Shown here: positions 1 to 64,000 of the stretch, piece after piece
Layout of the letters: each line of letters begins with the position of its first letter
Position numbering within the stretch: the stretch's first letter is position 1
Assembly (NCBI GenBank): GCA_030704615.1
Contig: CM060732.1
Coordinates: forward strand, 19,778,001 to 19,842,000
From: Takakia lepidozioides
Taxonomy: Eukaryota; Plantae; Bryophyta
DNA: 64,000 nt
Reading direction: 5' to 3'
Program-made: the position numbers and the translations under genes
The notes under the pieces: model-generated
Told to the model about the DNA's origin: nothing
Database searches by the model: none
Seen by the model: the letters and a program-made list of their open reading frames with translations, nothing else

Positions 1-1278
1 CGTAGTCATATGCTTTTCAATTTGGAGGTAGCAAAAGGACTAACGGAGGGGTAGGTTGGTCCCAGGAGAACAATGATGCCAGGGTCAGATGTGCACAACC
101 CGGTCACAGTGCATTTTTCCCTCAAGAGTAATAGGAGGAGGAAGTGTTGAATCCGGGGTTCGACAAAGGTACTTCTGTGCAATGTGTGGTGATCAGTCCA
201 TGTGCCTTGGACGATGTTTTGTGAAAAGCCACAGCATCTTGTGATGCATGTCAGCCCATGCTTTGAAGTTCACTAATTTGTTGGGTCATGTTCAATTTGC
301 AGGTGGATCTGAGTCTTCCGAAAGAAGGGTACCAACATCGCATCAAACTTTTTTATGTTGTAACTTTGTGTCTGATCCTGAACACTCTAACTTGTTTGGG
401 GTGTGAGGTACATGTTGTGGTTGTGCTTGAAGAGGTTGTACTAACTACTTACCAACATAGAGAGTCGTTTGACAAGTCCTAGCTTAGATCATGTGTAGGT
501 GATGTGTAGGGGGGCGGGGGGGGGGGGGGGGGGTGGGGGGTGTGGTGGTTGCACACTTGGGGGGGGGGGGGGGGGGGTGACACCCCCGTTGTGTCATGTG
601 TGAGCTGTTAGTTGGGGCAAGTTAGTTGGGTTCAAATCCCACTTACGCACTCATAAATCTGAAGCTGGTTTTCACATTTTGATGACAGATTGTTGGTGAC
701 AATGTCATGGTAGATTGCAAAAGGTGTAGGAGGAAGGCTGCACAGTCTTGTTCTCAGATAGAAGTAGGATCAGATCTGGAATTACAAAGACTCATTTGGA
801 AATCACAGTAAAATTCCTAAATCTCACCCCCTCCTGTTTGACCAAGTGTCACCACCCCAAATTTTGTTGAACTTCAACTTTTCTTTTTGGGTTGGATGCA
901 AGACCCCACCACGATGAAGAGGGAGCAGATTTGGATGATTTGGAGCTGATCCCGTCACCCAAAGATTGATCGCAGTGAATCCAATTTGTATTTTTTTGTG
1001 AGTGGGGCCCAAAAATGGGACCCACTTTCAACTATAGGGTTTTCTTGATTGTATCCTGATTGACTTGAAAATTAGCAGGGACCAGCAGCATGAAGGTATC
1101 CACTATCCACCTAATGTCCAGCCAAAACCTTTAAATTATTATGATTTATATTAATTTTACGCTGCAGGGGCTAGATTTTTGTTAAAAATAAATAAAAATG
1201 AGCACGGGGCACTTAAGGGTAAATCCAAATGACTGCCACAGTGGGGCATCAGATGGAGTGGTTGGAAGTGGTTTGAAC

Positions 1279-1998
1279 CAGTGTTGGACCGGTATCATAA
1301 ATATTTCATACCAGCCAAGGTCTGGTATCGTGGGTGAAGAGGCCTCCTTCATACCTAGCAGGTAATGGTATCAAATTTTAATGTACCAGTCTGGTATGTA
1401 TATTGATTTTTTTGCCTGGTATGGTATGGTATGGTATGGTATCAGTATTGCAATTTTCAAAACTTATATTGGGGGTATATCAAGAGTGGTATCAATACAT
1501 TGCAACATACAACCAAAATGAACAGAAAAAGCTTGAAAATCATAGCACCTAACAATTTGACCACATGAGAACCCCAAGCCCTTACTCAACTTTCTGAAGC
1601 ATCATGCAATCACATCACCTGCTGAAGAAATTGCTAGGTTCTTAAACGAAAATGCCAAGCTCAAGGCATGTGCAAAGCACTTTACATCAGAAATCCATCT
1701 GGCAGGTACAAAATTTGGCTGGCATATAGCCAAAGTTGCTGCACCCTAATGACGAACGCTCCACATATTGATACCTAGGGTGCAAGCAACAGCAGATGAC
1801 CGAGTACTGGTATCGCCAAAGCTGTGCTCTTTGCAATACCAGGCTGGTCTGGTAAGAGCCCAGGTATTAGGGTTTTGCTATACTGCCCCCAATATGTTCT
1901 GGCCGGGGTACTGCCCGTTGCTTATACCCGCCTGGTCTGGTACCCTGCTGCGATACCCTTACCCGTGCTGATACCCCGCCTATACCGGTCCAACACTG
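1279..1998. mobile_element. Non-autonomous hAT-like MITE, copy 1
   Basis: TIRs CAGTGTTGGACCGGTAT...ATACCGGTCCAACACTG; 8-bp TSD GTTTGAAC at 1271-1278 and 1999-2006; many internal GGTAT/ATACC motifs. Confidence 0.8.
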
Positions 1999-2006
1999 GT
2001 TTGAAC

Positions 2007-2417
2007 CGATGTTGGACTGGTATATGGTCTAAGGCCTGGTATCAATACTGGTATTTGATACCATAACAGCCTGGTCTACGGTTGGGCTATACTCATGCCG
2101 ATACCAAGATACGCACATACAAATCTTTGGAAGATATGCATAGACACCACACTATGGTATTACATTCAGGATACTAGTATTCATACCAATTTCCTGCAAG
2201 CCAACCTCCTCTCTTGCCTGGTATGAATCTGTAGTCAATTAGGTGTTTGCTTCATTTGCTTCATACTACACTTGGTATTCAATAGTTAGTTTTTGCAAGC
2301 TCAAATTCTGATACAGTGTTGGAACAGTTCTGAGCAGTTCTGGTATCTCATTGCTTAAGAGACCTATATACCAGGGCCAGACTGGTATGTGAATAACCTG
2401 ATACCAGTCCAACACTG
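2007..2417. mobile_element. Non-autonomous hAT-like MITE, copy 2, in tandem with copy 1
   Basis: Ends CGATGTTGGACTGGTAT...ATACCAGTCCAACACTG; flanked by GTTTGAAC (1999-2006) and GTTCGAAC (2418-2425). Confidence 0.75.
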
Positions 2418-3576
2418 GTTCGAACCACTTGACATTTAATATTATATTTAATTAACAAATATAATAAATAGTATTATATTTAATTAATAGATATAGTATT
2501 TTGACGTGGACTTGAGCGCTGATTTGTAGTGGTAATTCGTGAGTGATTCAAGACACATAAGTGACTCATATCACTTCTACAGTTACACAGAGTTTTTTTT
2601 TTCCTTTTGAAGTAAAAGAATTGATTAGGATGTAGGGTTGCAAAAGCCTTGTCCTCTCATTTCAATCATGCTGAGGCCCTGTGGCACACAGGTGGAAGAA
2701 GAGCTCGGCTGAAAAGCTGAGAAAGTTGAGAAGATTATCCGTCGTGTTTTCTCTTAGACGTATTATGCGGTATGTGCATCCTTTTTGCTTCAGACCTTCA
2801 GACTCCTCTGGTGAAATTTCTAGCTTCTATAGATGAATTTTTGAAATAAACGTCCCTTGGCCCATCAAATCTCCATCACTACACTAATATCAACTTGAGT
2901 AGATAGGGAATAAGGATCCCTATTCATGCATCAAGGGATGACTGATGTGGCTGTCTTGCCATAGACCGGGTGACGACGTTGAATCTCCGATTTGATGATC
3001 ATTATTTTGAACGGTACAGTTGATATCTCATACAACTTTCTCGAATATTGGGTGTCCATCTGCTAGTGAGATGCCATGCCCAATTCCTCTTCTTTTAATA
3101 CCTACTCTACAGTAAGCTTTGTAGTATGAGGCCTTTGTTGGGTCGAGTCCGAACCTGCTGAATGCAGACCTTGTAACTGATTCCAGGAAGCCATTAAGAA
3201 TTTATCCCGTGCTCGATGGGTTTCAGACACTGGCTAGAGTACATTTGTTCACACTAATGGTAACATTTACTGCACCCAATCTTCCAACTGGGTATTCGAA
3301 TGATTGAGAAATGATATGTACATGATCCAGCCTGAGTCCTTGTTGGGCTAGAACGAGCTAAAAAAGCTCTAACTACATCTACTCGATGAGGTCTACATTA
3401 TAGCCAGCTACAGCAAAAAATTGGGGTCAGAATGTACTAAAAGTACAATTTCCACCGACCATCCAGCAAATCCCAGACTCTAGCTACCAATAGAGTGTGC
3501 AGTCAGGTACATGGCATCCCAAACAAGCATGCACGTACACCGGCTAGAAAACCACTCAATTTAAGTGATATGCAAC

Positions 3577-6500
3577 TCAGCCAATCAAATACTGAGCCAC
3601 AAAACCCTCTAGCCACTCGTCCTCAATGGAGTCCAGCACCTCGTCCTCCATGCTGCCATCAAGATTGGCCACCATAGAGTCACAAACATCTTCAAACAAA
3701 AATTGCTCATCAGCCACTGATATGGTGAGATCCCTGGAAGCTGGTTCTGCACTTAGAGTGGAGCAGAGCTGCGGCGGACTCATTGGAGAGATAAGGCCAC
3801 TGGCATTCTCATAACCCATGGTATTAGAGCTGACTGGTGGGCTTATACTGACAGCCAGAGCCAGAGGCGCTGTCATGCCAAAGGTTCTCTTTCTAGTAGA
3901 AACTGGAACAAGACAGCAAGGTGACACTTCTTCACAGGAGCTAGAGTCACCTGCAAAATGCTCTGCATGTTCCATGATTTTAGTATGGCCTGGTACCATC
4001 GAGTCCTTCCCATCATCTTTCCCATCATCACATAGAATTTCCTCAAGCTTTGCACTTGGTTGTGGATTGACTCCTTCTCCAACCTGAAAGATGCAGATCA
4101 AGTTGTCCACATCAGGGGTCAAATGCTCAGGATGTGTCAACAACTTACCACGACAAAATAAAATCAAATACAAACTACTTCCACCTGTGTGAGTTCCAGC
4201 TTTTGTGGGAGATGAAAAGGGTGCGCCTAAGGCTAGCATTCCCGTACAGGTTGTCTCGTTACATTTCTGTGAATCCATCTCATCAGCACTCACAAAAGTA
4301 TGCACAGGCAGCTCTCAGCCCAGCAATCATAATAACAACTGTTGAAGGTAATCAGAAATTCACAAATATACTGCAAAACTAACATCCTCCCATGATGTAA
4401 TGCAGAACCCTGTTTAGAGTGCCAGCCATACGACAGTTGGAAGCAAATGTGCATAACCTAACTTGAGCCTCGTCAAGGCTGTGAAGGCAGATGAGCATAC
4501 TATGATATTTACCTCACTGTCACTAGTGCAAGTAATCTGCTGGCTGCTGTTTGTGGAGTCTCCATACAAGTTTGGAGTGTTCAAGGGCTGTAACTTCCTG
4601 CTAACCTCCAGCAGTTCCTGAGTCAGCTTCTCCAAATTCTTCGTCAAGTTCTTATTCTCTGCCTCAAAATTCTTGGCGAGTTGAGTGGCAAACCTCACCT
4701 TTCCGAGGAGTGAGGCATTCTCGAGTCGCAACTGAGCAGTCTGCCAACCGCATAACAGCTTTTGTAGTTAGAGCCATAGTTCAACATCATCATGGTCACG
4801 AGTTCTTTACAATGACAGCAGACTTTACTGGGAGAACAGCATGTGCCAGCAGATGCATGTCAACATGTGCACAGGTCATTGAACTGCTATCAGACACTAC
4901 TCCTGGGGTCACACCGAGGTAAGCAACCATCCAAATTATCCCATTGAACAATTAACATACTTGGTAAAAGTGCTGAATGGTCCTCTGTCCATTTCTCTCC
5001 CCTAGCTGTCAAAATGGAACTTGACAGGAAAGTGATCAAGAAATTATGCACTCTTACAGGTTGTGCCGAGGCTACCAATGTCATCAAACACTTTCTCATA
5101 ACAAATATCAGTGCGTTCAAGGTGTGAGCCACACATCAAAGAAGGAGCTTACCAATATTTCCAGCTGATCCAAACGGTCCTGCCGCCTTTGCCTTGATCG
5201 CTGTGCTGATGCCCGATTTGAGAGCATTCTTCATCACACCATTGCAGAGAACAGACAAGATCCAGACTTCAGACTTTGAAGACAGAGACAACCAAGCAAT
5301 TGCTGCACGAGACATTATCTTTCAGACTCAGACTGAATCATATTGCTTAAAAGACACATATGTGGCTGTCTATGGGAGCACTTTGAGATGTTGAGGCCAG
5401 TTATTCCACCTCCATTGTTGGTGCTCTTAAGTTTGACCAAGAGAGGAGGGCTTGTAAAAATCACATTAGGGAGACCTGTTCAGCGATGAAAATCACCGAG
5501 GCTGTAGTGGTGGGCTGAATTTCGATCTGCCTACATCAAACCATAACTGCCCAGTGAGACACAAATTTAAATCATACTGTGATCAACACACCTCCGCTTC
5601 CTCTTCTCATCGATAACGACTGGCTTCATCTCGTCATCGGTGCACTTGTCTACATCCATCGTTTCAGAGCTGTGCTCGGCCTGAGGGGGTCTCGTTTTAC
5701 TTTCAGGTCCATGCTTCGTCAAATCGTTTGGCAACTTGCCACCGCTACTCGTATCGCTGGCAGAAGTGGCGCCCTTCTTCGCAAATGCAGAGCTTGGTTC
5801 ACACCCTGCATCGCCTTTGGTGATGCCCGACTCGAGCCATGTTGATTTCGTACCAGGCTCCGACTTACTCGACGATGTAGCCGGATCAGGATGCACCTCA
5901 TGGTTCCCAGCGACCAACTCAGCTTCACTCTTGCCTATACTTGTAGGCAACTGCACTGTCTTCTCTTCAAAGCCAAGTGGCCTCCTAGGTGTACAAGGCT
6001 GTGAAGGAGAAACATCCATGAACACGGGCGCCGAAGGGGCCGGGCAGCTGGACGCACTTGTGCCCAACAGCTGCTGCCCCGGTGACGCCTGATGGTCGTT
6101 CAATCTCTCATGCTGCTTTAGAATTTCTGAGGCCGACCAAACATTGTTTGGAAGCTCACAAGGACCTCTGGCTCCCAACGTCTTAGGAGAGTTCGGCGTT
6201 GCTGGCTCCAAGCTGTCCCTGTGCCCAAAAGAAGCAGTTGTTAAGTATAACAGATCAAAGAATTTCACTAGTCCACCGGTACAAAGACCTCGTATGAATT
6301 TCCGACTTATGTGCAATGTGCACACTAGAATCCTGTATCGAGATCTCATCTCTCCATTTCTATGCGGCTCTGCTTTCGGCTTTCGCATCTGGTACATGCC
6401 GTGGCATCACAAGAATTTTCTACTGGCAAGTAAGCAGACATAGATGGCGACGCTGACAGCATTCCTCTTCGGTGACATTGGCGGGGGTCATGGCCCAGGC

Positions 6501-7161
6501 ACTTGCTTGTGTGCACAGAACTTCCAAAGAGTTTCAGTTGGATCTGATCAATGTCAAACTGTAAGCCGGAATCCCTCTCATGTTTGAAGACTTATACAAG
6601 TTAGCAGAACATCAGAAGAACTCCTTGAATACTTAAAAAGCTTCGCATTCACAACCCAATTCGTTCATTTCTTCGAACCCGGCAACCACATTTCGTTGAA
6701 ACACAAGCACATGCTATAGGATGGTGTGGAGCCATACACTGGGAGCTCTCCGGCAGGCTCATCACTGACTGTTCCCAACGTGGGAACACCTGCGGGCAGC
6801 AGCGGAAGTTTGATGCCAGCAGCACAAAATTCTGCATCGCCCTCACCGAGACTCGCCCAGTAGAAGTCGTCCAATAGATAATCGGGCGGACTGGACTGAA
6901 CACCCTGGGGATAGTATGGGACCCTCTGATGCCTCGCTCCATAGCCCTGAACGCGCCTGAACGATGGAAGAACAGGCACTGATGTTTCCGGCGGCAAACA
7001 CATGGTCGCGCTGCTCGTAATCCACCTCCCTCACTCGCTGGATCGCCCACTCTCCCTCTCTCTCTTCTCCTGTCACTCAACCGCTCAATCTCTCCTGTTG
7101 CTCGTATACTCTTTCCTCCTCCACCTTTAATCAACTGCTCTGCGATCGCCAATCCGAACAA
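3577..7161 (-). pseudogene. Degraded coding-like region of unknown function (low-complexity and coiled-coil segments), probably a TE accessory gene
   Basis: Several co-oriented minus-strand ORFs (242, 105 and 276 aa) separated by stops; coiled-coil-like NKNLTKNLEKLTQELLEVSRKL; no recognisable domain. Confidence 0.3.
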
Positions 7162-8649
7162 GTCCAGACAAAGATCTGTCGTCTAGCTCTCTCTGACACA
7201 ACGGAATATCCCCCCGTCTTTCTAGAAGTGCAAGTGGGCACCCCGCAGCCTTCTTCCTCCGCCCAGTCACGGATTCTTCTCCCCAATGTACCAATACTTG
7301 GCACCCATATACGTATATTATCATATGTACCGTATAAATGTAGCCTGTGTCTCATTGTGATGAGGTGTCTAGGCAAATCTTTGTCAGGTCCGAGTCAACA
7401 AAGCGAATCTGCAGGGCAATGAAAGTGCGTGAGGCAGTGCCATGTGAAGCTCTCTCTCTCTCTTGCACCTTTGGCTGGTATGTACCACACACCCACACTC
7501 CCTACTACCTATACCTACTACCCAGTACTACACCATATTTGGGTGGAATCGTGGTCTATGCCTTGCCAACACTTTCCTAACTAAAGTAGTTAGCTTCTCC
7601 TCTCACTATTAAGGGGCCTGATTTGTGAGCTGTCGCTCCCAGGTGTTTCCCTTTCAAAAAATAAAATAAAAAGTTAGCTTTACTATATGACCTAAGTTAG
7701 CATTAGGGAGGTCTAGAGAGTCTACGACCGTTAATCATCGACCAACAAATAAAGGGTCCGGACCGTGATTGTCACAGTTGTTATTGTCAGCTCCATGAAT
7801 GAAATGGGGTGTAGATTGGGCCGTACCAAGCCCTCCCCACCGTACCTATGGTGCCACACAGTCTCTTTTTTTTTGCGATTTTTTTTAATTTAAAAATAAA
7901 AGAGGAGGAAGCCATGTAAATCATATTGGAGGGGAATCCTGGAAAAAATAACCAAGACCAGAGGCCATAAGGCTTACATTTAGTTTGCTTAAAGCTTGCC
8001 CTGGGGGGCTTGGCCCATGCTCAAGGATACTGAGAGTTTTGAACTGAAGAGAAGCTAAGGTAGTCCCTAGGCAAAGAGCTGCCTATCTGAACTAAGCAGA
8101 GCAGTCATCTAGAATTGAGTGACAGAGTACCAGTAAGACAGAACCAGATGGTCCAACAAGAAACCAGCGAGCTACTGGAGGCCGAACTACCAGCCCATCT
8201 TTCTTTGCTATAAGAGCATAGAGGAAGGTAAGGGAGCAAAACAACTCCCCAATCTTGTGATAGACAGGGAGCCAGGCGTACAAACGATTGAAGACCAGAG
8301 CCAACATCCTAAAGCAACATCAGAAAAGAAATGAGAGCAGAATAATATCCAATCAGCGTTTTGCCCTGAGGGGCTCGAAATTGAGATGAGCTCTAATAAT
8401 AGATTCACGATTCTTTTTATGCCGCCAATTGATGTCGCACTCCTCCACCTCTGCCGAGGAAGCCCAATGATTGGGAGACTCACCAGTCGATTGGAGGTCC
8501 GGGTGCCCATCGGACTCTTTCTCCCTGTCTTTCACATAGAAGTCCAAAGTGCCCCCATTGGGCATCAAATTCCGAGAGAGGGCAGCCCGCCGCTCCTCAG
8601 CGCATCTGCGGCCAGCTGTTCAACTAGCAACCCCTCTCAAAGTTTATGA

Positions 8650-11380
8650 CCCTCACAATAAGTCATAGAAGATGGAGGCCAAAGAGGCTTTGGCACAGGT
8701 TGGCTTTTGATCAAATATGAAGGCGCACCGAGCCTTCAAGATATGCCAAAGGCCGAGGCCACGAAGGGCTACCCAAACTTGATAGGATCCAGGAGGAAGA
8801 GGAGGAGTCAAGAGCGGAATTAACAAGGGATCCCTATAATCAAAGTTGTGCCATTTAGCATACAAGGAAATCTCTAATCAGAGGAGCAAGATCTGCAAAC
8901 ATTATCAAGAGGCAATTGAGTAAAAGAAAGAAGAAGGATCAGATTGCATAGTTTCCACAAAAAGGCTGAAACCTTCGCCGCCCGTTGTTTCCTCTAGACA
9001 TCCACCCAAATGAATTTCCAAGCAGCTTCTGGAACTATGATGGGAGCCCATTTAGCTGAAAGCTTAGCAATAATGGGATGGGGCTTGAGAAGGATCTTAT
9101 AACCCAATTTGGCGGTGTAAGCAAAGAACGACTTGGTATTATCCTGCACACACCAAGTCCATTCCCCCGGGTCCCATTGAAGCTGGGCCAAGGGCATGTT
9201 AAGAAACCAGAACAAAGAAATTGCAGAGTCCCATTGTAGTAAGGTGCCCGCTGCGCCTGCTCCGCCTGGGGGGTGCACTCTTTATAAAATGTTTGTATCA
9301 AAGATTCGGACTCCGTTGTAAACAGGGTTGCTTGTGCCAGCTGAATCAAAGATTCTGATGACAAAGGTGCAGTCAAACTGACAAGTCATGTAACCCAAAG
9401 AGACCAGAGAGCCCGATGAGTTGGCAGCGAAGCCCACCCCAATGGCCACACGATTGTGGATCTCAGAACCATGATGGGAGCCCATTTAGCTGAAAGCTTA
9501 GCAATAATGGGATGGGGATTGAGAAGGATCTTATAACCCAATTTGGTGGTGTAAGCAAAGAACGAATTGGTATTATCCTGCACACACCAAGTCCATTCCC
9601 CCGGGTCCCATTGAAGCTGGGCCAAGGGCATGTTAAGAAACCAAAACAAAGAAATTGCAGAGTCCCATTGTAGTAAGGTGCCCGCTTCGCCTGCTCCGCC
9701 TGGGGGGTGCACTCTTTATAAAATGTTTGTATCAAAGATTCGGACTCTGTTGTAAACAGGGTTGCTTGTGCCAGCTGAATCAAAGATTCTGATGACAAAG
9801 GTGCAGTCAAACTGACAAGTCATGTAACCCAAGAGACAAGGAGAGCCCATGAGTTGGCAGCGAAGCCCACCCCAATGGCCACACTGTTGTGGATCTCAGA
9901 ACCATATATAGCACTAATAGGAATGCCAACCAGGCAACCTCTCCAAGCAGGGGGTTTCCACTGATCGCGACCACTGGTAAGAAGGGAAGACCACCTCTGG
10001 GTCACAGCTGCAGTAATAAAAGGCCAACCAGACATAAGAGAGATAGGGTGAACTTTACCAGACCAATGCTCCCGGGGGACCAGTCCAGAGGCAGACCAGA
10101 CATCCTTGACCAAGGAAATCCCCGCTTTATCCCATGAGGCCTATCTTGCCGAGCAATTAGCCAATACTTCACAGACAAGTTGCATGTTCCCAAAAATTGG
10201 CTGGCGGAAAGCCTCATCCCAATTTCTAGGGGGAGGTTGGTTATAAAAATCACCAAGCAAATTCCAGCGCGTTCCAAATGGCTTGCTAGGCCAATGAACC
10301 CACAGATTGCTTCGAGTTTCCTAGAGCCACCCAAGTAAAGCCGTAATCTCACGATCCAGGTCCAAGATCCCCAAGCGCCCTTGTTTTTTCCTAAGGCAAA
10401 ACTGAGACCACGAAAGCAAAACACGGTTAACAATCTTAGCATTAGAAGCGCCCCACAAGAAAAGTACGATATCAAAGCTTTAATGAATTGATCAAGCTTT
10501 AATGAATTGGAGGATTTTGGTGCCCAGGCCCCAGATTGAGGCTATGAACCATAAAGCCGCCGGCAGGACTTGGTTGGCAACCAAAGCCCTCCCTGCAATG
10601 GAAAGCTGAGCAGAACACCAAAAAGTCAGTTTGGATTTTAGGGAGCGAAGAATCGGAGCAAAACGGTCATGCTGAGAAAGGCCATGCCCAATCAAATAGC
10701 CAAGCAACTTACAAGACTCCCCCTCACAGAGCCAATACAAGGCTCAAGCCCTTATCCAACCCCCACATTGGCAGATGCGCAATGGTAAAGCTACTGAGTT
10801 GAGAGAGGATACCAATAGATTTAGGCCAATTTACCTTGAAACTTGAAGCCAGGCTGAATCAATCCAAGGAGCCTCAATATTAGGGCGACAGTCATTACGA
10901 AGGTAAAAACTATGTCATCAGCGTACATAGACAAAGTGAGGTTGAGGAAAAAGGAGAGGGAATTGAAGACCCAAAATGTGTGGATGCGCATCCATAAGGT
11001 GTCAAAAAAAAGAAAAATATGACGCCTCCCGAAGGGAGTGTAACTTATGGTGTCACTTCACCACAAGGGCCATAAGGTGTCACAAACAGTTTGTAGCAAT
11101 CAGGAAAAGAAAAGGGGATAAAGGGCAACCCCGATGGACAGAGCGTTGAAGGGCAAAGGATCTAGAAAGGGAGCATAGTCATAACCCTACTAGAGGCGGA
11201 GAAGAGGAGAATTTGAACCCAAGAAGGGAATTGAGAGTGAATGCCCGCACTTGAATCGCCAAAATGAGAAAGTTCCAGTGAATTAGGTCAAAAGCCTTTT
11301 ATAAATCCAGCATTAGTAAAGCCAAAGGTTGATTGCAATAGCGGCAAAACTCCTCATTGGCGAGCATTACGTGTCACAGT
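8650..11380 (-). mobile_element. Degenerate L1-clade LINE ORF2 (RT and downstream region)
   Basis: Minus-strand motifs LLMLDL*KAFDLIHWNF (~11270-11320), GCPLSPFLF (~11105-11135), MYADD (~10915-10930) and LKSKLTFWCSAQLSIAGRALVANQVL; many stops and frameshifts. Confidence 0.85.
9032..9905. repeat. Direct tandem duplication, ~434-bp unit, inside the LINE
   Basis: Near-identical sequence at an offset of 433-434 bp (ORFs 9035..9376 and 9463..9810 are nearly identical). Confidence 0.9.
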
Positions 11381-14300
11381 CTTGCACCAATGAGGTTATT
11401 AATTTGGATGCATTTTTATTTTAGTCATGCATAATAATATAATCTGACATTTACAGGGACTGTCCCCCTTTTAACTAAATAAAATTCAAATATATATATA
11501 TATATATTATATTATAATATATAGATATATTGTTCCTGAGAACTTTATTTGGAGTTATTGGAGGGGAAAAATCTAAAACCCTCTGTTAGTCCTTCTTAAA
11601 TATCCATAAACTTCATCTAATAAAATAATAAATATCTACACTCATCCATCAATAGAACACCTATTGGAACATGTGCCCAGCTGGACCGACTCAAAATATA
11701 AGGTAAGACCAGTGTTGGGGAGGTATATTGTTTACCCGGATATACCAGCCGGGTAAGTATATCCGGGTTATTTCCTGATATATATACTGGAGTGACAGAT
11801 TTGGGGACCCAGACACATACACTTTATGTTAGGGTATATGTTTTTATAAGCCCCCACTTTTTCACTTGCCCTCCATCATGGGTTATTATACTGTCAAAGT
11901 TAGTTTACTAGTATGAAACTAGCTAGGAAATAGTTAGTTTGATTATATAACATTTGGGATGACCCAAGTATCAATCCAGGGCCAATATTGTTGGGGCACC
12001 TGACGTTGTTATCTTCACGGCAGATCGCGGTGGGCTCATCTTTCTCGAGTTGAGCCTCACCGCGTCTAGCTATGGCGCCGTAGTGTGGATTCCCCATGGC
12101 GTGTGGTGTGCACTTGGCTCGACTTTAATATATGAGTGATGTTTTCATGTGCAAATATGTGAGTTTGAGAGAGCTTGTGTGCTTGTATCATTCTTTCTTT
12201 ATCACTCGAGAAAGATTAGCTCGAATCTGTGAGTGCCAGGTTCGAGTTAGTTGTTCCATTGGTTTTCGATCCATGAGAAGCGGTCAACCTAGAGTGCAGG
12301 GATCATGCTGAGCCTATCCAAAGCGGATAGAGTGCAAAGGCGAACAAGTTTGCAATTGATATAGAGAGGCGGGTTAGCCTATGTTGAAGGGCGGCGGGCG
12401 TGCCGACTCAACGCTATGGCAACCAAGTTTGGGCTTTAGTAGAAGCGGAGGAGGTGCTGGCCACGAGTGGGTGAACTGGTGGTCGTCTTCTTCTGGCTTG
12501 CAAGCCAAATAGTGGAGCTGCGAGGGGATGCATCGCAGCCTGTTGGGAGCTTCAGCTCCAAGCTCATGAAGAGGTATGAGTGAAGAGAGGAGGTTGGTCC
12601 CTCTTGTGTACAAATTAGTGCACTTGTGAAGCATGTGTGATGAGTTGGGGTGTAATATGAAACTCAGCAGTTGGTAAGGGCTCTTGGAGTGGTGAGAGCG
12701 GGGCTGGAAGGGCAGTTAGTATAGCGAGGCGTCCTAGAGCCAGGGAATATGCATTGAGAAGTGAAGTACACCAAGGTTGTAAAGGGTGTATTTTCAGATT
12801 TGTTTTTGTGAGCTTCATGAAGAAAATGGAGCTTGTTGGGCAGCATATAGCTTGCTTGTTGAGTTTTGGGGGCTTCTAGTGGGTCGTGAGGAGCTCAAGA
12901 GTGCAGGGGCACCGGGGGGCTGATGGCTCCGTAGAAGCCATAGCTCAGCGGCAGTAGGTTGCAAGTGCAAGAGCAAACCCCAGCTCGGGGAGAGATCGGG
13001 AAAGCGTGGAACGCAGGGAACGTATGGGAACTAGTTGGGAATCCAGGGAACGTGGGGAACATTGGCCATGAGGGGCAGTGGGGGCGGTGTCACGAGGTAC
13101 CACAAGCCAAGGCCGTGACTGTTGACCGTGACCGTTGACCGTGACCGTGGGAAGCCATGGTGCGGACACCACGGGTGGGCACGGTGACCAGATCGTGGGG
13201 ATGGCGGGCCGTGAAGGCTCGTGGGCGTGGTACCACGGGGTATCACGGAGCAGCCCGTGGCCAACAAGTGCCTAGGGCGGGCCGTGAGGAGTCCTGGCGG
13301 TTGGAGCCACGGAAGGCCGCGAATAGCCAGAGTGGAAAATAATAATAATAATTATTATTATTATTATTATTATTTGTCACTCGTTTCGTGGGATCTTGAT
13401 GGGGAGGCTGGGCTCTAAAGAACAACGGTTTTGAGCTAGCTGATCCGGCAGAAAAGTAGGAATTGCCTCTCTGTTGCGTTTTAACAAAGGGGGTTACTTC
13501 CTTGTAGGTAATCTTTTTGGGTTTTCAGCCCAATTCTTAACATTGAACATTCAATGAATGGCGTGGTTTCCTGAGGTGGTCCATTCGGAGGAATGGCTGG
13601 TGGATGTAAAGAGGCACTGGCGGACCCTGTGGAGGCTTCCATGGGGCCTTGGAGGTCAAGTTTCATGAGCTCATGGAGGGCAGTTTGAGGAGTGTCTACA
13701 GGATGCTCTCATGGTCATGCAAGTGAGAGAAGAGAGGAAAAAAGAGGGTGTTGGGATGAGAGCGTGCTGGGGATAGGCATTGATTTAGCTTCCCTTCCTC
13801 ATAGCTTCCCACCTTCTTTGTAGGCCGAGACCTTTTCGTAGGTGGAGGCAAGAGTCAGTCCGGGTTTGGGCTGGGGTGTCCTTGCAGGAGCGACACTGTG
13901 GAGTTGTTTTTGGTATGGGAGAGTTGTTGTTTTCATTCTTGTGTTTGGATCCCCTCCACACCTGCATGCTTGATTGTGCGCCAAGAGGAGGAGGTACCAA
14001 TGAGGACCAAAACCAGGGTATCACCATCCTCTACAAGCTCATGAATCTTTTGAAAAAGCTTCGTCACCTGCTCCGTTGTCCAATTATGCAACACACGTTC
14101 ACATTAGTTCTCCATTGATTGAGGGGCACCGCAGCAAAGATAACTGCATATTTGATAAAATACTAGGGTAAAAAAAACATTCATTTCACAGCTTCTCCTC
14201 GTCTTTGTTACCTGTTTCTGGACACATTGGCAGTATCAAGTCAAAAGTCACTCCAAACTATCAAAGGTTCACTCAACCAGCTAACTTGCAGAATTCAACA

Positions 14301-14629
14301 TGGAAATTTAGGGCCGTAAAACAGGGTGGAATGTGTTGAAGAAGGTGCCTTGATTAGCAGTGCGTATCAATTGTGTCACTGCTGCTGCGGCTTCCAGTTG
14401 ATATAACACAGTGACATACTGCAGATCATATCTGAATTGCCCTTTGTGGATTCCAGTGAAAGACTATTCATGGCAAACATGATATCCCCATCGATGGAAT
14501 GTGAATTGACACTTGAACAGACTATGACCCTCACCTCATTGACAAACTATCCATGCAGCTTGACCTGAGACTAACAAATCTGCCATGGCCAAGACAGCCA
14601 GGCACAGGAACAAAAGTAGGTGCCCATAC

Positions 14630-14776
14630 CAGTGCAGAGTGTGGATGCAAGCAGGATCAGGCTCAAGATCATCTTTGGCAGCTATGAATAGACAAGGCAC
14701 CTCAAACCCATTGATCTCCACATATGCTGCCACCTTAACCAATAACTTTGCAGCATGCTTCCATGATGCCTCCGAG
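14630..14776 (-). pseudogene. MIRO: Isolated exon of mitochondrial Rho GTPase (second GTPase domain)
   Basis: SEASWKHAAKLLVKVAAYVEINGFEVPCLFIAAKDDL matches the plant Miro EVPCLIVAAKDDL motif; bounded by CAG acceptor and GT donor. Confidence 0.75.
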
Positions 14777-14802
14777 CTGCCATGCCATACCATCCAGGAA
14801 CA

Positions 14803-15145
14803 TTTATCCTCGATGCACCCACATTTCGCATACATGTCCACGAGGGTATTGTTCAGAATGACGTCGGGTACAACTCCAGCTCTGATGATGTCACCATGAA
14901 CCTCTTTGTCCGTTTCCATGGCTGCCAGGCCCCCACACGCATTGCATATACAAACGGACCAGGTCTGGCTTCACCCCTTCCCGCGTCATTTGCTCATAGG
15001 TCTCTAATGCCTCCATCCCGCATCCATGCTGGGGAATATCCCGCGATCATTAGACTCCAGGACACGACATTTCGTTCAGCCATATTCTCAAACACTCCCT
15101 TTGTATCCTCAATAATGCCACATTTGGCATACATGTCCACGAGCA
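14803..15145 (-). pseudogene. PLS-class PPR gene fragment
   Basis: Two LVDMYAKCG motifs, ERNVVSW, EVHGDIIRAGVVPDVILNNTL; frameshifted and truncated at both ends. Confidence 0.85.
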
Positions 15146-16828
15146 TCACTGCTGCTCAAGTTTGTGTGTGCCAGAAAAGGTAACTTACGTAATGCTCGCC
15201 CACTCAGCCCCTGCAACAGAGCACCGCATCCTAAATTGTTAAGGTTTCTGATCAACTTGATATTCACTTTCTGTCACCTTCCCAGGCAAGATGACATTCT
15301 GGACTTCCATATCCAGCAGTTTTTGCCCTAGTATAGTTGTCTTTGGTAGAGAGTTGTCAGAGATTCAAATCAGTCAAGCTAGTCATATGTGAGCAAATAC
15401 TGGTGCATGGCACTTGGTTGTATTTACTTAGAAAAAAATCTCCACGATATACATGAACTGCTGTCAAGCACAAGCCATCAGGGGTCTGGGGGAGTTTTCT
15501 AGGTTTATTTTGTAAATGTCCCCAGCTACTATGCCAACATATACAGATCACTGGTGGCATTAGCTTGTATATTGCAATGTTGTGACTACAGAGCTGGTCA
15601 TCATCACATCATAACTGGAAGTCGCTAAAACATGTGAGGCACAACAAAGGGGAGGTTTGCAGTACCTCACAATCGTCTGCTATAACCAGCAGTTACTTTG
15701 ACAGTTCCATAGATGTAACTGCCGCTTGACCAGTTTGCATGCTAGTCTTTAACAAAGACTGCAGAGTCTCGTAGCTGACCAATCTTCTTTCTTCGTGGCC
15801 TGCTGGCTGCTACACCCCACCAATCGTTTCTTGTCAGGAGCATCCCGGCTGCCAAATCCCACAAAAAATCCGAACTTTCAAAGAGAGATTGAGCAAAGAC
15901 AACACCAAAGGTGATTGCAAAGAAGGCATCAGTGTTAGACCTCCTACGACCCTTCCTCTTGCACTTCCTCCTACCTACTTTTCTGCCTTACTACTTGTCT
16001 CTCGTTTGCAACATATGTAACCAGCAATGTATTACACAATGTTGATAGTAGAGATGCTACTCCCTAAGGATTTAGAGCTGTATATATTCATGGAACAATC
16101 ATGGCACTCACATGGGTGTATTCAGTGTGCCTACCATGATAATAATTCCAGTGCGGATCAGCTCCTGCAGGCAAGAGTGAAGTATGGCATAGCGTGCCTC
16201 CACAGAAGGTGGCCCGATGAACACTTTTATGTCAGCTCTGTCCACAAACGCAACATCTGCACCCCTTGCCCTTTTAAGGCCACCTAACAACAGTCCCTTT
16301 ATCAAGCTAGCTTACTTTTTATTCTGCACTATGCACAAGAAACAAAAGTGAAGCTACATGACAGCAGTACATACCAATTGCACCAGTTATGTTGGAGGTG
16401 GTGAGCACAACAATGTTGGGCCATGATTTGAGGCGGTCGAGCTGTGTGAGTAGAGCATTTACAGCCTGTCCAAACCCATGCCCTCTCCTGAATTGAGACT
16501 TAGGCACATTCTTCACTGTATCCATAAGTAACACCCACAATGATTTGAGCTAAGCAGAAAAAGTATACAGCTGCCAACGTTGAGACTATGAATATGATTC
16601 ATTCAAGTTGTCATAATGCAATTCATGATTAGTATGTCTGCACAATTTGTGGCAAACTTGGCAGTGCTCTTCTGAATGTTGCTGATTAGATCAATGGTCA
16701 GACACTCAGCTTACTCCCATTTATGAAGGGATAAGAATGATTCCAGGGCACGTACTCTGATAGAATCAGATGGCTCTGAGCCAGACAGGGCTGCCTGCCT
16801 TGCTGCTGCCAAGCTTTCCACCTCATCT
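15146..16828 (-). pseudogene. PCH2: Pachytene checkpoint 2 / TRIP13 AAA+ ATPase, 3' exons only
   Basis: Spliced exons [93 protein letters not shown], an exon with an in-frame TAA (~15695) and GLSGRALRKLPFLAH; no Walker A exons seen. Confidence 0.88.
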
Positions 16829-18343
16829 GTTCAACAAGCACCTCCATCGCATGAAATGACATGCCCAAACTCTAACGATATCAACATTACCAGGCAAGCA
16901 ATCTTGGAAGGTGCTCTGCTTCACAAATACCCTAAGTAATTGCAACAAGAGGTCCAGAATGCAAATACAGAGTCACATACAGAAAGTTACAGTGAGATAC
17001 CCCCTAATGCCGTCTGTCTTGCTTCTTCGGCCTGGTCAGTCAGTGTCTATCTCCTGTGTGTCCTGTATTTGCTATTGAGATGTACCACTAGAGTCAACCC
17101 ACAACACACCTGCATGCTTAACTGTGCGCCATGTTAGCTTTGTGTGGGCGCTTATTTTCATAGGAGGTTGGTCCGGATTTGATCACCGGCCAATCCTAGA
17201 GTATGCTGTCGGTGGTGAGGCTGGAGTGATGACCAGCAAGACCACCAGTGTTTCTTCTATGGTGAGGCCGGGTTGATGACCAGCAGACCATAGGAGTGCT
17301 TGCGGTGGATGCAGGTGCAGGTACAAGTCTACGTTAGAAACCTATTATTCCTGCTTGAACCAGTAGTTGCAACAGGTTCTTTACCCGGTTACCTTGTAGA
17401 AAGTGGGGATTAGAGACAGGTTGACAACCGGTTGGGTTGCGAGTTTTCATCACGGAGGTGCCACCAGCTGCTGAGGGGAGTGTCGGTACAAGCACCAGCG
17501 ATACTAGTGGGTACACAAGACAAGGTGTGCGGTTTAGGCCACTTTCACCTTCAGTGTCTTCTGAGGAAGGTTCAGACTCGGAGTCAGGAGGATTCTCGCC
17601 GCAGGTGCAAGTCATTTCCGTACCATTGTTGTGGGACACGATGGAGGAGATGTATGGAGCTACCAAGGGGCCACGTAGGTACTCTGGAGCTGTGGGCACC
17701 ATCGAGCTTGATGACTTTATACAAGAGTTTGACAATTGGTGTGATTTGCAGCAAATGCGCAATCCACAACTGTTTACGCCCTTTATGGCGTGGAAGGGGC
17801 TATTCCAGCACCTTGAGGGGCCGCCCATGGATGATTACCATGAATTTAGGCGGGGACATGCGGTGGAGATTGAGGAGTGGCGAGAGTATTGGTCACCTAA
17901 CTATGTCGCAATCACTAGAGGCACAAGGGCAGCGGTGACACCAGCAGCTACACAAACATCTCCAACTACAAGCACTTGTAGTGGAACAAGTAGTGCCGAC
18001 ACTTCTGCAGGTGGTACCAGTTCAAAAGGTGCTACTGCTCCTCCTGCCACAATTACAATACATGTGCCTAGATTCAACCCGGTGGTGGAGTTCTTCCAGG
18101 AGTTGCGGAGGAACTATCAAGGTGTCCGGACAGAGAAGCTGCAAAGTTTGCAAGACTTCCAGCGCAAATCCAGTGAGAGCTTGCGAGAGGCCTACACTCG
18201 TATGAGGCGCTTGATAAGTGTGACCCAAGGGGTTACTGAAGCTCAGGCAGTCTAGTTCTGGTATGGAATTTTGGACAAGGAGCTCAAGAGAAGGGTGCGG
18301 GATGCAACCCTGTTACAAGTGGCCCAACCCACATTAGCGGATG

Positions 18344-19074
18344 TGTCGCGGCCCTTTGCCTTGAGGGCAGGGGGTCGGGACACATGAGGGGCTGCCCCTG
18401 TGGTGGGGGCAGCGGCAGCGATAGGTATGGGGGGCTGAAGCACCCTTGAGTGCCCAAGGCACTCAAGGAGGCGGAGGCGGAGGCGCTCACTAGGTGGAGC
18501 CCCGCACACCGGGTTGCGGTGGGGGTGGCTCCACAAGGGGTGGTGGTAGCTTAGCGGGACTTAGTGGGGGTGGCATAGGACTCACCATGGGGGCGGAGAC
18601 CTCGTGGTGGGAGTCGTGGGGAGTCTTGGGACTCATCACGGTCCATAGGGGCCGTGGTGAGTGGGCCAAGACTCATCGCGACTCATCACCGGGAGTCGAG
18701 GGTTTTCGTGGTGGTTCGCCATAAAATGGCATGGCTGGTTGTGAAACCCCCGCGGACAGCTACAGAAGTATATATAGGGAGTAGTAACCCCGAGAACGGT
18801 GCAAGCCCGTTGGTGACCAAAACTAGTGAGTAAGCGAGCGAGCCGGAAAGCGACCAAAGAGTGGGGAGCTGTTCCGGACTGCCAACTACCAAAGGGAATT
18901 CCCGTTGGTTCCAAATCGGTGGAGGGTTCTTTGGGAGTTCAAAGGGGGACCGTTATGCCCCGGTGAGCAGCCGAAGCTCCAAGTTGGTCCGGCGGCCAGG
19001 TTGGGAGTTAGGCACGCGCATCAAGCTAGCAACTATGACCTGAAGGGGAGCTTACCGAAGTGAGGTGCGCGACA
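18344..19074 (+). repeat. 5' LTR of the chromovirus (731 bp, TG...CA)
   Basis: Direct repeat of 24578-25302. Confidence 0.95.
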
Positions 19075-19076
19075 CT

Positions 19077-19088
19077 TGGTATCAGAGC
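19077..19088 (+). promoter_or_regulatory. Primer binding site complementary to tRNA-iMet
   Basis: TGGTATCAGAGC 2 nt after the LTR end. Confidence 0.92.
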
Positions 19089-19129
19089 TTAGAGTTCAGT
19101 ACGTGATCGTCCTTGGGATTGGCCTCATC

Positions 19130-20887
19130 ATGGGGTCAGGCAAGCCAAAGCGAAAGTGGAACGGCCCAAAAGATGATGATCCTGGTGAGCCCGATGGGGG
19201 CGACGTGTCACCGAGGCGGCCATTTGAGGAAGCGATGTATGTCTCCGAAAACGAGGCCGCTCAAGAGCAGGAGGAATCTGAGGAGTCGGAGCCCGAGGAA
19301 TCCCTGAGAGCTCCGACCGACCAAAAGATGCCTCCCATGCCGGCAACCTTTTGGGAAGGGTTGTTGGCGCAATTTGGCGGGACGTTCAAAGACGTGTTGA
19401 AGGCGGCTAATGTCACTTCCACTAAGGCAAAATTTAAGGTGAAGCCTAAGGAACCTGGCACCTTCGAGGGCGTCCGAAATCGGAAGGCACTCAACACCTG
19501 GCTCCTGGAGCTAGAGCAGTACTTCCGGGCGGCCAAGTTGAGTGACGAGGATCTGGTGGAAGTGGCTCCCACCTATTTGAGGGGCTATGCTCAACAATGG
19601 TGGCAGAAACGCCTTCACGACCGAGGTCCAAGCCCGGAAACCTTGAACTGGAGTGGGTTCAAGGAATTGATGAAGAGGCAGTTTGTGCCCCTCAACGCGT
19701 CCCGACTCGCCCGGGACAAGATGAGGAATTTGAAGCAAACAGATGACATTCGGGGATATGTCCAGGCTTTCAATGTGCTGTTGCTCAAAGTCGCGGACAT
19801 GGCAGAACCAGAAATGGTCTTCAACTTTGTGGCGGGACTGGCCCCATGGGCCAGGCGGAAGTTGGAGGAGAAGCCACCTAAGACTTTGAACGAGGCAATT
19901 GAGAGGGCTGAATGTTTCTCGGATGTCCCTAAAGGTGAAAGACAAGGCCGTATGGAGCTGAACCACAAGAAGACCGGGCGGGAAGGTGACTCCTTCCGAC
20001 TGGAAAAGAAGTGGGATAGGCCACGCGGCGACAATGGCATGTGGAAATCGAAGGGAGGGCCTTCACAAGTCAAGGCGGCACCCGGTGCTTCGAAAGGAAA
20101 AGCGGGTGGAGCGGCCTATGGCGGACAGAAGGCGACCTTTGATGGAGTGTGTTTCAATTGCGGGGAGCCCGGGCACATGGCCAAGAAGTGCACAAAGCCC
20201 CGGCAATTGAACATGACTCGGGCGACCACAGAGCTGTCGGAAGATACCATCAGTCACTTGGTGGAAGCGGTGGTCGCCAGGACTTGCAAGGTAGGCAAAT
20301 TTTCTTGTGAACTGTATCAGGAAACTGGCGCCTTACGTAAAGGGAGTCAGTTATTGTTCGTGGATGGGATAATATCCGGAACTAACGTGTCATTGTTGGT
20401 GGACACAGGAGCGTCGCACTCCTTCATGACACCGGCAACGGCACAAAAGCTGGGACTCCCGACAAGTGATGTGGGGGCCTCTATTGAGGTGAGTTCTGCC
20501 AAAGGAGAACCGCAATTGGCGACGAGGTTGGCGTTCGATGTCCCTCTTCAACTGGGGAAATGGGAAGGACGTGAGAACTTCACCATTTGCGAGATCGATG
20601 GAGTGGATCTCATTTTGGGGATGACCTTTTTGAGCAAATCCGGAGCGGTCATAGATGGCCGTAAAAGAGTAGTCACGCTACCATGTGGGGATGGTGGCAA
20701 AGTCTTACGAGTATTGGAAACGCCCAAACCCGTGGGAGGGCGAATAAACCTTCTGTCAGCAAGGGAGTGGGCCGTGGAGGAGGCACATGAGCCCCAGTTT
20801 TTGCTTTACATTAGAGAAGTGAAGGGAGAAGTGGGGAGCCGAGCCCAGACTGGATCAAGGGGATTTTGGAGAGATACCAGGATGTGA
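19130..20887 (+). CDS. Chromovirus Gag and aspartic protease
   Basis: Retrotrans_gag-like region, [14 protein letters not shown] knuckle, [16 protein letters not shown]. Confidence 0.92.
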
Positions 20888-23331
20888 TGCCGGAGGATTT
20901 ACCAAGCGGCTTGCCACCGCAAAGAGGAGACAAGATTGAGGTGATACCGGGATCGGAACCGCCTGCCAAGGCGCCCTACCGGTTGAGCCACAGAGAGTTG
21001 GTCGAGCTGAAGACTCAGCTCAAAGATCTAATCTCAAAGGGGTACATCCGGCCGAGTAAGTCACCTTACGGAGCCCCGGTGCTATTTGCAGACAAGAAGG
21101 ATGGGATGTTGCGGATGTGTGTCGATTACAGGGCTTTGAATAAGGTGACTATCAAAAACCGGTATCCTTTGCCAAGGATCGACGACCTTTTCGATCGGTT
21201 GGCAGGAGCGAAGTATTTCAGCCGGATCGATCTGCGCTCCGGCTATCATCAAATTCGAGTGGCGGAAAGAGATGAGGAGAAGACCGCGTGCAGGACAAGG
21301 TATGGTTCATATGAGTTCTTGGTGATGCCTTTTGGGCTCACCAATGCACCTGCGACCTTTAGCACGCTGATGAACAGCCTTTTCCAGGAGTGGTTGGATG
21401 ACTTTGTGATCGTGTACATCGACGACATCTTGGTGTATTCGAAAACAAAGGAGGAGCACCTGAAGCACCTCAAAAGGGTGTTCCAGAAATTGCGGGAAGG
21501 GAAGCTGTATGCCAAAGCTTCAAAGTGCGAATTCGGGGTCACAAAAGTGGAGTTCCTGGGGCATGTGATTACACAGGATGGGATCAAAATGGATGACAGA
21601 AAGGTGAGGGCGATCTTGGACTGGGAGCCTCCGACTTCGGTCCCGGGAGTGCGATCTTTCCTAGGACTCACCTCCTATTACCGGAAGTATGTGAGAAATT
21701 TCGCCAAGATCGCGGGGCCGTTGTCAGACCTTCTGTGTAAATCCAAAGTCTGGGTATGGAACACCTTGTGTGACCAAGCTTTTGCTGAATTGAAGCAGCG
21801 GATGGCGGAAGCTCCAGTCTTGAAAATCCCGGAGTTCGATCGTCCATTCGAGATTCATACAGATGCGTCGGACTTTGCGATTGGGGGTGTACTGATGCAA
21901 GATGGACGTCCAGTGGCTTACGAAAGTAAGAAACTGAACGAAGTGGAGCGACGGTGGCCGACGCACGAGAAAGAGATGAAGGCGGTGGTGCACTGTCTTG
22001 AGCTTTGGCGCCACTATGTTGGTTCCAACCCAGTGAAGGTGTTCACGGACAATGTTACGGTGAAGTATTTTGCCACGCAGCCCAAGTTGTCCCCAAAACA
22101 ACTTAGGTGGCAAGATACTTTGGCGGTGTTTGACGTGGATATCCAATACAAACCGAGACGTGACAACGTGGTGGCCGATGCTTTAAGTAGAAAGCAGCAG
22201 CTCCTGTTGGTGTACAGGGGCGAGACGGCGCTCCAAAGGAAGATCCGGAAGGCTTGCCAGAAGGATGAGCTGGCGAAGTCCGTGATGCAGGACTTGAGGA
22301 GGGGGGTTAAATCGCAATTCCACTTGCAAAATGGACTGCTCCGGTATAAGCAAAAGCGTCTCTACGTGCCGAAGGGAGGGATCACAGATAGTCTCTTGAG
22401 AGAATGCCATGATAGCCCGCTTGCGGGCCACGGCGGAGCCAAGCGCACTGCGGCACTCTTGATTTTCTGGCCCAAACTGAGGGAGGAGGCAGAGGAGTAT
22501 GTCAAGACATGCACCACATGCCAACAAAACCGGAGCGAGTACAAAAAGCAAGCGGGGCTGTTACAACCCTTGCCGATTCCAGAGGGGACTTGGGAAAGCG
22601 TCTCGATGGATTTCATGACTGCTATGCCGCTGTCAAAAGGATTCGATGCAATCATGGTGGTGGTGGATAGGTTCAGTAAGATGGGCCATTTCATCCCCAC
22701 CAAGGAGACGGCAACGGCGCAAGAGACAGGGCGACTTTACTTCGCCCACGTCTTAAAACATCATGGAGTCCCGAAGGATATTGTCTCGGACCGCGATCCA
22801 AAGTTTACGAGTAAATTTTGGAGGACACTTTGGAAGAAGATGGGGACGAGGCTGAAGATGAGCACCGCCTTCCGACCTACGACCGACGGCCAAACGGAAA
22901 GAGTGAATTCCGTAGTGAAGCAGATCTTGCGGAATTACGTGTCGGCAGACCAATCAGACTGGGTGGAACACTTAGACGCGGTAGAGTTCTGTTATAATAA
23001 CACAGAACACTCCGCAACGGGAGTTTCCCCTTTCGTATTGGTCTATGGAAAAGCACCTCTGGTGCCGACAAGTTGGGCCGCCCGGGACGTTGAGGAACCG
23101 GCAGTATCGGCGGTACTGGAAGAACGCGAGCGTTTGTTGAAGCTCGCAAAATACAACATTGCCAAAGCGAGGAAACGGTATGAAAGGCAGGCGAATCGGA
23201 AGCGGAGGGAAGTGAAGTTTGAGGCAGGCACGGAAGTCTGGTTGAACATCAAGAATTTCCGACTACCTCCGGAAGTGAGTCCAAATTCGTACCTCCGTAT
23301 GCGGAACCCTTTCGCATCCGGAAGGTTATGA
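20866..23331 (+). CDS. Chromovirus Pol (RT, RNase H, integrase); frameshifted relative to gag and near 23280
   Basis: [25 protein letters not shown] zinc motif, [20 protein letters not shown]. Confidence 0.95.
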
Positions 23332-23672
23332 ATGAGGATGTGTATGAATTGGAGCTGCCGGCAAACAGCAAGGTGCATCCAGTATTTCACGTCTCCCTTT
23401 TGAAGCCTTACTTCAAAGATGAAGCGCGTCCGAATCGGCATCAAGTGTTGCTTCCGCCACCTGTGCTGTTGGATCATGAAAATGAACCTGAGTACGAGGT
23501 GGAGGCAGTACTTAAGTCGAGGAGGTTCAAGAACCGAGAAACGGAGTATCTCGTCAAATGGAAGGGCTATCATCATGTGGAGGCATCTTGGGTGCGTGCC
23601 TCAGAAATGGGAAACGCATCCGAGGCGGTTGCAGTTTTCGAAGGGCGACCTCAAAAGCGGAAGAAGCGTTGA
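23328..23672 (+). CDS. Integrase C-terminus with class I chromodomain (frameshifted piece)
   Basis: [13 protein letters not shown] then EYEVEAVL...YLVKWKGY...SW with the aromatic cage residues intact. Confidence 0.92.
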
Positions 23673-24577
23673 TGGGGACATCAACCTTGGAGCGTGGGGG
23701 AGGAAATGCATGCTTAGCCCAGCTTAGCTAGCTCAGGAATCCGATTGCAAAAACTTGTATTGTACAAAATTTGCTTTAAATGAAATGGTTTTCAAATGTT
23801 GTGCTTCCTATTTTGTTTGGAATGGTGATACATGGTATGGTTGGCTAGTGTGTAGAATGCATGCTAGCTTACAAAAGTGGGAGAGGTAAATTGGGTTAAT
23901 CGTGTGTTTGCATAGTGCCGAAATCGGGTGACTCCCATCCAAGGGGCAAGGAAACTTGCGCCTTCTTTGGGAGTTCACGTGCTAGTGCGCACCTGGCGCG
24001 TGCGCGTACTATAACTGCGCTACCGAGGGGGTTGCCTTGTAGTGCGGGCTAACGCGGAAGCTACGTGCTTCCGTTCACGTACTATAATCATGTAACCTTG
24101 GGACGAAGTCGTAGTGCGGCTTCGACGTGTTCCCGTACCTCAGGCCAGCATTCCAAGACGGACCCAATTGTAGTGATTGGGGGGCACGGTTGGTTCAAGG
24201 TTATCTTCCTAGTCAAAGGGGGTTCCAGGTGAACCCTTGCGCAAAGTGATGCCAAAAGCGGCATCAGGAGCGATCGCAAGCAATGTTGTTGCAGTAAGGC
24301 GATTCGATCCTCGGGGAGGATCGTTCCTTGACCTTGAAGAAGGCCAAGAAGAGTGCACTGGGAGGAGCTTGAGAGGATCCACCCCTGGCCGGGACTTGGA
24401 GGAAGTCGGCCGAACTAGCTAGTGGAGAGTAGAGTCAAGTGTGGGGTTTGGTTCTTTGCCATGGGACGCCAAGGTACGGAAACAAACTCCTTGATGTGGG
24501 ACGCCACAACTTGGATGTTCGTTTCTACAAAATGGACAAGTCGATGAGGACATCGACTCCTTGTTGGTAGGGGTGTG

Positions 24578-25302
24578 TGTCGCGGCCCTTTGCCTTGAGG
24601 GCAGGGGGTTGGGACACATGAGGGGCTGCCCCTGTGGTGGGGGCAGCGGCAGCGATAGGTATGGGGGGCTGAAGCACCCTTGAGTGCCCAAGGCACTCAA
24701 GGAGGCGGAGGCGCTCACTAGGTGGAGCCCCGCACACCAGGTTGCGGTGGGGGTGGCTCCACAAGGGGTGGTGGTAGCTTAGCGGACTTAGTGGGGGTGG
24801 CATAGGACTCACCATGGGGGCGGAGACCTCGTGGTGGGAGTCGTGGGGAGTCTTGGGACTCATCACGGTCCATAGGGGCCGTGGTGAGTGGGCCAAGACT
24901 CACCGCGACTCATCACCGGGAGTCGAGGGTTTTCGTGGTGGTTCGCCATAAAATGGCATGGCTGGTTGCGAAACCCCCGCGGATAGCTACAGAAGTATAT
25001 ATAGGGAGTAGTAACCCCGAGAACGGTGCAAGCCCGTTGGTGACCAAAAACTAGTGAGTAAGCGAGCGAGCCGGAAAGCGACCAAAGAGTGGGGAGCTGT
25101 TCCGGACTGCCAACTACCAAAGGGAATTCCCGCTGGTTCTAAATCGGTGGAGGGTTCTTTGGGAGTTCAAAGGGGGACCGTTATGCCCCGGTGAGCAGCC
25201 GAAGCTCCAAGTTGGTCCGGCGGCCAGGTTGGGAGTTAGGCGCGCGCATCAAGCTAGCAACTATGACCTGAAGGGGAGCTTACCGAAGTGAGGTGCACGA
25301 CG
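24578..25302 (+). repeat. 3' LTR of the chromovirus (725 bp)
   Basis: Repeat of the 5' LTR with about ten transitions and three small indels; preceded by PPT-like GGTAGGGGTGTG. Confidence 0.95.
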
Positions 25303-25729
25303 GGATGTGTTTCTGCTGGTTGAGCGGATTGAGCTCAACATGGTGGAGGAGCGAGTTGTTACCATTGGATTTGGCAAGGACATGCCTGCACGAGGTGCAG
25401 CTGCCAGCCAACAGGTACAAGGGACTGCCCAACAGCGTGGTCAGGGGGGCAAGGTTGCCCAACCCAAGTTCCATGGAGCTTACAGGGGACCTCAGGTGTA
25501 GAGGCCCGTGGCATCTTTTGCAGGCCAACAGCAACCAGGGGTGATATGTTGGACATGTGGAGGACCCCATGTCAAGAGAGATTGCCCAGAGAGTGGCAGA
25601 AGGCCGGCACAAGCACAGCCTGCACAGTTGCAGTGTGGGCATTGTGGCAAGTATGGGCATGGAGATGCCCAGTGTCATGACTTGCACCCTGAGTTGCGCC
25701 CAGGCCAGTTCCAAGGAAACAATGGTGGC

Positions 25730-26831
25730 GGGGGCGAAACAAGTGGCAAACATGGACACGTACTTGCGACCTCTTGTTGATGAACTTAAAGAGCTATGGA
25801 GGGGGGTCCCGGCATTGGATGCTTCACTTGACCCTATGGCCGGACAATCTTTTCAGATGAGAGGCATCTTGCTTTAGACAATGCATGATTATCCAGGTAT
25901 ATTATGTTCCCCATGAACAACCCGCGTACATTCACTTGTCAATGCCGGATAATATCGATGAAAATTGGGATTGATTGAAGTAGCGGCGACAGTCTTGTGC
26001 ACCGTAGTGGGGTAGATGGCATTATGGGCCATGCACATGACAACTTTTTGTTTTTGCTAATGTGGCGGGATGTGTAGTACAAGACTAACTGTTTGCTCGG
26101 GGCTAAGCACCAAAGGGTACCATGTATGCTTGCATTGTGGCGATGATCTTGATGCACATAGCTCCCGCCATCTTCACAAGATGGTGTATCCCAACTACTG
26201 CAAATTTCTTCCTATGAGCCATCGATGGAGAAGAAGAGAGAAACACTTGTTTGATGGCAAAGAGGAAGTACGTCCCCCCCCCCTATGACACCGTCCGGGC
26301 AATTTTGGGAAGATGGATGGAAGAAGGCCCATGCGGGCACGGACGGTGAAGTGGACGTGCCCGACATGAAATGAATTTCAATCTTCTACGAGTTGTCATA
26401 TTGGGCGGTACATATTCCACAAAGACACCGTCAATATCCCTATGCATGCATGTGATATCGCACATTTGGTATGCGTTGCATTGTCACTTTCACGTAAAAA
26501 TTTTTGTGTAAGTCTTTGTGGGTGGGGATATATGTAGGACCTGAAGATTCGCCATCTTCTAGATCCCATGCATATTGAGAAGAATGTCTGCTCGTCCCTT
26601 TTTCGGGTTCTTCATGGCACGCCGGCAAAGAAGGGAGTGGCTGCAAAAGGAGATTCTCTCGGTGTTAGAAATGAGCTTGAGGAGCAGGGTCGCATGCGCT
26701 ATCTATGGGCCGAACAAAATGGTGTGGACCCAAAAGGTGTTGTACGGTGGAAGTATAGGCGCGCACCTTGGCAATGGACAAAGGAGGAATACAAGAAAGT
26801 GATAGCCACCATAAGTGTTGTCCGAACACCA
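25730..26831 (+). pseudogene. CACTA/En-Spm Tnp2-family transposase fragment with introns
   Basis: MDTYLRPLVDELKELW, MHDYPG, GLSTKGYHVCLHC, FYELSYWA|DLKIRHLLDPMHIEKNVC (intron 26408-26537). Confidence 0.88.
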
Positions 26832-27290
26832 CACTAGTACAGATTAACGTTTTTATGACTATGGATATCATTGCAAATGCAGTCATAAGTGCTTTTATGA
26901 CTACCTCACTCTGCAGTGACAAACACGAAGTCAATTCTACCATGACTACGGAGTGATAAGTGCGAAGTCATGGTAGTCACTGAGGACGTGACACTTGCCC
27001 ATCGACGCATAGTGATGTAGGGTTTGGTGATGTAGTCATAAATAGATGACTACACGACTGAATATTATGACTAAGGTTACGACTACAACACTACTGCAGA
27101 GCGCCCACATTGAGAGACGTCTCCATGACACGTGTGACCCTCCGGATGTGACACGTAGCATCTACATGGAGAGGCGCATGGGTGACACGTGGGATCCTTT
27201 GGGATTTGACATGTGTAATCATCCCTGATGGGGCAATGGAGTAGTCATATCTTTATGACTACACGACTATGGGTATGGGTATATCCCTAC
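26832..27290 (+). mobile_element. CACTA element terminus with subterminal repeats
   Basis: Starts CACTAGTACAGA and truncates the Tnp2 frame; repeated ATGACTAC/GTAGTCAT motifs in both orientations; partner end not found. Confidence 0.65.
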
Positions 27291-27959
27291 AACACTAGAG
27301 ATGTCACGTGGTCTGTGACTAACACGTGTTGGTCATGTAGATTTTATAATTTATTAAATATTATTTAATTGTAAATGACTAATTCAGATATTAAATTAAA
27401 TTGAAATTGAAATTGAAATTTAATAAACCATGTGGAGCTCTCATAAGCACAACAATTGGCAAAGAGGAAAGGCCAACCCTACTGGCAGTTGCAAAGAGTG
27501 GCAAAAAAAGATTCTACCACCCACCCTGTTGCATAGATTGGCAGAAGCTGCAACAATATGATACAATATGAAAGACACAACTACAATCAAACATGTCATC
27601 CATAGAAACACCACAACAACCTCAGAGGACATTGCACCTTCGAACGATATTGGAGGTTAATACATCAGACACTGACATGGTGTTCGAACCAGTCCGCCTA
27701 TATATATTCCCAAAATATACTTCATTGTTCAAGCACGAGAAATCCCAAGAGGAACTGACGAAAACCCCCTGAGAAACATCGGGGTACAAGCAACCAGCTA
27801 GGATAACACACATACAACGGCCATCACATTTGCATTCTACCCCGAGAGTGAGGCCAGCCAAATGAGCACATGCCTTCATATGTGTTCACTCTCTAGACCA
27901 GCAGGAAATGGGAGCTTGACAAATGTATAGAAATGTGGGAAACCTTGAGTTGGTGACCA

Positions 27960-28400
27960 TGTGCTTCACCCCTTCTCCCATCATTCATAGGTCTCCAAAG
28001 CCTGCATCCCGCGCCCCTACTGTGCATACCCTGCAAGCATCGCGTTCCATGACACCACATCTCGTTCAGCTATAGTGTTGAACTCTCCTTTCGCATCCTC
28101 AATGCTCCCACATTTGGCATACATGTCCACTAGAGTAGTGTGCAGGATGAGTTCTGGTACAATTGCAGATTTGATGATGTCACCATGGATCTCTTGGTCC
28201 TTTTCTAGGGTTGCCAGGCTCGCACACGCATTGCAAACGCACACAAACATTATATGGTCGGGCTTCACCCCTTCCCCCATCAGTTGCTCATAGGTCTCCA
28301 AAGCCTCCATCCCACGTCCCTGCTGTGCATACCCTGCAAGCACTCCACGATACCACATCTCGTTCAGCCATAGTGTTGATCACTCCCTTGCATGCACCCA
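27960..28400 (-). pseudogene. PLS-class PPR gene fragment
   Basis: ERDVVSW, GYAQQGRGMEAL...GVKPDHIMFVCVCNACA, LVDMYAKCGSIEDA; stops and frameshifts; similar to 14803-15145. Confidence 0.88.
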
Positions 28401-28429
28401 CATTTGTCATACAATATGTCCAGTACCAG

Positions 28430-28580
28430 GGGTGTCCAAAATGACATCTGGTAATCTGACAGGCATTCACAACTGTCCCACCACTGACTGGGGTCAGAAA
28501 AGTACTCATTCCACAGCTTTGTTGTGCTAAGCATCGTGCCACAACATACATCGCTGTCCACCACACAATCTAAGCACACA
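28430..28580 (-). repeat. Probable LTR remnant of the DNMT-gypsy family
   Basis: Shares GTGGACAGCGATGTA and flanking similarity with the LTR at 52234-52495; correct side and orientation. Confidence 0.5.
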
Positions 28581-28988
28581 ATCCTAGAAAGCTATACCAC
28601 AATGAGAAGAGATGAGAAATGAGAGAAGTAGAAGACAATGAAAGCTCTCAAAGCATGAAGCAATCACATGAAGAACAAGCCCTAGTCCTTCCAAGTGAAA
28701 TCCACTCTATCACATAAACTAAGTCAAGCCAAGGGCACCTTTGCAAAAGGAATCCACCCTACAAAGCCCTCAACACACTCCCTCTCAATACCTAGAGCTA
28801 TAGAGGTGAGAGAAGCTCATGGAGGCTCAACTACAAGAAGATGAGCCTCCTCAACACTCACAAGGGGAAAACCTATCTCCATGTCTCAAGTGAGGCTCGA
28901 CACCTCACTTGGCATGTGAGACCAAATGAAGTCCCAACACACAAAATATAAATATAAATATCTAAAGCAGACCCACACAACATGCACC

Positions 28989-30848
28989 TCAAACTTGCAG
29001 GTACCACTGCCAGGTTTGGGTCAACCCTTCCATCAAAGGAAGGTGACATGGCGCGCAATTACGCACATGGTCCTTCCAAATCATGCCATCCCGACCCTCC
29101 AAGATCAGGACTCCTGAGGGCAACACCTCTCGAACCCTCAAAATAGTACGTCCTGCAGTCACATCCAAGGTCGTAGGAGCAGTCTGCTGGAGATAAACAT
29201 AGTCACCCGGGTTGAATCTCCGATAGCCCCCACCACGTATGGTAGCATACCTCAACGTATCACGATGTTGTGCAATGGCAAGGTTCTCGAAAGCCATGGG
29301 CATGACTTTCTTGAACAACTCTGCACGCTGCTCACATGCACGTGCCCACACGTCCGGATCGTCAAGGTTAAGAACTGTAGCAGCTTCTCTGCGAATGGAT
29401 GTAGGCAAATCCGGCTCTCGGCCAAAGAGAAGAAAGTATGGTGAGAAGGAGGCAAGTGATGCTTGCTTGCTGAACCTGTAGCCCATGGCTAACCAGGGTA
29501 ACTGAAGGTCCCAATCTCGTAGGTGTCCATTCTGCAAGCCATACTTGCGCAAACCCCTCTTTACTGTCTGAACAACTCTCTCTGCCAAGCCATCGGCCTC
29601 ATGATGATCCCGAGAAGTGGTGCGGTGGTCTATCAAGGCCTTGTCACACAAAGCCTGAAACTCCCCCAAGAACTCTCTCCCTTGGTCCGTGAGTACCTTA
29701 GCTGGAGCACCGAATCGGCTAAGCACACAATCCAAGAATGCATACGCAGCTCCCTCACTAGCCTTATCAGGCAATGGAACCAATTCAATCCACTTGGAGA
29801 AGTGCTCTACCATCACCAACACGTACTTGTTGTGGCGCATGGTCAGTGGCAACGGCCCTGCGAAGTCAAGACTCCACCTGTAGCCCAATCCCATGATCGG
29901 AAGAGGGTGCAATTGTGGAGTAGGGGCGTTGAATGAAGCACGCACCCTGTCACACACCATGCACCTAGCCACAAATTGTTGCACCTCTGTGTGCATACCA
30001 CGCCACCAATACTGCCCCTGCAGTAGACTATGAGTGCGTCGCACCCCAAAATGCCCCAACTCCTCATGGGCATGCCGCACTAACCGTGTCCGCTGTGTTG
30101 GGTGAGGCACAATCCTCACTCTACCATCCTCCCACACTCGGAGCAGGTGTGTCCCCTCCCACTTGAACCTCTTGGCTCGTTGTAGGATCCGATCCCTCTC
30201 CTTGGCAGTCACAGTGGCTGCAGTGTCTCCAGTGCGGAGGTAGTCCAACACAACTGAATCCTCATGTATATCTTTGGCGCCACCTTGCTCATTGCTGGCC
30301 TCAGGGTCCTCAGACACTTGATCTACAGTCATCTTTGTTGCAGGTCCAACCTGGCCTTCCGCTGCCAAGATACACAGAAATGCAGATGCAAGCCATCCGG
30401 GCACCATCTCCTCGTCCGTCTCACCATGCCACCGAGCTCCAGTGTTATCCTGCTGGCTCGTGCATGGATTGCAACTCAACCCATCTGCATTGCGATTGAC
30501 CAAACCCGGTCGATGCACCACCTGAAAGTCATACTCTTGAAGGATGAGTGCCCACCGTACAAGCTTCCCCGTAAGCTTGTTTGACTCCATCAACCACTTG
30601 AGTGGTTGGTGATCCGTGACAAGGGTGAAGAGATTGCCGTATAGATAGCACCTGAAGTGTGCCACGGCCCACACTGCAGCTAAGCATTCTCCCTCATATG
30701 AGCTATACTTAGACTCTGCAACGTTGTTCGAGCGGCTAGCATAAGCCACTACAAACTCTCTTCCCTCATCATCCACCTGTATGAGCACCGCTCCAAGCCC
30801 TTGCATGCTCCAATCTGTATGCAACTGAAAAGGACGCCCCCTGATAGG
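28989..30848 (-). pseudogene. RNase H and integrase of the DNMT-gypsy
   Basis: HTDWS, YEGECLAAVWAV, TDHQPLKWL, AHEELGHFG...CMVC, DDE core. Confidence 0.93.
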
Positions 30849-31802
30849 TCATCTCAAGATGGGCGCCGAGGTCAACCTCGCCTTGAGCTCTTGAAAAGCT
30901 TGTTCTTGCTCATCTTCCCACTGCCACTCCTGGTCCACCTTGGTTAGCTTGGTTAGAGCCTTTGCAATGGCACTAAATCCCTTAACAAACCGTCTATAAT
31001 AGTTTGCTAACCCCATGAAAGCTCGAACTCGGCTCACATCCGTGGGGCGTGGAACCTGTGCAATGGACTCTACCTTATTTTGCTGTACCCCCAATCCTCC
31101 AGGATATATCATGTGACCCAGATACTCAATCTGGTTGTGGAAAAACTTGCACTTTCCCGGATGTAACTTCAATCCGTGCGCCCTCAAGCGCTCAAATACC
31201 CCCTGAAGGTGTCTCTCATGCTCTTCCACCGTAGCACTAATGATGATGATATCATCTATGTAGCACCGAGCAAACTCCACCCCTGCTAGAATCCTGTCTA
31301 TGACTCTCTGAAACTCTGCCGGAGCGTTCTTAAGCCCAAATGGTAAGAACCGCCACTGGTATAGGCAATCCTTCCCGTGCTCATTGATCCCCCAGAATGC
31401 CGTCTTTTGCTTATCCGCCTCCTTGATCGGCAACTGGTGATATCCGGATCGTAAATCCAACGTGCTAAAGACCTTGGCATGCCCAATGGCATCAAAGATC
31501 TCCTCTGGTGTTGGCATGGCATACCTATCGGACTTGGTCTGACGATTTACAGGCCGGTAATCACCGCACATGCGTCTCTCCATCCAATTGCCATAGACAT
31601 CCTTCTTGGTTGGCATCACTGTGGCTGAAGCATACTCTCCCCCAGATAGCTCCACCAAACCAGCCTCCCAAAGGTCCTGAGTTCTCATCTGAATCAAGGA
31701 CCTCTCCATGTCACTGTATCTATAGGGTCTCCAAAATATTGGCGTGTCAGTAGCCAATTCAATGCGAATCTCTTGACCCTTCAGTGCTCCTAAGTCCTTC
31801 AA
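30849..31802 (-). pseudogene. Reverse transcriptase of the DNMT-gypsy
   Basis: [41 protein letters not shown]. Confidence 0.95.
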
Positions 31803-32259
31803 ACTGAAGGCAAAGCAATTCTTGTAAGCCCTCAGGAACCACCGTATACGTCGTCTCTCTCCTCCGGTGACAATGGGTCCAATGTCAGGCTCCCAATTGT
31901 CCTCTGTAACTGCAACCTTAAGTCCAGTGGGCTTAGAGGTAGAGGATGCGTCCCGTGGTTGCTATGCCGCAACCTCTTGAGCAGTACTCCCTGCCTGCTC
32001 AGTCAATGACAAGGCCTCATCCTGCCCCATCATCTCATCCTTGAGGACCTCATCAACCCGAGAAGAATCCCCAACCTCATCCATCACAGCTGCCTTGGCT
32101 GCCAACTCCTTCTGAACCTCGAGCACCTCCCACGTGTGCCATGGATGCGGCCTGCACCTCGTGGTCCTCACCTGCTCGCCCCCACTCGCTGCCTGTACCG
32201 TCTCGGTATGCAGGGAGACCATGAAGGGAAGTGTACTCCGTACTCTGCGCTGCTCGGCC

Positions 32260-33215
32260 ATAGCCAAGCTGATAATCCAGGTCAAGCAATTGAGATCCAT
32301 TGCTTGCCCCAACACCTGATGACGTGATGCCTCAGAAAGAGATGGCACCGCCGTGGTACCAGTGGTAAAACCCATTGCCCGCTCGCGCTCGTCAGCATTG
32401 GGCTCCACTAATTGTTGCAACTGGCTATCCCACAAGATGCCAGGTCCACCATCCCGAAAAACATGGGATCCTGGGAAGCTGAGCAGTGTAGGTAATGATG
32501 CTCGTGGTTGACCCACCCTGTTGACCACTGCCAAAGGCGAACGGTCATCGTGTCTCATACGTTGAGACTGCCTCCCTGTGTCCAAAATGCTATCCACTGT
32601 GAGGTGTGCTGGCCGCTGCACCCCATCAAATGCATGCTTGAGCAGTGCGGGTGGCATCAAATTAGTCCACCATAGCCGTGGACGATGAGCCCGTGACCCC
32701 ACTGCAGCTGCATCCAGCAACACTGCTGACCCAAGCCACGACCGGACTTGATACACACTGGCCATCACCCTGGCCCGAGAATCACCCATCAGTGGCACAT
32801 TCTCCAAGATGAATGCTGGAGATACAGCTTGATGAAGCTACAAGTGACGCAAAACCCCGCACCATCTCCCAAAATAGACCCGTCCTTGAGTCTCGCAATC
32901 CATTGTCATGCCCGGCTGATGAATGCCCTTGGCAGGGCCAACCTGCCACTACCAGATCAATGGAGCCAACCCGCTCCAAATCCTGCGCCCCCAGCAACGA
33001 AATGTCTGCTGGCAAGGCTTGTTGGTATCCACGAACTGCAGACACTGGCAACAAATCAGGATACTGCTGTACCAACTGAGCAACATGGCGCAGTGAGACG
33101 CGTCGTGCAGTCTCATCCCTCTCCACATACAGGTAACGTCGAACTCGTACACCTGCCTGCAGTACTGCAGCCAATCCAGTGCTGATTCCGCCAAACAAGT
33201 CCAGAAGGCATATGC
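32260..33215 (-). pseudogene. C5-cytosine DNA methyltransferase domain inside pol
   Basis: Motif I LLDLFGG, II YVE, IV AGWPCQGHS, VI ILENV, VIII HRPRLWW, IX ERERAMGF, X VLGQAM, in canonical order; one frameshift (~32855) and one TAG. Confidence 0.93.
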
Positions 33216-34164
33216 CTTCATCCGGGCACTGCCACACAAGAGGTGTGGTGTCCAATGGCGACAACTGAGGTGGTCCTGGTGCAATCACCGCACTCTCATC
33301 TTCTCCTGACGGTACGAAGGCCTCTACCCAGGCTTGTTGTACCCGTCCATCAGCAGCCTGCTGCAAATTCTTGCTCGTACCCCATAATGGAGTGTGAGCA
33401 ACCATGGCAGGCAACTCCGCCATACCATGCATGTCATCCTGCTCTGCTGGAGGTGACACATCCTCTGCATGGGCATTGCCTTCCAGCAACTCTCCAGGCC
33501 AACTAACTGCAGCTGTAAAGGCGGCTAGTGTTGGCATCTTGCCCCGCTGGGCAGCCACAATACCCCCAATGAATGTCACAGGGAGCTGTGCACGACAACC
33601 ATCCCCTGACTGCCATCCAGGCCTGTAGGATGCTAACTCCTCCCAAAAGTCCAGGGTGAAGCCCATGGGATATAACACTGTCCCACCAACAAGGACATCG
33701 TAAGAGACCGCGTCTGTCACAATGGCCTTGACTCGCATCACTGAGCCATCTACAGGATGATCTGGTTGTAGTCCAATGGCCAACTCACGCCGTGTCATGC
33801 CCCGAGCTCTGATCCTCCCAGAGATGTGTGTTTCTGGAAATGACAAGGCTCCATATCCGCCTCCATGAGGCCCAAACCGTCCCTATGTTCATTTGTTCGT
33901 ATCAGGACTTTGTCCATCCCTTCCCGGTCTTTTCTCTTGGCACCCCATCCGAAAACAACCCAAGTACATCAGGCGGGAGCCGTGGGTGAAACGCCGCCCC
34001 CACGGTACCGGACGATGATGACGATGACAGTGATAGTGACAGTGACAACAACAATGAGCATGGAATTAACCAGGAGGATGTGCACGCCATGGAGGATCTC
34101 TTAATGCATCATGTGAAGTTGGGAATCCTTCTGCATCATGACTTTCACATCATACAGATCTTAG

Positions 34165-34938
34165 GTGTTACCGGCTCCCAGGCGGGATGGTCCACCTCCT
34201 GCTCCTGAGGGAGGAGATATGGGAGGCATGGGATTCATGTGCGGAGCAGCACTACCACTAGTGCGGGTGGAGTCTGCTGCAGCCGTGACTCGAGGAGCAG
34301 CACGAGTTCCTGAGCCACGAAGTGCAGAGGTGGAATTGGATCCACAGCGTGGGGAGGCAAGCCGTCAGGCGAGGCTTCCTCAGTCATTCACATTGGCGGA
34401 GACAGTGTCGACGCCATCCATGGCACCTAGTTCTCGCCCGACTGTTACCGAGGCGGAGGTTACTATGCCATTGGGGAGAGCTACACGTGCAGCACTGACA
34501 CCTGCTACCAAGGCTAGTGCAACCGGTGTAATATTGGGGGCAGCCACCTCTGTGTGTCAAGCCCCACTGTTCTCGGCAACCATGATTGCGACGCCGGGGG
34601 TAAGACCAGCTGCAGTGTTCAGACTAGCAGCAACACTCTGCGAGAGTGGGGAGATCACTTCATCTTCTGCGGAGTTACTGGAAGGTGTAGTGGCAGAGGG
34701 ATCCTCGGATTTGAGGGTCAAGACTGCCACGGCTGCGCCATGGCAAGCTGCAGCTGCCAGGTTGACGGAGTTGCCAGCTAGGCCAGCCTTTGAGCGCGCC
34801 ATGGTGACACCTGGAGTTGTCTTGTTAGACAACCAGGGAGGCATTTTCACTTTGAGTGGACCGGCAGGCAAGAAGCACCGGCCATTGCGGGTCTTGTTGG
34901 ACTTAGGAGCTCAGCCACTGATGTTGGGCAGAGCTGCT
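34165..34938 (+). pseudogene. Gag-pol linker and N-terminal half of the aspartic protease, probably the same gypsy family
   Basis: AAAVTRG linker motif; ends RVLLDLGAQPLMLG (degenerate D-S/T-G-A), then breaks abruptly into AT-rich DNA. Confidence 0.65.
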
Positions 34939-35912
34939 AATGTGTCATTGCAACCATTTCATTATAAGCGAAATGCAAACAACAACCTTCAATGTGTGTG
35001 TGCATCAAATATGTCATTCAATAATTATATGTATGTGCGCAACGTACACGCATGCAAAATTTCAAACCCAAACAAAATCATTTGCCCCCCCAATGACGCA
35101 TTCACCCTATCAACCAATTTTGGTTTATTAATGTGAAAAAAAATCCTCTCATGCCATTGCACCCAACAAACGGATGTGGCTCAAGCTTCATTTTTTCCTA
35201 CATGTGCTTAAATATGTGTGCAACACCTGTACAAAGATCCAGCAGGGTTAAAAATTATTATTTAAATATATATATATATATATATGCCTCCCCAACGACG
35301 CACTCACCCTTGCACCAATTTTGAATTAAATCGAATTTAAATTAATTTAAAATAAATATTTGCATTTAGAAAATATATGATTGCGGTTTTGAGGGGCGTA
35401 CTGATTTTATTTTTAGCTCTTTTTTGTTCTGTGACATCAAGCTTTGCACCACTACATCCATGCAAAAAATGGGACCAAAAAAAAATGGAAAAAAAATAAG
35501 TGTGTTTCTAGGGTCACTTTTGCAGAGCTCTCTATGAAGAGTGCATGAAGTTGAAGATAACTCAACTTTAGAGTGCAAATGAGAGAACAAAATCTGGTTA
35601 TGGGTCCAAATGACTTTTGTTTACTCCCAAATTTTTCACGCACATTGCATATGCTATCATTAAGCATATGGCTTGAAAATGGAATAAAAAAAAAATCATC
35701 TGCAGACGAAACACAATTTTCCGTCTCTATGATACGTAGCTGCGTTCAACACTAGAATGACCCATTGAATCAACTTGGTTCAAGCTCATATTTGGTCCAC
35801 ATGTGCATAAGTATGTTTAGATCACATATGCAAAGTTGCAACCCACACGAACAACAATTTTTTTTACATCAATCGATTAATCGGATGTATACAAAGTACA
35901 TCATGAGAATAT

Positions 35913-37573
35913 CTACAATGCCCCTCTACGCGATCCCTGTCTCAAAGGACCCCTTTTTCTATTATACACATCACACTCACGCTGTAATCGGAGGTCCCAA
36001 TCATCCTGGGAGAACTCGTATGATGCAAATAGTTCGCTGCCAGCCCTAATAGTCCTACTAGCACATGCCATCACAAACATGTGCATCCCCTCACAGTATA
36101 CTGACGTATGACCACAATAGCTCTTATGCCCATCGCTTCGCTCGTCCCATACTACATTGGTTCTCCTAGGATGACCAAAAGAACTATTGACCAGCCCAGC
36201 AACATTGCCGAAGATGTCGGGGTCACCATCACAAAATCTGATCTCAATGGCAGTCAACCCCCGTCTACGTACATCCTGTCCGTTGACACACAAAATGTAG
36301 GGTAGGATGTATGGGGCTTCGAGGCGTAATGTACGGAACTCCGCGGAGGTGTAGTATGGACCGTAGTAGGGAAACAAGTCCACCATGTTGTTTCTCCGAG
36401 GAGGAACCACAATATCATTGACCGTGAATAAACCCCGACCCATAGCAGGGTCTGTAGCGACTCTCACAACATACCGTCTCCCCCAATACTCGAACTCCAC
36501 ATTTTCTCGGATGGGGGTGGGAGGGTCGAGATGATTCCCCCAACAACGAGGCTGGACGGTCCTCAATAACATAGTCCTATGCGCTTCCCATCGGGAGCAA
36601 AGATCCGGCTCAGGCCGCCCAAGCCGAAGGGGAGGAAACCTAGGGCGAAGCCGACCCCTCCTAGGGGTTCGGGGGGCACATGCACGTGGAGGTGGAGGTG
36701 GAGGTGGAGGTGGTACTGCTGGCGGAGGAGATGAAAGTGGAGGTGGTTGAGGATGTAATGTCGGAGGTGCAGCCGGGGGTACAACGTCCGGATCAGGTAC
36801 AACCGGAGGTGGATCAGGCAAAGAAACAGACGGGGGGGGGGGGGGGGGGCTGCTCGTCGCCGGCCATAACACCTATGACACCTACGATACCCCTCGACCC
36901 TACGCATCTCATCTACGTGCTGCTGGGGGAACCAACTGATTACATCGGGCACATGCTCTGGCACAAATTCTGCAAGTAGACCGACGCAAAATGCCTCCTG
37001 TGCAATGTGATTGCGAGCTTGGGCATCAAGTCGTGGCTGCAATGTGCGTAGTGAACGACGCATCAATACTTATGTCGTAATTTTGATTCATGTATGCTTA
37101 CCAATCATACTATATTATTAGATAAACCTAAATGTACCTTAAATGAATGTTAATGAGAGGGTGGGAAAAACATTCACCTTTGCCGCATCCGCAATCTTGT
37201 TCTTCTTGTAATGTTTTTCGATAACATGCGGTCGCCGCCTCGGTGGTCTGGTGCCGCCCGGCGGTATCCGTTCCCAACACTTAGTGCACCAACACTCAAT
37301 CCTGTCGGGGGGGTCAAAGGTGGACGTGGTTGGACGGGGTGGCCCGCGAGGGGGCAACCCGCGGCGCGCCCGACTCGATCCCGGAGTGTCAACATCCTCC
37401 GCATCACCTGAAATTTGGCCCCGGTCCCTTCTACGATTGTGCCCGGCAGCCTATATTGGATCAGGTGCAATGGGTGCCTCCTCGCCACGAAAAATGGTCG
37501 CTCTAGGGCCACAATCGATATATGGTACTACCTCCCCATCCTCGAGGGAGACGGGTCGATGTTTCCTCACCAT
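35913..37573 (-). pseudogene. Two-exon gene: Cys/His cluster, Pro-rich linker and SET domain
   Basis: ATG 37573; in-frame TAG 37451-37453; CWCTKC...H; phase-0 GT-AG intron 37037-37177; frameshift in the G-run ~36832-36849; SET motifs GRGLF, YYG, GNVAGLVNSS, ASRTIRAGSELFASY. Confidence 0.8.
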
Positions 37574-37984
37574 CCCATCCTAATTAACACACACCACCAA
37601 CACTTTCATTTCTCAAAAACCGTTGGCAAAAAAACCCTATGCCTCAGCCTCGGGGCTTTCAAAATTGGTAACCAAAGGCGGAGCATCCCTATGGTGCTAG
37701 AGCCCAAGACAATAAATCCTTCCTCTCGTTCTATCTTCAGGATGCTCACACTATGGAAAAATTTGTTGAGACCCAGCGCTTTGCGATTATCAGATTGAAC
37801 CACATTTTGGGTATGTGAATCCTAATTACACCATTTATCCTTTTAACCCCAAGACCCACAACCAGAACCACCAATCCAAAACCCAGCACCATAAAGAAAA
37901 GCAAACACCCTAACCCAGTACCATATGAAAAAATAAATAAAAACTAAGAAACCCAAAAGGCCCTAAACCCTAAATCCAGAATGG

Positions 37985-38215
37985 CCGGCCGTCGCCTCCT
38001 GCGACACCCTGGCGTCGCATTGGACGACAAGTTTTTTCTTATTTTTTAACTGGGGGTTGCACCCCGCGACGGACAGCCATCGCGGGGGGCGACGTGTTTT
38101 TTTATTTATGGGGCCGGGGGTTGCAAGAAACGACGGCCAGCCGTCGCAATTTTCATTTTTACATTTAAAAAAAGGGCAGGCGCAGGCATGCGACGGCCGG
38201 GCGTCGCATGTGGGC
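37985..38215. repeat. GCGACG...CGTCGC inverted motif cluster, typical of transposon subterminal repeats
   Basis: At least five short hairpin-type motifs, e.g. CGACGGCCAGCCGTCGC, separated by T-runs. Confidence 0.55.
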
Positions 38216-40072
38216 GCCGCACCTTTTTTTTTTCCCCTAAGTGCTTCAAGCATCTTTTTCCCCTCCCGTTTTCGTTTGTTCTTTGGGAGAGAGGTAGTTC
38301 AGAGAGTGGGGTTTAAGGTGGAGGAGAAACGCACCTGCTGCTGAGCCCGAGGTGGTCGCAAGGCCCCAAGGAGTTTGCCCCAACGCCGCTCCAACGCCCA
38401 AGGTAAGCACCGCCTCTTCCCTCACTTTTTGTCTTTCTTTCTTGCCCTAAGCACGGTCTGATGTCTCTCTCCCCTTTGTGGTAGGAACGTCGCGCAGAGG
38501 TGCGACCTAACGAGCTGAAGAGAGAGAGAGAGCCGTGGTGAGCGGGGGAGAGACGCCCTGTAGCGGCGGGGACCCGCGTCGCTAGCAGCCGCGACAGCAC
38601 CGCAGCAACTCGCCGCACCAGCTCGCTTCAAGCACCAGCAGCAACAGAGATACGTCAGGGAAATTGCACTCTCCCTTTCCTCTCTGCTTCTGTTTACTGT
38701 TCAAAGGTAGTCTTCCTGCCTAGACTTTAAATTTAGGTCTGGTGCCAAGAGTGGGATAGACCCTTGAGCGCATCCATGATGTCCTCCCCCATGTCACAGA
38801 CTGGAAACAGGTTCAGGGAAGTTTTCTTCCTAACTTCATTTTCATCGGACAATTTTTCTGGTAACAGACATGGCTTTGGACACTACACTCTCTAAGTCAG
38901 GTTTATCCAACAAGGTCAAGACTTGCGGGTCCAGATTCAGATCCTTGAGAATCTCTTTTACTCTCTTCTCTCAGGGCTCACCCTGTTTGACAGGGCGGTC
39001 ATGTTTCCAAGATATAGAGTCGATTAACTTAGGATATCTGGTGTTGGACATATGTTGCAGCTGAACCCACCATCTAACCTTGAATTTAGGGTGTCGGGAG
39101 CTTAAAAGAGAGCAGCACAGAAGAAAGGGACAGAGAGGGAGAGGGACAGAGGGACAGAGAGGGACAGAGAGAGGGAGTGAGAGGGAGACATCAGGGGGCA
39201 ACAAAGAAAAGAAAAGAAGGTGGGGGGGGGGGGGGGGTGTGACTGAGCAGCAGCTGCTGCTCAGTCACTCCCCCCCCCCCACATTCTCTGTTTTTCTTTG
39301 TTGCCCCCTCTCTTGGGGAAACAAAAGGGACAGATCCTACCTCTGTCAGGGGCTGACGTTGGTAGTAAGACTTACCTTCACATATAGAATTAATCCGGGT
39401 TTTCCATATATCCTCTACAAATCCCTTCACACAAGCATCAATCTGCTGTGTGTGAGTTGCCCAAAAACTAGGCCTCAGAAGGGTTGGGCTTTTGGCTCAG
39501 CCTCGACTTTTTCAAAGTTAGTAAACAGAGGTACATGCACAATTCCCTTGATAGATTTGAAGAGAGCGTCTCTTTGGTGAGAGAACCACGGACAGTGTAT
39601 CAGAAAATGAATAATGTCTTCAGGTTGCCCACAGACATGGTTGGACACTACAGCCTCTAAGTCAGATTTATCCAGCAGGGTGAAGACTTGCGGTTCCAGG
39701 TCCAAGTCCTTGAGAATCTCTTCTACTGTCTTCTACCAGGACTTAGCCTGTTTGACAGGTCGGTGGGCGGTCCTGTTTCCAAGATATAGAGTCGATTAAC
39801 TTAAGATATCTGGTGTTGGACATATTTTGCAGCTGAACCCACCATCTGACCTTGAATTTATCTCGTCGGGAGCTTAAAAGAGAGCAGCTGCTCAGACACT
39901 CCCCCCCCCCCCCCCACATTCTCTATTTTTCTTTGTTGCCCCCTCTCTTGGGGAAACAAAAGGGACAGATCCTACCTCTGTCAGAGGCTGACGTTGGTAG
40001 TAAGACTTACCTTCACATATAGAATTAATCCGGGTTTTCCAGATATCCTCTACAAATCCCTTCACACAAGCA

Positions 40073-41545
40073 GGGGAGTGCTTGCGCGTGAGCCTGGCCA
40101 CGTGAGCCTGTGAGCCCAGCCAGGCTCACGCCACGTCAGCAAGGTTTCCCACGTGCAAGACCTAATTCCGCGGATGCCACCTATTTCCGCGGAACTGTAG
40201 GCGACTACCACGCCCCAGATTTGCCAACATTAATTTCCGAGAAGTCTCATTCCTCATCCAAATCTTAGTCGAATGAGAAATCACGGGTGGTTTGTGGATA
40301 ATTTTTGTCCACGGGCACAGGATATTTCAGAGAGTACAATGTCATGTTGCGTAATGAACACGAAGGAGAATGAGTTTGTTCTAACGAAGTTCCGTCCCCC
40401 CAATTCACATCCACTTTTCATTGATAGATGTTCTCCAGACAAACACCAGGAAATCCCTAAAGCGTCTTTGCGGTTTATGAAAAAACATGGTGCAGAACAG
40501 GTTGGCAAGATTTGCAATGCAAGACACGAAACAAAGAACAACAGGGCCAGCAACCATACAAAATGCAAAAAACAGTCCTAAAAAAAGAATGCTTTCATTT
40601 CTCAAATCAAGGTTGCGTCAACGCAAGGTTGATTTGCATCACCCTCACAAAAAATAAAAAATAAAAAATAAATAAAAATAAAAATGATGCTTTCATTTCT
40701 CAAATCAAGGTTGCGTCAATGCAAGGTTGATTTGCATCACTCCCCAAGGAGGAAGAAAAAAACAAATATTCAAAAAATGATGCTTTCATTCTCAAATCAA
40801 GGTTGCGTCGACGCAAGGTTGATTTGCATCACTCCCCAGGGAGGAAAAAAATAAAAATAAAAAAAATAAAAAAATCAAAAAATGATGTTTTCATTTCTCA
40901 AATCAAGGTTGCGTCAACACAAGGTTGATTTGTATCACCCCCAGGGAGAAATAAAAAATAAAAAATAAAATGAAGTCGTATGTCTGTCGATGTATGTCAC
41001 GTCATCAATCGTGTTGTGCGTGCCACTACCATTTGTTGCATTCGTTCCTCAAACTCATTTGTTCATTTGCGAACACATCAAGTCACATTCAAATGAACAT
41101 TCTCGGAAACCAACCTCGTATTAATACAAGGTTGATTTTGAAAACTTCAAATCAACCTCGTGTTACAAGGTTGATATCAGTTCTAGGAAATCAACCTCGT
41201 GTTAATACAAGGTTCATTTCAAGTTCTCTGAAATCAACCTCGTGTTAACACAAGGTTGATTTCAGTTCTAGGAAATCAATCTCGTGATAATACAAGGTTC
41301 ATTTCAAGTTCTCTGAAATCAACCTCGTGTTAACACAAGGTTGATCTCTGCGGACGCCCTAAACCCTTAATCCATCTCACCTTCAGATGGTGAAATCCCA
41401 CGGTTATATCTTTGTGGTGACCTGGCACAACCTTGGGTGGGCTCACGCCAACGCCACGTCAGCGCTGTGAGCGTAAGCTCACGCCACATCACCATTGTAT
41501 GAGCGTACGCTCACACGCCAGGCTCACGCGGTAGCATCGTTGAAG
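40073..41545. mobile_element. Non-autonomous TIR element inserted in a LINE-derived repeat
   Basis: Inverted ends share GCGTGAGCCTGGC; host repeat breaks at ...CACACAAGCA and resumes at TCAATCTG; internal palindromic tandem repeats. Confidence 0.7.
40590..41345. repeat. Two arrays of palindromic repeats (AATCAAGGTTGCGTCAACGCAAGGTTGATT x4; AATCAACCTCGTGTTAACACAAGGTTGATT x~6)
   Basis: Directly visible repeated hairpin units. Confidence 0.85.
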
Positions 41546-42239
41546 CAGACATCAATCTGATGTGTGTGAGATGCCCAAAAACTAGGCCTCAGAAGGGGCT
41601 GGGCTTTTGGCTCAGCCTCAACTTTTTCAAAGTTAGTAAACATAGGTACATACACAATTCCCTTGATAGATTTGAAGAGAGCGTCTCTTTGGTGAGAGAA
41701 CCCCGGACAGTGTATCAGAAAATGAGTATTGTCTTCAGATTGCCTACACAACGGGCAATTGCACTCTCCCTTTCCTCTCTGTTTCTGTTTGCTGTTCAAA
41801 GGTAGGCTTCCTGCCCTGAGTTTAAATTTCAGTCTAGTGCCGAGAGTGGATAGACCCTTGAGGTCATCCAAGATGTCCTCCCCCATGTCACTGATTGGAA
41901 ACAAGTTCAGGGAAGTTTTTTTGCCTAACTTCATTTCCATCAGACAATCTCATGGCAACAGACATGGTTGGACACTACAGCCTCTAAGTCAGATTTATCT
42001 TGCAGGGTGAAGACTTGCGGTTCCAGGTCCAGGTCCTTGAGAATCTTTTCTACTGTCTTCTGCCAAGACTTAGCCTATTTGACAGGTCGGTGGGCGGTCA
42101 TGTTTCCAAGATATAGAGTCGATTAACTTAGGATATCTGGCGTTGGACATATGCTGCAGCTGACCCCACCATCTGACCTCCCCCCCCCCACAACCCATTT
42201 TTTTTCATTGTTGCCCCCTCTCTCCCTCTGTCTCCCTCT

Positions 42240-45200
42240 CTACTGGGAATTGACAGTTTGCTATCAGTGTGGATTTTTGTTTTCTCATCCTCTATCAGGT
42301 TTTTTCATCCATACCGGATGAGCCACCACGATGGACACTGAATTACCTCTAGGATGGTTCTTTTGGCCTTTTCATTCCTCCTCTATTGACTCTCATCCAT
42401 ACCGGATGAGTCACCATGGAAGAAAAGAATTACCTCTATGGAGGTTGCCAACAGCATCCTATTTTTTCATCCGTACCGGATGAAAAACTACTAGGGTAAT
42501 AATTTTTCATTCCTTTTTTATTGACTCTTTTTATCCATACCGGATGGTCTGGTAAGGAATGATAGAATTAACTAGATGGAGGTAAGGCGCTGCCACGGAT
42601 GATATTCTCTATTTTTTCATCCTGACACAAGTGATCTGTCTATGGATGATGTGATTATGACCTGGAATTGATCTTTACTACCCCTAATTATGATTAATTA
42701 CGGTGGAAACCCTAACCCCTACCCCAAAACCTATTTTTAACCTTGCTATGGATGAAATCCGTCAAGGTATATGGATTCGTCCTACTGTTTTTCATCCACG
42801 GATGAATAATCGGGGGACAACCCTATGTCGTCTCTCCCGCTGTCAGAAGCACGCGATGTGATTCTGAGCTCTCGAGGAGAGTGTTATGGCGGGCGTGCTT
42901 CGGTGGCTGCCCCGTTTGTGGTGTCGTACCCATGCTGGACGAGCGCCTGGGGGGGCGCGAAGGCAGCGCCTTGTCTCTCTTGCGGGAAACACCGCTATGA
43001 AAGTAGTGACATCTTCCCTCCTCAGGCTTTTTCTGTGCTTAGCAAGGATGCTTATGATGGGAAATTCTCTCCCTCCTTTCTAGTGCCTTGCGATTGTGCT
43101 TGCTTTGCTTCACTGCTTATGTGCTTTGTGGAGGCGGCTTGCTACGGGTGGTGATGGCGCATAACCCTCTTCCCCAATCGCTTAAGGTGCCTTTGGAGTT
43201 TAGGGATTCTCATGTTCTTATCTCTTTCTCTTGCTTTTGAGTTTCTTAGTTGACATCGATGACAAGTGTGAGGGTCTGTGATTCACCTGGGGTTCCACAA
43301 TCCTCACTAACCTGTTGGTTTTTGTGGGGGCTTGTGATGGGACCAGGTGAGGATCCTCACCTACTTTGAAGTTTCTTGAGCATGCAGATTGGGATATGGG
43401 CTGAGGAGACCTAGGGTTGTGCGCGCTGTGAGGTGGCTGCTGGCTGCAGTCCCAATTTCAACCCAACTGCCCTTGACTTGATATGCTCCAGCCTGCGTTC
43501 TGGCCTTTGTCGTTCTACCGCCGATGTGCAGCTCGGCCTGACAGGCTTGTTTCCTGAGGCTTGCATACAAACCATACCCTACCTTTTAATCTTTGACAGC
43601 ACAACCTGTGGATTACTAAGCTAGGTTGTAAGTTATTTTGGCCAAAGAAGATCTGGTTTTTGGTGGTATGTTTTTGGCGGTTTTGGGTAACTATGGATCT
43701 TATGGCCTTGAAGTTTAAGGCGGCAGCCTGGTAGGGTACTGCCCTGCTCCTTGTCAGGCCTACTTCTGATGTGTACTGGATCGTAGTAAGGTTTCTTTGC
43801 ATGTGTTAGCATGGAACTCCTGAAGGATGAGGATGGTAAGCTGCAATGGAATCCTACCTACTGTTTTGGATCTGTCATGACATCAAGCCTATGACCTGCC
43901 ATCTGTTTTTTTTATACAAAAGAGGCTGGATCTTGGCTGTTCATGCTGTTTGTTGGTACAAGTCTTGAACCTGCAATCTGACAGGTTGCATTCACATTCC
44001 CTTGATACCTTGTATGATCACATGTCTCGGGGTGAATACAAATGATATGGAATCTACTTCATCTGGATCAAGTTGGACTGCTTGGTGGGATACTGAGATT
44101 CTGACAAAATGCAGGTTGGTCCTTATGCCTTGGCTGATGCATGACCTGCCATAATTAATGGCTGAATTGGTAAGCTGCTGGTATATGTACAGGCTGAACC
44201 AAGAGGCCTTGCAGCATGCACAGGGACAACAATATCTTATCTTGTCCCACACAAGAACAAACCCTGCCCTCCCACCTTGCTTTGTCTTGGATGATTGGGT
44301 GGTGTCTTTTGGGATGATTTGACAAGACTGGAAATATGAGATAGTGCCCTATCCAGAGCTGTTTATGTCTTTAATTGGCAATGACCCTTATGGGTCTTGT
44401 CCATGTCTTGACATGACGTGAATATCTTCCCTCTCCCTCTCTCTTTTTAATTTTTTTCTGCACAGGGGTCAACTCTGAGGTTAAGAAAACCATGCTTTGT
44501 CGCATTATTAGACCTGCCTTGGAGCACGGATCTGCAATATGGGTTGATAAATCTGACTTAGAGGCTGTAGTGTCCAAAGCCATGTCTGTTGCCATGAGAT
44601 TTCTCTGATGAAAATGAAGTTAGGCAAAAAACTTCCCTGAACTTGTTTCCAGTCAGTGACATGGGGGAGGACATCTTGGATGACCTCAAGGGTCTACCAC
44701 TCTCGGCACTAGACTGAAATTTAAACTCAGGGCAGGAAGCCTACCTTTGAACAGCAAATAGAAGTAGAGATGAAAGGGAGAGTGCAATTGCCCGTTGTGT
44801 GGGCAATATGAAGACAGTATTCATTTTCTGATACACCTTCCGGGGTTCTCTCACCAAAGAGACGCTCTCTTCAAATCTATCAAGGGAATTGTGCCTGTAC
44901 CTCTGTTTACCAACTTTGAAAGTCTCAAGGCTGAGCCAAAAGCCCAGGCCCTCCTGAGGCCTAGTTATTGGGCAAATCACACACAACAGTTTGATGCTTG
45001 TGTGAAGGGATTTCTAGAGGATATCTGGAAAACCCAAATTAATTCTATATATGAAGGTAAGTTTTACTACCAACGTCAGCCCCTGACAGAGGCAGGTTTT
45101 GTCCCATTTGTTTCCGCTCAAACTGGGCGCGGGGTCAATGGCCACAAGGCTACGGCAAACAACGTCTTATGAGTACAATCTTTTAACTTTTTCTGCACCC

Positions 45201-47700
45201 TCTCTCCCTTGTGGTTTGTTTACTTTTGTGAACAACAAAAAAGAGAGGGAAGATATACATGTCATGTCAAGACATGGACAAGACCGCTAAGGTCATTGTC
45301 ATTGAAAGACAAAACAGCCCTTTACAGGGCACCATCTAACATTCCCTTTCATGTTTACAATCTCATTTGAATACCCCATTACATTTCAGGGTCTCTGAAA
45401 AAATAGGGTGGGAGGGTGGGATTCCAGGTCAGTCATATCATGAAAGCACCATAGTTTGCACCATCATTTCAAAAACTCATTTCAAACTCATTTCAAAAAC
45501 CAGATTGCAGGTTTGGGGATATTTCCCAGAATCAAGCTCATAGCATTTCAGTTGAAAACAGCCAGCCATTCATGCCTTAAGTATTTGCAAGTAGACACAA
45601 CACCTTAGCAAAAAAAGTTGTGAAAACCACATTGCAGGTCTTGGGACAGTCCTCAAGACTCATGCTAAAAAACAATTCAAGTTGAGTTTGAAACAGTCAA
45701 ACAAATATGCCTTAAGCATTTGCTGGTTTACATCATGTTTCCTCTTGCCCTATTGGCATGGTTCAAGACATGGTATATATCATGAGGTTGCATGCCAACA
45801 TCCAGGTTTTGAACAAGTCTTCTCCCTAGAGGCTATTGCTGGCCTGAAGGTGACGTTTCAGTGTCGTGTCACAAGCAGGAATCATAAAACAGAAGCAAGG
45901 CAAATTATCTCAAATTTGCCTGCTATCAGCCCTCAAATTCAGACTGCTATGAGAGCCTTAATGAGTGTGTGTGTTCCCTAAACAAGGCGTACTTGTTTGA
46001 CACAACAGAGTCAAGCTGAGAGGTTTCATTCCAAAGCTAGTTTGGTGATGTATCAATGCCAAACCACAAGCAGTAAACATGAAACCTATGCAAGGTTGAG
46101 TGTTCCAAAACAGATCTAGGTCTTGAGTGGTATTCTAGAACCTCCAAAGATCTGAGTTAACAAAGAAACTCAGAAGAACCCTGCCTGCAGCCAGGCCTTT
46201 AAATTGAGAGTCTTTAACGGGCCAAGGTAAACAAAATCCAGGTCTTGAGCATTTCACTTCCCTAAGAAACAGTACTGGTTTGAAGTTGATGTTTCAGAAC
46301 CAAGATACAAGCAAGATTCTTAAAAAGGAAGAAGAAACAACAGGGTTGAGCCACCTTAAGCAGGTATAGGCCTGGAATGGTATTTTAAGGCCTCATAAAA
46401 TAGCTCTGCCAAGGTGAAAGAGCAGCTCAGAAACCCCCATTTGTTATCAAGCCATGAAACCAAAATGATATGAGGGCCTTGAAGAATGTGTGTTATCTAT
46501 CAAAGCCTATCCTTTTGATCCATCAAAGTCATACCAAGAAGTTTCATTTCAGAGCCAAGTATCAAAGCAGTCAGAGTAATAACTGCTATTTTGTACCCTT
46601 GTACCCTTCATAGCTTAACTCCTACACATGCAAATGTGGTTGTAAAAAACCAGAAACAGGGGTAAGGAGAGAAGCAGATCCTCATTGGAGCCATCTTGGA
46701 GCAGGTCTGAAGCGGAAGCGGCATGGTGGCAGTTTGAAACATCAAATGGCATCAGCAGCTTAGGCAGTAGCAGTATCCACATTTGCAAGAACAGGAGCTG
46801 CAAGCTTCAAGAAATCAAGACAAGTGAAGACCCTCATCTGTGCCCGTCCCAAAAACCACCACATAACGATGTGTGTTAGTGAGGATGCAGCAGGTGAGTG
46901 GCAGGTCTTCACAGTTGCTATCCATGTCAGTGTTGAATTCTAAAGCATGTACAGATCACAATTCAAGCAAGGGTAAACTCAAAAAACCTTGAGTGTTTGT
47001 GGTATGCCCTGCACCATGGCATCCAACAGATAGTCTCCAACAGAACGCAATCAAAGTAGAAGCGTTCACAGATAGAGAATGGCTTATACAAAAAGAGAGC
47101 AACATGTAATCTGTAGATAAATAGGGATAGAGTACTTCCCAACGAGGAGTAAAAGCGCCGCTGCAAAATAAAGAACCATAAGTTTCTGAGCAAAGCGATC
47201 ATCGCTTTGTCGTCTGCCAGAGAGGAATCTGCCTAACCGCCAATGCGCATCCCAAGAGCCAGCCATCACGAGTACCATGTAGCAGCAGGGGAGCAGGTTT
47301 ATACGGTGCATCATCAAGGTTCACTGAAGCACGAGTTCAGTGCTGTGAAATGCGTCGGCCTGCTTAAGGCATAACTTCCCGATTTCTCATCCAGGGTGGA
47401 TGAAAAATCACATTTTATCAAGAGAAGCACTTTGTCAATGGATGACATCCAATAAAAAGGTATCTTTTAGGGTTATGGTATAGGCTTAGGTTTAATAACT
47501 GCCATCATTTATGATGGTAGTTTTATTATTCTCTTGGATTTTAAAATAGGTAACCATTATTCATGTAGTTCATCCAGTTTAGATGAAAGAAATACATGGT
47601 AAACCAAGCTTTCTGTACATTAAGTTTCATCATCCTATAATAATATCATCCAAATTTGGATGAAAAAGGTTGGGATGAAAAACTAAATAACCTCAAAAGG
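42240..47700. mobile_element. Fold-back-like structure: diverged inverted arms around a LINE-derived core
   Basis: 44340-44450 is the inverse of 45237-45337; 43290-43390 is the inverse of 46795-46890; TTTTCATCC/GGATGAAAA motif clusters at both outer ends. Confidence 0.55.
44545..45172 (+). pseudogene. LINE ORF2 3' end including the stop codon (same family as the 38.6-42.2 kb copies)
   Basis: Near-identical to 41524-41990 in the opposite orientation; CPLC...EDSIHFLIH. Confidence 0.75.
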
Positions 47701-47990
47701 TTAAGGGAGAGAGGGACAGAGAGGGACAGAGAGAGGGAGAGACCAGGAAACCAAAAATAAATAAAATGGTGGGGGGGGGGGGGGGAGTGACTGAGCCCGT
47801 GGTGCTCAGCAGCTTCTGGTGGTGCTCAGTCACTTCCCCCCCCCACCTTTTTCTTTTCTCTTTGTTTCCCCCTCTCGAGACCCCGAGCACTTGCTGCTGT
47901 AAGCCCCCGACATGCTTGGTTTTTTTTGTTTTTGATCTGGAATGTTCCTAATGAGGCCAACTTGTGGGTTTGCATGACAGGTGCCAGCTT

Positions 47991-49523
47991 ATGGGGAAAG
48001 AGAAGAAGTCCCCTGCCCCAAAGAAAGGGACGGACAATCCGTTTGCTTTGCCGGCACGTGTGACGCGCCAGGGCGTCTCACGGCTAACCAGCCCCGTCGA
48101 CAGCCGCAGCCGGAGGGCTCGTCTGCCCCCCGAGGCCAGTACCCCCCCTCTTGTCCACATCTTGGATGCGCCAGGGGCCGGCTCAGCCAGCTCTCCTATT
48201 TGGGAGGTTGTTGCTGAGCCGGATGCTCAGTTGAGCACACCCCCGGCCACCAAGACGGGTGAAATGTACCTTGGCAAGCACATCACCCGTTCGGGGGCCC
48301 GGTATGGGCACCTTTTGGATGTCACCCCCATAGCAACCCCTTCCTCCGCAGCAAAGGTTGCACTTGCCAAGGCCCAACGTCAGGTTCAAGGGCCTTTGAA
48401 AGCCTCCATTGCCAGCCCATTGTTGTCGATGAGGGAGGAGGAGACGAGGAGGGCCAATGAAGTGGCCAAGATAGTGAAGCGCCTCGAAGAAGTCAAGCCG
48501 GGTGAGGGCTTCTACCCTGATACACATTTGGGGGGGGGGGGGGGGGGAGAGGAGGAGGTATGGGCCGGTTTGGAGCAGCCTAGCCGATCAGCGACACCGC
48601 CCCCTGAGCCTGAGCGGTCAGCAAAGAAGGGCCTGGACTACGGGGCGCCGCCGCCGGCTACGCTCCACATCTGGAATCTACTTCCAGTGGCGCTCCGGGA
48701 GGGGATAGAGTGGGCACATCCAGCAACGGGGACTCCTCCCACATCGGGTGACACCAGGGGCGAGTCGGACAAGCTTGCAAAGGTACAACTGTCACACCTT
48801 GTTCCATGATTTATCCTTTCCTTTGCATGCATGAAATTTTCTTTGTTGTTTGTTTCTTTTTTTGAATTTGGAGGGGTTATTTGTCTTCAGGAGGCAGCAA
48901 CATGGCTGGCCTCATTGGTGCAGTCCAGTGGGGTTGCCAATGAGGGAGAGCACGTGGTGTTCATGAAGGACCCGAACACCAAAGGTAAGAAGAAGAGGCC
49001 TCGATCTCCCAAGATCCCTTTTACCATTAATGAAGGGGCTGCCAAGGAGAGAGAGAGAAGGGAGAGGGAGAAGGAGAGAGATGAAGTAGCGGGGAAGGGG
49101 AAGGAGATGGTCGTGGAGAAGGGGAAGGAAAAGAAGAAGAAGAAAAAGAAGTCCCATGGAGAGGAAGGGGTGAGTGTGCATGTGGGGGAGGGCAGTGGGG
49201 TAACAAAGGAGTAGGGGAAGGAGGCTACAAAGAAGGGAGAGGGTGGGATGGCCTTGGCGATATAGGACGTGGAGTTGGCAAAGATCGTGGTGCCACCGGT
49301 GGAGGTGAATCGCCATGGTGACCCCTGCGGTGCGTTCTAGGAGGCTATGAAGAAGCCAGCCTTCGAACTCGCATTGAGGTGGTTCCCTTTGCACATCAAA
49401 TGGGCTGATCAGCACTTTGGCACGAAGCGGGCGTATGCTCATGTGTTAGACCGCCGGTTTCCGGGCAATTGGAGTGACACAAAGGGTGATGGAGATGGTG
49501 GGGCGAAACTTGAAGGACAGGAG
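47991..49523 (+). pseudogene. Spliced, low-complexity basic protein of unknown function, probably a TE accessory gene
   Basis: Long ORF from ATG 47991; in-phase GT-AG intron 48783-48890; K/E-rich tract; later in-frame TAG stops; truncated by the gypsy fragment. Confidence 0.45.
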
Positions 49524-51846
49524 GTACCATGCCAGACAGATCATTCGGAGGGCAATGGAAAAGGGAGCCATACCCAAACCACCTTATGGAATTACACAGG
49601 TTGGCAAATCCTGAATCATGTCACCTTCCATTTGTCGCATGTGCATTAATGAGATGGATTCGATGCAACGTATGTGTGTAATTCACTAATTGTTGGGGGG
49701 GGGGGGGGGTGCATAGGTATCGTGGGATGCACTCATTTAGGCTTGGATGGCAGTCAGGGGAAGGCCGGCGTGTGCAGCTCCCTATGACGTTCATAGGAGG
49801 AGTTCCGGTTGCCCAGCAAGGCAAGATGCCGACACTGATAGCATTCACAGCTGCAGTGAGTTGGTCTGGAGAGTTTCTTGAGGGCAACGCTCATTCAGAG
49901 GATGTGTCACCTCCGGGAGAGCAGGTTGACATGTATGGTATGGCGGATTTGCTTGTCATGGTTGCTCACACTCCATTGTGGGGCTCGAGCAAGGATTTGC
50001 AGCGGGTTGCTGATCGATGGGTGCAACAAGCCTGGGTAGAGGCTTTTGTATCGTCAGGAGAGGAGGACAGTGTGGGGATTGCACCAGGACCACCTCAGTT
50101 GTCACCATTGGACACCACACCGATCGTGTGGCAGTGTCCAGATAAAGGCATTTGCTTTCTGAACTTGTTTAGTGGGATCAGCACTGGATTGCTACAGACA
50201 GGTGTACGGGTACAGCGTTAGTTGTATGTGGAGAGGGATGAGACTGCACGACACATCTCACTCCGTCATATTGCTCAGTTAGTGCAACAATACCCTGAGT
50301 TGTTGCCGGTGTCTGCAATTTGTGGATATCAGCAGGCCTTGCCAGCAGACATTTTGTTGCTGGGGGCACAAGATTTGGAGCGGGTTGGCTCCATTGATTT
50401 GGTAGTGGTAGGTTGGCCCTGCCAAGGGCATTCATCAGCCGGGCATGGCAATGGATTACGAGACTCGAGGTCGGGTCTGTTTTGGGAGATGGTGCGGGTT
50501 TTGCGCCACTTACAGCTTCATCAAGCTGTATATCCAGCATATATTGGAGAATGTGCCACTATTGAGCGATTCTCGGGCCAGGGTGATGGCCAGTGTGCAT
50601 CAAGTCCGGCTGTGGCTTGGGTCAGCAGTGTTGCTCGATGCAACTGCAGTGGGGTCACGAGCTCATCGTCCACGGTTATGGTGGACTAACTTGATGCCAC
50701 CCGCACTGCTCAAGCGTGCATTTGATGGGGTGCAGCGGCCAGCACACCTCACAGTGGATAGCATTTTGGACACAGGGAGACAATCTTAGCATGTGAGACA
50801 CAATGACTGTTTGCCTTTGGCAGTGGTCAATAAGGTGGGTCAACCACGAGCAACACTACCTACACTGCTCAGCTTCCCAGGATCGCATGCTTTCCGGGAT
50901 AGTGGACCTGGCCTCCTGTGGGATGCTCAGTTGCAGCAGTTAGTGGAGCCTAATGCCGACGAGCGAGAGCGGGCTATGGGTTTTTCCACTGGGACCATGG
51001 CGGTGCCTTCTCTTTATGAGGCATCACGTCGTCAAGGGTTGGGGCAAGCGATGGATTTCAATTGCTTGACCTGGATTAGCAGCTTGGCTATGGCTGAGCA
51101 ACGTAGAGTGCAGAGTGCACTTCCCTTGACGGTCTCTCTGCCTATCGAGACGGTACAGGCAGTGAGTGGGGGCGAGCCGGTGAGGACCACATGGTGCAGA
51201 TATCCATGGCACAAGTCTGCTGGACTTAAGATTGCAGTTACGGAGGACAATTGGGAGCCTGACATTGGACCCATTGTCATCGGAGGAGAGATACAACGTA
51301 TATGGCAGTTCTTGAGGATTTACAGGAATTTCTTTGTCTCTCATGCTACGGTGGAGGAGCATGAGAGACATGTTCAGGTTGTGCATCGACCGGGTTTGGT
51401 CAATAGGGATGCGGATGGATTGAGTCGCAATCCATGCACGAGCCAGCAAGATGACACTGGAGCTCGGTGGCATGGTGAGACGGACGATGAGATGGTGCCG
51501 GGATGGCATGCATCTGCCTTTTTGTGTATCTTGGCATCAGGAGGTCAGGTTGGACCTACAACAGGATGATTGTAGACGGAGTGTCTGAGGACCCTGAGGC
51601 TAGTGATGAGCCAGGTGGTGCCAGAGATATACATGAGGATTCAGTTGTGTTGGACTATCTCCGCACTGGAGACACGACAGCTAGTGTGACTGCCAAGGAG
51701 AGGGATCGGATCCTGCAACGAGCCAAGAGGTTCAAGTGGGAGGGGATACACCTGCTTCGAGTGTGAGAGGATGGTTGGGTGAGGATCGTGCCTCACCCAA
51801 CACAGCGTGCATGGTTAGTGCGGCATGCCCATGAGGAGTTGGGGCA

Positions 51847-51964
51847 TGCTCGTAGTACCGCCACTATGCTGGTGTGTGATCGATGCTCAAGAGGTTGGCA
51901 CATGGGATGCTTGACACCACCTCTTGAGAGGGTTCATGATGGAGATTGGTTATGTCCACATTGA
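51847..51964 (+). pseudogene. PHD finger at the integrase C-terminus
   Basis: MLVCDRCSRGWHMGCLTPPLERVHDGDWLCPH*; the missing first CxxC is in copy 1 (RCMLCGSA). Confidence 0.88.
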
Positions 51965-52239
51965 TTGAGATAGTGGCAGTGGATATGATTAGTGGCAGCT
52001 AACAAGACATGGGAGGCCAAACTCATAGGAGTCAATACCCGAGATCTTAGGCTCAAGTTCACAGGTTGCAAGACGGTGACTAACGATGGGGCAACTCTTG
52101 TACCCGGCCTCTTGATCTATCGAGTTTGAGTGTAGTAGGGACAGTGATGGAGGACTTAATGAGGCTATGGCCACTATCACATCTTATGGCTACCTGGACT
52201 TAGAGGGACCTAAGCGCCAGCTAGGGGGGCGATTGTGAT

Positions 52240-52425
52240 GGACTAGTGGCAGCCTAGTGATGGACTAGTGGCTGCACTAGTGGTGGCTAGTGGCAGCCTA
52301 GTGGTTGGACTAGTGGCTGCACTAGTGGTGGCTAGTGGCAGCCTAGTGGTGCACTAGTGGTTGCACTAGTGGTGGCTAGTGGCAGCCTAGTGGTGCACTA
52401 GTGGTAGACTAGTGACAGACTAGTG
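52240..52425 (+). repeat. CTAGTGG-based minisatellite at the start of the LTR
   Basis: About 16 CTAGTG units spaced 11-13 bp apart. Confidence 0.85.
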
Positions 52426-55400
52426 TTTGGTGTGCACATGTGTTGTGTGGTTGTGGACAGCGATGTAGTTGTGTAGCAATATGTATGCGCACGACATATG
52501 CTATCTAAACCAAGTAAATGTTGGGATGAAGGGTAAATAGCGATCATCGGGGTATAGATAAGTTTTAATATATTGATTATAATATAACATGCATCCAATT
52601 ATAATTATAATAATTTGGAATATTCTTTAATTTCATTAGAATAGGGTTTTATTGGTAAGATCTGAATAACATATCTTAGTCAATTGAGCTATATCCTGAT
52701 TTTATCTTTATCCTCAGGGTAAATTTTGGCAATGTTGTGACGTAGGTATTTATATATACCCAAACAATATCTCAGATAGTATTTTAACGGGCCGGAGGGT
52801 AACTTAAAATTAAAGAAATCTATTAACCCGCCTCACACCTGGATTCCAGTTCAAGATGCCAACTTCCCCAAATGCGGAGGGTAAGTTAAAACCCATTTAT
52901 CCACCCAACATTGGTCAAACCGCTGTTGAATGGGTTTTTATATTTTAGATATCCCAACAACAAGCTGCATGTTGGAAGATTCCAGTTGAGTTGGAAATCC
53001 TCTGGTCTAGATCTCACCACCTAGTTAGAAGAGTCAAGCAGGTTTGGTTTTCAACTAGGGTACAGGTCCCATTGCCCGCGCAACTAAGCCAAGAGTATAG
53101 ACACACGATAAAGACACCCGGCCTGCGCCAATCCAGTCCTGCCGCAAAGGGTGGGGCCCAAATTAAACCCGAGCGGTGCAATAATGCAAGATAATTTGTA
53201 TTTTGTATCTCCAAGGTTTGGAGCCGCTCAAATTTGCATTTGCCCCCCCACATTTCGTCTACATAACGGGCTCCAAACCTGGCCCGTCGGTATGTTTGGA
53301 TCCCTTTTTGACTACACGTATCTGCAACCCACATTACTCCGGGCATTTTGTCATGGCAGTGACGAAGGACCTACTGCCAACGCAGCGAGGCGGATCCCCA
53401 AACTTGCCAGCAAGGTCAAGATAGTGAGGCACCATGCTTGCACGGCAACATGGTTCTTTTCTACTCCTCCGCTATCTTGGAAATTGGCCCCGCCAAATGG
53501 GCCGGTACAATGCATTTGGCGGGGCATTTTGGCTGGCACTGCTTAATTTAGCCAATATATCATAATTTTTTTAAGTTTAAAATACTTAAATTTATATGAT
53601 AAGTATGTTCCTGGTGAGATGTATTGCAAAACTATAATCAGGAAAGGTGAAAACATACATATAGATATATGTGTGTGTGCGTGCGCGCGTGAAAAGGGTT
53701 ATTTGTCTTATGTTTATTGCACATTTGACTCAATCATTGCAGATTGACACTTCTCCAAAAATGCATGCATCCATACATTAACCCCTAAAGGACAATCGGG
53801 AAATTACTTGCCACGCTCTAATTCCCATGGATGATATTGGATGAAAGTGAACCTTGAAGATGAATTGTACATGTCAGAGAGGAGCACATGTGGGAATTTA
53901 CAGCGCCAAAAAATCATAAAAGCTCTGCTCCCTAGAATTTTGCAAAGTGCCAAGGTTTCATGAAATCCAGTATTAGAGCACCATTGACCTGCCTACGTGG
54001 CAGTCAAATGGGCAATGTTCAAGAGAACATCTAGGGCTGAAAATTTATCATAATGCCAAATATTTTGGACAAGGCACCATGAAATGTTACTGTGCACTTA
54101 CTTACCAGTCACCTCATGGAAAGAAGCCAAAACAAGATTTTTTACCCCCCCAGATTTCACATACAAAGCAACCCCCCCATATTTTGGGCATTTTGGTCTG
54201 AGATTCTGGGAGATGACCTGTTGGTTGCCCCTTATCCAGATTTAGGAGGCCATTTCTTCAAGAAAAAATGTAAAATCACCAAATTTGCATGGTCAAAGCA
54301 ATTTTTCCTCTCTTTTTTTGTTCATGGTTTCAACTTGGCCAATTTTCTTTTGTTATAATATACTAAATGGAACGGTCAAAAGTGCTACAATTTTCTGAGG
54401 ACCTTCATGTAGTAGGTAGGGATGAAATGGAATGGTTCATCCAGCTGGATGTAAGGGGGGCGGGAAGTTAAAGCTATGAAATGGAGGGTATGGCCCACTT
54501 TTTGGGAAAACTCCCAAAAGTTAGCTCCTCCTTTAGGGGTTAATTGCAGGAGCAACATATCATTGTTGATCAAAAGCTGATCAGGCGTGACATGGTATCA
54601 TGGTATATTTTCTCTTAGTCTTTTACGAAGAAGCAAATGTTCTATGTATCCACGGCTCTCTTCTCTGCCATGGCAGCCTTTTTAGCATCTTTCTCTAGCT
54701 ACTCTCTCGCTTTCTGATCATTAGCTTTATCCTCTTATTCTATTCTTTTTTGTGTAAATTCAGCAATGTAACTTGGATCAGTAACCAACCTGCTCCTTCC
54801 AATGGTTTTGGGTGGTTGGATGCTAGGGAGAGATAAAATCGCAGACAAAGATCGATCTACAAACTCCATTCCATGTATCTCTGTGCTACTGGAGAGCCCT
54901 GTCTACAAACCAGCCCCTTTTTTTAAGGAAAAAAATAGCCAAAAAGCTACAAATAATATGGCGTTGACGTAGTTATATAAAAACATGGGATGAAAATACT
55001 TTGTTGGAGCCTTCATTTTTGTATCTCACTTTTGTTGCTATAGCCAGATCTATATAGGTACACCGCTAGATATCGCCAATGCAACCATCGTGTCTGTTCG
55101 TGTAGCCAAAGTGGTTAGAGCATTGAAGTGAGGTAGTCGCTCCCAAGATCGCTTCCTAGGCGTCGCCAGCTTAGCGCAGTCTTTCATCTAAGCTGTGTCA
55201 CCCAAATACAATTTGCATGAATGGATTCTCGCCAGGTGTGTCAAGGCTTTGATATGCAAGTACTCGTGTTTACATTGGCACTTATTTGCTTCAATTCCCT
55301 CTTTAAATTCAATCAATTTAAGGTACAAGGAGCGCCGTTTTGTAGAAGAGTGGAAGCACTGGCAACAAATGAGCTAACGACTGCTGTAACTGGAGTGGTT

Positions 55401-55959
55401 ATTCTGGTTACATTTTAGTTTCATTGCTGAAGTTTTTGTTCGGTATATAAAAAGAGCAGTGTCGAAGTTTTAAAGGAAAACTTGGAATTTGAGTCTGTTG
55501 CCAATTATCTCTCTTTATCAGGCCATGGAGCCATATATTTCAATTCAAAGTATCATGTAGTAGCCACTAGGTATGCTATTAAAAATTCCAATATTGGAGC
55601 CACAAATTTTGTATCCTAAAAATCAAAAATTACTCTTCGGTTTTACACTTCGCCAAAACTCAACCTGAATTTAAGTATTGTTGCCAGCTGTTACACCAAA
55701 AATTTGAATACGGTATAATCGCCAATTCAGTTTCATGCTGGCTGTAGCCATGTCTGTGAAACTTCATAAATGAAAAAAAATAAAGGGCTGCTTAAACAAA
55801 TCTGGTTGGGTTGAATAAATCTGTCTCTGCATGTTGTGCTTTTGCGAGGCGCACTCCAAGGCCTGCGTTCAAGAACGATTACCACAGGAAACCATTCAAA
55901 TGTAATGGATCTTTTTTTACCTGCAAATTGTTGAGAGCATTTTCATGATAGGATTCCCA

Positions 55960-56330
55960 TGTTGTTCTCCATTTTCACATTATTATCGACCTCTAGTGAA
56001 GTGAACATCTCTGCGAGCCCATACTCTTCATTTTGACTGACTGTTACCATCCTAGGGCCAGATGCCAAATTTTCAAAAACCCGATCTGATATTGTCAATT
56101 GACAAAGCTTTCTTCATGGCTTTAGCAATCAGCCCTGCAAGCATACTCTTTCTCACATCATCCTTGCCTTTTTTTATTGTATAGTGGTCATTCTCTTTAC
56201 GAAAATATCCCTTGAACGAACAAAAAACACTCACTTCAAGTGGTTGGAGTTTATGTGATGTGTGTGGAGGTAATGGCAAAATATCCAACCCCATTGATGA
56301 TGTCTTCTCTACAATATCTAGTACATGCAA
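55960..56330 (-). pseudogene. pogo/Fot1-type (DDE_1) transposase fragment
   Basis: LPPHTSHKLQPLEVSVF and NIRSGF*KFGIWP; a possible charged C-terminal remnant at ~54600-54900. Confidence 0.8.
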
Positions 56331-56607
56331 CGGATGTACATATTTTCTAGCACTTTATTTCTTGGATAATACAAAGACGCCGAAATGGATGAATTCCGTT
56401 CGCACACAATAACAACACCCGCATCCAAATACGGTTGACAATGTCCAGTTTTGATTTTGGTTACATGCCATAGCAACCCTTGTTGCAAACATAAAACTGG
56501 AGAGCTCTAGAGGCATCGTGGGGAGCCCTTGTTTCCAGCGGAGGAGGAAGAGAAGGAAGTCATTATACTTCACGAGCTCTAGAAACAGGAATAGAGCCAG
56601 ATATAGA

Positions 56608-59220
56608 ATGAGGATGGAAAGAGTGGACGAAGAGGAAAAGGCGGAAGAAGAGGGCAAAGAGGAAAGTATGGCGATGGAAGAGCAGGAATCCGAAGAAGAA
56701 CATCAGCTTGCCATAGTTCCAAGAACAGGTGAGGAGGACACTGCATCCGAGGGAGAGACAGACGCCGAAGATGATGTTGACGCTGGCCTCACGAAGAACC
56801 TCATAGTGGAAGAGAGGATGGGGGAGATGCTCCAGAACATGCGATGCGTGGAGAGCAGTCCGAAGCGCAAAGGGTCCCCGGCGATTGGGGAGTCTTCTGG
56901 AGCAGCCAAAAAAAATGTACAATCTTTGAAACCCACCTTTGTGCTTCATTGCTGATGTGAACCCCAGTTAAGATTGTATTTTGATATGAACATAGTCTAC
57001 ACACGACATCTCTGCCAGGTTGCATCAACCGCGAACAAGAAGCTCAAACAGTGTGCGTTGACGCACACTGTTTGAGCCTTCCATTTTGCTTGCTTGTTGA
57101 TGTGCGAAACGGCCAAATTGGGGAACTAGGGCAGGTTCAATCCACCATGAATTGGAAGCTCAAACAGTGTGCGTTGACGCACACTGTTTGAGCCCCCCAT
57201 TTTACTTGGTTGTTGGTGTGCAAAATTCTGAGACCCCAGCTCCGGAGGTGTCTTTGAGGAGAGAGAATGAGCGTATTGCAGCCACTGCCGCAGCAGCCGA
57301 CCTCGACATTCATGAACGAAATTTGGGGACTCTTGCAGAGAAGGAGCCTCCCGCTCAGGATACCCCGGGTAGAGAAAGAAAGGCAAAGGGAAAAGATGTT
57401 GCTGGTGTTGTGGGGAAAGGAAGGGGTAGAGGGAAGGTGGCACAAGGGCAGGGAAGTGTTGCAGATATTGGCCCAGTGGTGCATGTCCAGCAGACTCCAC
57501 CGCATGGTAGGGGATCCGTGAGAAAGAACAAGGGGGTGGTTGATCCCAAGGACCCGTACCATGCAGTGGAACATCCCACGAGGGTCATTCGCCCTACCAG
57601 GTTGGAGATGGCCAACGTCGGGTTCCTTGCCATGATGGAGTCCAAGAAATCTGATTTCAAGGGCGAGCCATCACCAGTGTGGGAGAGGATTGTGGAGTTC
57701 CTCGGCACGGTGCGTGTTCTCTTTTGCTTCTTCTCTGTTGTGGGCATGGATCGTTTCAATCCTCTTGAGTATTCCATTGTAATTTTGTTTGCAGGCTAAA
57801 ATGACCAAATCCTGGGTGAACAGGAAGGAGAAGCCATATGCAGCCGAACTCATCATCTTGGACATCCCTGATGGGTTGGCAGTCCCGGATGTCCCTCCAT
57901 CGGGTGCTTGTCCGGGTTGGAATGCTTTTGATGAGCGCTACTGGCGGTGGGTTTTCTCTTTTGCAATTTTTTCCTGTCCGATGCAGGTGTTTTGGTGCTC
58001 ATCCAGTCCATCGACGTTCGCTGTTCGCCAGCTATTTGAAAGCCTCGGGCATGAGAGTCGTGAAGACATGGAATTGTGTGAACAGCATGTACCTTATGAA
58101 GGGGGATCGTCCGGGAGAGATGGTAAATTTGCCTTCTTCTTCTTCTTCTTGGTGGTTCTCGGATGGAGTTGTATAGGTCGCTCGAACTCATATGTAGGGG
58201 CCTGATTTTTGAAGCTTCTTAGTTCCTTGTGGATGTCCTGTTCGCAGACTCGTTTGTTTGAAGCTGTTTGTCTCGTCCGAGTGCATCCACCAAGGACTCC
58301 GGCCGGCATTGCGGAGTTCGCCATCACTCATGGGGGCAAGTTCATAGACGACAGGACAGATCCTCCCACGGATGACATGCACCACAACTACGTCGATAGC
58401 AACGTGTGCTTGCGAATAGGGTTCCTTGGAGAGGGGCCAGGGAGAGGAGCCCGGCTTTCATTCAAACGATTGTGGAGTGCTGCACCTACACAGACGCAAG
58501 AGTTCTGGATTTGTCAATGGGCATAGGTTCGTCTCTTCAACATTAACATTTCATGAGGTTTGATTGAGCTTGCACTTTCAGCACTTCCCACCGTTCCAAA
58601 TGTGTCTTCAATGTCTGTTTCCTTCATTCTATTCCACTGCAGGTGCTTCGTACCACGCTTGCAAGGCCAGTGCGCGACATCTCTTTGGGATTGAAGGGGA
58701 TGTTGAGATTTACAAGAACCTCCTGATGGGTTTGGGTGGACACACTTCTCAAGTCCTTCCGAAGCCCCGTCCCGCTGATATTGATACAGAGGAGACTTCC
58801 GACAAGGAGCTGGACTCCGACTTTGCCTGTGAGTAAGTTCAACCTGTGGATGCTTGCATTGTTGTTTCAATATCGAGAATCACTGTTCTTGAGGCAAAGT
58901 TCACATGGGAGACATCCTCTTCATTGGACTTGTGCATTGCATCATTGTGTTCAAAATGGGTTTTTGTCGACATGTGCAGGAGTCCGCGTGCTTCCACTTA
59001 CCCTCTAGGGCTATCACACCTATTTGGACTTCTTTCCAGTCCTCCTCGGTCTTGCGTGCTACCTGTCTATGCGGAGGCACTCGCAGCAAGCATGTCCGTT
59101 CATGGCACTTGGTGTCCACCCATCGACGGCCGTGGTAGAAGACGTGGTGTTGGGGCCAGAATCTTTGTGGATGACATAGCACAGGAGGTCGAGACTGATT
59201 TTGATGACTGTGACACTTGA
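56608..59220 (+). pseudogene. Intron-containing beta-class N4-cytosine/N6-adenine DNA methyltransferase-like gene
   Basis: In-phase GT-AG introns 57710-57794, 58123-58247, 58527-58642 and 58833-58979; ELIILDIPDG (motif IV-like), LSDAGVLVL, PWRGARERSPAFIQTIVECCT...VLDLSMGI|GASYHACKASARHLFGIEGD (motifs X-I-II); about three frameshifts; 5' exon boundaries uncertain. Confidence 0.78.
57042..57193. repeat. Two identical 36-bp palindromes (17-bp stem, 2-nt loop), 116 bp apart
   Basis: GCTCAAACAGTGTGCGT-TG-ACGCACACTGTTTGAGC at 57042-57077 and 57158-57193. Confidence 0.95.
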
Positions 59221-59789
59221 TATGAAGTTTTCTTTTGGTTTTATTCGGGGCCAAATTTGAAATGGGATGGTTGTGTGTCCTTGTTGTCCTGTTTGCAATG
59301 TGTGCGTGGAATGCACATTCATGGGAACAAACTATTGTTGGAGATGGGGGTTGCATGGACTGCCCGGATTGATCTATTTAGTGTTTTGTGGACCTCACAG
59401 ACTTGAGTGCATTGCAAAAACAAACAAACGACTTTGGTTCATGTAGAGCATTCTCGCATCATTTGCTCGTTGGTCTCCAAACCATTCCTCCTAGAAGAAT
59501 GGTTGGTGAATCCATCACGGTGAAGTCCACCTCATCAAAGAGCGTTCAGGCATTCTCAAATCTAATGAGCATCCATGATGCTCCCGCACATACCTGGCAT
59601 GTTCGCAAGGGTGGTGAGTAAGAAAAGATTTCGCAGGGATCCGCTTTAGATGATGTCAGTGTGCACCTCCTCACGACGTACCCACATAAACTTGTGAGGG
59701 CTTGGTATGTTAATAACGTCTGGATGGATGCAATGGATACAATGGATGTAACATATCCACTCTGCATTCCCGGGAAATGGCTGATCAAC

Positions 59790-59885
59790 CCGCGGAAATA
59801 GGCCCTGTATGCATGCTGACGTGGCGTGAGCCTGTGCTGGGCTCACGGTTTCCTGGGCTCACAGGCTCACGGAATAACACCCCCC
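59790..59885 (-). mobile_element. Transposon terminus of the same family as 40073-41545, facing outward to the right
   Basis: Reverse complement GGGGGGTG...CGTGAGCCTGTGAGCCCAG...AGGCTCACGCCACGTCAGCA...CCTATTTCCGCGG matches 40073-40195. Confidence 0.75.
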
Positions 59886-61419
59886 GTATACAAGGAAGTT
59901 GTTGGGTGACCTAGGTGGCAAGGCGGGGTCCTGTATTTCCGTTTTGGAATTGTTGGTCGACTGGTCACAGCCTACATCAGGGGATATCATTTGTAAGGGG
60001 TCATGGATCCACAGGTAGAGCCTTTGGAAGAAGCTTGATAATATGTTTCATTTCCTACTGTTTGTAGTACTTTGGTAGGAAACCCATGATTGTTTCTCAT
60101 TTCACCACCATTTTTTTGAACATTGCCACCCCATTATAAAATCAGAAAGAGTTTGTTAACATTCAATTAGAGAATTCCCGTGTTATTTCATAGCAGCCAC
60201 TCGCATTCCATGCACCATAAACACAATGAAAATTGATCGCTCCAACCACAAATTTGTAGGGATTCGCACCACTCACCGCCCATTCACCAGCAATTCAACA
60301 GTATGCATTGATGTCAATCCATGCACCACAAACTGAAATGATATCATTGCCCAATGGGCGTGGTTCTATATTACAGCATGTGAACAAATGCATGCTCCTA
60401 CCAACCGGCTCCAAAGCATCTTCCAAATGGAAGACAATAATCCTTCGCGGTGAAGTGATACCATAAGTTGTGCTTGCTTCGACAAGAGTCTTCAAGGTTC
60501 CTTCTAATGCCGTAAGTAGGGCATACAGTTGCCCAACCTTCATCCAAGGACTCGAAAGTCCTTATGTACACCATACATACGTTATAATGGGTTGAGCCAA
60601 CCAGACCTTTAGCACACCGGCTGAAGGCAAGAGATGTTGTAGGATGAGATGCGACTATGTGAGCAAAGACAAGGTCACACATGAAGGAAAGACACAGAAA
60701 GAAAGAGCTGAAGGCCTATGCTGAAGAGGAAGGGGATGTTAGTGAAACAAACACCAGAAACAGTCAAGAGATGACAACAACTTGGTTGGCCATATTGGGT
60801 GGGTTGCGCATCTCACTTTGGTAAAAGTCTCTCTCTTAGGTCATCGTTACTCGTTTTGATGCGAATGACTAACTCCCAAATTAGCCCGTCGGCCAACTTG
60901 GAGCTTTAGCTACTCACTAGGGCATAATGGTCCCCCTGTCAGTGATCCTTGCTCCTCGAGCCCCTTTGTAAATCCCTATGGTTAAGGCAGTCCGGATCAC
61001 CTCCTCAGGTTTGGTCGTTTTCCGGCTCGTTCACTCATTTCATTGGCTTTGGTTACTCAACGGGCTCCAACCCATTCAAGGTCCCCACCACCCATTGGTT
61101 GGCCTAGGCCTCGCCCAGTAAGCTGTGTCTCTGCCCCTTTGGGTGCGGGCCTTTGCTACCCAAGAGGTTAGCTATTTCATGAGCATGAGCGGCATGAGCG
61201 GCATGAGCGAAGTAGTAAGACAATCGGTTTTCATGAGCAGAAGTACAAATTTTGAAAATAAAAAACAATTAAAAAAAACAATAAAAAACATTAATTTAAT
61301 GCAATGTGTCAAGAAAAACAAATATATTATTCGGCCCCTTGAAGGGAAAATTGTAGTTTTGACAGTTGTGCTCATGATATTTCGTCTTCCGCTCATGCCA
61401 ATTCCCAGCGACATGTGCA

Positions 61420-61860
61420 AATATGGCGCCGAATTTCGCGGTAATAGGGTCCGTAACCTGAAAAAACGGCGACGTATTTCGCGGTAATAGGTCTCTCTGG
61501 CGAAAAATGGTGCCGAATTCCGCGGCTATAGGTCCCATCATGACAGGTAATTCGGCGCCATTTTTCCAGTGCCTGTTCGGACTTAGCCAGTTTTCGGCGC
61601 AAAATAGGGAAATTCGGCGCCATTTTTCCAGACACTGTACCAATGCATGTTCGGACTTAGCCAGTTTTCGGCGCAAAATAGGGAATTTCGGCGCCATTTT
61701 TCCAGACACTGTACCAGTGCATGTTGGGACTTAGCCAGTTTTCGGCCCAAAAAAAAGAAATTCGGCGCCATTTTCCCAGACACAGGTACCAGTGCATGTT
61801 GGGACTTAGCCAGTTTTCGGCCCCAAAAAGAGAAAATCGGCGCCATTTTTCCAGAAATGG
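61420..61860. repeat. Tandem ~75-bp repeats (AATTCGGCGCCATTTTTCCAG...GGACTTAGCCAGTTTTCGGC)
   Basis: Four near-complete units plus partial upstream motifs. Confidence 0.88.
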
Positions 61861-62009
61861 CCCCACAACTGCTTTTGTTGGATCTCAGTTTGAATGGAAT
61901 ATTGCCTCATTCCAGGAGTTTTGGGGTGCATTTCATTACACTGCAAAAAAAAGTCTGATACAGCAAAATGCAATTGAAAATATCCATATGGAGGATTCCC
62001 TTTGCCCCA

Positions 62010-62290
62010 TCAATGATTTCTGGAATCCCTAAGGAGGAGTTTGTGCAGCTCGTTTATGCTCAATGCCGGTGCATGAATAAAGTCATCAATAGTCACGTTC
62101 ATCCTCAACCTCTTCAGGTAAATGTAATACAGATGCTTGCACGGATAATACTTCGAACCCTTCTTTGCTTCCATCAGCGAGAAGTCCGTACAATTGCAAG
62201 TCGGCTCCACTCCAATCGTAATTGTGTATACATCATCGCATGTTTGAACCGCCCACCTTGGAGCGAAAGGGCAAACTTCAACCTTTTGTT
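62010..62290 (-). pseudogene. C-terminal SWIM zinc finger, probably from a transposon protein
   Basis: VYTITIGVEPTCNCTDF...YYPCKHLYYIY (CxC-xn-CxH). Confidence 0.75.
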
Positions 62291-63134
62291 GGTGGACGGG
62301 AGGACCTGCAGCGAGAGTACGACAGAATAGGCATTGGGAAGGTTGGTGCAGGCCTCATGGCACGTGAAGGGCGTGAGGAAGTGAGAACAGCAGATCCGGC
62401 AATGGAGGTTGTTGATGCAGAAGCAGTAGGGCCCGTCCAAGCAAAGAAGAAGAAGAAAGCCAAGCACGTGTGATATATGTCAGATGTACTTCGCCGCCTG
62501 CCAATACATGGCGGCCTTCTTGCATTCTTTCAAATTCGGAAGTGTCGTAGAAATCTAATGCTAGTTAGATTCGCCATAAATGTTATGCTTCACATATGCA
62601 TCCACGTGTATCGTACTGCCTACCCTGTGGTTTGCATTTTGCCGTCATCGTCGCCATGGGGTCATTCGGTATAAAGGGTTGTGTCGGAAATGATCTTGTG
62701 TTGCACACATCCGTGCGAGGTGACTCTTGGAGTGTCAGTGTTTGTGCTGTGCTCTTCTGGCACAACACAACCTCATTACATTCGGGGTCTTCCTGTTTAC
62801 TGCTCTCCAGGGTTGTTGCCGTCTTTCCATAATGGATGGTTTCATGTCATGTTCAGGGTTTGTTTTTCATCCAAAAACAGCACGGCTTCTTGTGGCTTCT
62901 TGTGGCTTCTTGTCTTTGAAAACAGTTTTTCTGGTTGGTGTCTCTCAGCGTGGTTGTCTGCGAAGTTCAGTGCATGTCATTCCTACATCCTTTTGATGCA
63001 TCGCCCGCAGCCTTTGGGTTAGTGCTACCCTTGTTGACCTCAATTTGTTTGTGGTGGATCCCCTTTCGAGAATTACGGGCTATCAGTTCGGGGATTCCGT
63101 TGTGAATCGCAACTTTCGGTCAGCGTAGGAAAAC

Positions 63135-64000
63135 ATGTCGAGGGAGCGAGATAGACTCGCCCGATTTCATTCCAATGCAGGTAGTCTTCCACTGACTACC
63201 ACTGCATACGACGATGGGTTTGCAGTTGTTCATGAGGATGAGCTGGTTACAGTGTTCCCACTGGAATTGGGTTCTCTGCTTATTCAAAAAGAGGTGTATG
63301 ACGAGGATGGGAATTTGGATTCTGGACACTTGGAGAAACCATTGGTTGGCGAGTGTGGAAGGAAGTGGAGAGTCCTTCTAGGCACATACCGTGACCTTGG
63401 AAAAGAGAGAAGACAATCAGCAGGATCAGTCATTACCCCTAGAACTGCAGCATCGGTCGTGCAGCAAAAGGGCACAGTTCATGTGAAACAAGAGGTGAGC
63501 ACATCCACTACATTCGTGACTCTTTCAGACTCATCCTCGGAGGATGTTTCTGAGATTCCTCCGCCAGTGCAGACTCCATTCTTGGATGATGACGAATTGC
63601 AAGAGATAACGAGTGTCATTCCAAAATTGAAAGCCCTCGCAGGGGTGCCTGGGTGCAAGAGCGAGCTGCGTTTTGTTGATTGGGAGTCCTTTCGTGTGCA
63701 GCGGGTTCAATACGTGCCAGCAGAGTTTGATGGGGACATCTTGTTTGAGCTCAACCCTCCCACGTCTTCCAATGGACTGGCTGGGCTTCTGCAGGGCATG
63801 GACAAGAAATATGACGGACACCCTTGGTGCAGGACAAAAACGTCGAACATCCACAACGACATTGGATTGAAATTTCGAAGGTCGGTTTGCGTTGGGCATT
63901 GCAAGTGCCTGAATATTTCTTGCACTCGGATGAGAAACAGCGCTCAACCAAACGAAAGTGAGTGGGAAGGTGTGCCCCTGAATCCTTTCACCCCAGGACT
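63135..64000 (+). CDS. Open ORF running off the window; GCM-like Cys-rich DNA-binding domain, probably transposon-encoded
   Basis: No stop from ATG 63135 to the end (absent from the ORF track); YDGHPWCRTKTSNIHNDIGLKFRRSVCVGHCKCLNISC. Confidence 0.6.
   Translation, partial: MSRERDRLARFHSNAGSLPLTTTAYDDGFAVVHEDELVTVFPLELGSLLIQKEVYDEDGNLDSGHLEKPLVGECGRKWRVLLGTYRDLGKERRQSAGSVITPRTAASVVQQKGTVHVKQEVSTSTTFVTLSDSSSEDVSEIPPPVQTPFLDDDELQEITSVIPKLKALAGVPGCKSELRFVDWESFRVQRVQYVPAEFDGDILFELNPPTSSNGLAGLLQGMDKKYDGHPWCRTKTSNIHNDIGLKFRRSVCVGHCKCLNISCTRMRNSAQPNESEWEGVPLNPFTPG

Follow-up and report, generated by a model that had tools for sequence, protein, structure and literature searches.

Does a retrotransposon in the moss Takakia lepidozioides carry its own cytosine DNA methyltransferase (DNMT), and how would the output of such an enzyme relate to that of the reverse transcriptase (RT)? 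The question is raised by a 64-kb stretch of the genome (the window), in which a sequence-only reading had described an LTR retrotransposon at 28966..33846 with a C5 methyltransferase (C5-MTase) inside an open Pol polyprotein. The arrangement described below is a different one. We hold it to be rather likely that the family is of Ty3/gypsy type, that its first open reading frame (ORF1) encodes Gag, protease and a DNMT3-like domain up to a conserved stop that ribosomes pass only now and then, and that the methylase, made at Gag level, methylates the cDNA of the element.

Element copies in the window

Copy 1 lies on the minus strand and comprises the C-terminal half of the protease with the protease-DNMT linker (33217..33878, with a frameshift near 33805), the DNMT domain at the end of ORF1 (32250..33216), the RT and RNase H of ORF2 (30531..31961; Pfam matches at 31574-31107 and 30836-30531, and a stop at 30851-30849) and the integrase (28990..30101), which has an H2C2 zinc finger at 30101-29937 and its core at 29882-29610 and is without a PHD finger. 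The active-site half of the protease, together with the Gag-protease linker, was located by tblastn of positions 436-654 of protein P0005, the product of gene model Mp4g09160, at 34165..34939 on the plus strand, inverted relative to the remainder of copy 1 and beyond the coordinates first given for the element. In 4/4 runs, contigs from other copies in the genome connect 33878 with 34939, with the two sides on opposite strands (9, 8, 1 and 1 such contigs in X1, X3, X5 and X10, respectively), so that copy 1, besides being broken, is rearranged. The segment at 28520..28966 (minus strand) is likely a remnant of the 3' terminal repeats. It matches the B repeat of relatives weakly (E 0.11), has a B-like terminus at 28520 adjoining PPR-gene sequence, shares a 32-nt match with the end of copy 2 and has repetitive depth.

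Two Gag parts on the plus strand belong to the same family and are candidate pieces of copy 1. The N-terminal part (17641..18343; 65% identity to P0005 1-228; Retrotrans_gag, E 0.0037) is split by a nested young LTR element, past which a C-terminal part with a zinc-knuckle-like region resumes at 25308..25753 (52% identity to P0005 225-354; no Pfam match). Copy 2 is internally deleted (about 49727..52496, plus strand) and retains the DNMT, scraps of RT, RNase H and integrase, a PHD finger (about 51857-51961, 37.3 bits) and a B-type 3' terminus at 52439-52496 that matches the B repeat of relatives (E 8e-7). The two copies are 87% identical across 1493 nt. The CpG observed/expected ratio is 0.51 in copy 1, 0.55 in the whole window and 0.87 in the young nested element, values by which self-methylation and ordinary host methylation are not separable.

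Element ends and classification

No LTR pair flanking copy 1 was found in the window, and relatives carry split direct repeats in the pattern A...B-NN-A-B with TG...CA ends, so the label of LTR retrotransposon has to be given up. The full A1...B1-NN-A2-B2 arrangement occurs in L056, L058 and L067, and B-A-B also in L004 and L019; the structure is complete in relatives, the window itself holding the B terminus only. An exact 4-bp target duplication is present at three of the four distinct insertions with both flanks (L056/L058, L067 and L018), and L054 has one with a single mismatch. TG...CA ends with a short target duplication are thus found in relatives, and the two full LTRs with a tRNA primer site of a canonical LTR element are not; a TGG-type primer site after A1 was not seen by eye in L003, L058 and L067, and the sequence before the Gag piece at 17.6 kb yielded no A repeat.

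The order protease-RT-RNase H-DDE integrase is that of Ty3/gypsy elements, to which relatives add a PHD finger. DIRS and Ngaro elements, defined by a tyrosine recombinase and the lack of integrase and protease, are ruled out by the integrase and protease found here. Split direct repeats (complete in relatives), gypsy domains and a Dnmt3 are present together as in Gypsy-Dnmt3 elements; DNMT and RT share a frame but not an ORF, and would be joined solely via read-through.

The methyltransferase domain

By its motifs, and by the sequence and predicted fold of its relatives, the window domain is a genuine C5 cytosine methyltransferase of DNMT3-like type. The Pfam check proposed earlier was run, and PF00145 matches both copy 1 (ORF 33882-32785; 35.1 bits, E 1.3e-8) and copy 2 (39 bits) above the cut-off of 22; the DNMT C-half ORFs by themselves gave no Pfam match. 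All six C5-MTase motifs named in the sequence-only reading were recovered on the minus strand between the protease C-half and RT, in unrearranged order and with the catalytic Cys present. Hand counting from the copy 1 translation places motif I near 33201, the catalytic Cys at 32934-32932, motif VI at 32804-32796, motif VIII near 32684, motif IX near 32390 and motif X near 32312. The copy 1 domain is shifted out of frame near 32855 and meets a stop at 32840-32838, and translation confirms that the lesions of copy 2 lie at other sites. The DNMT3 class was assigned on relatives, not on the window copy: the best 16 matches of P0007 to PDB sequences are all DNMT3A (E 6e-12), and the predicted structure of P0071 (pLDDT 91.5) matches the DNMT3A fold (E 4e-20).

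The domain is under purifying selection, with dN/dS of 0.16 and 0.29 between copies 1 and 2 and of 0.07-0.24 between families (pairs with unsaturated dS). Values inside the largest cluster are 0.58-2.2, as would fit copies that decay once inserted. Across 18 diverse members there is little or no variation in the SAM-binding motif, the catalytic Cys, the Glu of motif VI and the Arg of motif VIII.

The stop between ORF1 and ORF2

The DNMT is placed by sequence as the last domain of ORF1 (Gag-protease-DNMT), upstream of a conserved stop. DNMT and RT are divided by a TAG in their common frame at 31964-31962, which with the following bases (TAG CAA CCA, a CAR-YYA context; 31956..31964, minus strand) forms a predicted read-through signal at the ORF1/ORF2 junction. 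This split is family-wide and contradicts the single open frame first proposed. Nor does copy 2 make the consensus open, as had been claimed: it has no counterpart of window 31928-32131 and so cannot open the stop. Positions 31956-31966 carry no variant at or above 5% in X1, X3, X5 and a 5-kb contig of organism B (4/4), and in the same variant table the changes private to copy 1, at 31905 and 31947, stand out as almost fixed differences.

An in-frame stop no more than 45 codons upstream of the RT start occurs in 61/62 sequences; L071 is without one. The stop is followed by CARYY in 53 of the 61 junctions, from 6/10 sequence clusters, although the junctions are non-independent, 48 of them forming one cluster. 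As background, CARYY follows 2/289 decay stops and 203/27,115 stop triplets. Strict CARYYA is found at only 9/61 junctions, and the TMV-type combination of stop, CAR-YYA and an open frame beyond in the window and L062. The second codon after the stop varies (CCA, CCC, CTA, TTA or TCA, for Pro, Leu or Ser) with YY kept, an indication that the signal lies in the nucleotides themselves. In L062, which is otherwise open, a 1369-aa ORF1 (protease, DNMT) is followed by a single TAG CAG TTA and a 1047-aa ORF2 (RT, RNase H, integrase, PHD). Relatives' proteins from three bryophyte genera stop about 100 residues past motif X. Stop plus CARYY is missing in 4/10 clusters: L057 has a second stop at +1, the junction is deleted in L042, and L064/L065 and L068 are frameshifted; L068 and L071 may use another joint. 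In the distant relatives P0074, P0230 and P0047 DNMT and RT share a single open frame, and in 52 of the 60 polyproteins of the RT tree, from more distant relatives, the DNMT lies between RNase H and integrase; the stop is therefore not required for keeping the domain.

A real stop with ORF2 expressed from an internal promoter, from a spliced RNA or after re-initiation would also account for this junction, and we judge it unlikely. In the largest cluster the stop is followed by CAACCC and, in most members, an ATG at +7, so re-initiation is possible there, but this ATG is missing in the window and in the L026, L061/L062, L066 and L070 clusters. Automatic Marchantia and Sphagnum gene models (P0002, P0003, P0013, P0042) span the junction with predicted introns, whereas the bases preceding the stop are not rich in U, which we read as speaking against a splice acceptor. 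In published work, CAR-YYA suffices for read-through in TMV, and the in-frame gag-pol stop of Tca2 gave no detectable read-through in a yeast reporter (PMC2194720). Read-through is favoured by the frame, which is maintained through the stop, and by the context from +1 to +5, which is conserved as nucleotides.

Proposed role of the methyltransferase

The domain order, the DNMT3-like class, purifying selection, the conserved stop with its context, and the repeats and target duplications of relatives are the established part of the read-through account. Ribosomes would occasionally pass the stop into the RT-RNase H-integrase-PHD part; with the stop after the DNMT and read-through rare, methylase output would be at Gag levels, far above that of RT. 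The protease would release the DNMT from the ORF1 product, the DNMT would be packaged with Gag in the particle, and new cDNA would be methylated before or at integration. The PHD finger may guide insertion via chromatin, and both ends would be regenerated from the internal B-NN-A junction as a copy of the end-to-end joint.

Even with read-through, the abundant DNMT might work in the nucleus on chromosomal DNA, on its own inserted copies or their neighbours, in a self-limiting or chromatin-shaping role rather than on particle cDNA, which we consider unlikely. Being fused to Gag and protease speaks for packaging, as is established in retroelement biology, and the placement of the domain between RNase H and integrase in most of the distant relatives ties the DNMT to the cDNA complex. 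The ORF1 position would, however, give high abundance with or without packaging, and self-limitation is offered as an option in the algal study (PMC5890265). It is very unlikely that the domain was retained to bind RNA or cDNA and is not active as a DNA methyltransferase. The Klebsormidium nitens domain produced no methylation in yeast, a result its authors call inconclusive, but human DNMT3B gave no activity in the same assay either (PMC5890265), and the SAM-binding and catalytic residues conserved across the 18 diverse members also speak against loss of activity. A single open Pol polyprotein with the TAG as an ordinary C-to-T decay lesion, as first read, is extremely unlikely, for although the other stops of copy 1 are of this kind, P0074, P0230 and P0047 have one frame and the Pol ORF of K. 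nitens elements is described as including the DNMT (PMC5890265), the stop is invariant in 4/4 runs, recurs in 6/10 clusters and is the sole stop in L062, and the bryophyte proteins end beyond motif X.

Range, abundance and significance

At least 66 relatives of the DNMT C-half, with identity up to 74%, occur among the matches listed, including named ones from Calypogeia fissa, Marchantia polymorpha and Sphagnum. Other family members keep the domain between protease and RT. PPR sequences and the nearest named relatives point to a host among the non-seed land plants. Chlorophytes hold more distant relatives. K. nitens, Chara, ferns, lycophytes and seed plants are not named among the matches listed, and the viral contigs searched gave no relative. 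The RT tree (FastTree) has one outgroup, no named reference lineages and an unsupported root (0.23), and leaves out L061 and proteins with less than 75% RT cover. With 68,614 aligned pieces in X1, the summed contig depth indicates many divergent copies, depth being no copy number, and the family appears very abundant in the source genome. Its abundance may have affected host methylation.

The kind of element is already known, and the sequence-only reading rightly named a charophyte as a bearer of a retrotransposon DNMT; what is new is the range in land plants and the predicted control by read-through. No paper on such elements in land plants or on the read-through stop was found in the open-access literature searched. 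Two later papers write of “streptophytes” when citing the 2018 work, and their trees or supplements may include land-plant sequences.

More tentatively, and short of an even chance, these elements may form a green-lineage-wide clade of split-repeat, integrase-bearing elements that has held a DNMT3 since before land plants, and whose land-plant branch gained a TMV-type leaky stop. The methylase would then be a particle component, new copies would arrive methylated, and such elements would account for dozens of genes labelled “hypothetical” in Marchantia and Sphagnum. Retrotransposon-borne DNMT3 passes from an algal curiosity to land plants, among which Marchantia, a model liverwort, would allow a genetic test of the use of the DNMT to the element. 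From a conserved stop of leaky type, methylase in Gag-like amounts is to be expected, which suggests that its dose matters. Split-repeat ends together with an integrase imply an end regeneration unlike two-LTR replication, and annotation by LTR finders would miss such elements.

Comparison with known systems

Plant Ty3/gypsy elements in REXdb share the GAG-PROT-RT-RH-INT order, and 4-bp duplications occur among them (Neumann et al. 2019, PMC6317226); the words methyltransferase, PHD, Marchantia and Sphagnum do not occur in the main text of that paper. EpiLTRs of Cymbomonas and Euglena are likewise described as gypsy-like and carry a chromatin reader besides a cytosine methyltransferase, but their DNMTs are sister to DNMT4 and accompanied by DAM and a chromodomain, and their authors set them apart from streptophyte Gypsy-DNMT3 (bioRxiv 10.64898/2026.05.21.726589). 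In-frame stops between retroelement ORFs are described for MuLV gag-pol, SIRE1 pol-env and Tca2 gag-pol, and the six-base context of the window and L062 fits the TMV-type CAR-YYA exactly (PMC2194720). Unlike in those retroelements, the stop here follows protease and methyltransferase, both of which would be at Gag stoichiometry.

SymbioDIRS-Dnmt3 of Symbiodinium is also a retroelement-borne Dnmt3, with de novo CG methylation reported in yeast, but has a tyrosine recombinase where the present family has a DDE integrase and 4-bp target duplications (PMC5890265). The closest likeness, resting on the published description and not on K. nitens sequence, is to KnitGypsy-Dnmt3 (de Mendoza et al. 2018, PMC5890265), which has gypsy domains, an intronless Dnmt3-related DNMT under purifying selection and DIRS-like repeats, in which the ORFs lie between two A repeats and the 3' A has a B repeat on either side. 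In KnitGypsy-Dnmt3 the DNMT lies in the Pol ORF, whereas in the Takakia family it ends ORF1 before the conserved stop; and that element is described from one charophyte in few copies, whereas the present family is abundant and has relatives in liverworts and Sphagnum.

The methyltransferase domain and its relatives

Copy 1, the broken and rearranged retrotransposon copy, encodes on the minus strand at 33878-28966 the C-terminal half of a retropepsin, a complete C5-methyltransferase motif run, reverse transcriptase (RT), RNase H and a DDE integrase. The sequence-only reading had placed a C5 DNA methyltransferase (DNMT) here, and the Pfam search confirmed it: the ORF with motifs I-IV matches PF00145 at 35.1 bits and the DNMT of copy 2 (plus strand, near 50.2-50.7 kb) at 39 bits, against a cut-off of 22 bits. 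DNMT C-half ORFs searched alone gave no Pfam match. Frameshifts near 33805, 32855 and 29035 and stops at 32840 and 30851 interrupt copy 1. Over 1493 nt copy 2 matches it at 87% identity; it retains the PHD finger, but the DNMT-RT junction is gone and RT and integrase are mostly missing. As had also been read, its lesions differ, with the DNMT interrupted at other places. Purifying selection on the domain is seen in its dN/dS: the two copies give 0.16 and 0.29, and comparisons between families with unsaturated dS give 0.07-0.24; three decayed copies of one cluster give 0.58-2.2.

Among 4778 candidates, 66 longer proteins match the DNMT C-half at up to 74% identity, named ones coming from Calypogeia fissa, Marchantia polymorpha and Sphagnum, with more Sphagnum and liverwort names in a further search. 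A profile search extends to Chlamydomonas eustigma and Cymbomonas tetramitiformis, and 281 proteins were found at E up to 1e-30 (library at 50%). The best PDB sequence matches of a close relative are DNMT3A, then DNMT3B/C and DRM2, and for another a predicted structure with pLDDT 91.5 was matched to DNMT3A (E 4e-20); read from these relatives, the predicted enzyme is a DNMT3-like C5 methyltransferase. The order RT-RNase H-DNMT-integrase-PHD occurs in most of the 24 long relatives scanned. In most of the distant relatives (P0058-P0251) the DNMT lies between RNase H and integrase; P0146 additionally has a G-patch domain, and for P0250 RNase H families were found, with no RT match among those listed. 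In the RT tree, one clade (support 0.985) unites the window sequence, the 12 included metagenome loci and two Marchantia models; the 6 polyproteins with the DNMT before RT in one frame and the 52 with it after RNase H fall outside this clade.

A conserved stop between ORF1 and ORF2

ORF1 (Gag-protease-DNMT) is separated from ORF2 (RT-RNase H-integrase-PHD) by TAG CAA CCA at 31964-31956 (minus strand), 116 codons past motif X, after which the frame continues into RT. For four runs mapped over 31870-32070, the complete table lists no variant reaching 5% anywhere in 31956-31966, whereas private changes of copy 1 appear in it as nearly fixed differences; an 11-base invariant run in that table is, alone, not unusual. 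One 5-kb organism B contig is among those keeping the stop, despite 24 other differences. The stop is not private to copy 1, and the open consensus first proposed across DNMT and RT did not hold.

The junction was surveyed in copy 1 and 80 metagenome loci (best of 286 confirmed). RT start was present in 62 of these 81 sequences, and 61 of the 62 have an in-frame stop at most 45 codons upstream, followed by CARYY in 53 and by CARYYA in 9; as background, CARYY follows 2 of the 289 decay stops and 0.75% of stop triplets overall. Clustered at 75% identity, the junctions form 10 clusters, one holding 48 loci, and the signal is present in six. The remaining four clusters, and L071, have a +1 mutation, deletion or frameshift at the junction; two loci, L068 and L071, may use another joint. 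In locus L062 a single TAG CAG TTA divides a 1369-residue open frame from one of 1047 residues, and many bryophyte family proteins stop about 100 residues past motif X. In TMV and other plant viruses, CAR-YYA suffices on its own to direct read-through (PMC2194720). Read-through of the stop is, taken alone, a prediction with high probability, and its rival is that ORF2 would be reached by another route.

Element ends

Complete relatives of about 9.2 kb consist of A1 (340 nt), a long leader, ORF1, the stop, ORF2, B1 (115 nt), 2 nt, A2 and B2, where A and B are split direct repeats of the element ends. They start with TG, end with CA, and have short inverted termini, with 4-bp target duplications that are exact in L056/L058, L067 and L018 and have one mismatch in L054. 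The B1-NN-A2 joint copies the element 3' end joined to its own 5' end. Copies ending at B1 without A2-B2 are L018, L010, L024, L025, L035, L037, L041 and L051; L018 still has its 4-bp duplication, the pattern that B1-B2 recombination would leave. B-like termini lie at 52496 in copy 2 (E 8e-7) and, as a weaker match, at 28520 in copy 1 (E 0.11). A short tandem repeat (52235-52414) lies in the 3' terminal part of copy 2, directly after a G-run resembling that preceding B1 in relatives.

Rearrangement of copy 1 and adjoining sequence

The scattered pieces were placed by tblastn with the Marchantia gene model P0005, a relative, as query. Gag pieces, which may belong to the same insertion, lie at 17641-18343 and 25308-25700 (plus strand), the Gag-protease linker and protease active-site half at 34264-34950 (plus strand), and the remainder from 33810 downward (minus strand). 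In all four runs there are contigs that connect 33878 with 34939 of the opposite strand, so the protease is continuous in other copies and copy 1 is rearranged. The two Gag pieces are separated by a young canonical gypsy LTR element (18344-25302, plus strand) nested inside Gag, with LTRs 97.7% identical over 733 nt, a 5-bp target duplication, a primer site following the 5' LTR, gag and pol frames that are nearly open, and a tail that we take to be chromodomain-like. A decayed transposase at 25761-26800 (plus strand), presumably CACTA/En-Spm-like from its motifs, cuts off the Gag piece. The 3' end of copy 1 adjoins PPR repeat fragments at 27960-28519 (minus strand; PF13041 and PF01535 matches at 28017-28376), and further PPR fragments lie at about 14536-15143. 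A 319-aa ORF at 35913-36872 (minus strand) has a proline-rich start and, by eye, a SET-domain-like C-terminal motif, with no Pfam match at E 0.01. At 38600-45200 a non-LTR-retrotransposon-like tail recurs as a cluster of direct and inverted repeats, with ORFs at 41524-41949 and 44774-45172.

Proposed mechanism

The analysis shows the anatomy of the element, the class of the enzyme, selection on it, the conserved stop and the ends; the steps that follow are inferred from established retroelement biology. Most ribosomes would terminate past the DNMT, giving Gag-protease-DNMT, and a minority would read through the stop, adding RT, RNase H, integrase and PHD finger. The protease would separate the domains inside the particle; the methylase would be there in Gag-like numbers and would methylate new cDNA, and insertion would be guided by the PHD finger. 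We consider this whole chain, from read-through to PHD-guided insertion, somewhat favoured. Less likely rivals have the methylase acting instead in the nucleus on chromosomal copies, or give the domain a non-catalytic role.

Comparison with known systems

A literature search returned no report of these elements in land plants, nor of a read-through-type stop. Two later papers, PMC12344493 and bioRxiv 10.64898/2026.05.21.726589, speak of 'streptophytes', citing a 2018 paper (PMC5890265), and may include land-plant sequences. Retrotransposon DNMT3s, including a gypsy type with split repeats, have been known since 2018 (PMC5890265). As described there, KnitGypsy-Dnmt3 has the same repeat layout as the A/B layout of the relatives (de Mendoza et al., PMC5890265). 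Its DNMT lies in the Pol ORF, whereas here the DNMT ends ORF1, before the stop.

Follow-up and report, generated by a model that had tools for sequence, protein, structure and literature searches.

A split PHD finger at the integrase end of a probable dead Gypsy-DNMT3 retrotransposon in Takakia lepidozioides

Introduction

The window analysed here is a stretch of 64 000 nucleotides from contig CM060732.1 of Takakia lepidozioides, and within it a short open frame resembles half of a PHD finger joined to the debris of a Ty3/gypsy retrotransposon that also encodes a cytosine methyltransferase (DNMT). A preliminary description read this as a histone reader and a DNA methylation writer in one polyprotein, analogous to DNMT3 with its ADD domain, which would steer integration to silent chromatin. 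In DNMT3A/B the ADD domain adjoins the catalytic domain and regulates it. The locus therefore raises the question of whether the PHD finger is a regular part of the integrase in this family, what it might bind, and whether it is made together with the methyltransferase at all.

Results

The PHD finger is found in the window as two distant halves:

51848..51964, plus strand: second half of the PHD (Cys3 to Cys6), PF00628 E 8.9e-10, with TGA as the last ligand codon
28966..28986, minus strand: first half of the PHD, from Cys1-x2-Cys2 through the shared Ala and not in frame with the integrase; same-organism contigs run on from it into the second half

The minus-strand piece terminates in the residues R-C-M-L-C-G-S-A, with the Ala codon at 28968-28966, and a small deletion or frameshift near 29036 has put this first half out of frame with the integrase. 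On the plus strand, resumption at an Ala codon was seen as first described, but at 51848-51850, one base after the 51847 given earlier, and the frame is then open to a TGA at 51962-51964. A PF00628 search, suggested in the preliminary description, recovered the 38 aa of the second half alone (38.9 bits against a Pfam cut-off of 24). Joining the halves at the shared Ala gave a Cys2–Cys3 spacing of 11 residues, the spacing seen in all 17 land-plant-like homologs that were scored (26 were examined, 9 of which fell outside the full pattern). The whole C4HC3 motif is present in homologs, and the proposal of a C4HC3 finger made from two halves is upheld by the domain match and the spacing.

Contigs from the same organism, drawn from a single sample sequenced in three runs and from a plant metagenome, revealed a high-copy family. 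In other copies the first half continues into the second, with loose ends at 28967 in X1, X2 and X5, and the second half continues into the integrase at 51847. The last ligand was also correctly described as a Cys codon turned into TGA: Cys is encoded in 266,694/267,337 of the summed depth of X1 contigs (~99.8 %), and the stop is peculiar to the window copy. One X1 contig spans the 51847/51848 joint, but with just 28 letters on one side it falls under the threshold for counting as support. A conserved His-x3-Cys-x2-Cys-His motif was also observed just before the PHD linker in homologs, at ~29040-29070 (minus strand) in the window; CxxCH ahead of the linker occurs in 140/210 homologs and is a possible extra zinc site.

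Integrase searches returned 327 and 451 matches, and the best 120 of each (240 in all) were listed. The PHD profile found the finger in 210 of these 240, and among the matches listed with at least 200 aa after the integrase core it was present in 205/207, whereas a chromodomain (PF00385) was found neither in the 240 matches listed nor in 33 rescanned proteins. A PHD finger in place of a chromodomain, as had been proposed, is thus kept by members of the family at large. Across 80 loci, the PHD was present in 60 of the 63 with enough flank and a DNMT lay upstream in 30 of the 33 with enough flank. Among the matches listed, named relatives come from Calypogeia (up to 83 % identity), Riccia, Marchantia, Sphagnum, Klebsormidium and chlorophytes, and in the integrase tree the window copy falls among sequences from liverworts (FastTree 0.977), which makes a bryophyte host likely. 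The FastTree trees of integrase and DNMT are exploratory, with one long outgroup or none, and the integrase tree left out 71 integrase-only proteins. The structural model of homolog P0129 displays the core, a long helix, a beta barrel and then the PHD at pLDDT 85-92 (mean pLDDT 74.8 and pTM 0.44 for the model overall), and it matches foamy virus and Ty3 integrases. This model supports a position of the PHD after the SH3-like C-terminal domain, where chromoviruses carry their chromodomain.

The remaining parts of the element are scattered over the window as follows:

17641..18363, plus strand: 5' portion of gag, split by an inserted chromovirus (matches P0245 aa 1-228 at 65 % identity)
25307..25700, plus strand: continuation of gag with zinc knuckles (P0245 aa 225-354)
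34264..34950, plus strand: late Gag and the first part of the protease, in the orientation opposite to the complementary piece
33200..33878, minus strand: second part of the protease and linker (tblastn with P0245 and P0249), starting where the 34264-34950 piece stops
32256..33200, minus strand: DNMT3-like cytosine methyltransferase, frameshifted (PF00145 E 1.3e-8; own HMM)
31956..31964, minus strand: in-frame UAG then CAA CCA (CAR-YYA context), a predicted readthrough site between DNMT and reverse transcriptase (RT)
30530..31961, minus strand: RT and RNase H (PF00078 E 5.9e-32; PF17917 E 1.6e-35)
29025..30101, minus strand: integrase with H2C2 zinc finger, DDE core and C-terminal region (PF17921 E 3.6e-16; PF00665 E 1.1e-13)
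49733..51847, plus strand: second-copy fragment (DNMT, 33-nt RT scrap, end of RNase H, start of integrase) abutting the PHD second half, with 87-90 % DNA identity to the minus-strand piece
52223..52496, plus strand: polypurine tract with a single terminal repeat subunit (TG...CA, ~263 bp), recognised from the sequence

The order protease, RT, RNase H, integrase is that of Ty3/gypsy elements and the best RT match is Ty3. The polypurine tract is common to the window copy and its relatives. Depth of the same-organism contigs drops to single-copy level past ~52525, and loose ends are found at 52496. The window retains a single B subunit of the terminal repeats; an A..B-A-B arrangement with 4-bp target duplications was seen in 4/5 full relatives. 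These split repeats, with A of ~340 bp and B of ~115 bp, were found on integrase-type elements at L006, L018, L075, L077 and L056. The insertion in gag is itself a young Ty3/gypsy chromovirus (18342-25301) with 733-bp LTRs that are 97.7 % identical; its chromodomain (PF00385 E 8.8e-12) lies at 23223-23669, so that both types of reader are present in one window.

Two copies broken at the same Ala codon had been proposed to account for the halves. The shared codon was recovered, but the halves probably derive from one copy. P0245, a Marchantia Gag-PR-DNMT protein, maps to 17641-18363, 25307-25696 and 34264-34950 on the plus strand and to 33878-32124 on the minus strand. One residue, P0245 aa 654, both closes the plus-strand gag/protease piece (34950) and opens the minus-strand piece (33878), and both ends of the minus-strand piece therefore complement plus-strand pieces to the codon; by a rough estimate, the chance of one such codon-precise match is ~0.006. 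Because this second codon-precise break lies in the protease, the simplest reading, which we hold probable, is that a rearrangement cut a single copy and inverted its central part, leaving its PHD half joined to the second-copy fragment at 49733-51847; such an event would account for the break of both halves at one codon. Against an origin from one split copy, the second half looks the more mutated: compared to the closest contig, it has 5 near-fixed differences over 117 bp, whereas the end of the first half has 0 over 145 bp (p 0.017, among the rows listed). A relative-rate test with distant outgroups did not tell the two copies apart in age (private sites 14-16 vs 17-19 and 41-48 vs 38-45). 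Assembly error may also lie behind the breaks. Searches of the window found neither a continuation of the repeat left of 28966 nor the start of the 5' repeat. CACTA-type transposase-like fragments, recognised by eye, occupy 25720-26600 and 33880-34190, at two of the breaks. Several short inverted repeats also lie at 38658-45354, and together these features suggest a heavily rearranged region.

The methyltransferase is classed as non-rearranged and DNMT3-like on its best PDB matches and motifs. The domain of a relative found DNMT3A/B/C as best PDB matches (E ~2e-7), and four catalytic motifs were present in 9/11 upstream-type DNMT domains. In the window, DNMT and RT share a frame, but they are not in one ORF, as an in-frame UAG followed by CAA CCA intervenes (31964-31956, minus strand). 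A stop at the same position, 78-86 codons before RT, was found in 35 of 44 RT matches in relatives' loci, which are not independent and represent about five sublineages; of the remaining nine, read by eye, four belong to unrelated RTs and the other five seem to carry frameshifts. The stop is UAG in 30 of the 35 in-frame loci, and UAG or UAA followed by CAR in 32. The full UAG-CAR-YYA, which is the readthrough motif of TMV (PMC3159437, PMC2194720), occurs in 5/44 loci plus the window copy, while in the largest subfamily the majority of loci show CAA-CCC rather than CAR-YYA. The YYA codon is retained while encoding Pro, Leu or Ser. Among 39 DNMT homologs, 16 (Marchantia, Calypogeia, metagenomes) lack RT and stop 70-160 aa beyond the domain; three others continue further, and RT is included in six named gene models, perhaps via predicted introns. 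No stop separates DNMT from RT in P0268, P0271, P0279, Klebsormidium P0018 or several algal proteins.

Taken from its conservation and context, this stop is probably leaky and is a predicted readthrough site. The methyltransferase is consequently likely to be made with Gag, and RT-RH-INT-PHD solely by readthrough, so that DNMT and PHD would mostly be separate proteins; even in the readthrough product, ~1,000 residues separate the two. Use of the UAG as a splice acceptor was considered less likely, as three sublineages have no pyrimidine tract and the YYA is kept across different amino acids. In the literature searched, we found no paper on CARYYA readthrough in a retrotransposon.

The nearest solved PHDs include CHD4, PHF12, KDM5B, KDM5 PHD1, BHC80/PHF21A, DPF3, ATXR5, UHRF1, AIRE and BAZ2, consistent with the AIRE-PHD1/CHD4 type named at the outset. 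H3 contacts were mapped on KDM5A PHD1, with contact roles as described in 10.1101/715474 and PMC5415848, and 127 PHDs were scored, 17 of them land-plant-like. None of the 127 has an aromatic residue at the K4me3 cage position (two before His), 125 have Asp or Glu at the R2 position, and the A1 pocket is represented by Pro at W-4 in 113 and Gly at W-2 in 106. Within the land-plant-like set the R2 Asp was kept in 16/17 and the Pro/Gly/Trp of the A1 pocket in 15-16/17, and the R2-binding Asp after Cys3 is present in the window piece. With no cage aromatic and with the R2 acid and A1 pocket kept, binding of the H3 N-terminus is likely, and we rate it at roughly two chances in three. A preference for K4me0 is about an even call, and H3K4me0 targeting by the element is plausible.

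Binding may nevertheless be weak in the land-plant branch, where four of the five acidic contacts mapped for KDM5A PHD1 are gone and in 14/17 just one, the R2 Asp, is kept. Acids are present at the equivalents of E305, D306 and D315 in 0/17 each and of D292 in 2/17; acidic residues for K4 were seen before Cys1 in 2/17 and at the wall before beta-1 in 0/17, although they are usual in algal members. The acidic wall described in PMC5415848 is absent in 17/17. Chlorophyte-type PHDs most often keep three acidic contacts, and their median net charge is -5, compared to +2 for the land-plant branch.

In most chlorophyte-type members the DNMT follows RNase H and precedes the integrase; RT is part of the ORF in 73 of them and absent from it in 29 (the 29, and the total of 102, include the mis-binned P0229 and are one too high). 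In the 73 RT-DNMT-INT proteins the DNMT directly precedes INT-PHD in one ORF. A C-terminal domain resembling phage SAM-dependent, N6-adenine-type methyltransferases was found in 62/102 (atlas score 0.95-0.96; in one cluster, 36 % carry N6_Mtase; PF02086 E 0.003) and a Tudor-like barrel in 87/102 (PF21743 E 3e-4 at best, below the cut-off). Neither was found in the window element. P0056, P0083, P0094, P0047, P0051 and ~60 other homologs combine RT, RNase H, DNMT3-like domain, integrase, PHD, Tudor-like barrel and N6-adenine-methyltransferase-like domain in one ORF, and a G-patch domain lies between DNMT and integrase in P0028, P0050, P0081, P0087 and P0189. The two DNMT placements form separate groups in the exploratory FastTree integrase and DNMT trees. 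Precomputed Pfam lists had suggested that algal relatives are DNMT-less, but Pfam misses the domain in most chlorophyte-type members and our own HMM finds it in most algal relatives; the PHD therefore cannot be called older than the DNMT. The DNMT-less members P0043, P0075 and P0069 nest inside the clade, which suggests losses.

Discussion

We consider it somewhat better than an even chance, as one combined reading, that the stretch under study is the broken integrase tail of a dead, high-copy Gypsy-DNMT3 retrotransposon, that the PHD of functional copies anchors the integration complex on histone H3 tails, and that a Gag-side DNMT acts on the element's own DNA. Low-level readthrough would yield RT-RH-INT-PHD, from which protease cleavage would free INT-PHD. 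The finger would bind the free H3 N-terminus and disfavour K4me3, and this would bias insertion away from active promoters, while abundant DNMT, made with Gag before the leaky stop, would be packaged and methylate the cDNA.

The strongest alternative, which we nonetheless regard as unlikely, is that the land-plant PHD no longer reads marks and instead binds DNA or nucleosome surfaces, or is structural in the intasome. The loss of four acidic contacts and the net positive charge fit this, the PHD of BAZ1A is described as binding DNA (PMC5636791), and in BAZ2A neutralisation of the acidic wall is reported to cut H3 binding up to 17-fold (PMC5415848). However, the R2 Asp and the A1 pocket are kept, and the K4 contacts of KDM5A PHD1 are reported to be largely main-chain carbonyls (10.1101/715474).

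Somewhat less probable again is the proposal, close to the preliminary description, that the PHD reads H3K4me0 and steers or activates its own DNMT3 in cis, as an ADD domain would, so that insertion and methylation reach silent chromatin together. The pairing of PHD and DNMT is kept across green plants, chlorophyte-type members hold the DNMT directly before INT-PHD in one ORF and usually keep three acidic contacts, and a readthrough product would hold both domains. Nevertheless, the conserved in-frame stop between Gag-PR-DNMT and RT-RH-INT-PHD, together with the distance between the domains, weakens the ADD analogy in the land-plant branch, and the members that keep a PHD without the enzyme indicate that the finger is retained in its absence. 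DNMT3A/B likewise combine a DNMT3-type catalytic domain with a zinc-finger H3 reader in one gene, but with the two adjoining, whereas here a stop codon, RT, RNase H and integrase intervene. It is improbable that the PHD acts in trans or once integration is complete, keeping the proteins of the element on the element's own chromatin and tuning silencing with no choice of site: the fusions of DNMT and adenine-methyltransferase-like domains in chlorophyte relatives do suggest chromatin-writing roles, but the position after the integrase C-terminal domain is that of the known tethering modules, chromodomain and MBD (PMC6673714).

Our element fits the Gypsy-DNMT3 family described from Klebsormidium, a name used for streptophytes in 10.64898/2026.05.21.726589. 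KnitGypsy-Dnmt3 (de Mendoza et al. 2018) was reported from K. nitens only, with DIRS-like repeats and DNMT and RT in one ORF, and was inactive in yeast, a result its authors deem inconclusive (PMC5890265). Both have a Ty3/gypsy pol with a DNMT3-like non-rearranged methyltransferase, relatives of the window element share the split DIRS-like repeats, and Klebsormidium proteins are among our homologs, two of them (P0136, P0166) with a PHD. The present family differs in its occurrence in liverworts and mosses and in the stop after the DNMT; the term 'PHD' is absent from the main text and three supplement files of PMC5890265.

PHDs in retrotransposons have been called widespread (PMC6673714; 10.1101/2021.11.30.470311), and the accessible text of REXdb makes no mention of them (PMC6317226). 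Gypsy-7a_cRei of Chlamydomonas is described as having a PHD finger in its Gag-Pol and LTRs made of subparts, and it has been proposed to limit harmful insertions; the same work reports that a PHD-bearing Chlamydomonas gypsy inserted between genes 2.6 times more often than chance, although selection could account for this bias according to the authors (10.1101/2022.06.16.496473). Gypsy-7a_cRei is alike by description and differs in having no DNMT among its listed domains. Chromoviruses also carry a histone-reader module at the integrase C-terminus, but theirs is a chromodomain fold that reads methyl-lysine, whereas the ligand predicted here is the free H3 N-terminus. LTR elements that unite reader and writer through chromodomains have been described as EpiLTRs (10.64898/2026.05.21.726589). 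Like our chlorophyte relatives, these join cytosine and adenine methyltransferases with a reader in one LTR element; they are described with a chromodomain and a DNMT4-sister enzyme rather than a PHD, Tudor-like barrel and DNMT3-like enzyme, and the window element differs from them in having no adenine-methyltransferase-like domain. No paper was found that joins PHD, DNMT3 and a readthrough stop, or the first two, in one gypsy element, in a search largely of openly available paper text. The PHD is the rule in an old, partly described family; less expected are the arrangement around the predicted readthrough stop and the architecture of the chlorophyte members.

Conclusion

We tentatively propose, at rather less than even odds, a green-plant-wide gypsy clade with a DNMT3-like writer and a PHD reader that predates the chlorophyte/streptophyte split. 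Its land-plant members would load particles with DNMT from the Gag side of a leaky stop and so pre-methylate their cDNA, with a PHD-tipped integrase avoiding H3K4me3 promoters, and the chlorophyte fusion of DNMT3, integrase, PHD, Tudor-like barrel and adenine methyltransferase would represent a second kind of dual-methylation retrotransposon.

Marchantia polymorpha gene models P0229 (Mp_7g09570), P0244, P0245 and P0241-P0252 are copies of this retrotransposon family that carry annotation as PHD-type or DNA methyltransferase proteins; no paper was found naming six of these gene ids. Such annotations can inflate host methyltransferase counts. If the finger guides insertion, it would be a second reader-based targeting route in plants beside chromodomains, one that reads the absence of an active mark. 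The position of the stop makes a testable claim on why retrotransposons keep DNMTs, as the enzyme would then be as abundant as the capsid protein, in keeping with methylation of the cDNA of the element itself. The many family copies in Marchantia polymorpha make both ideas testable in a model plant.
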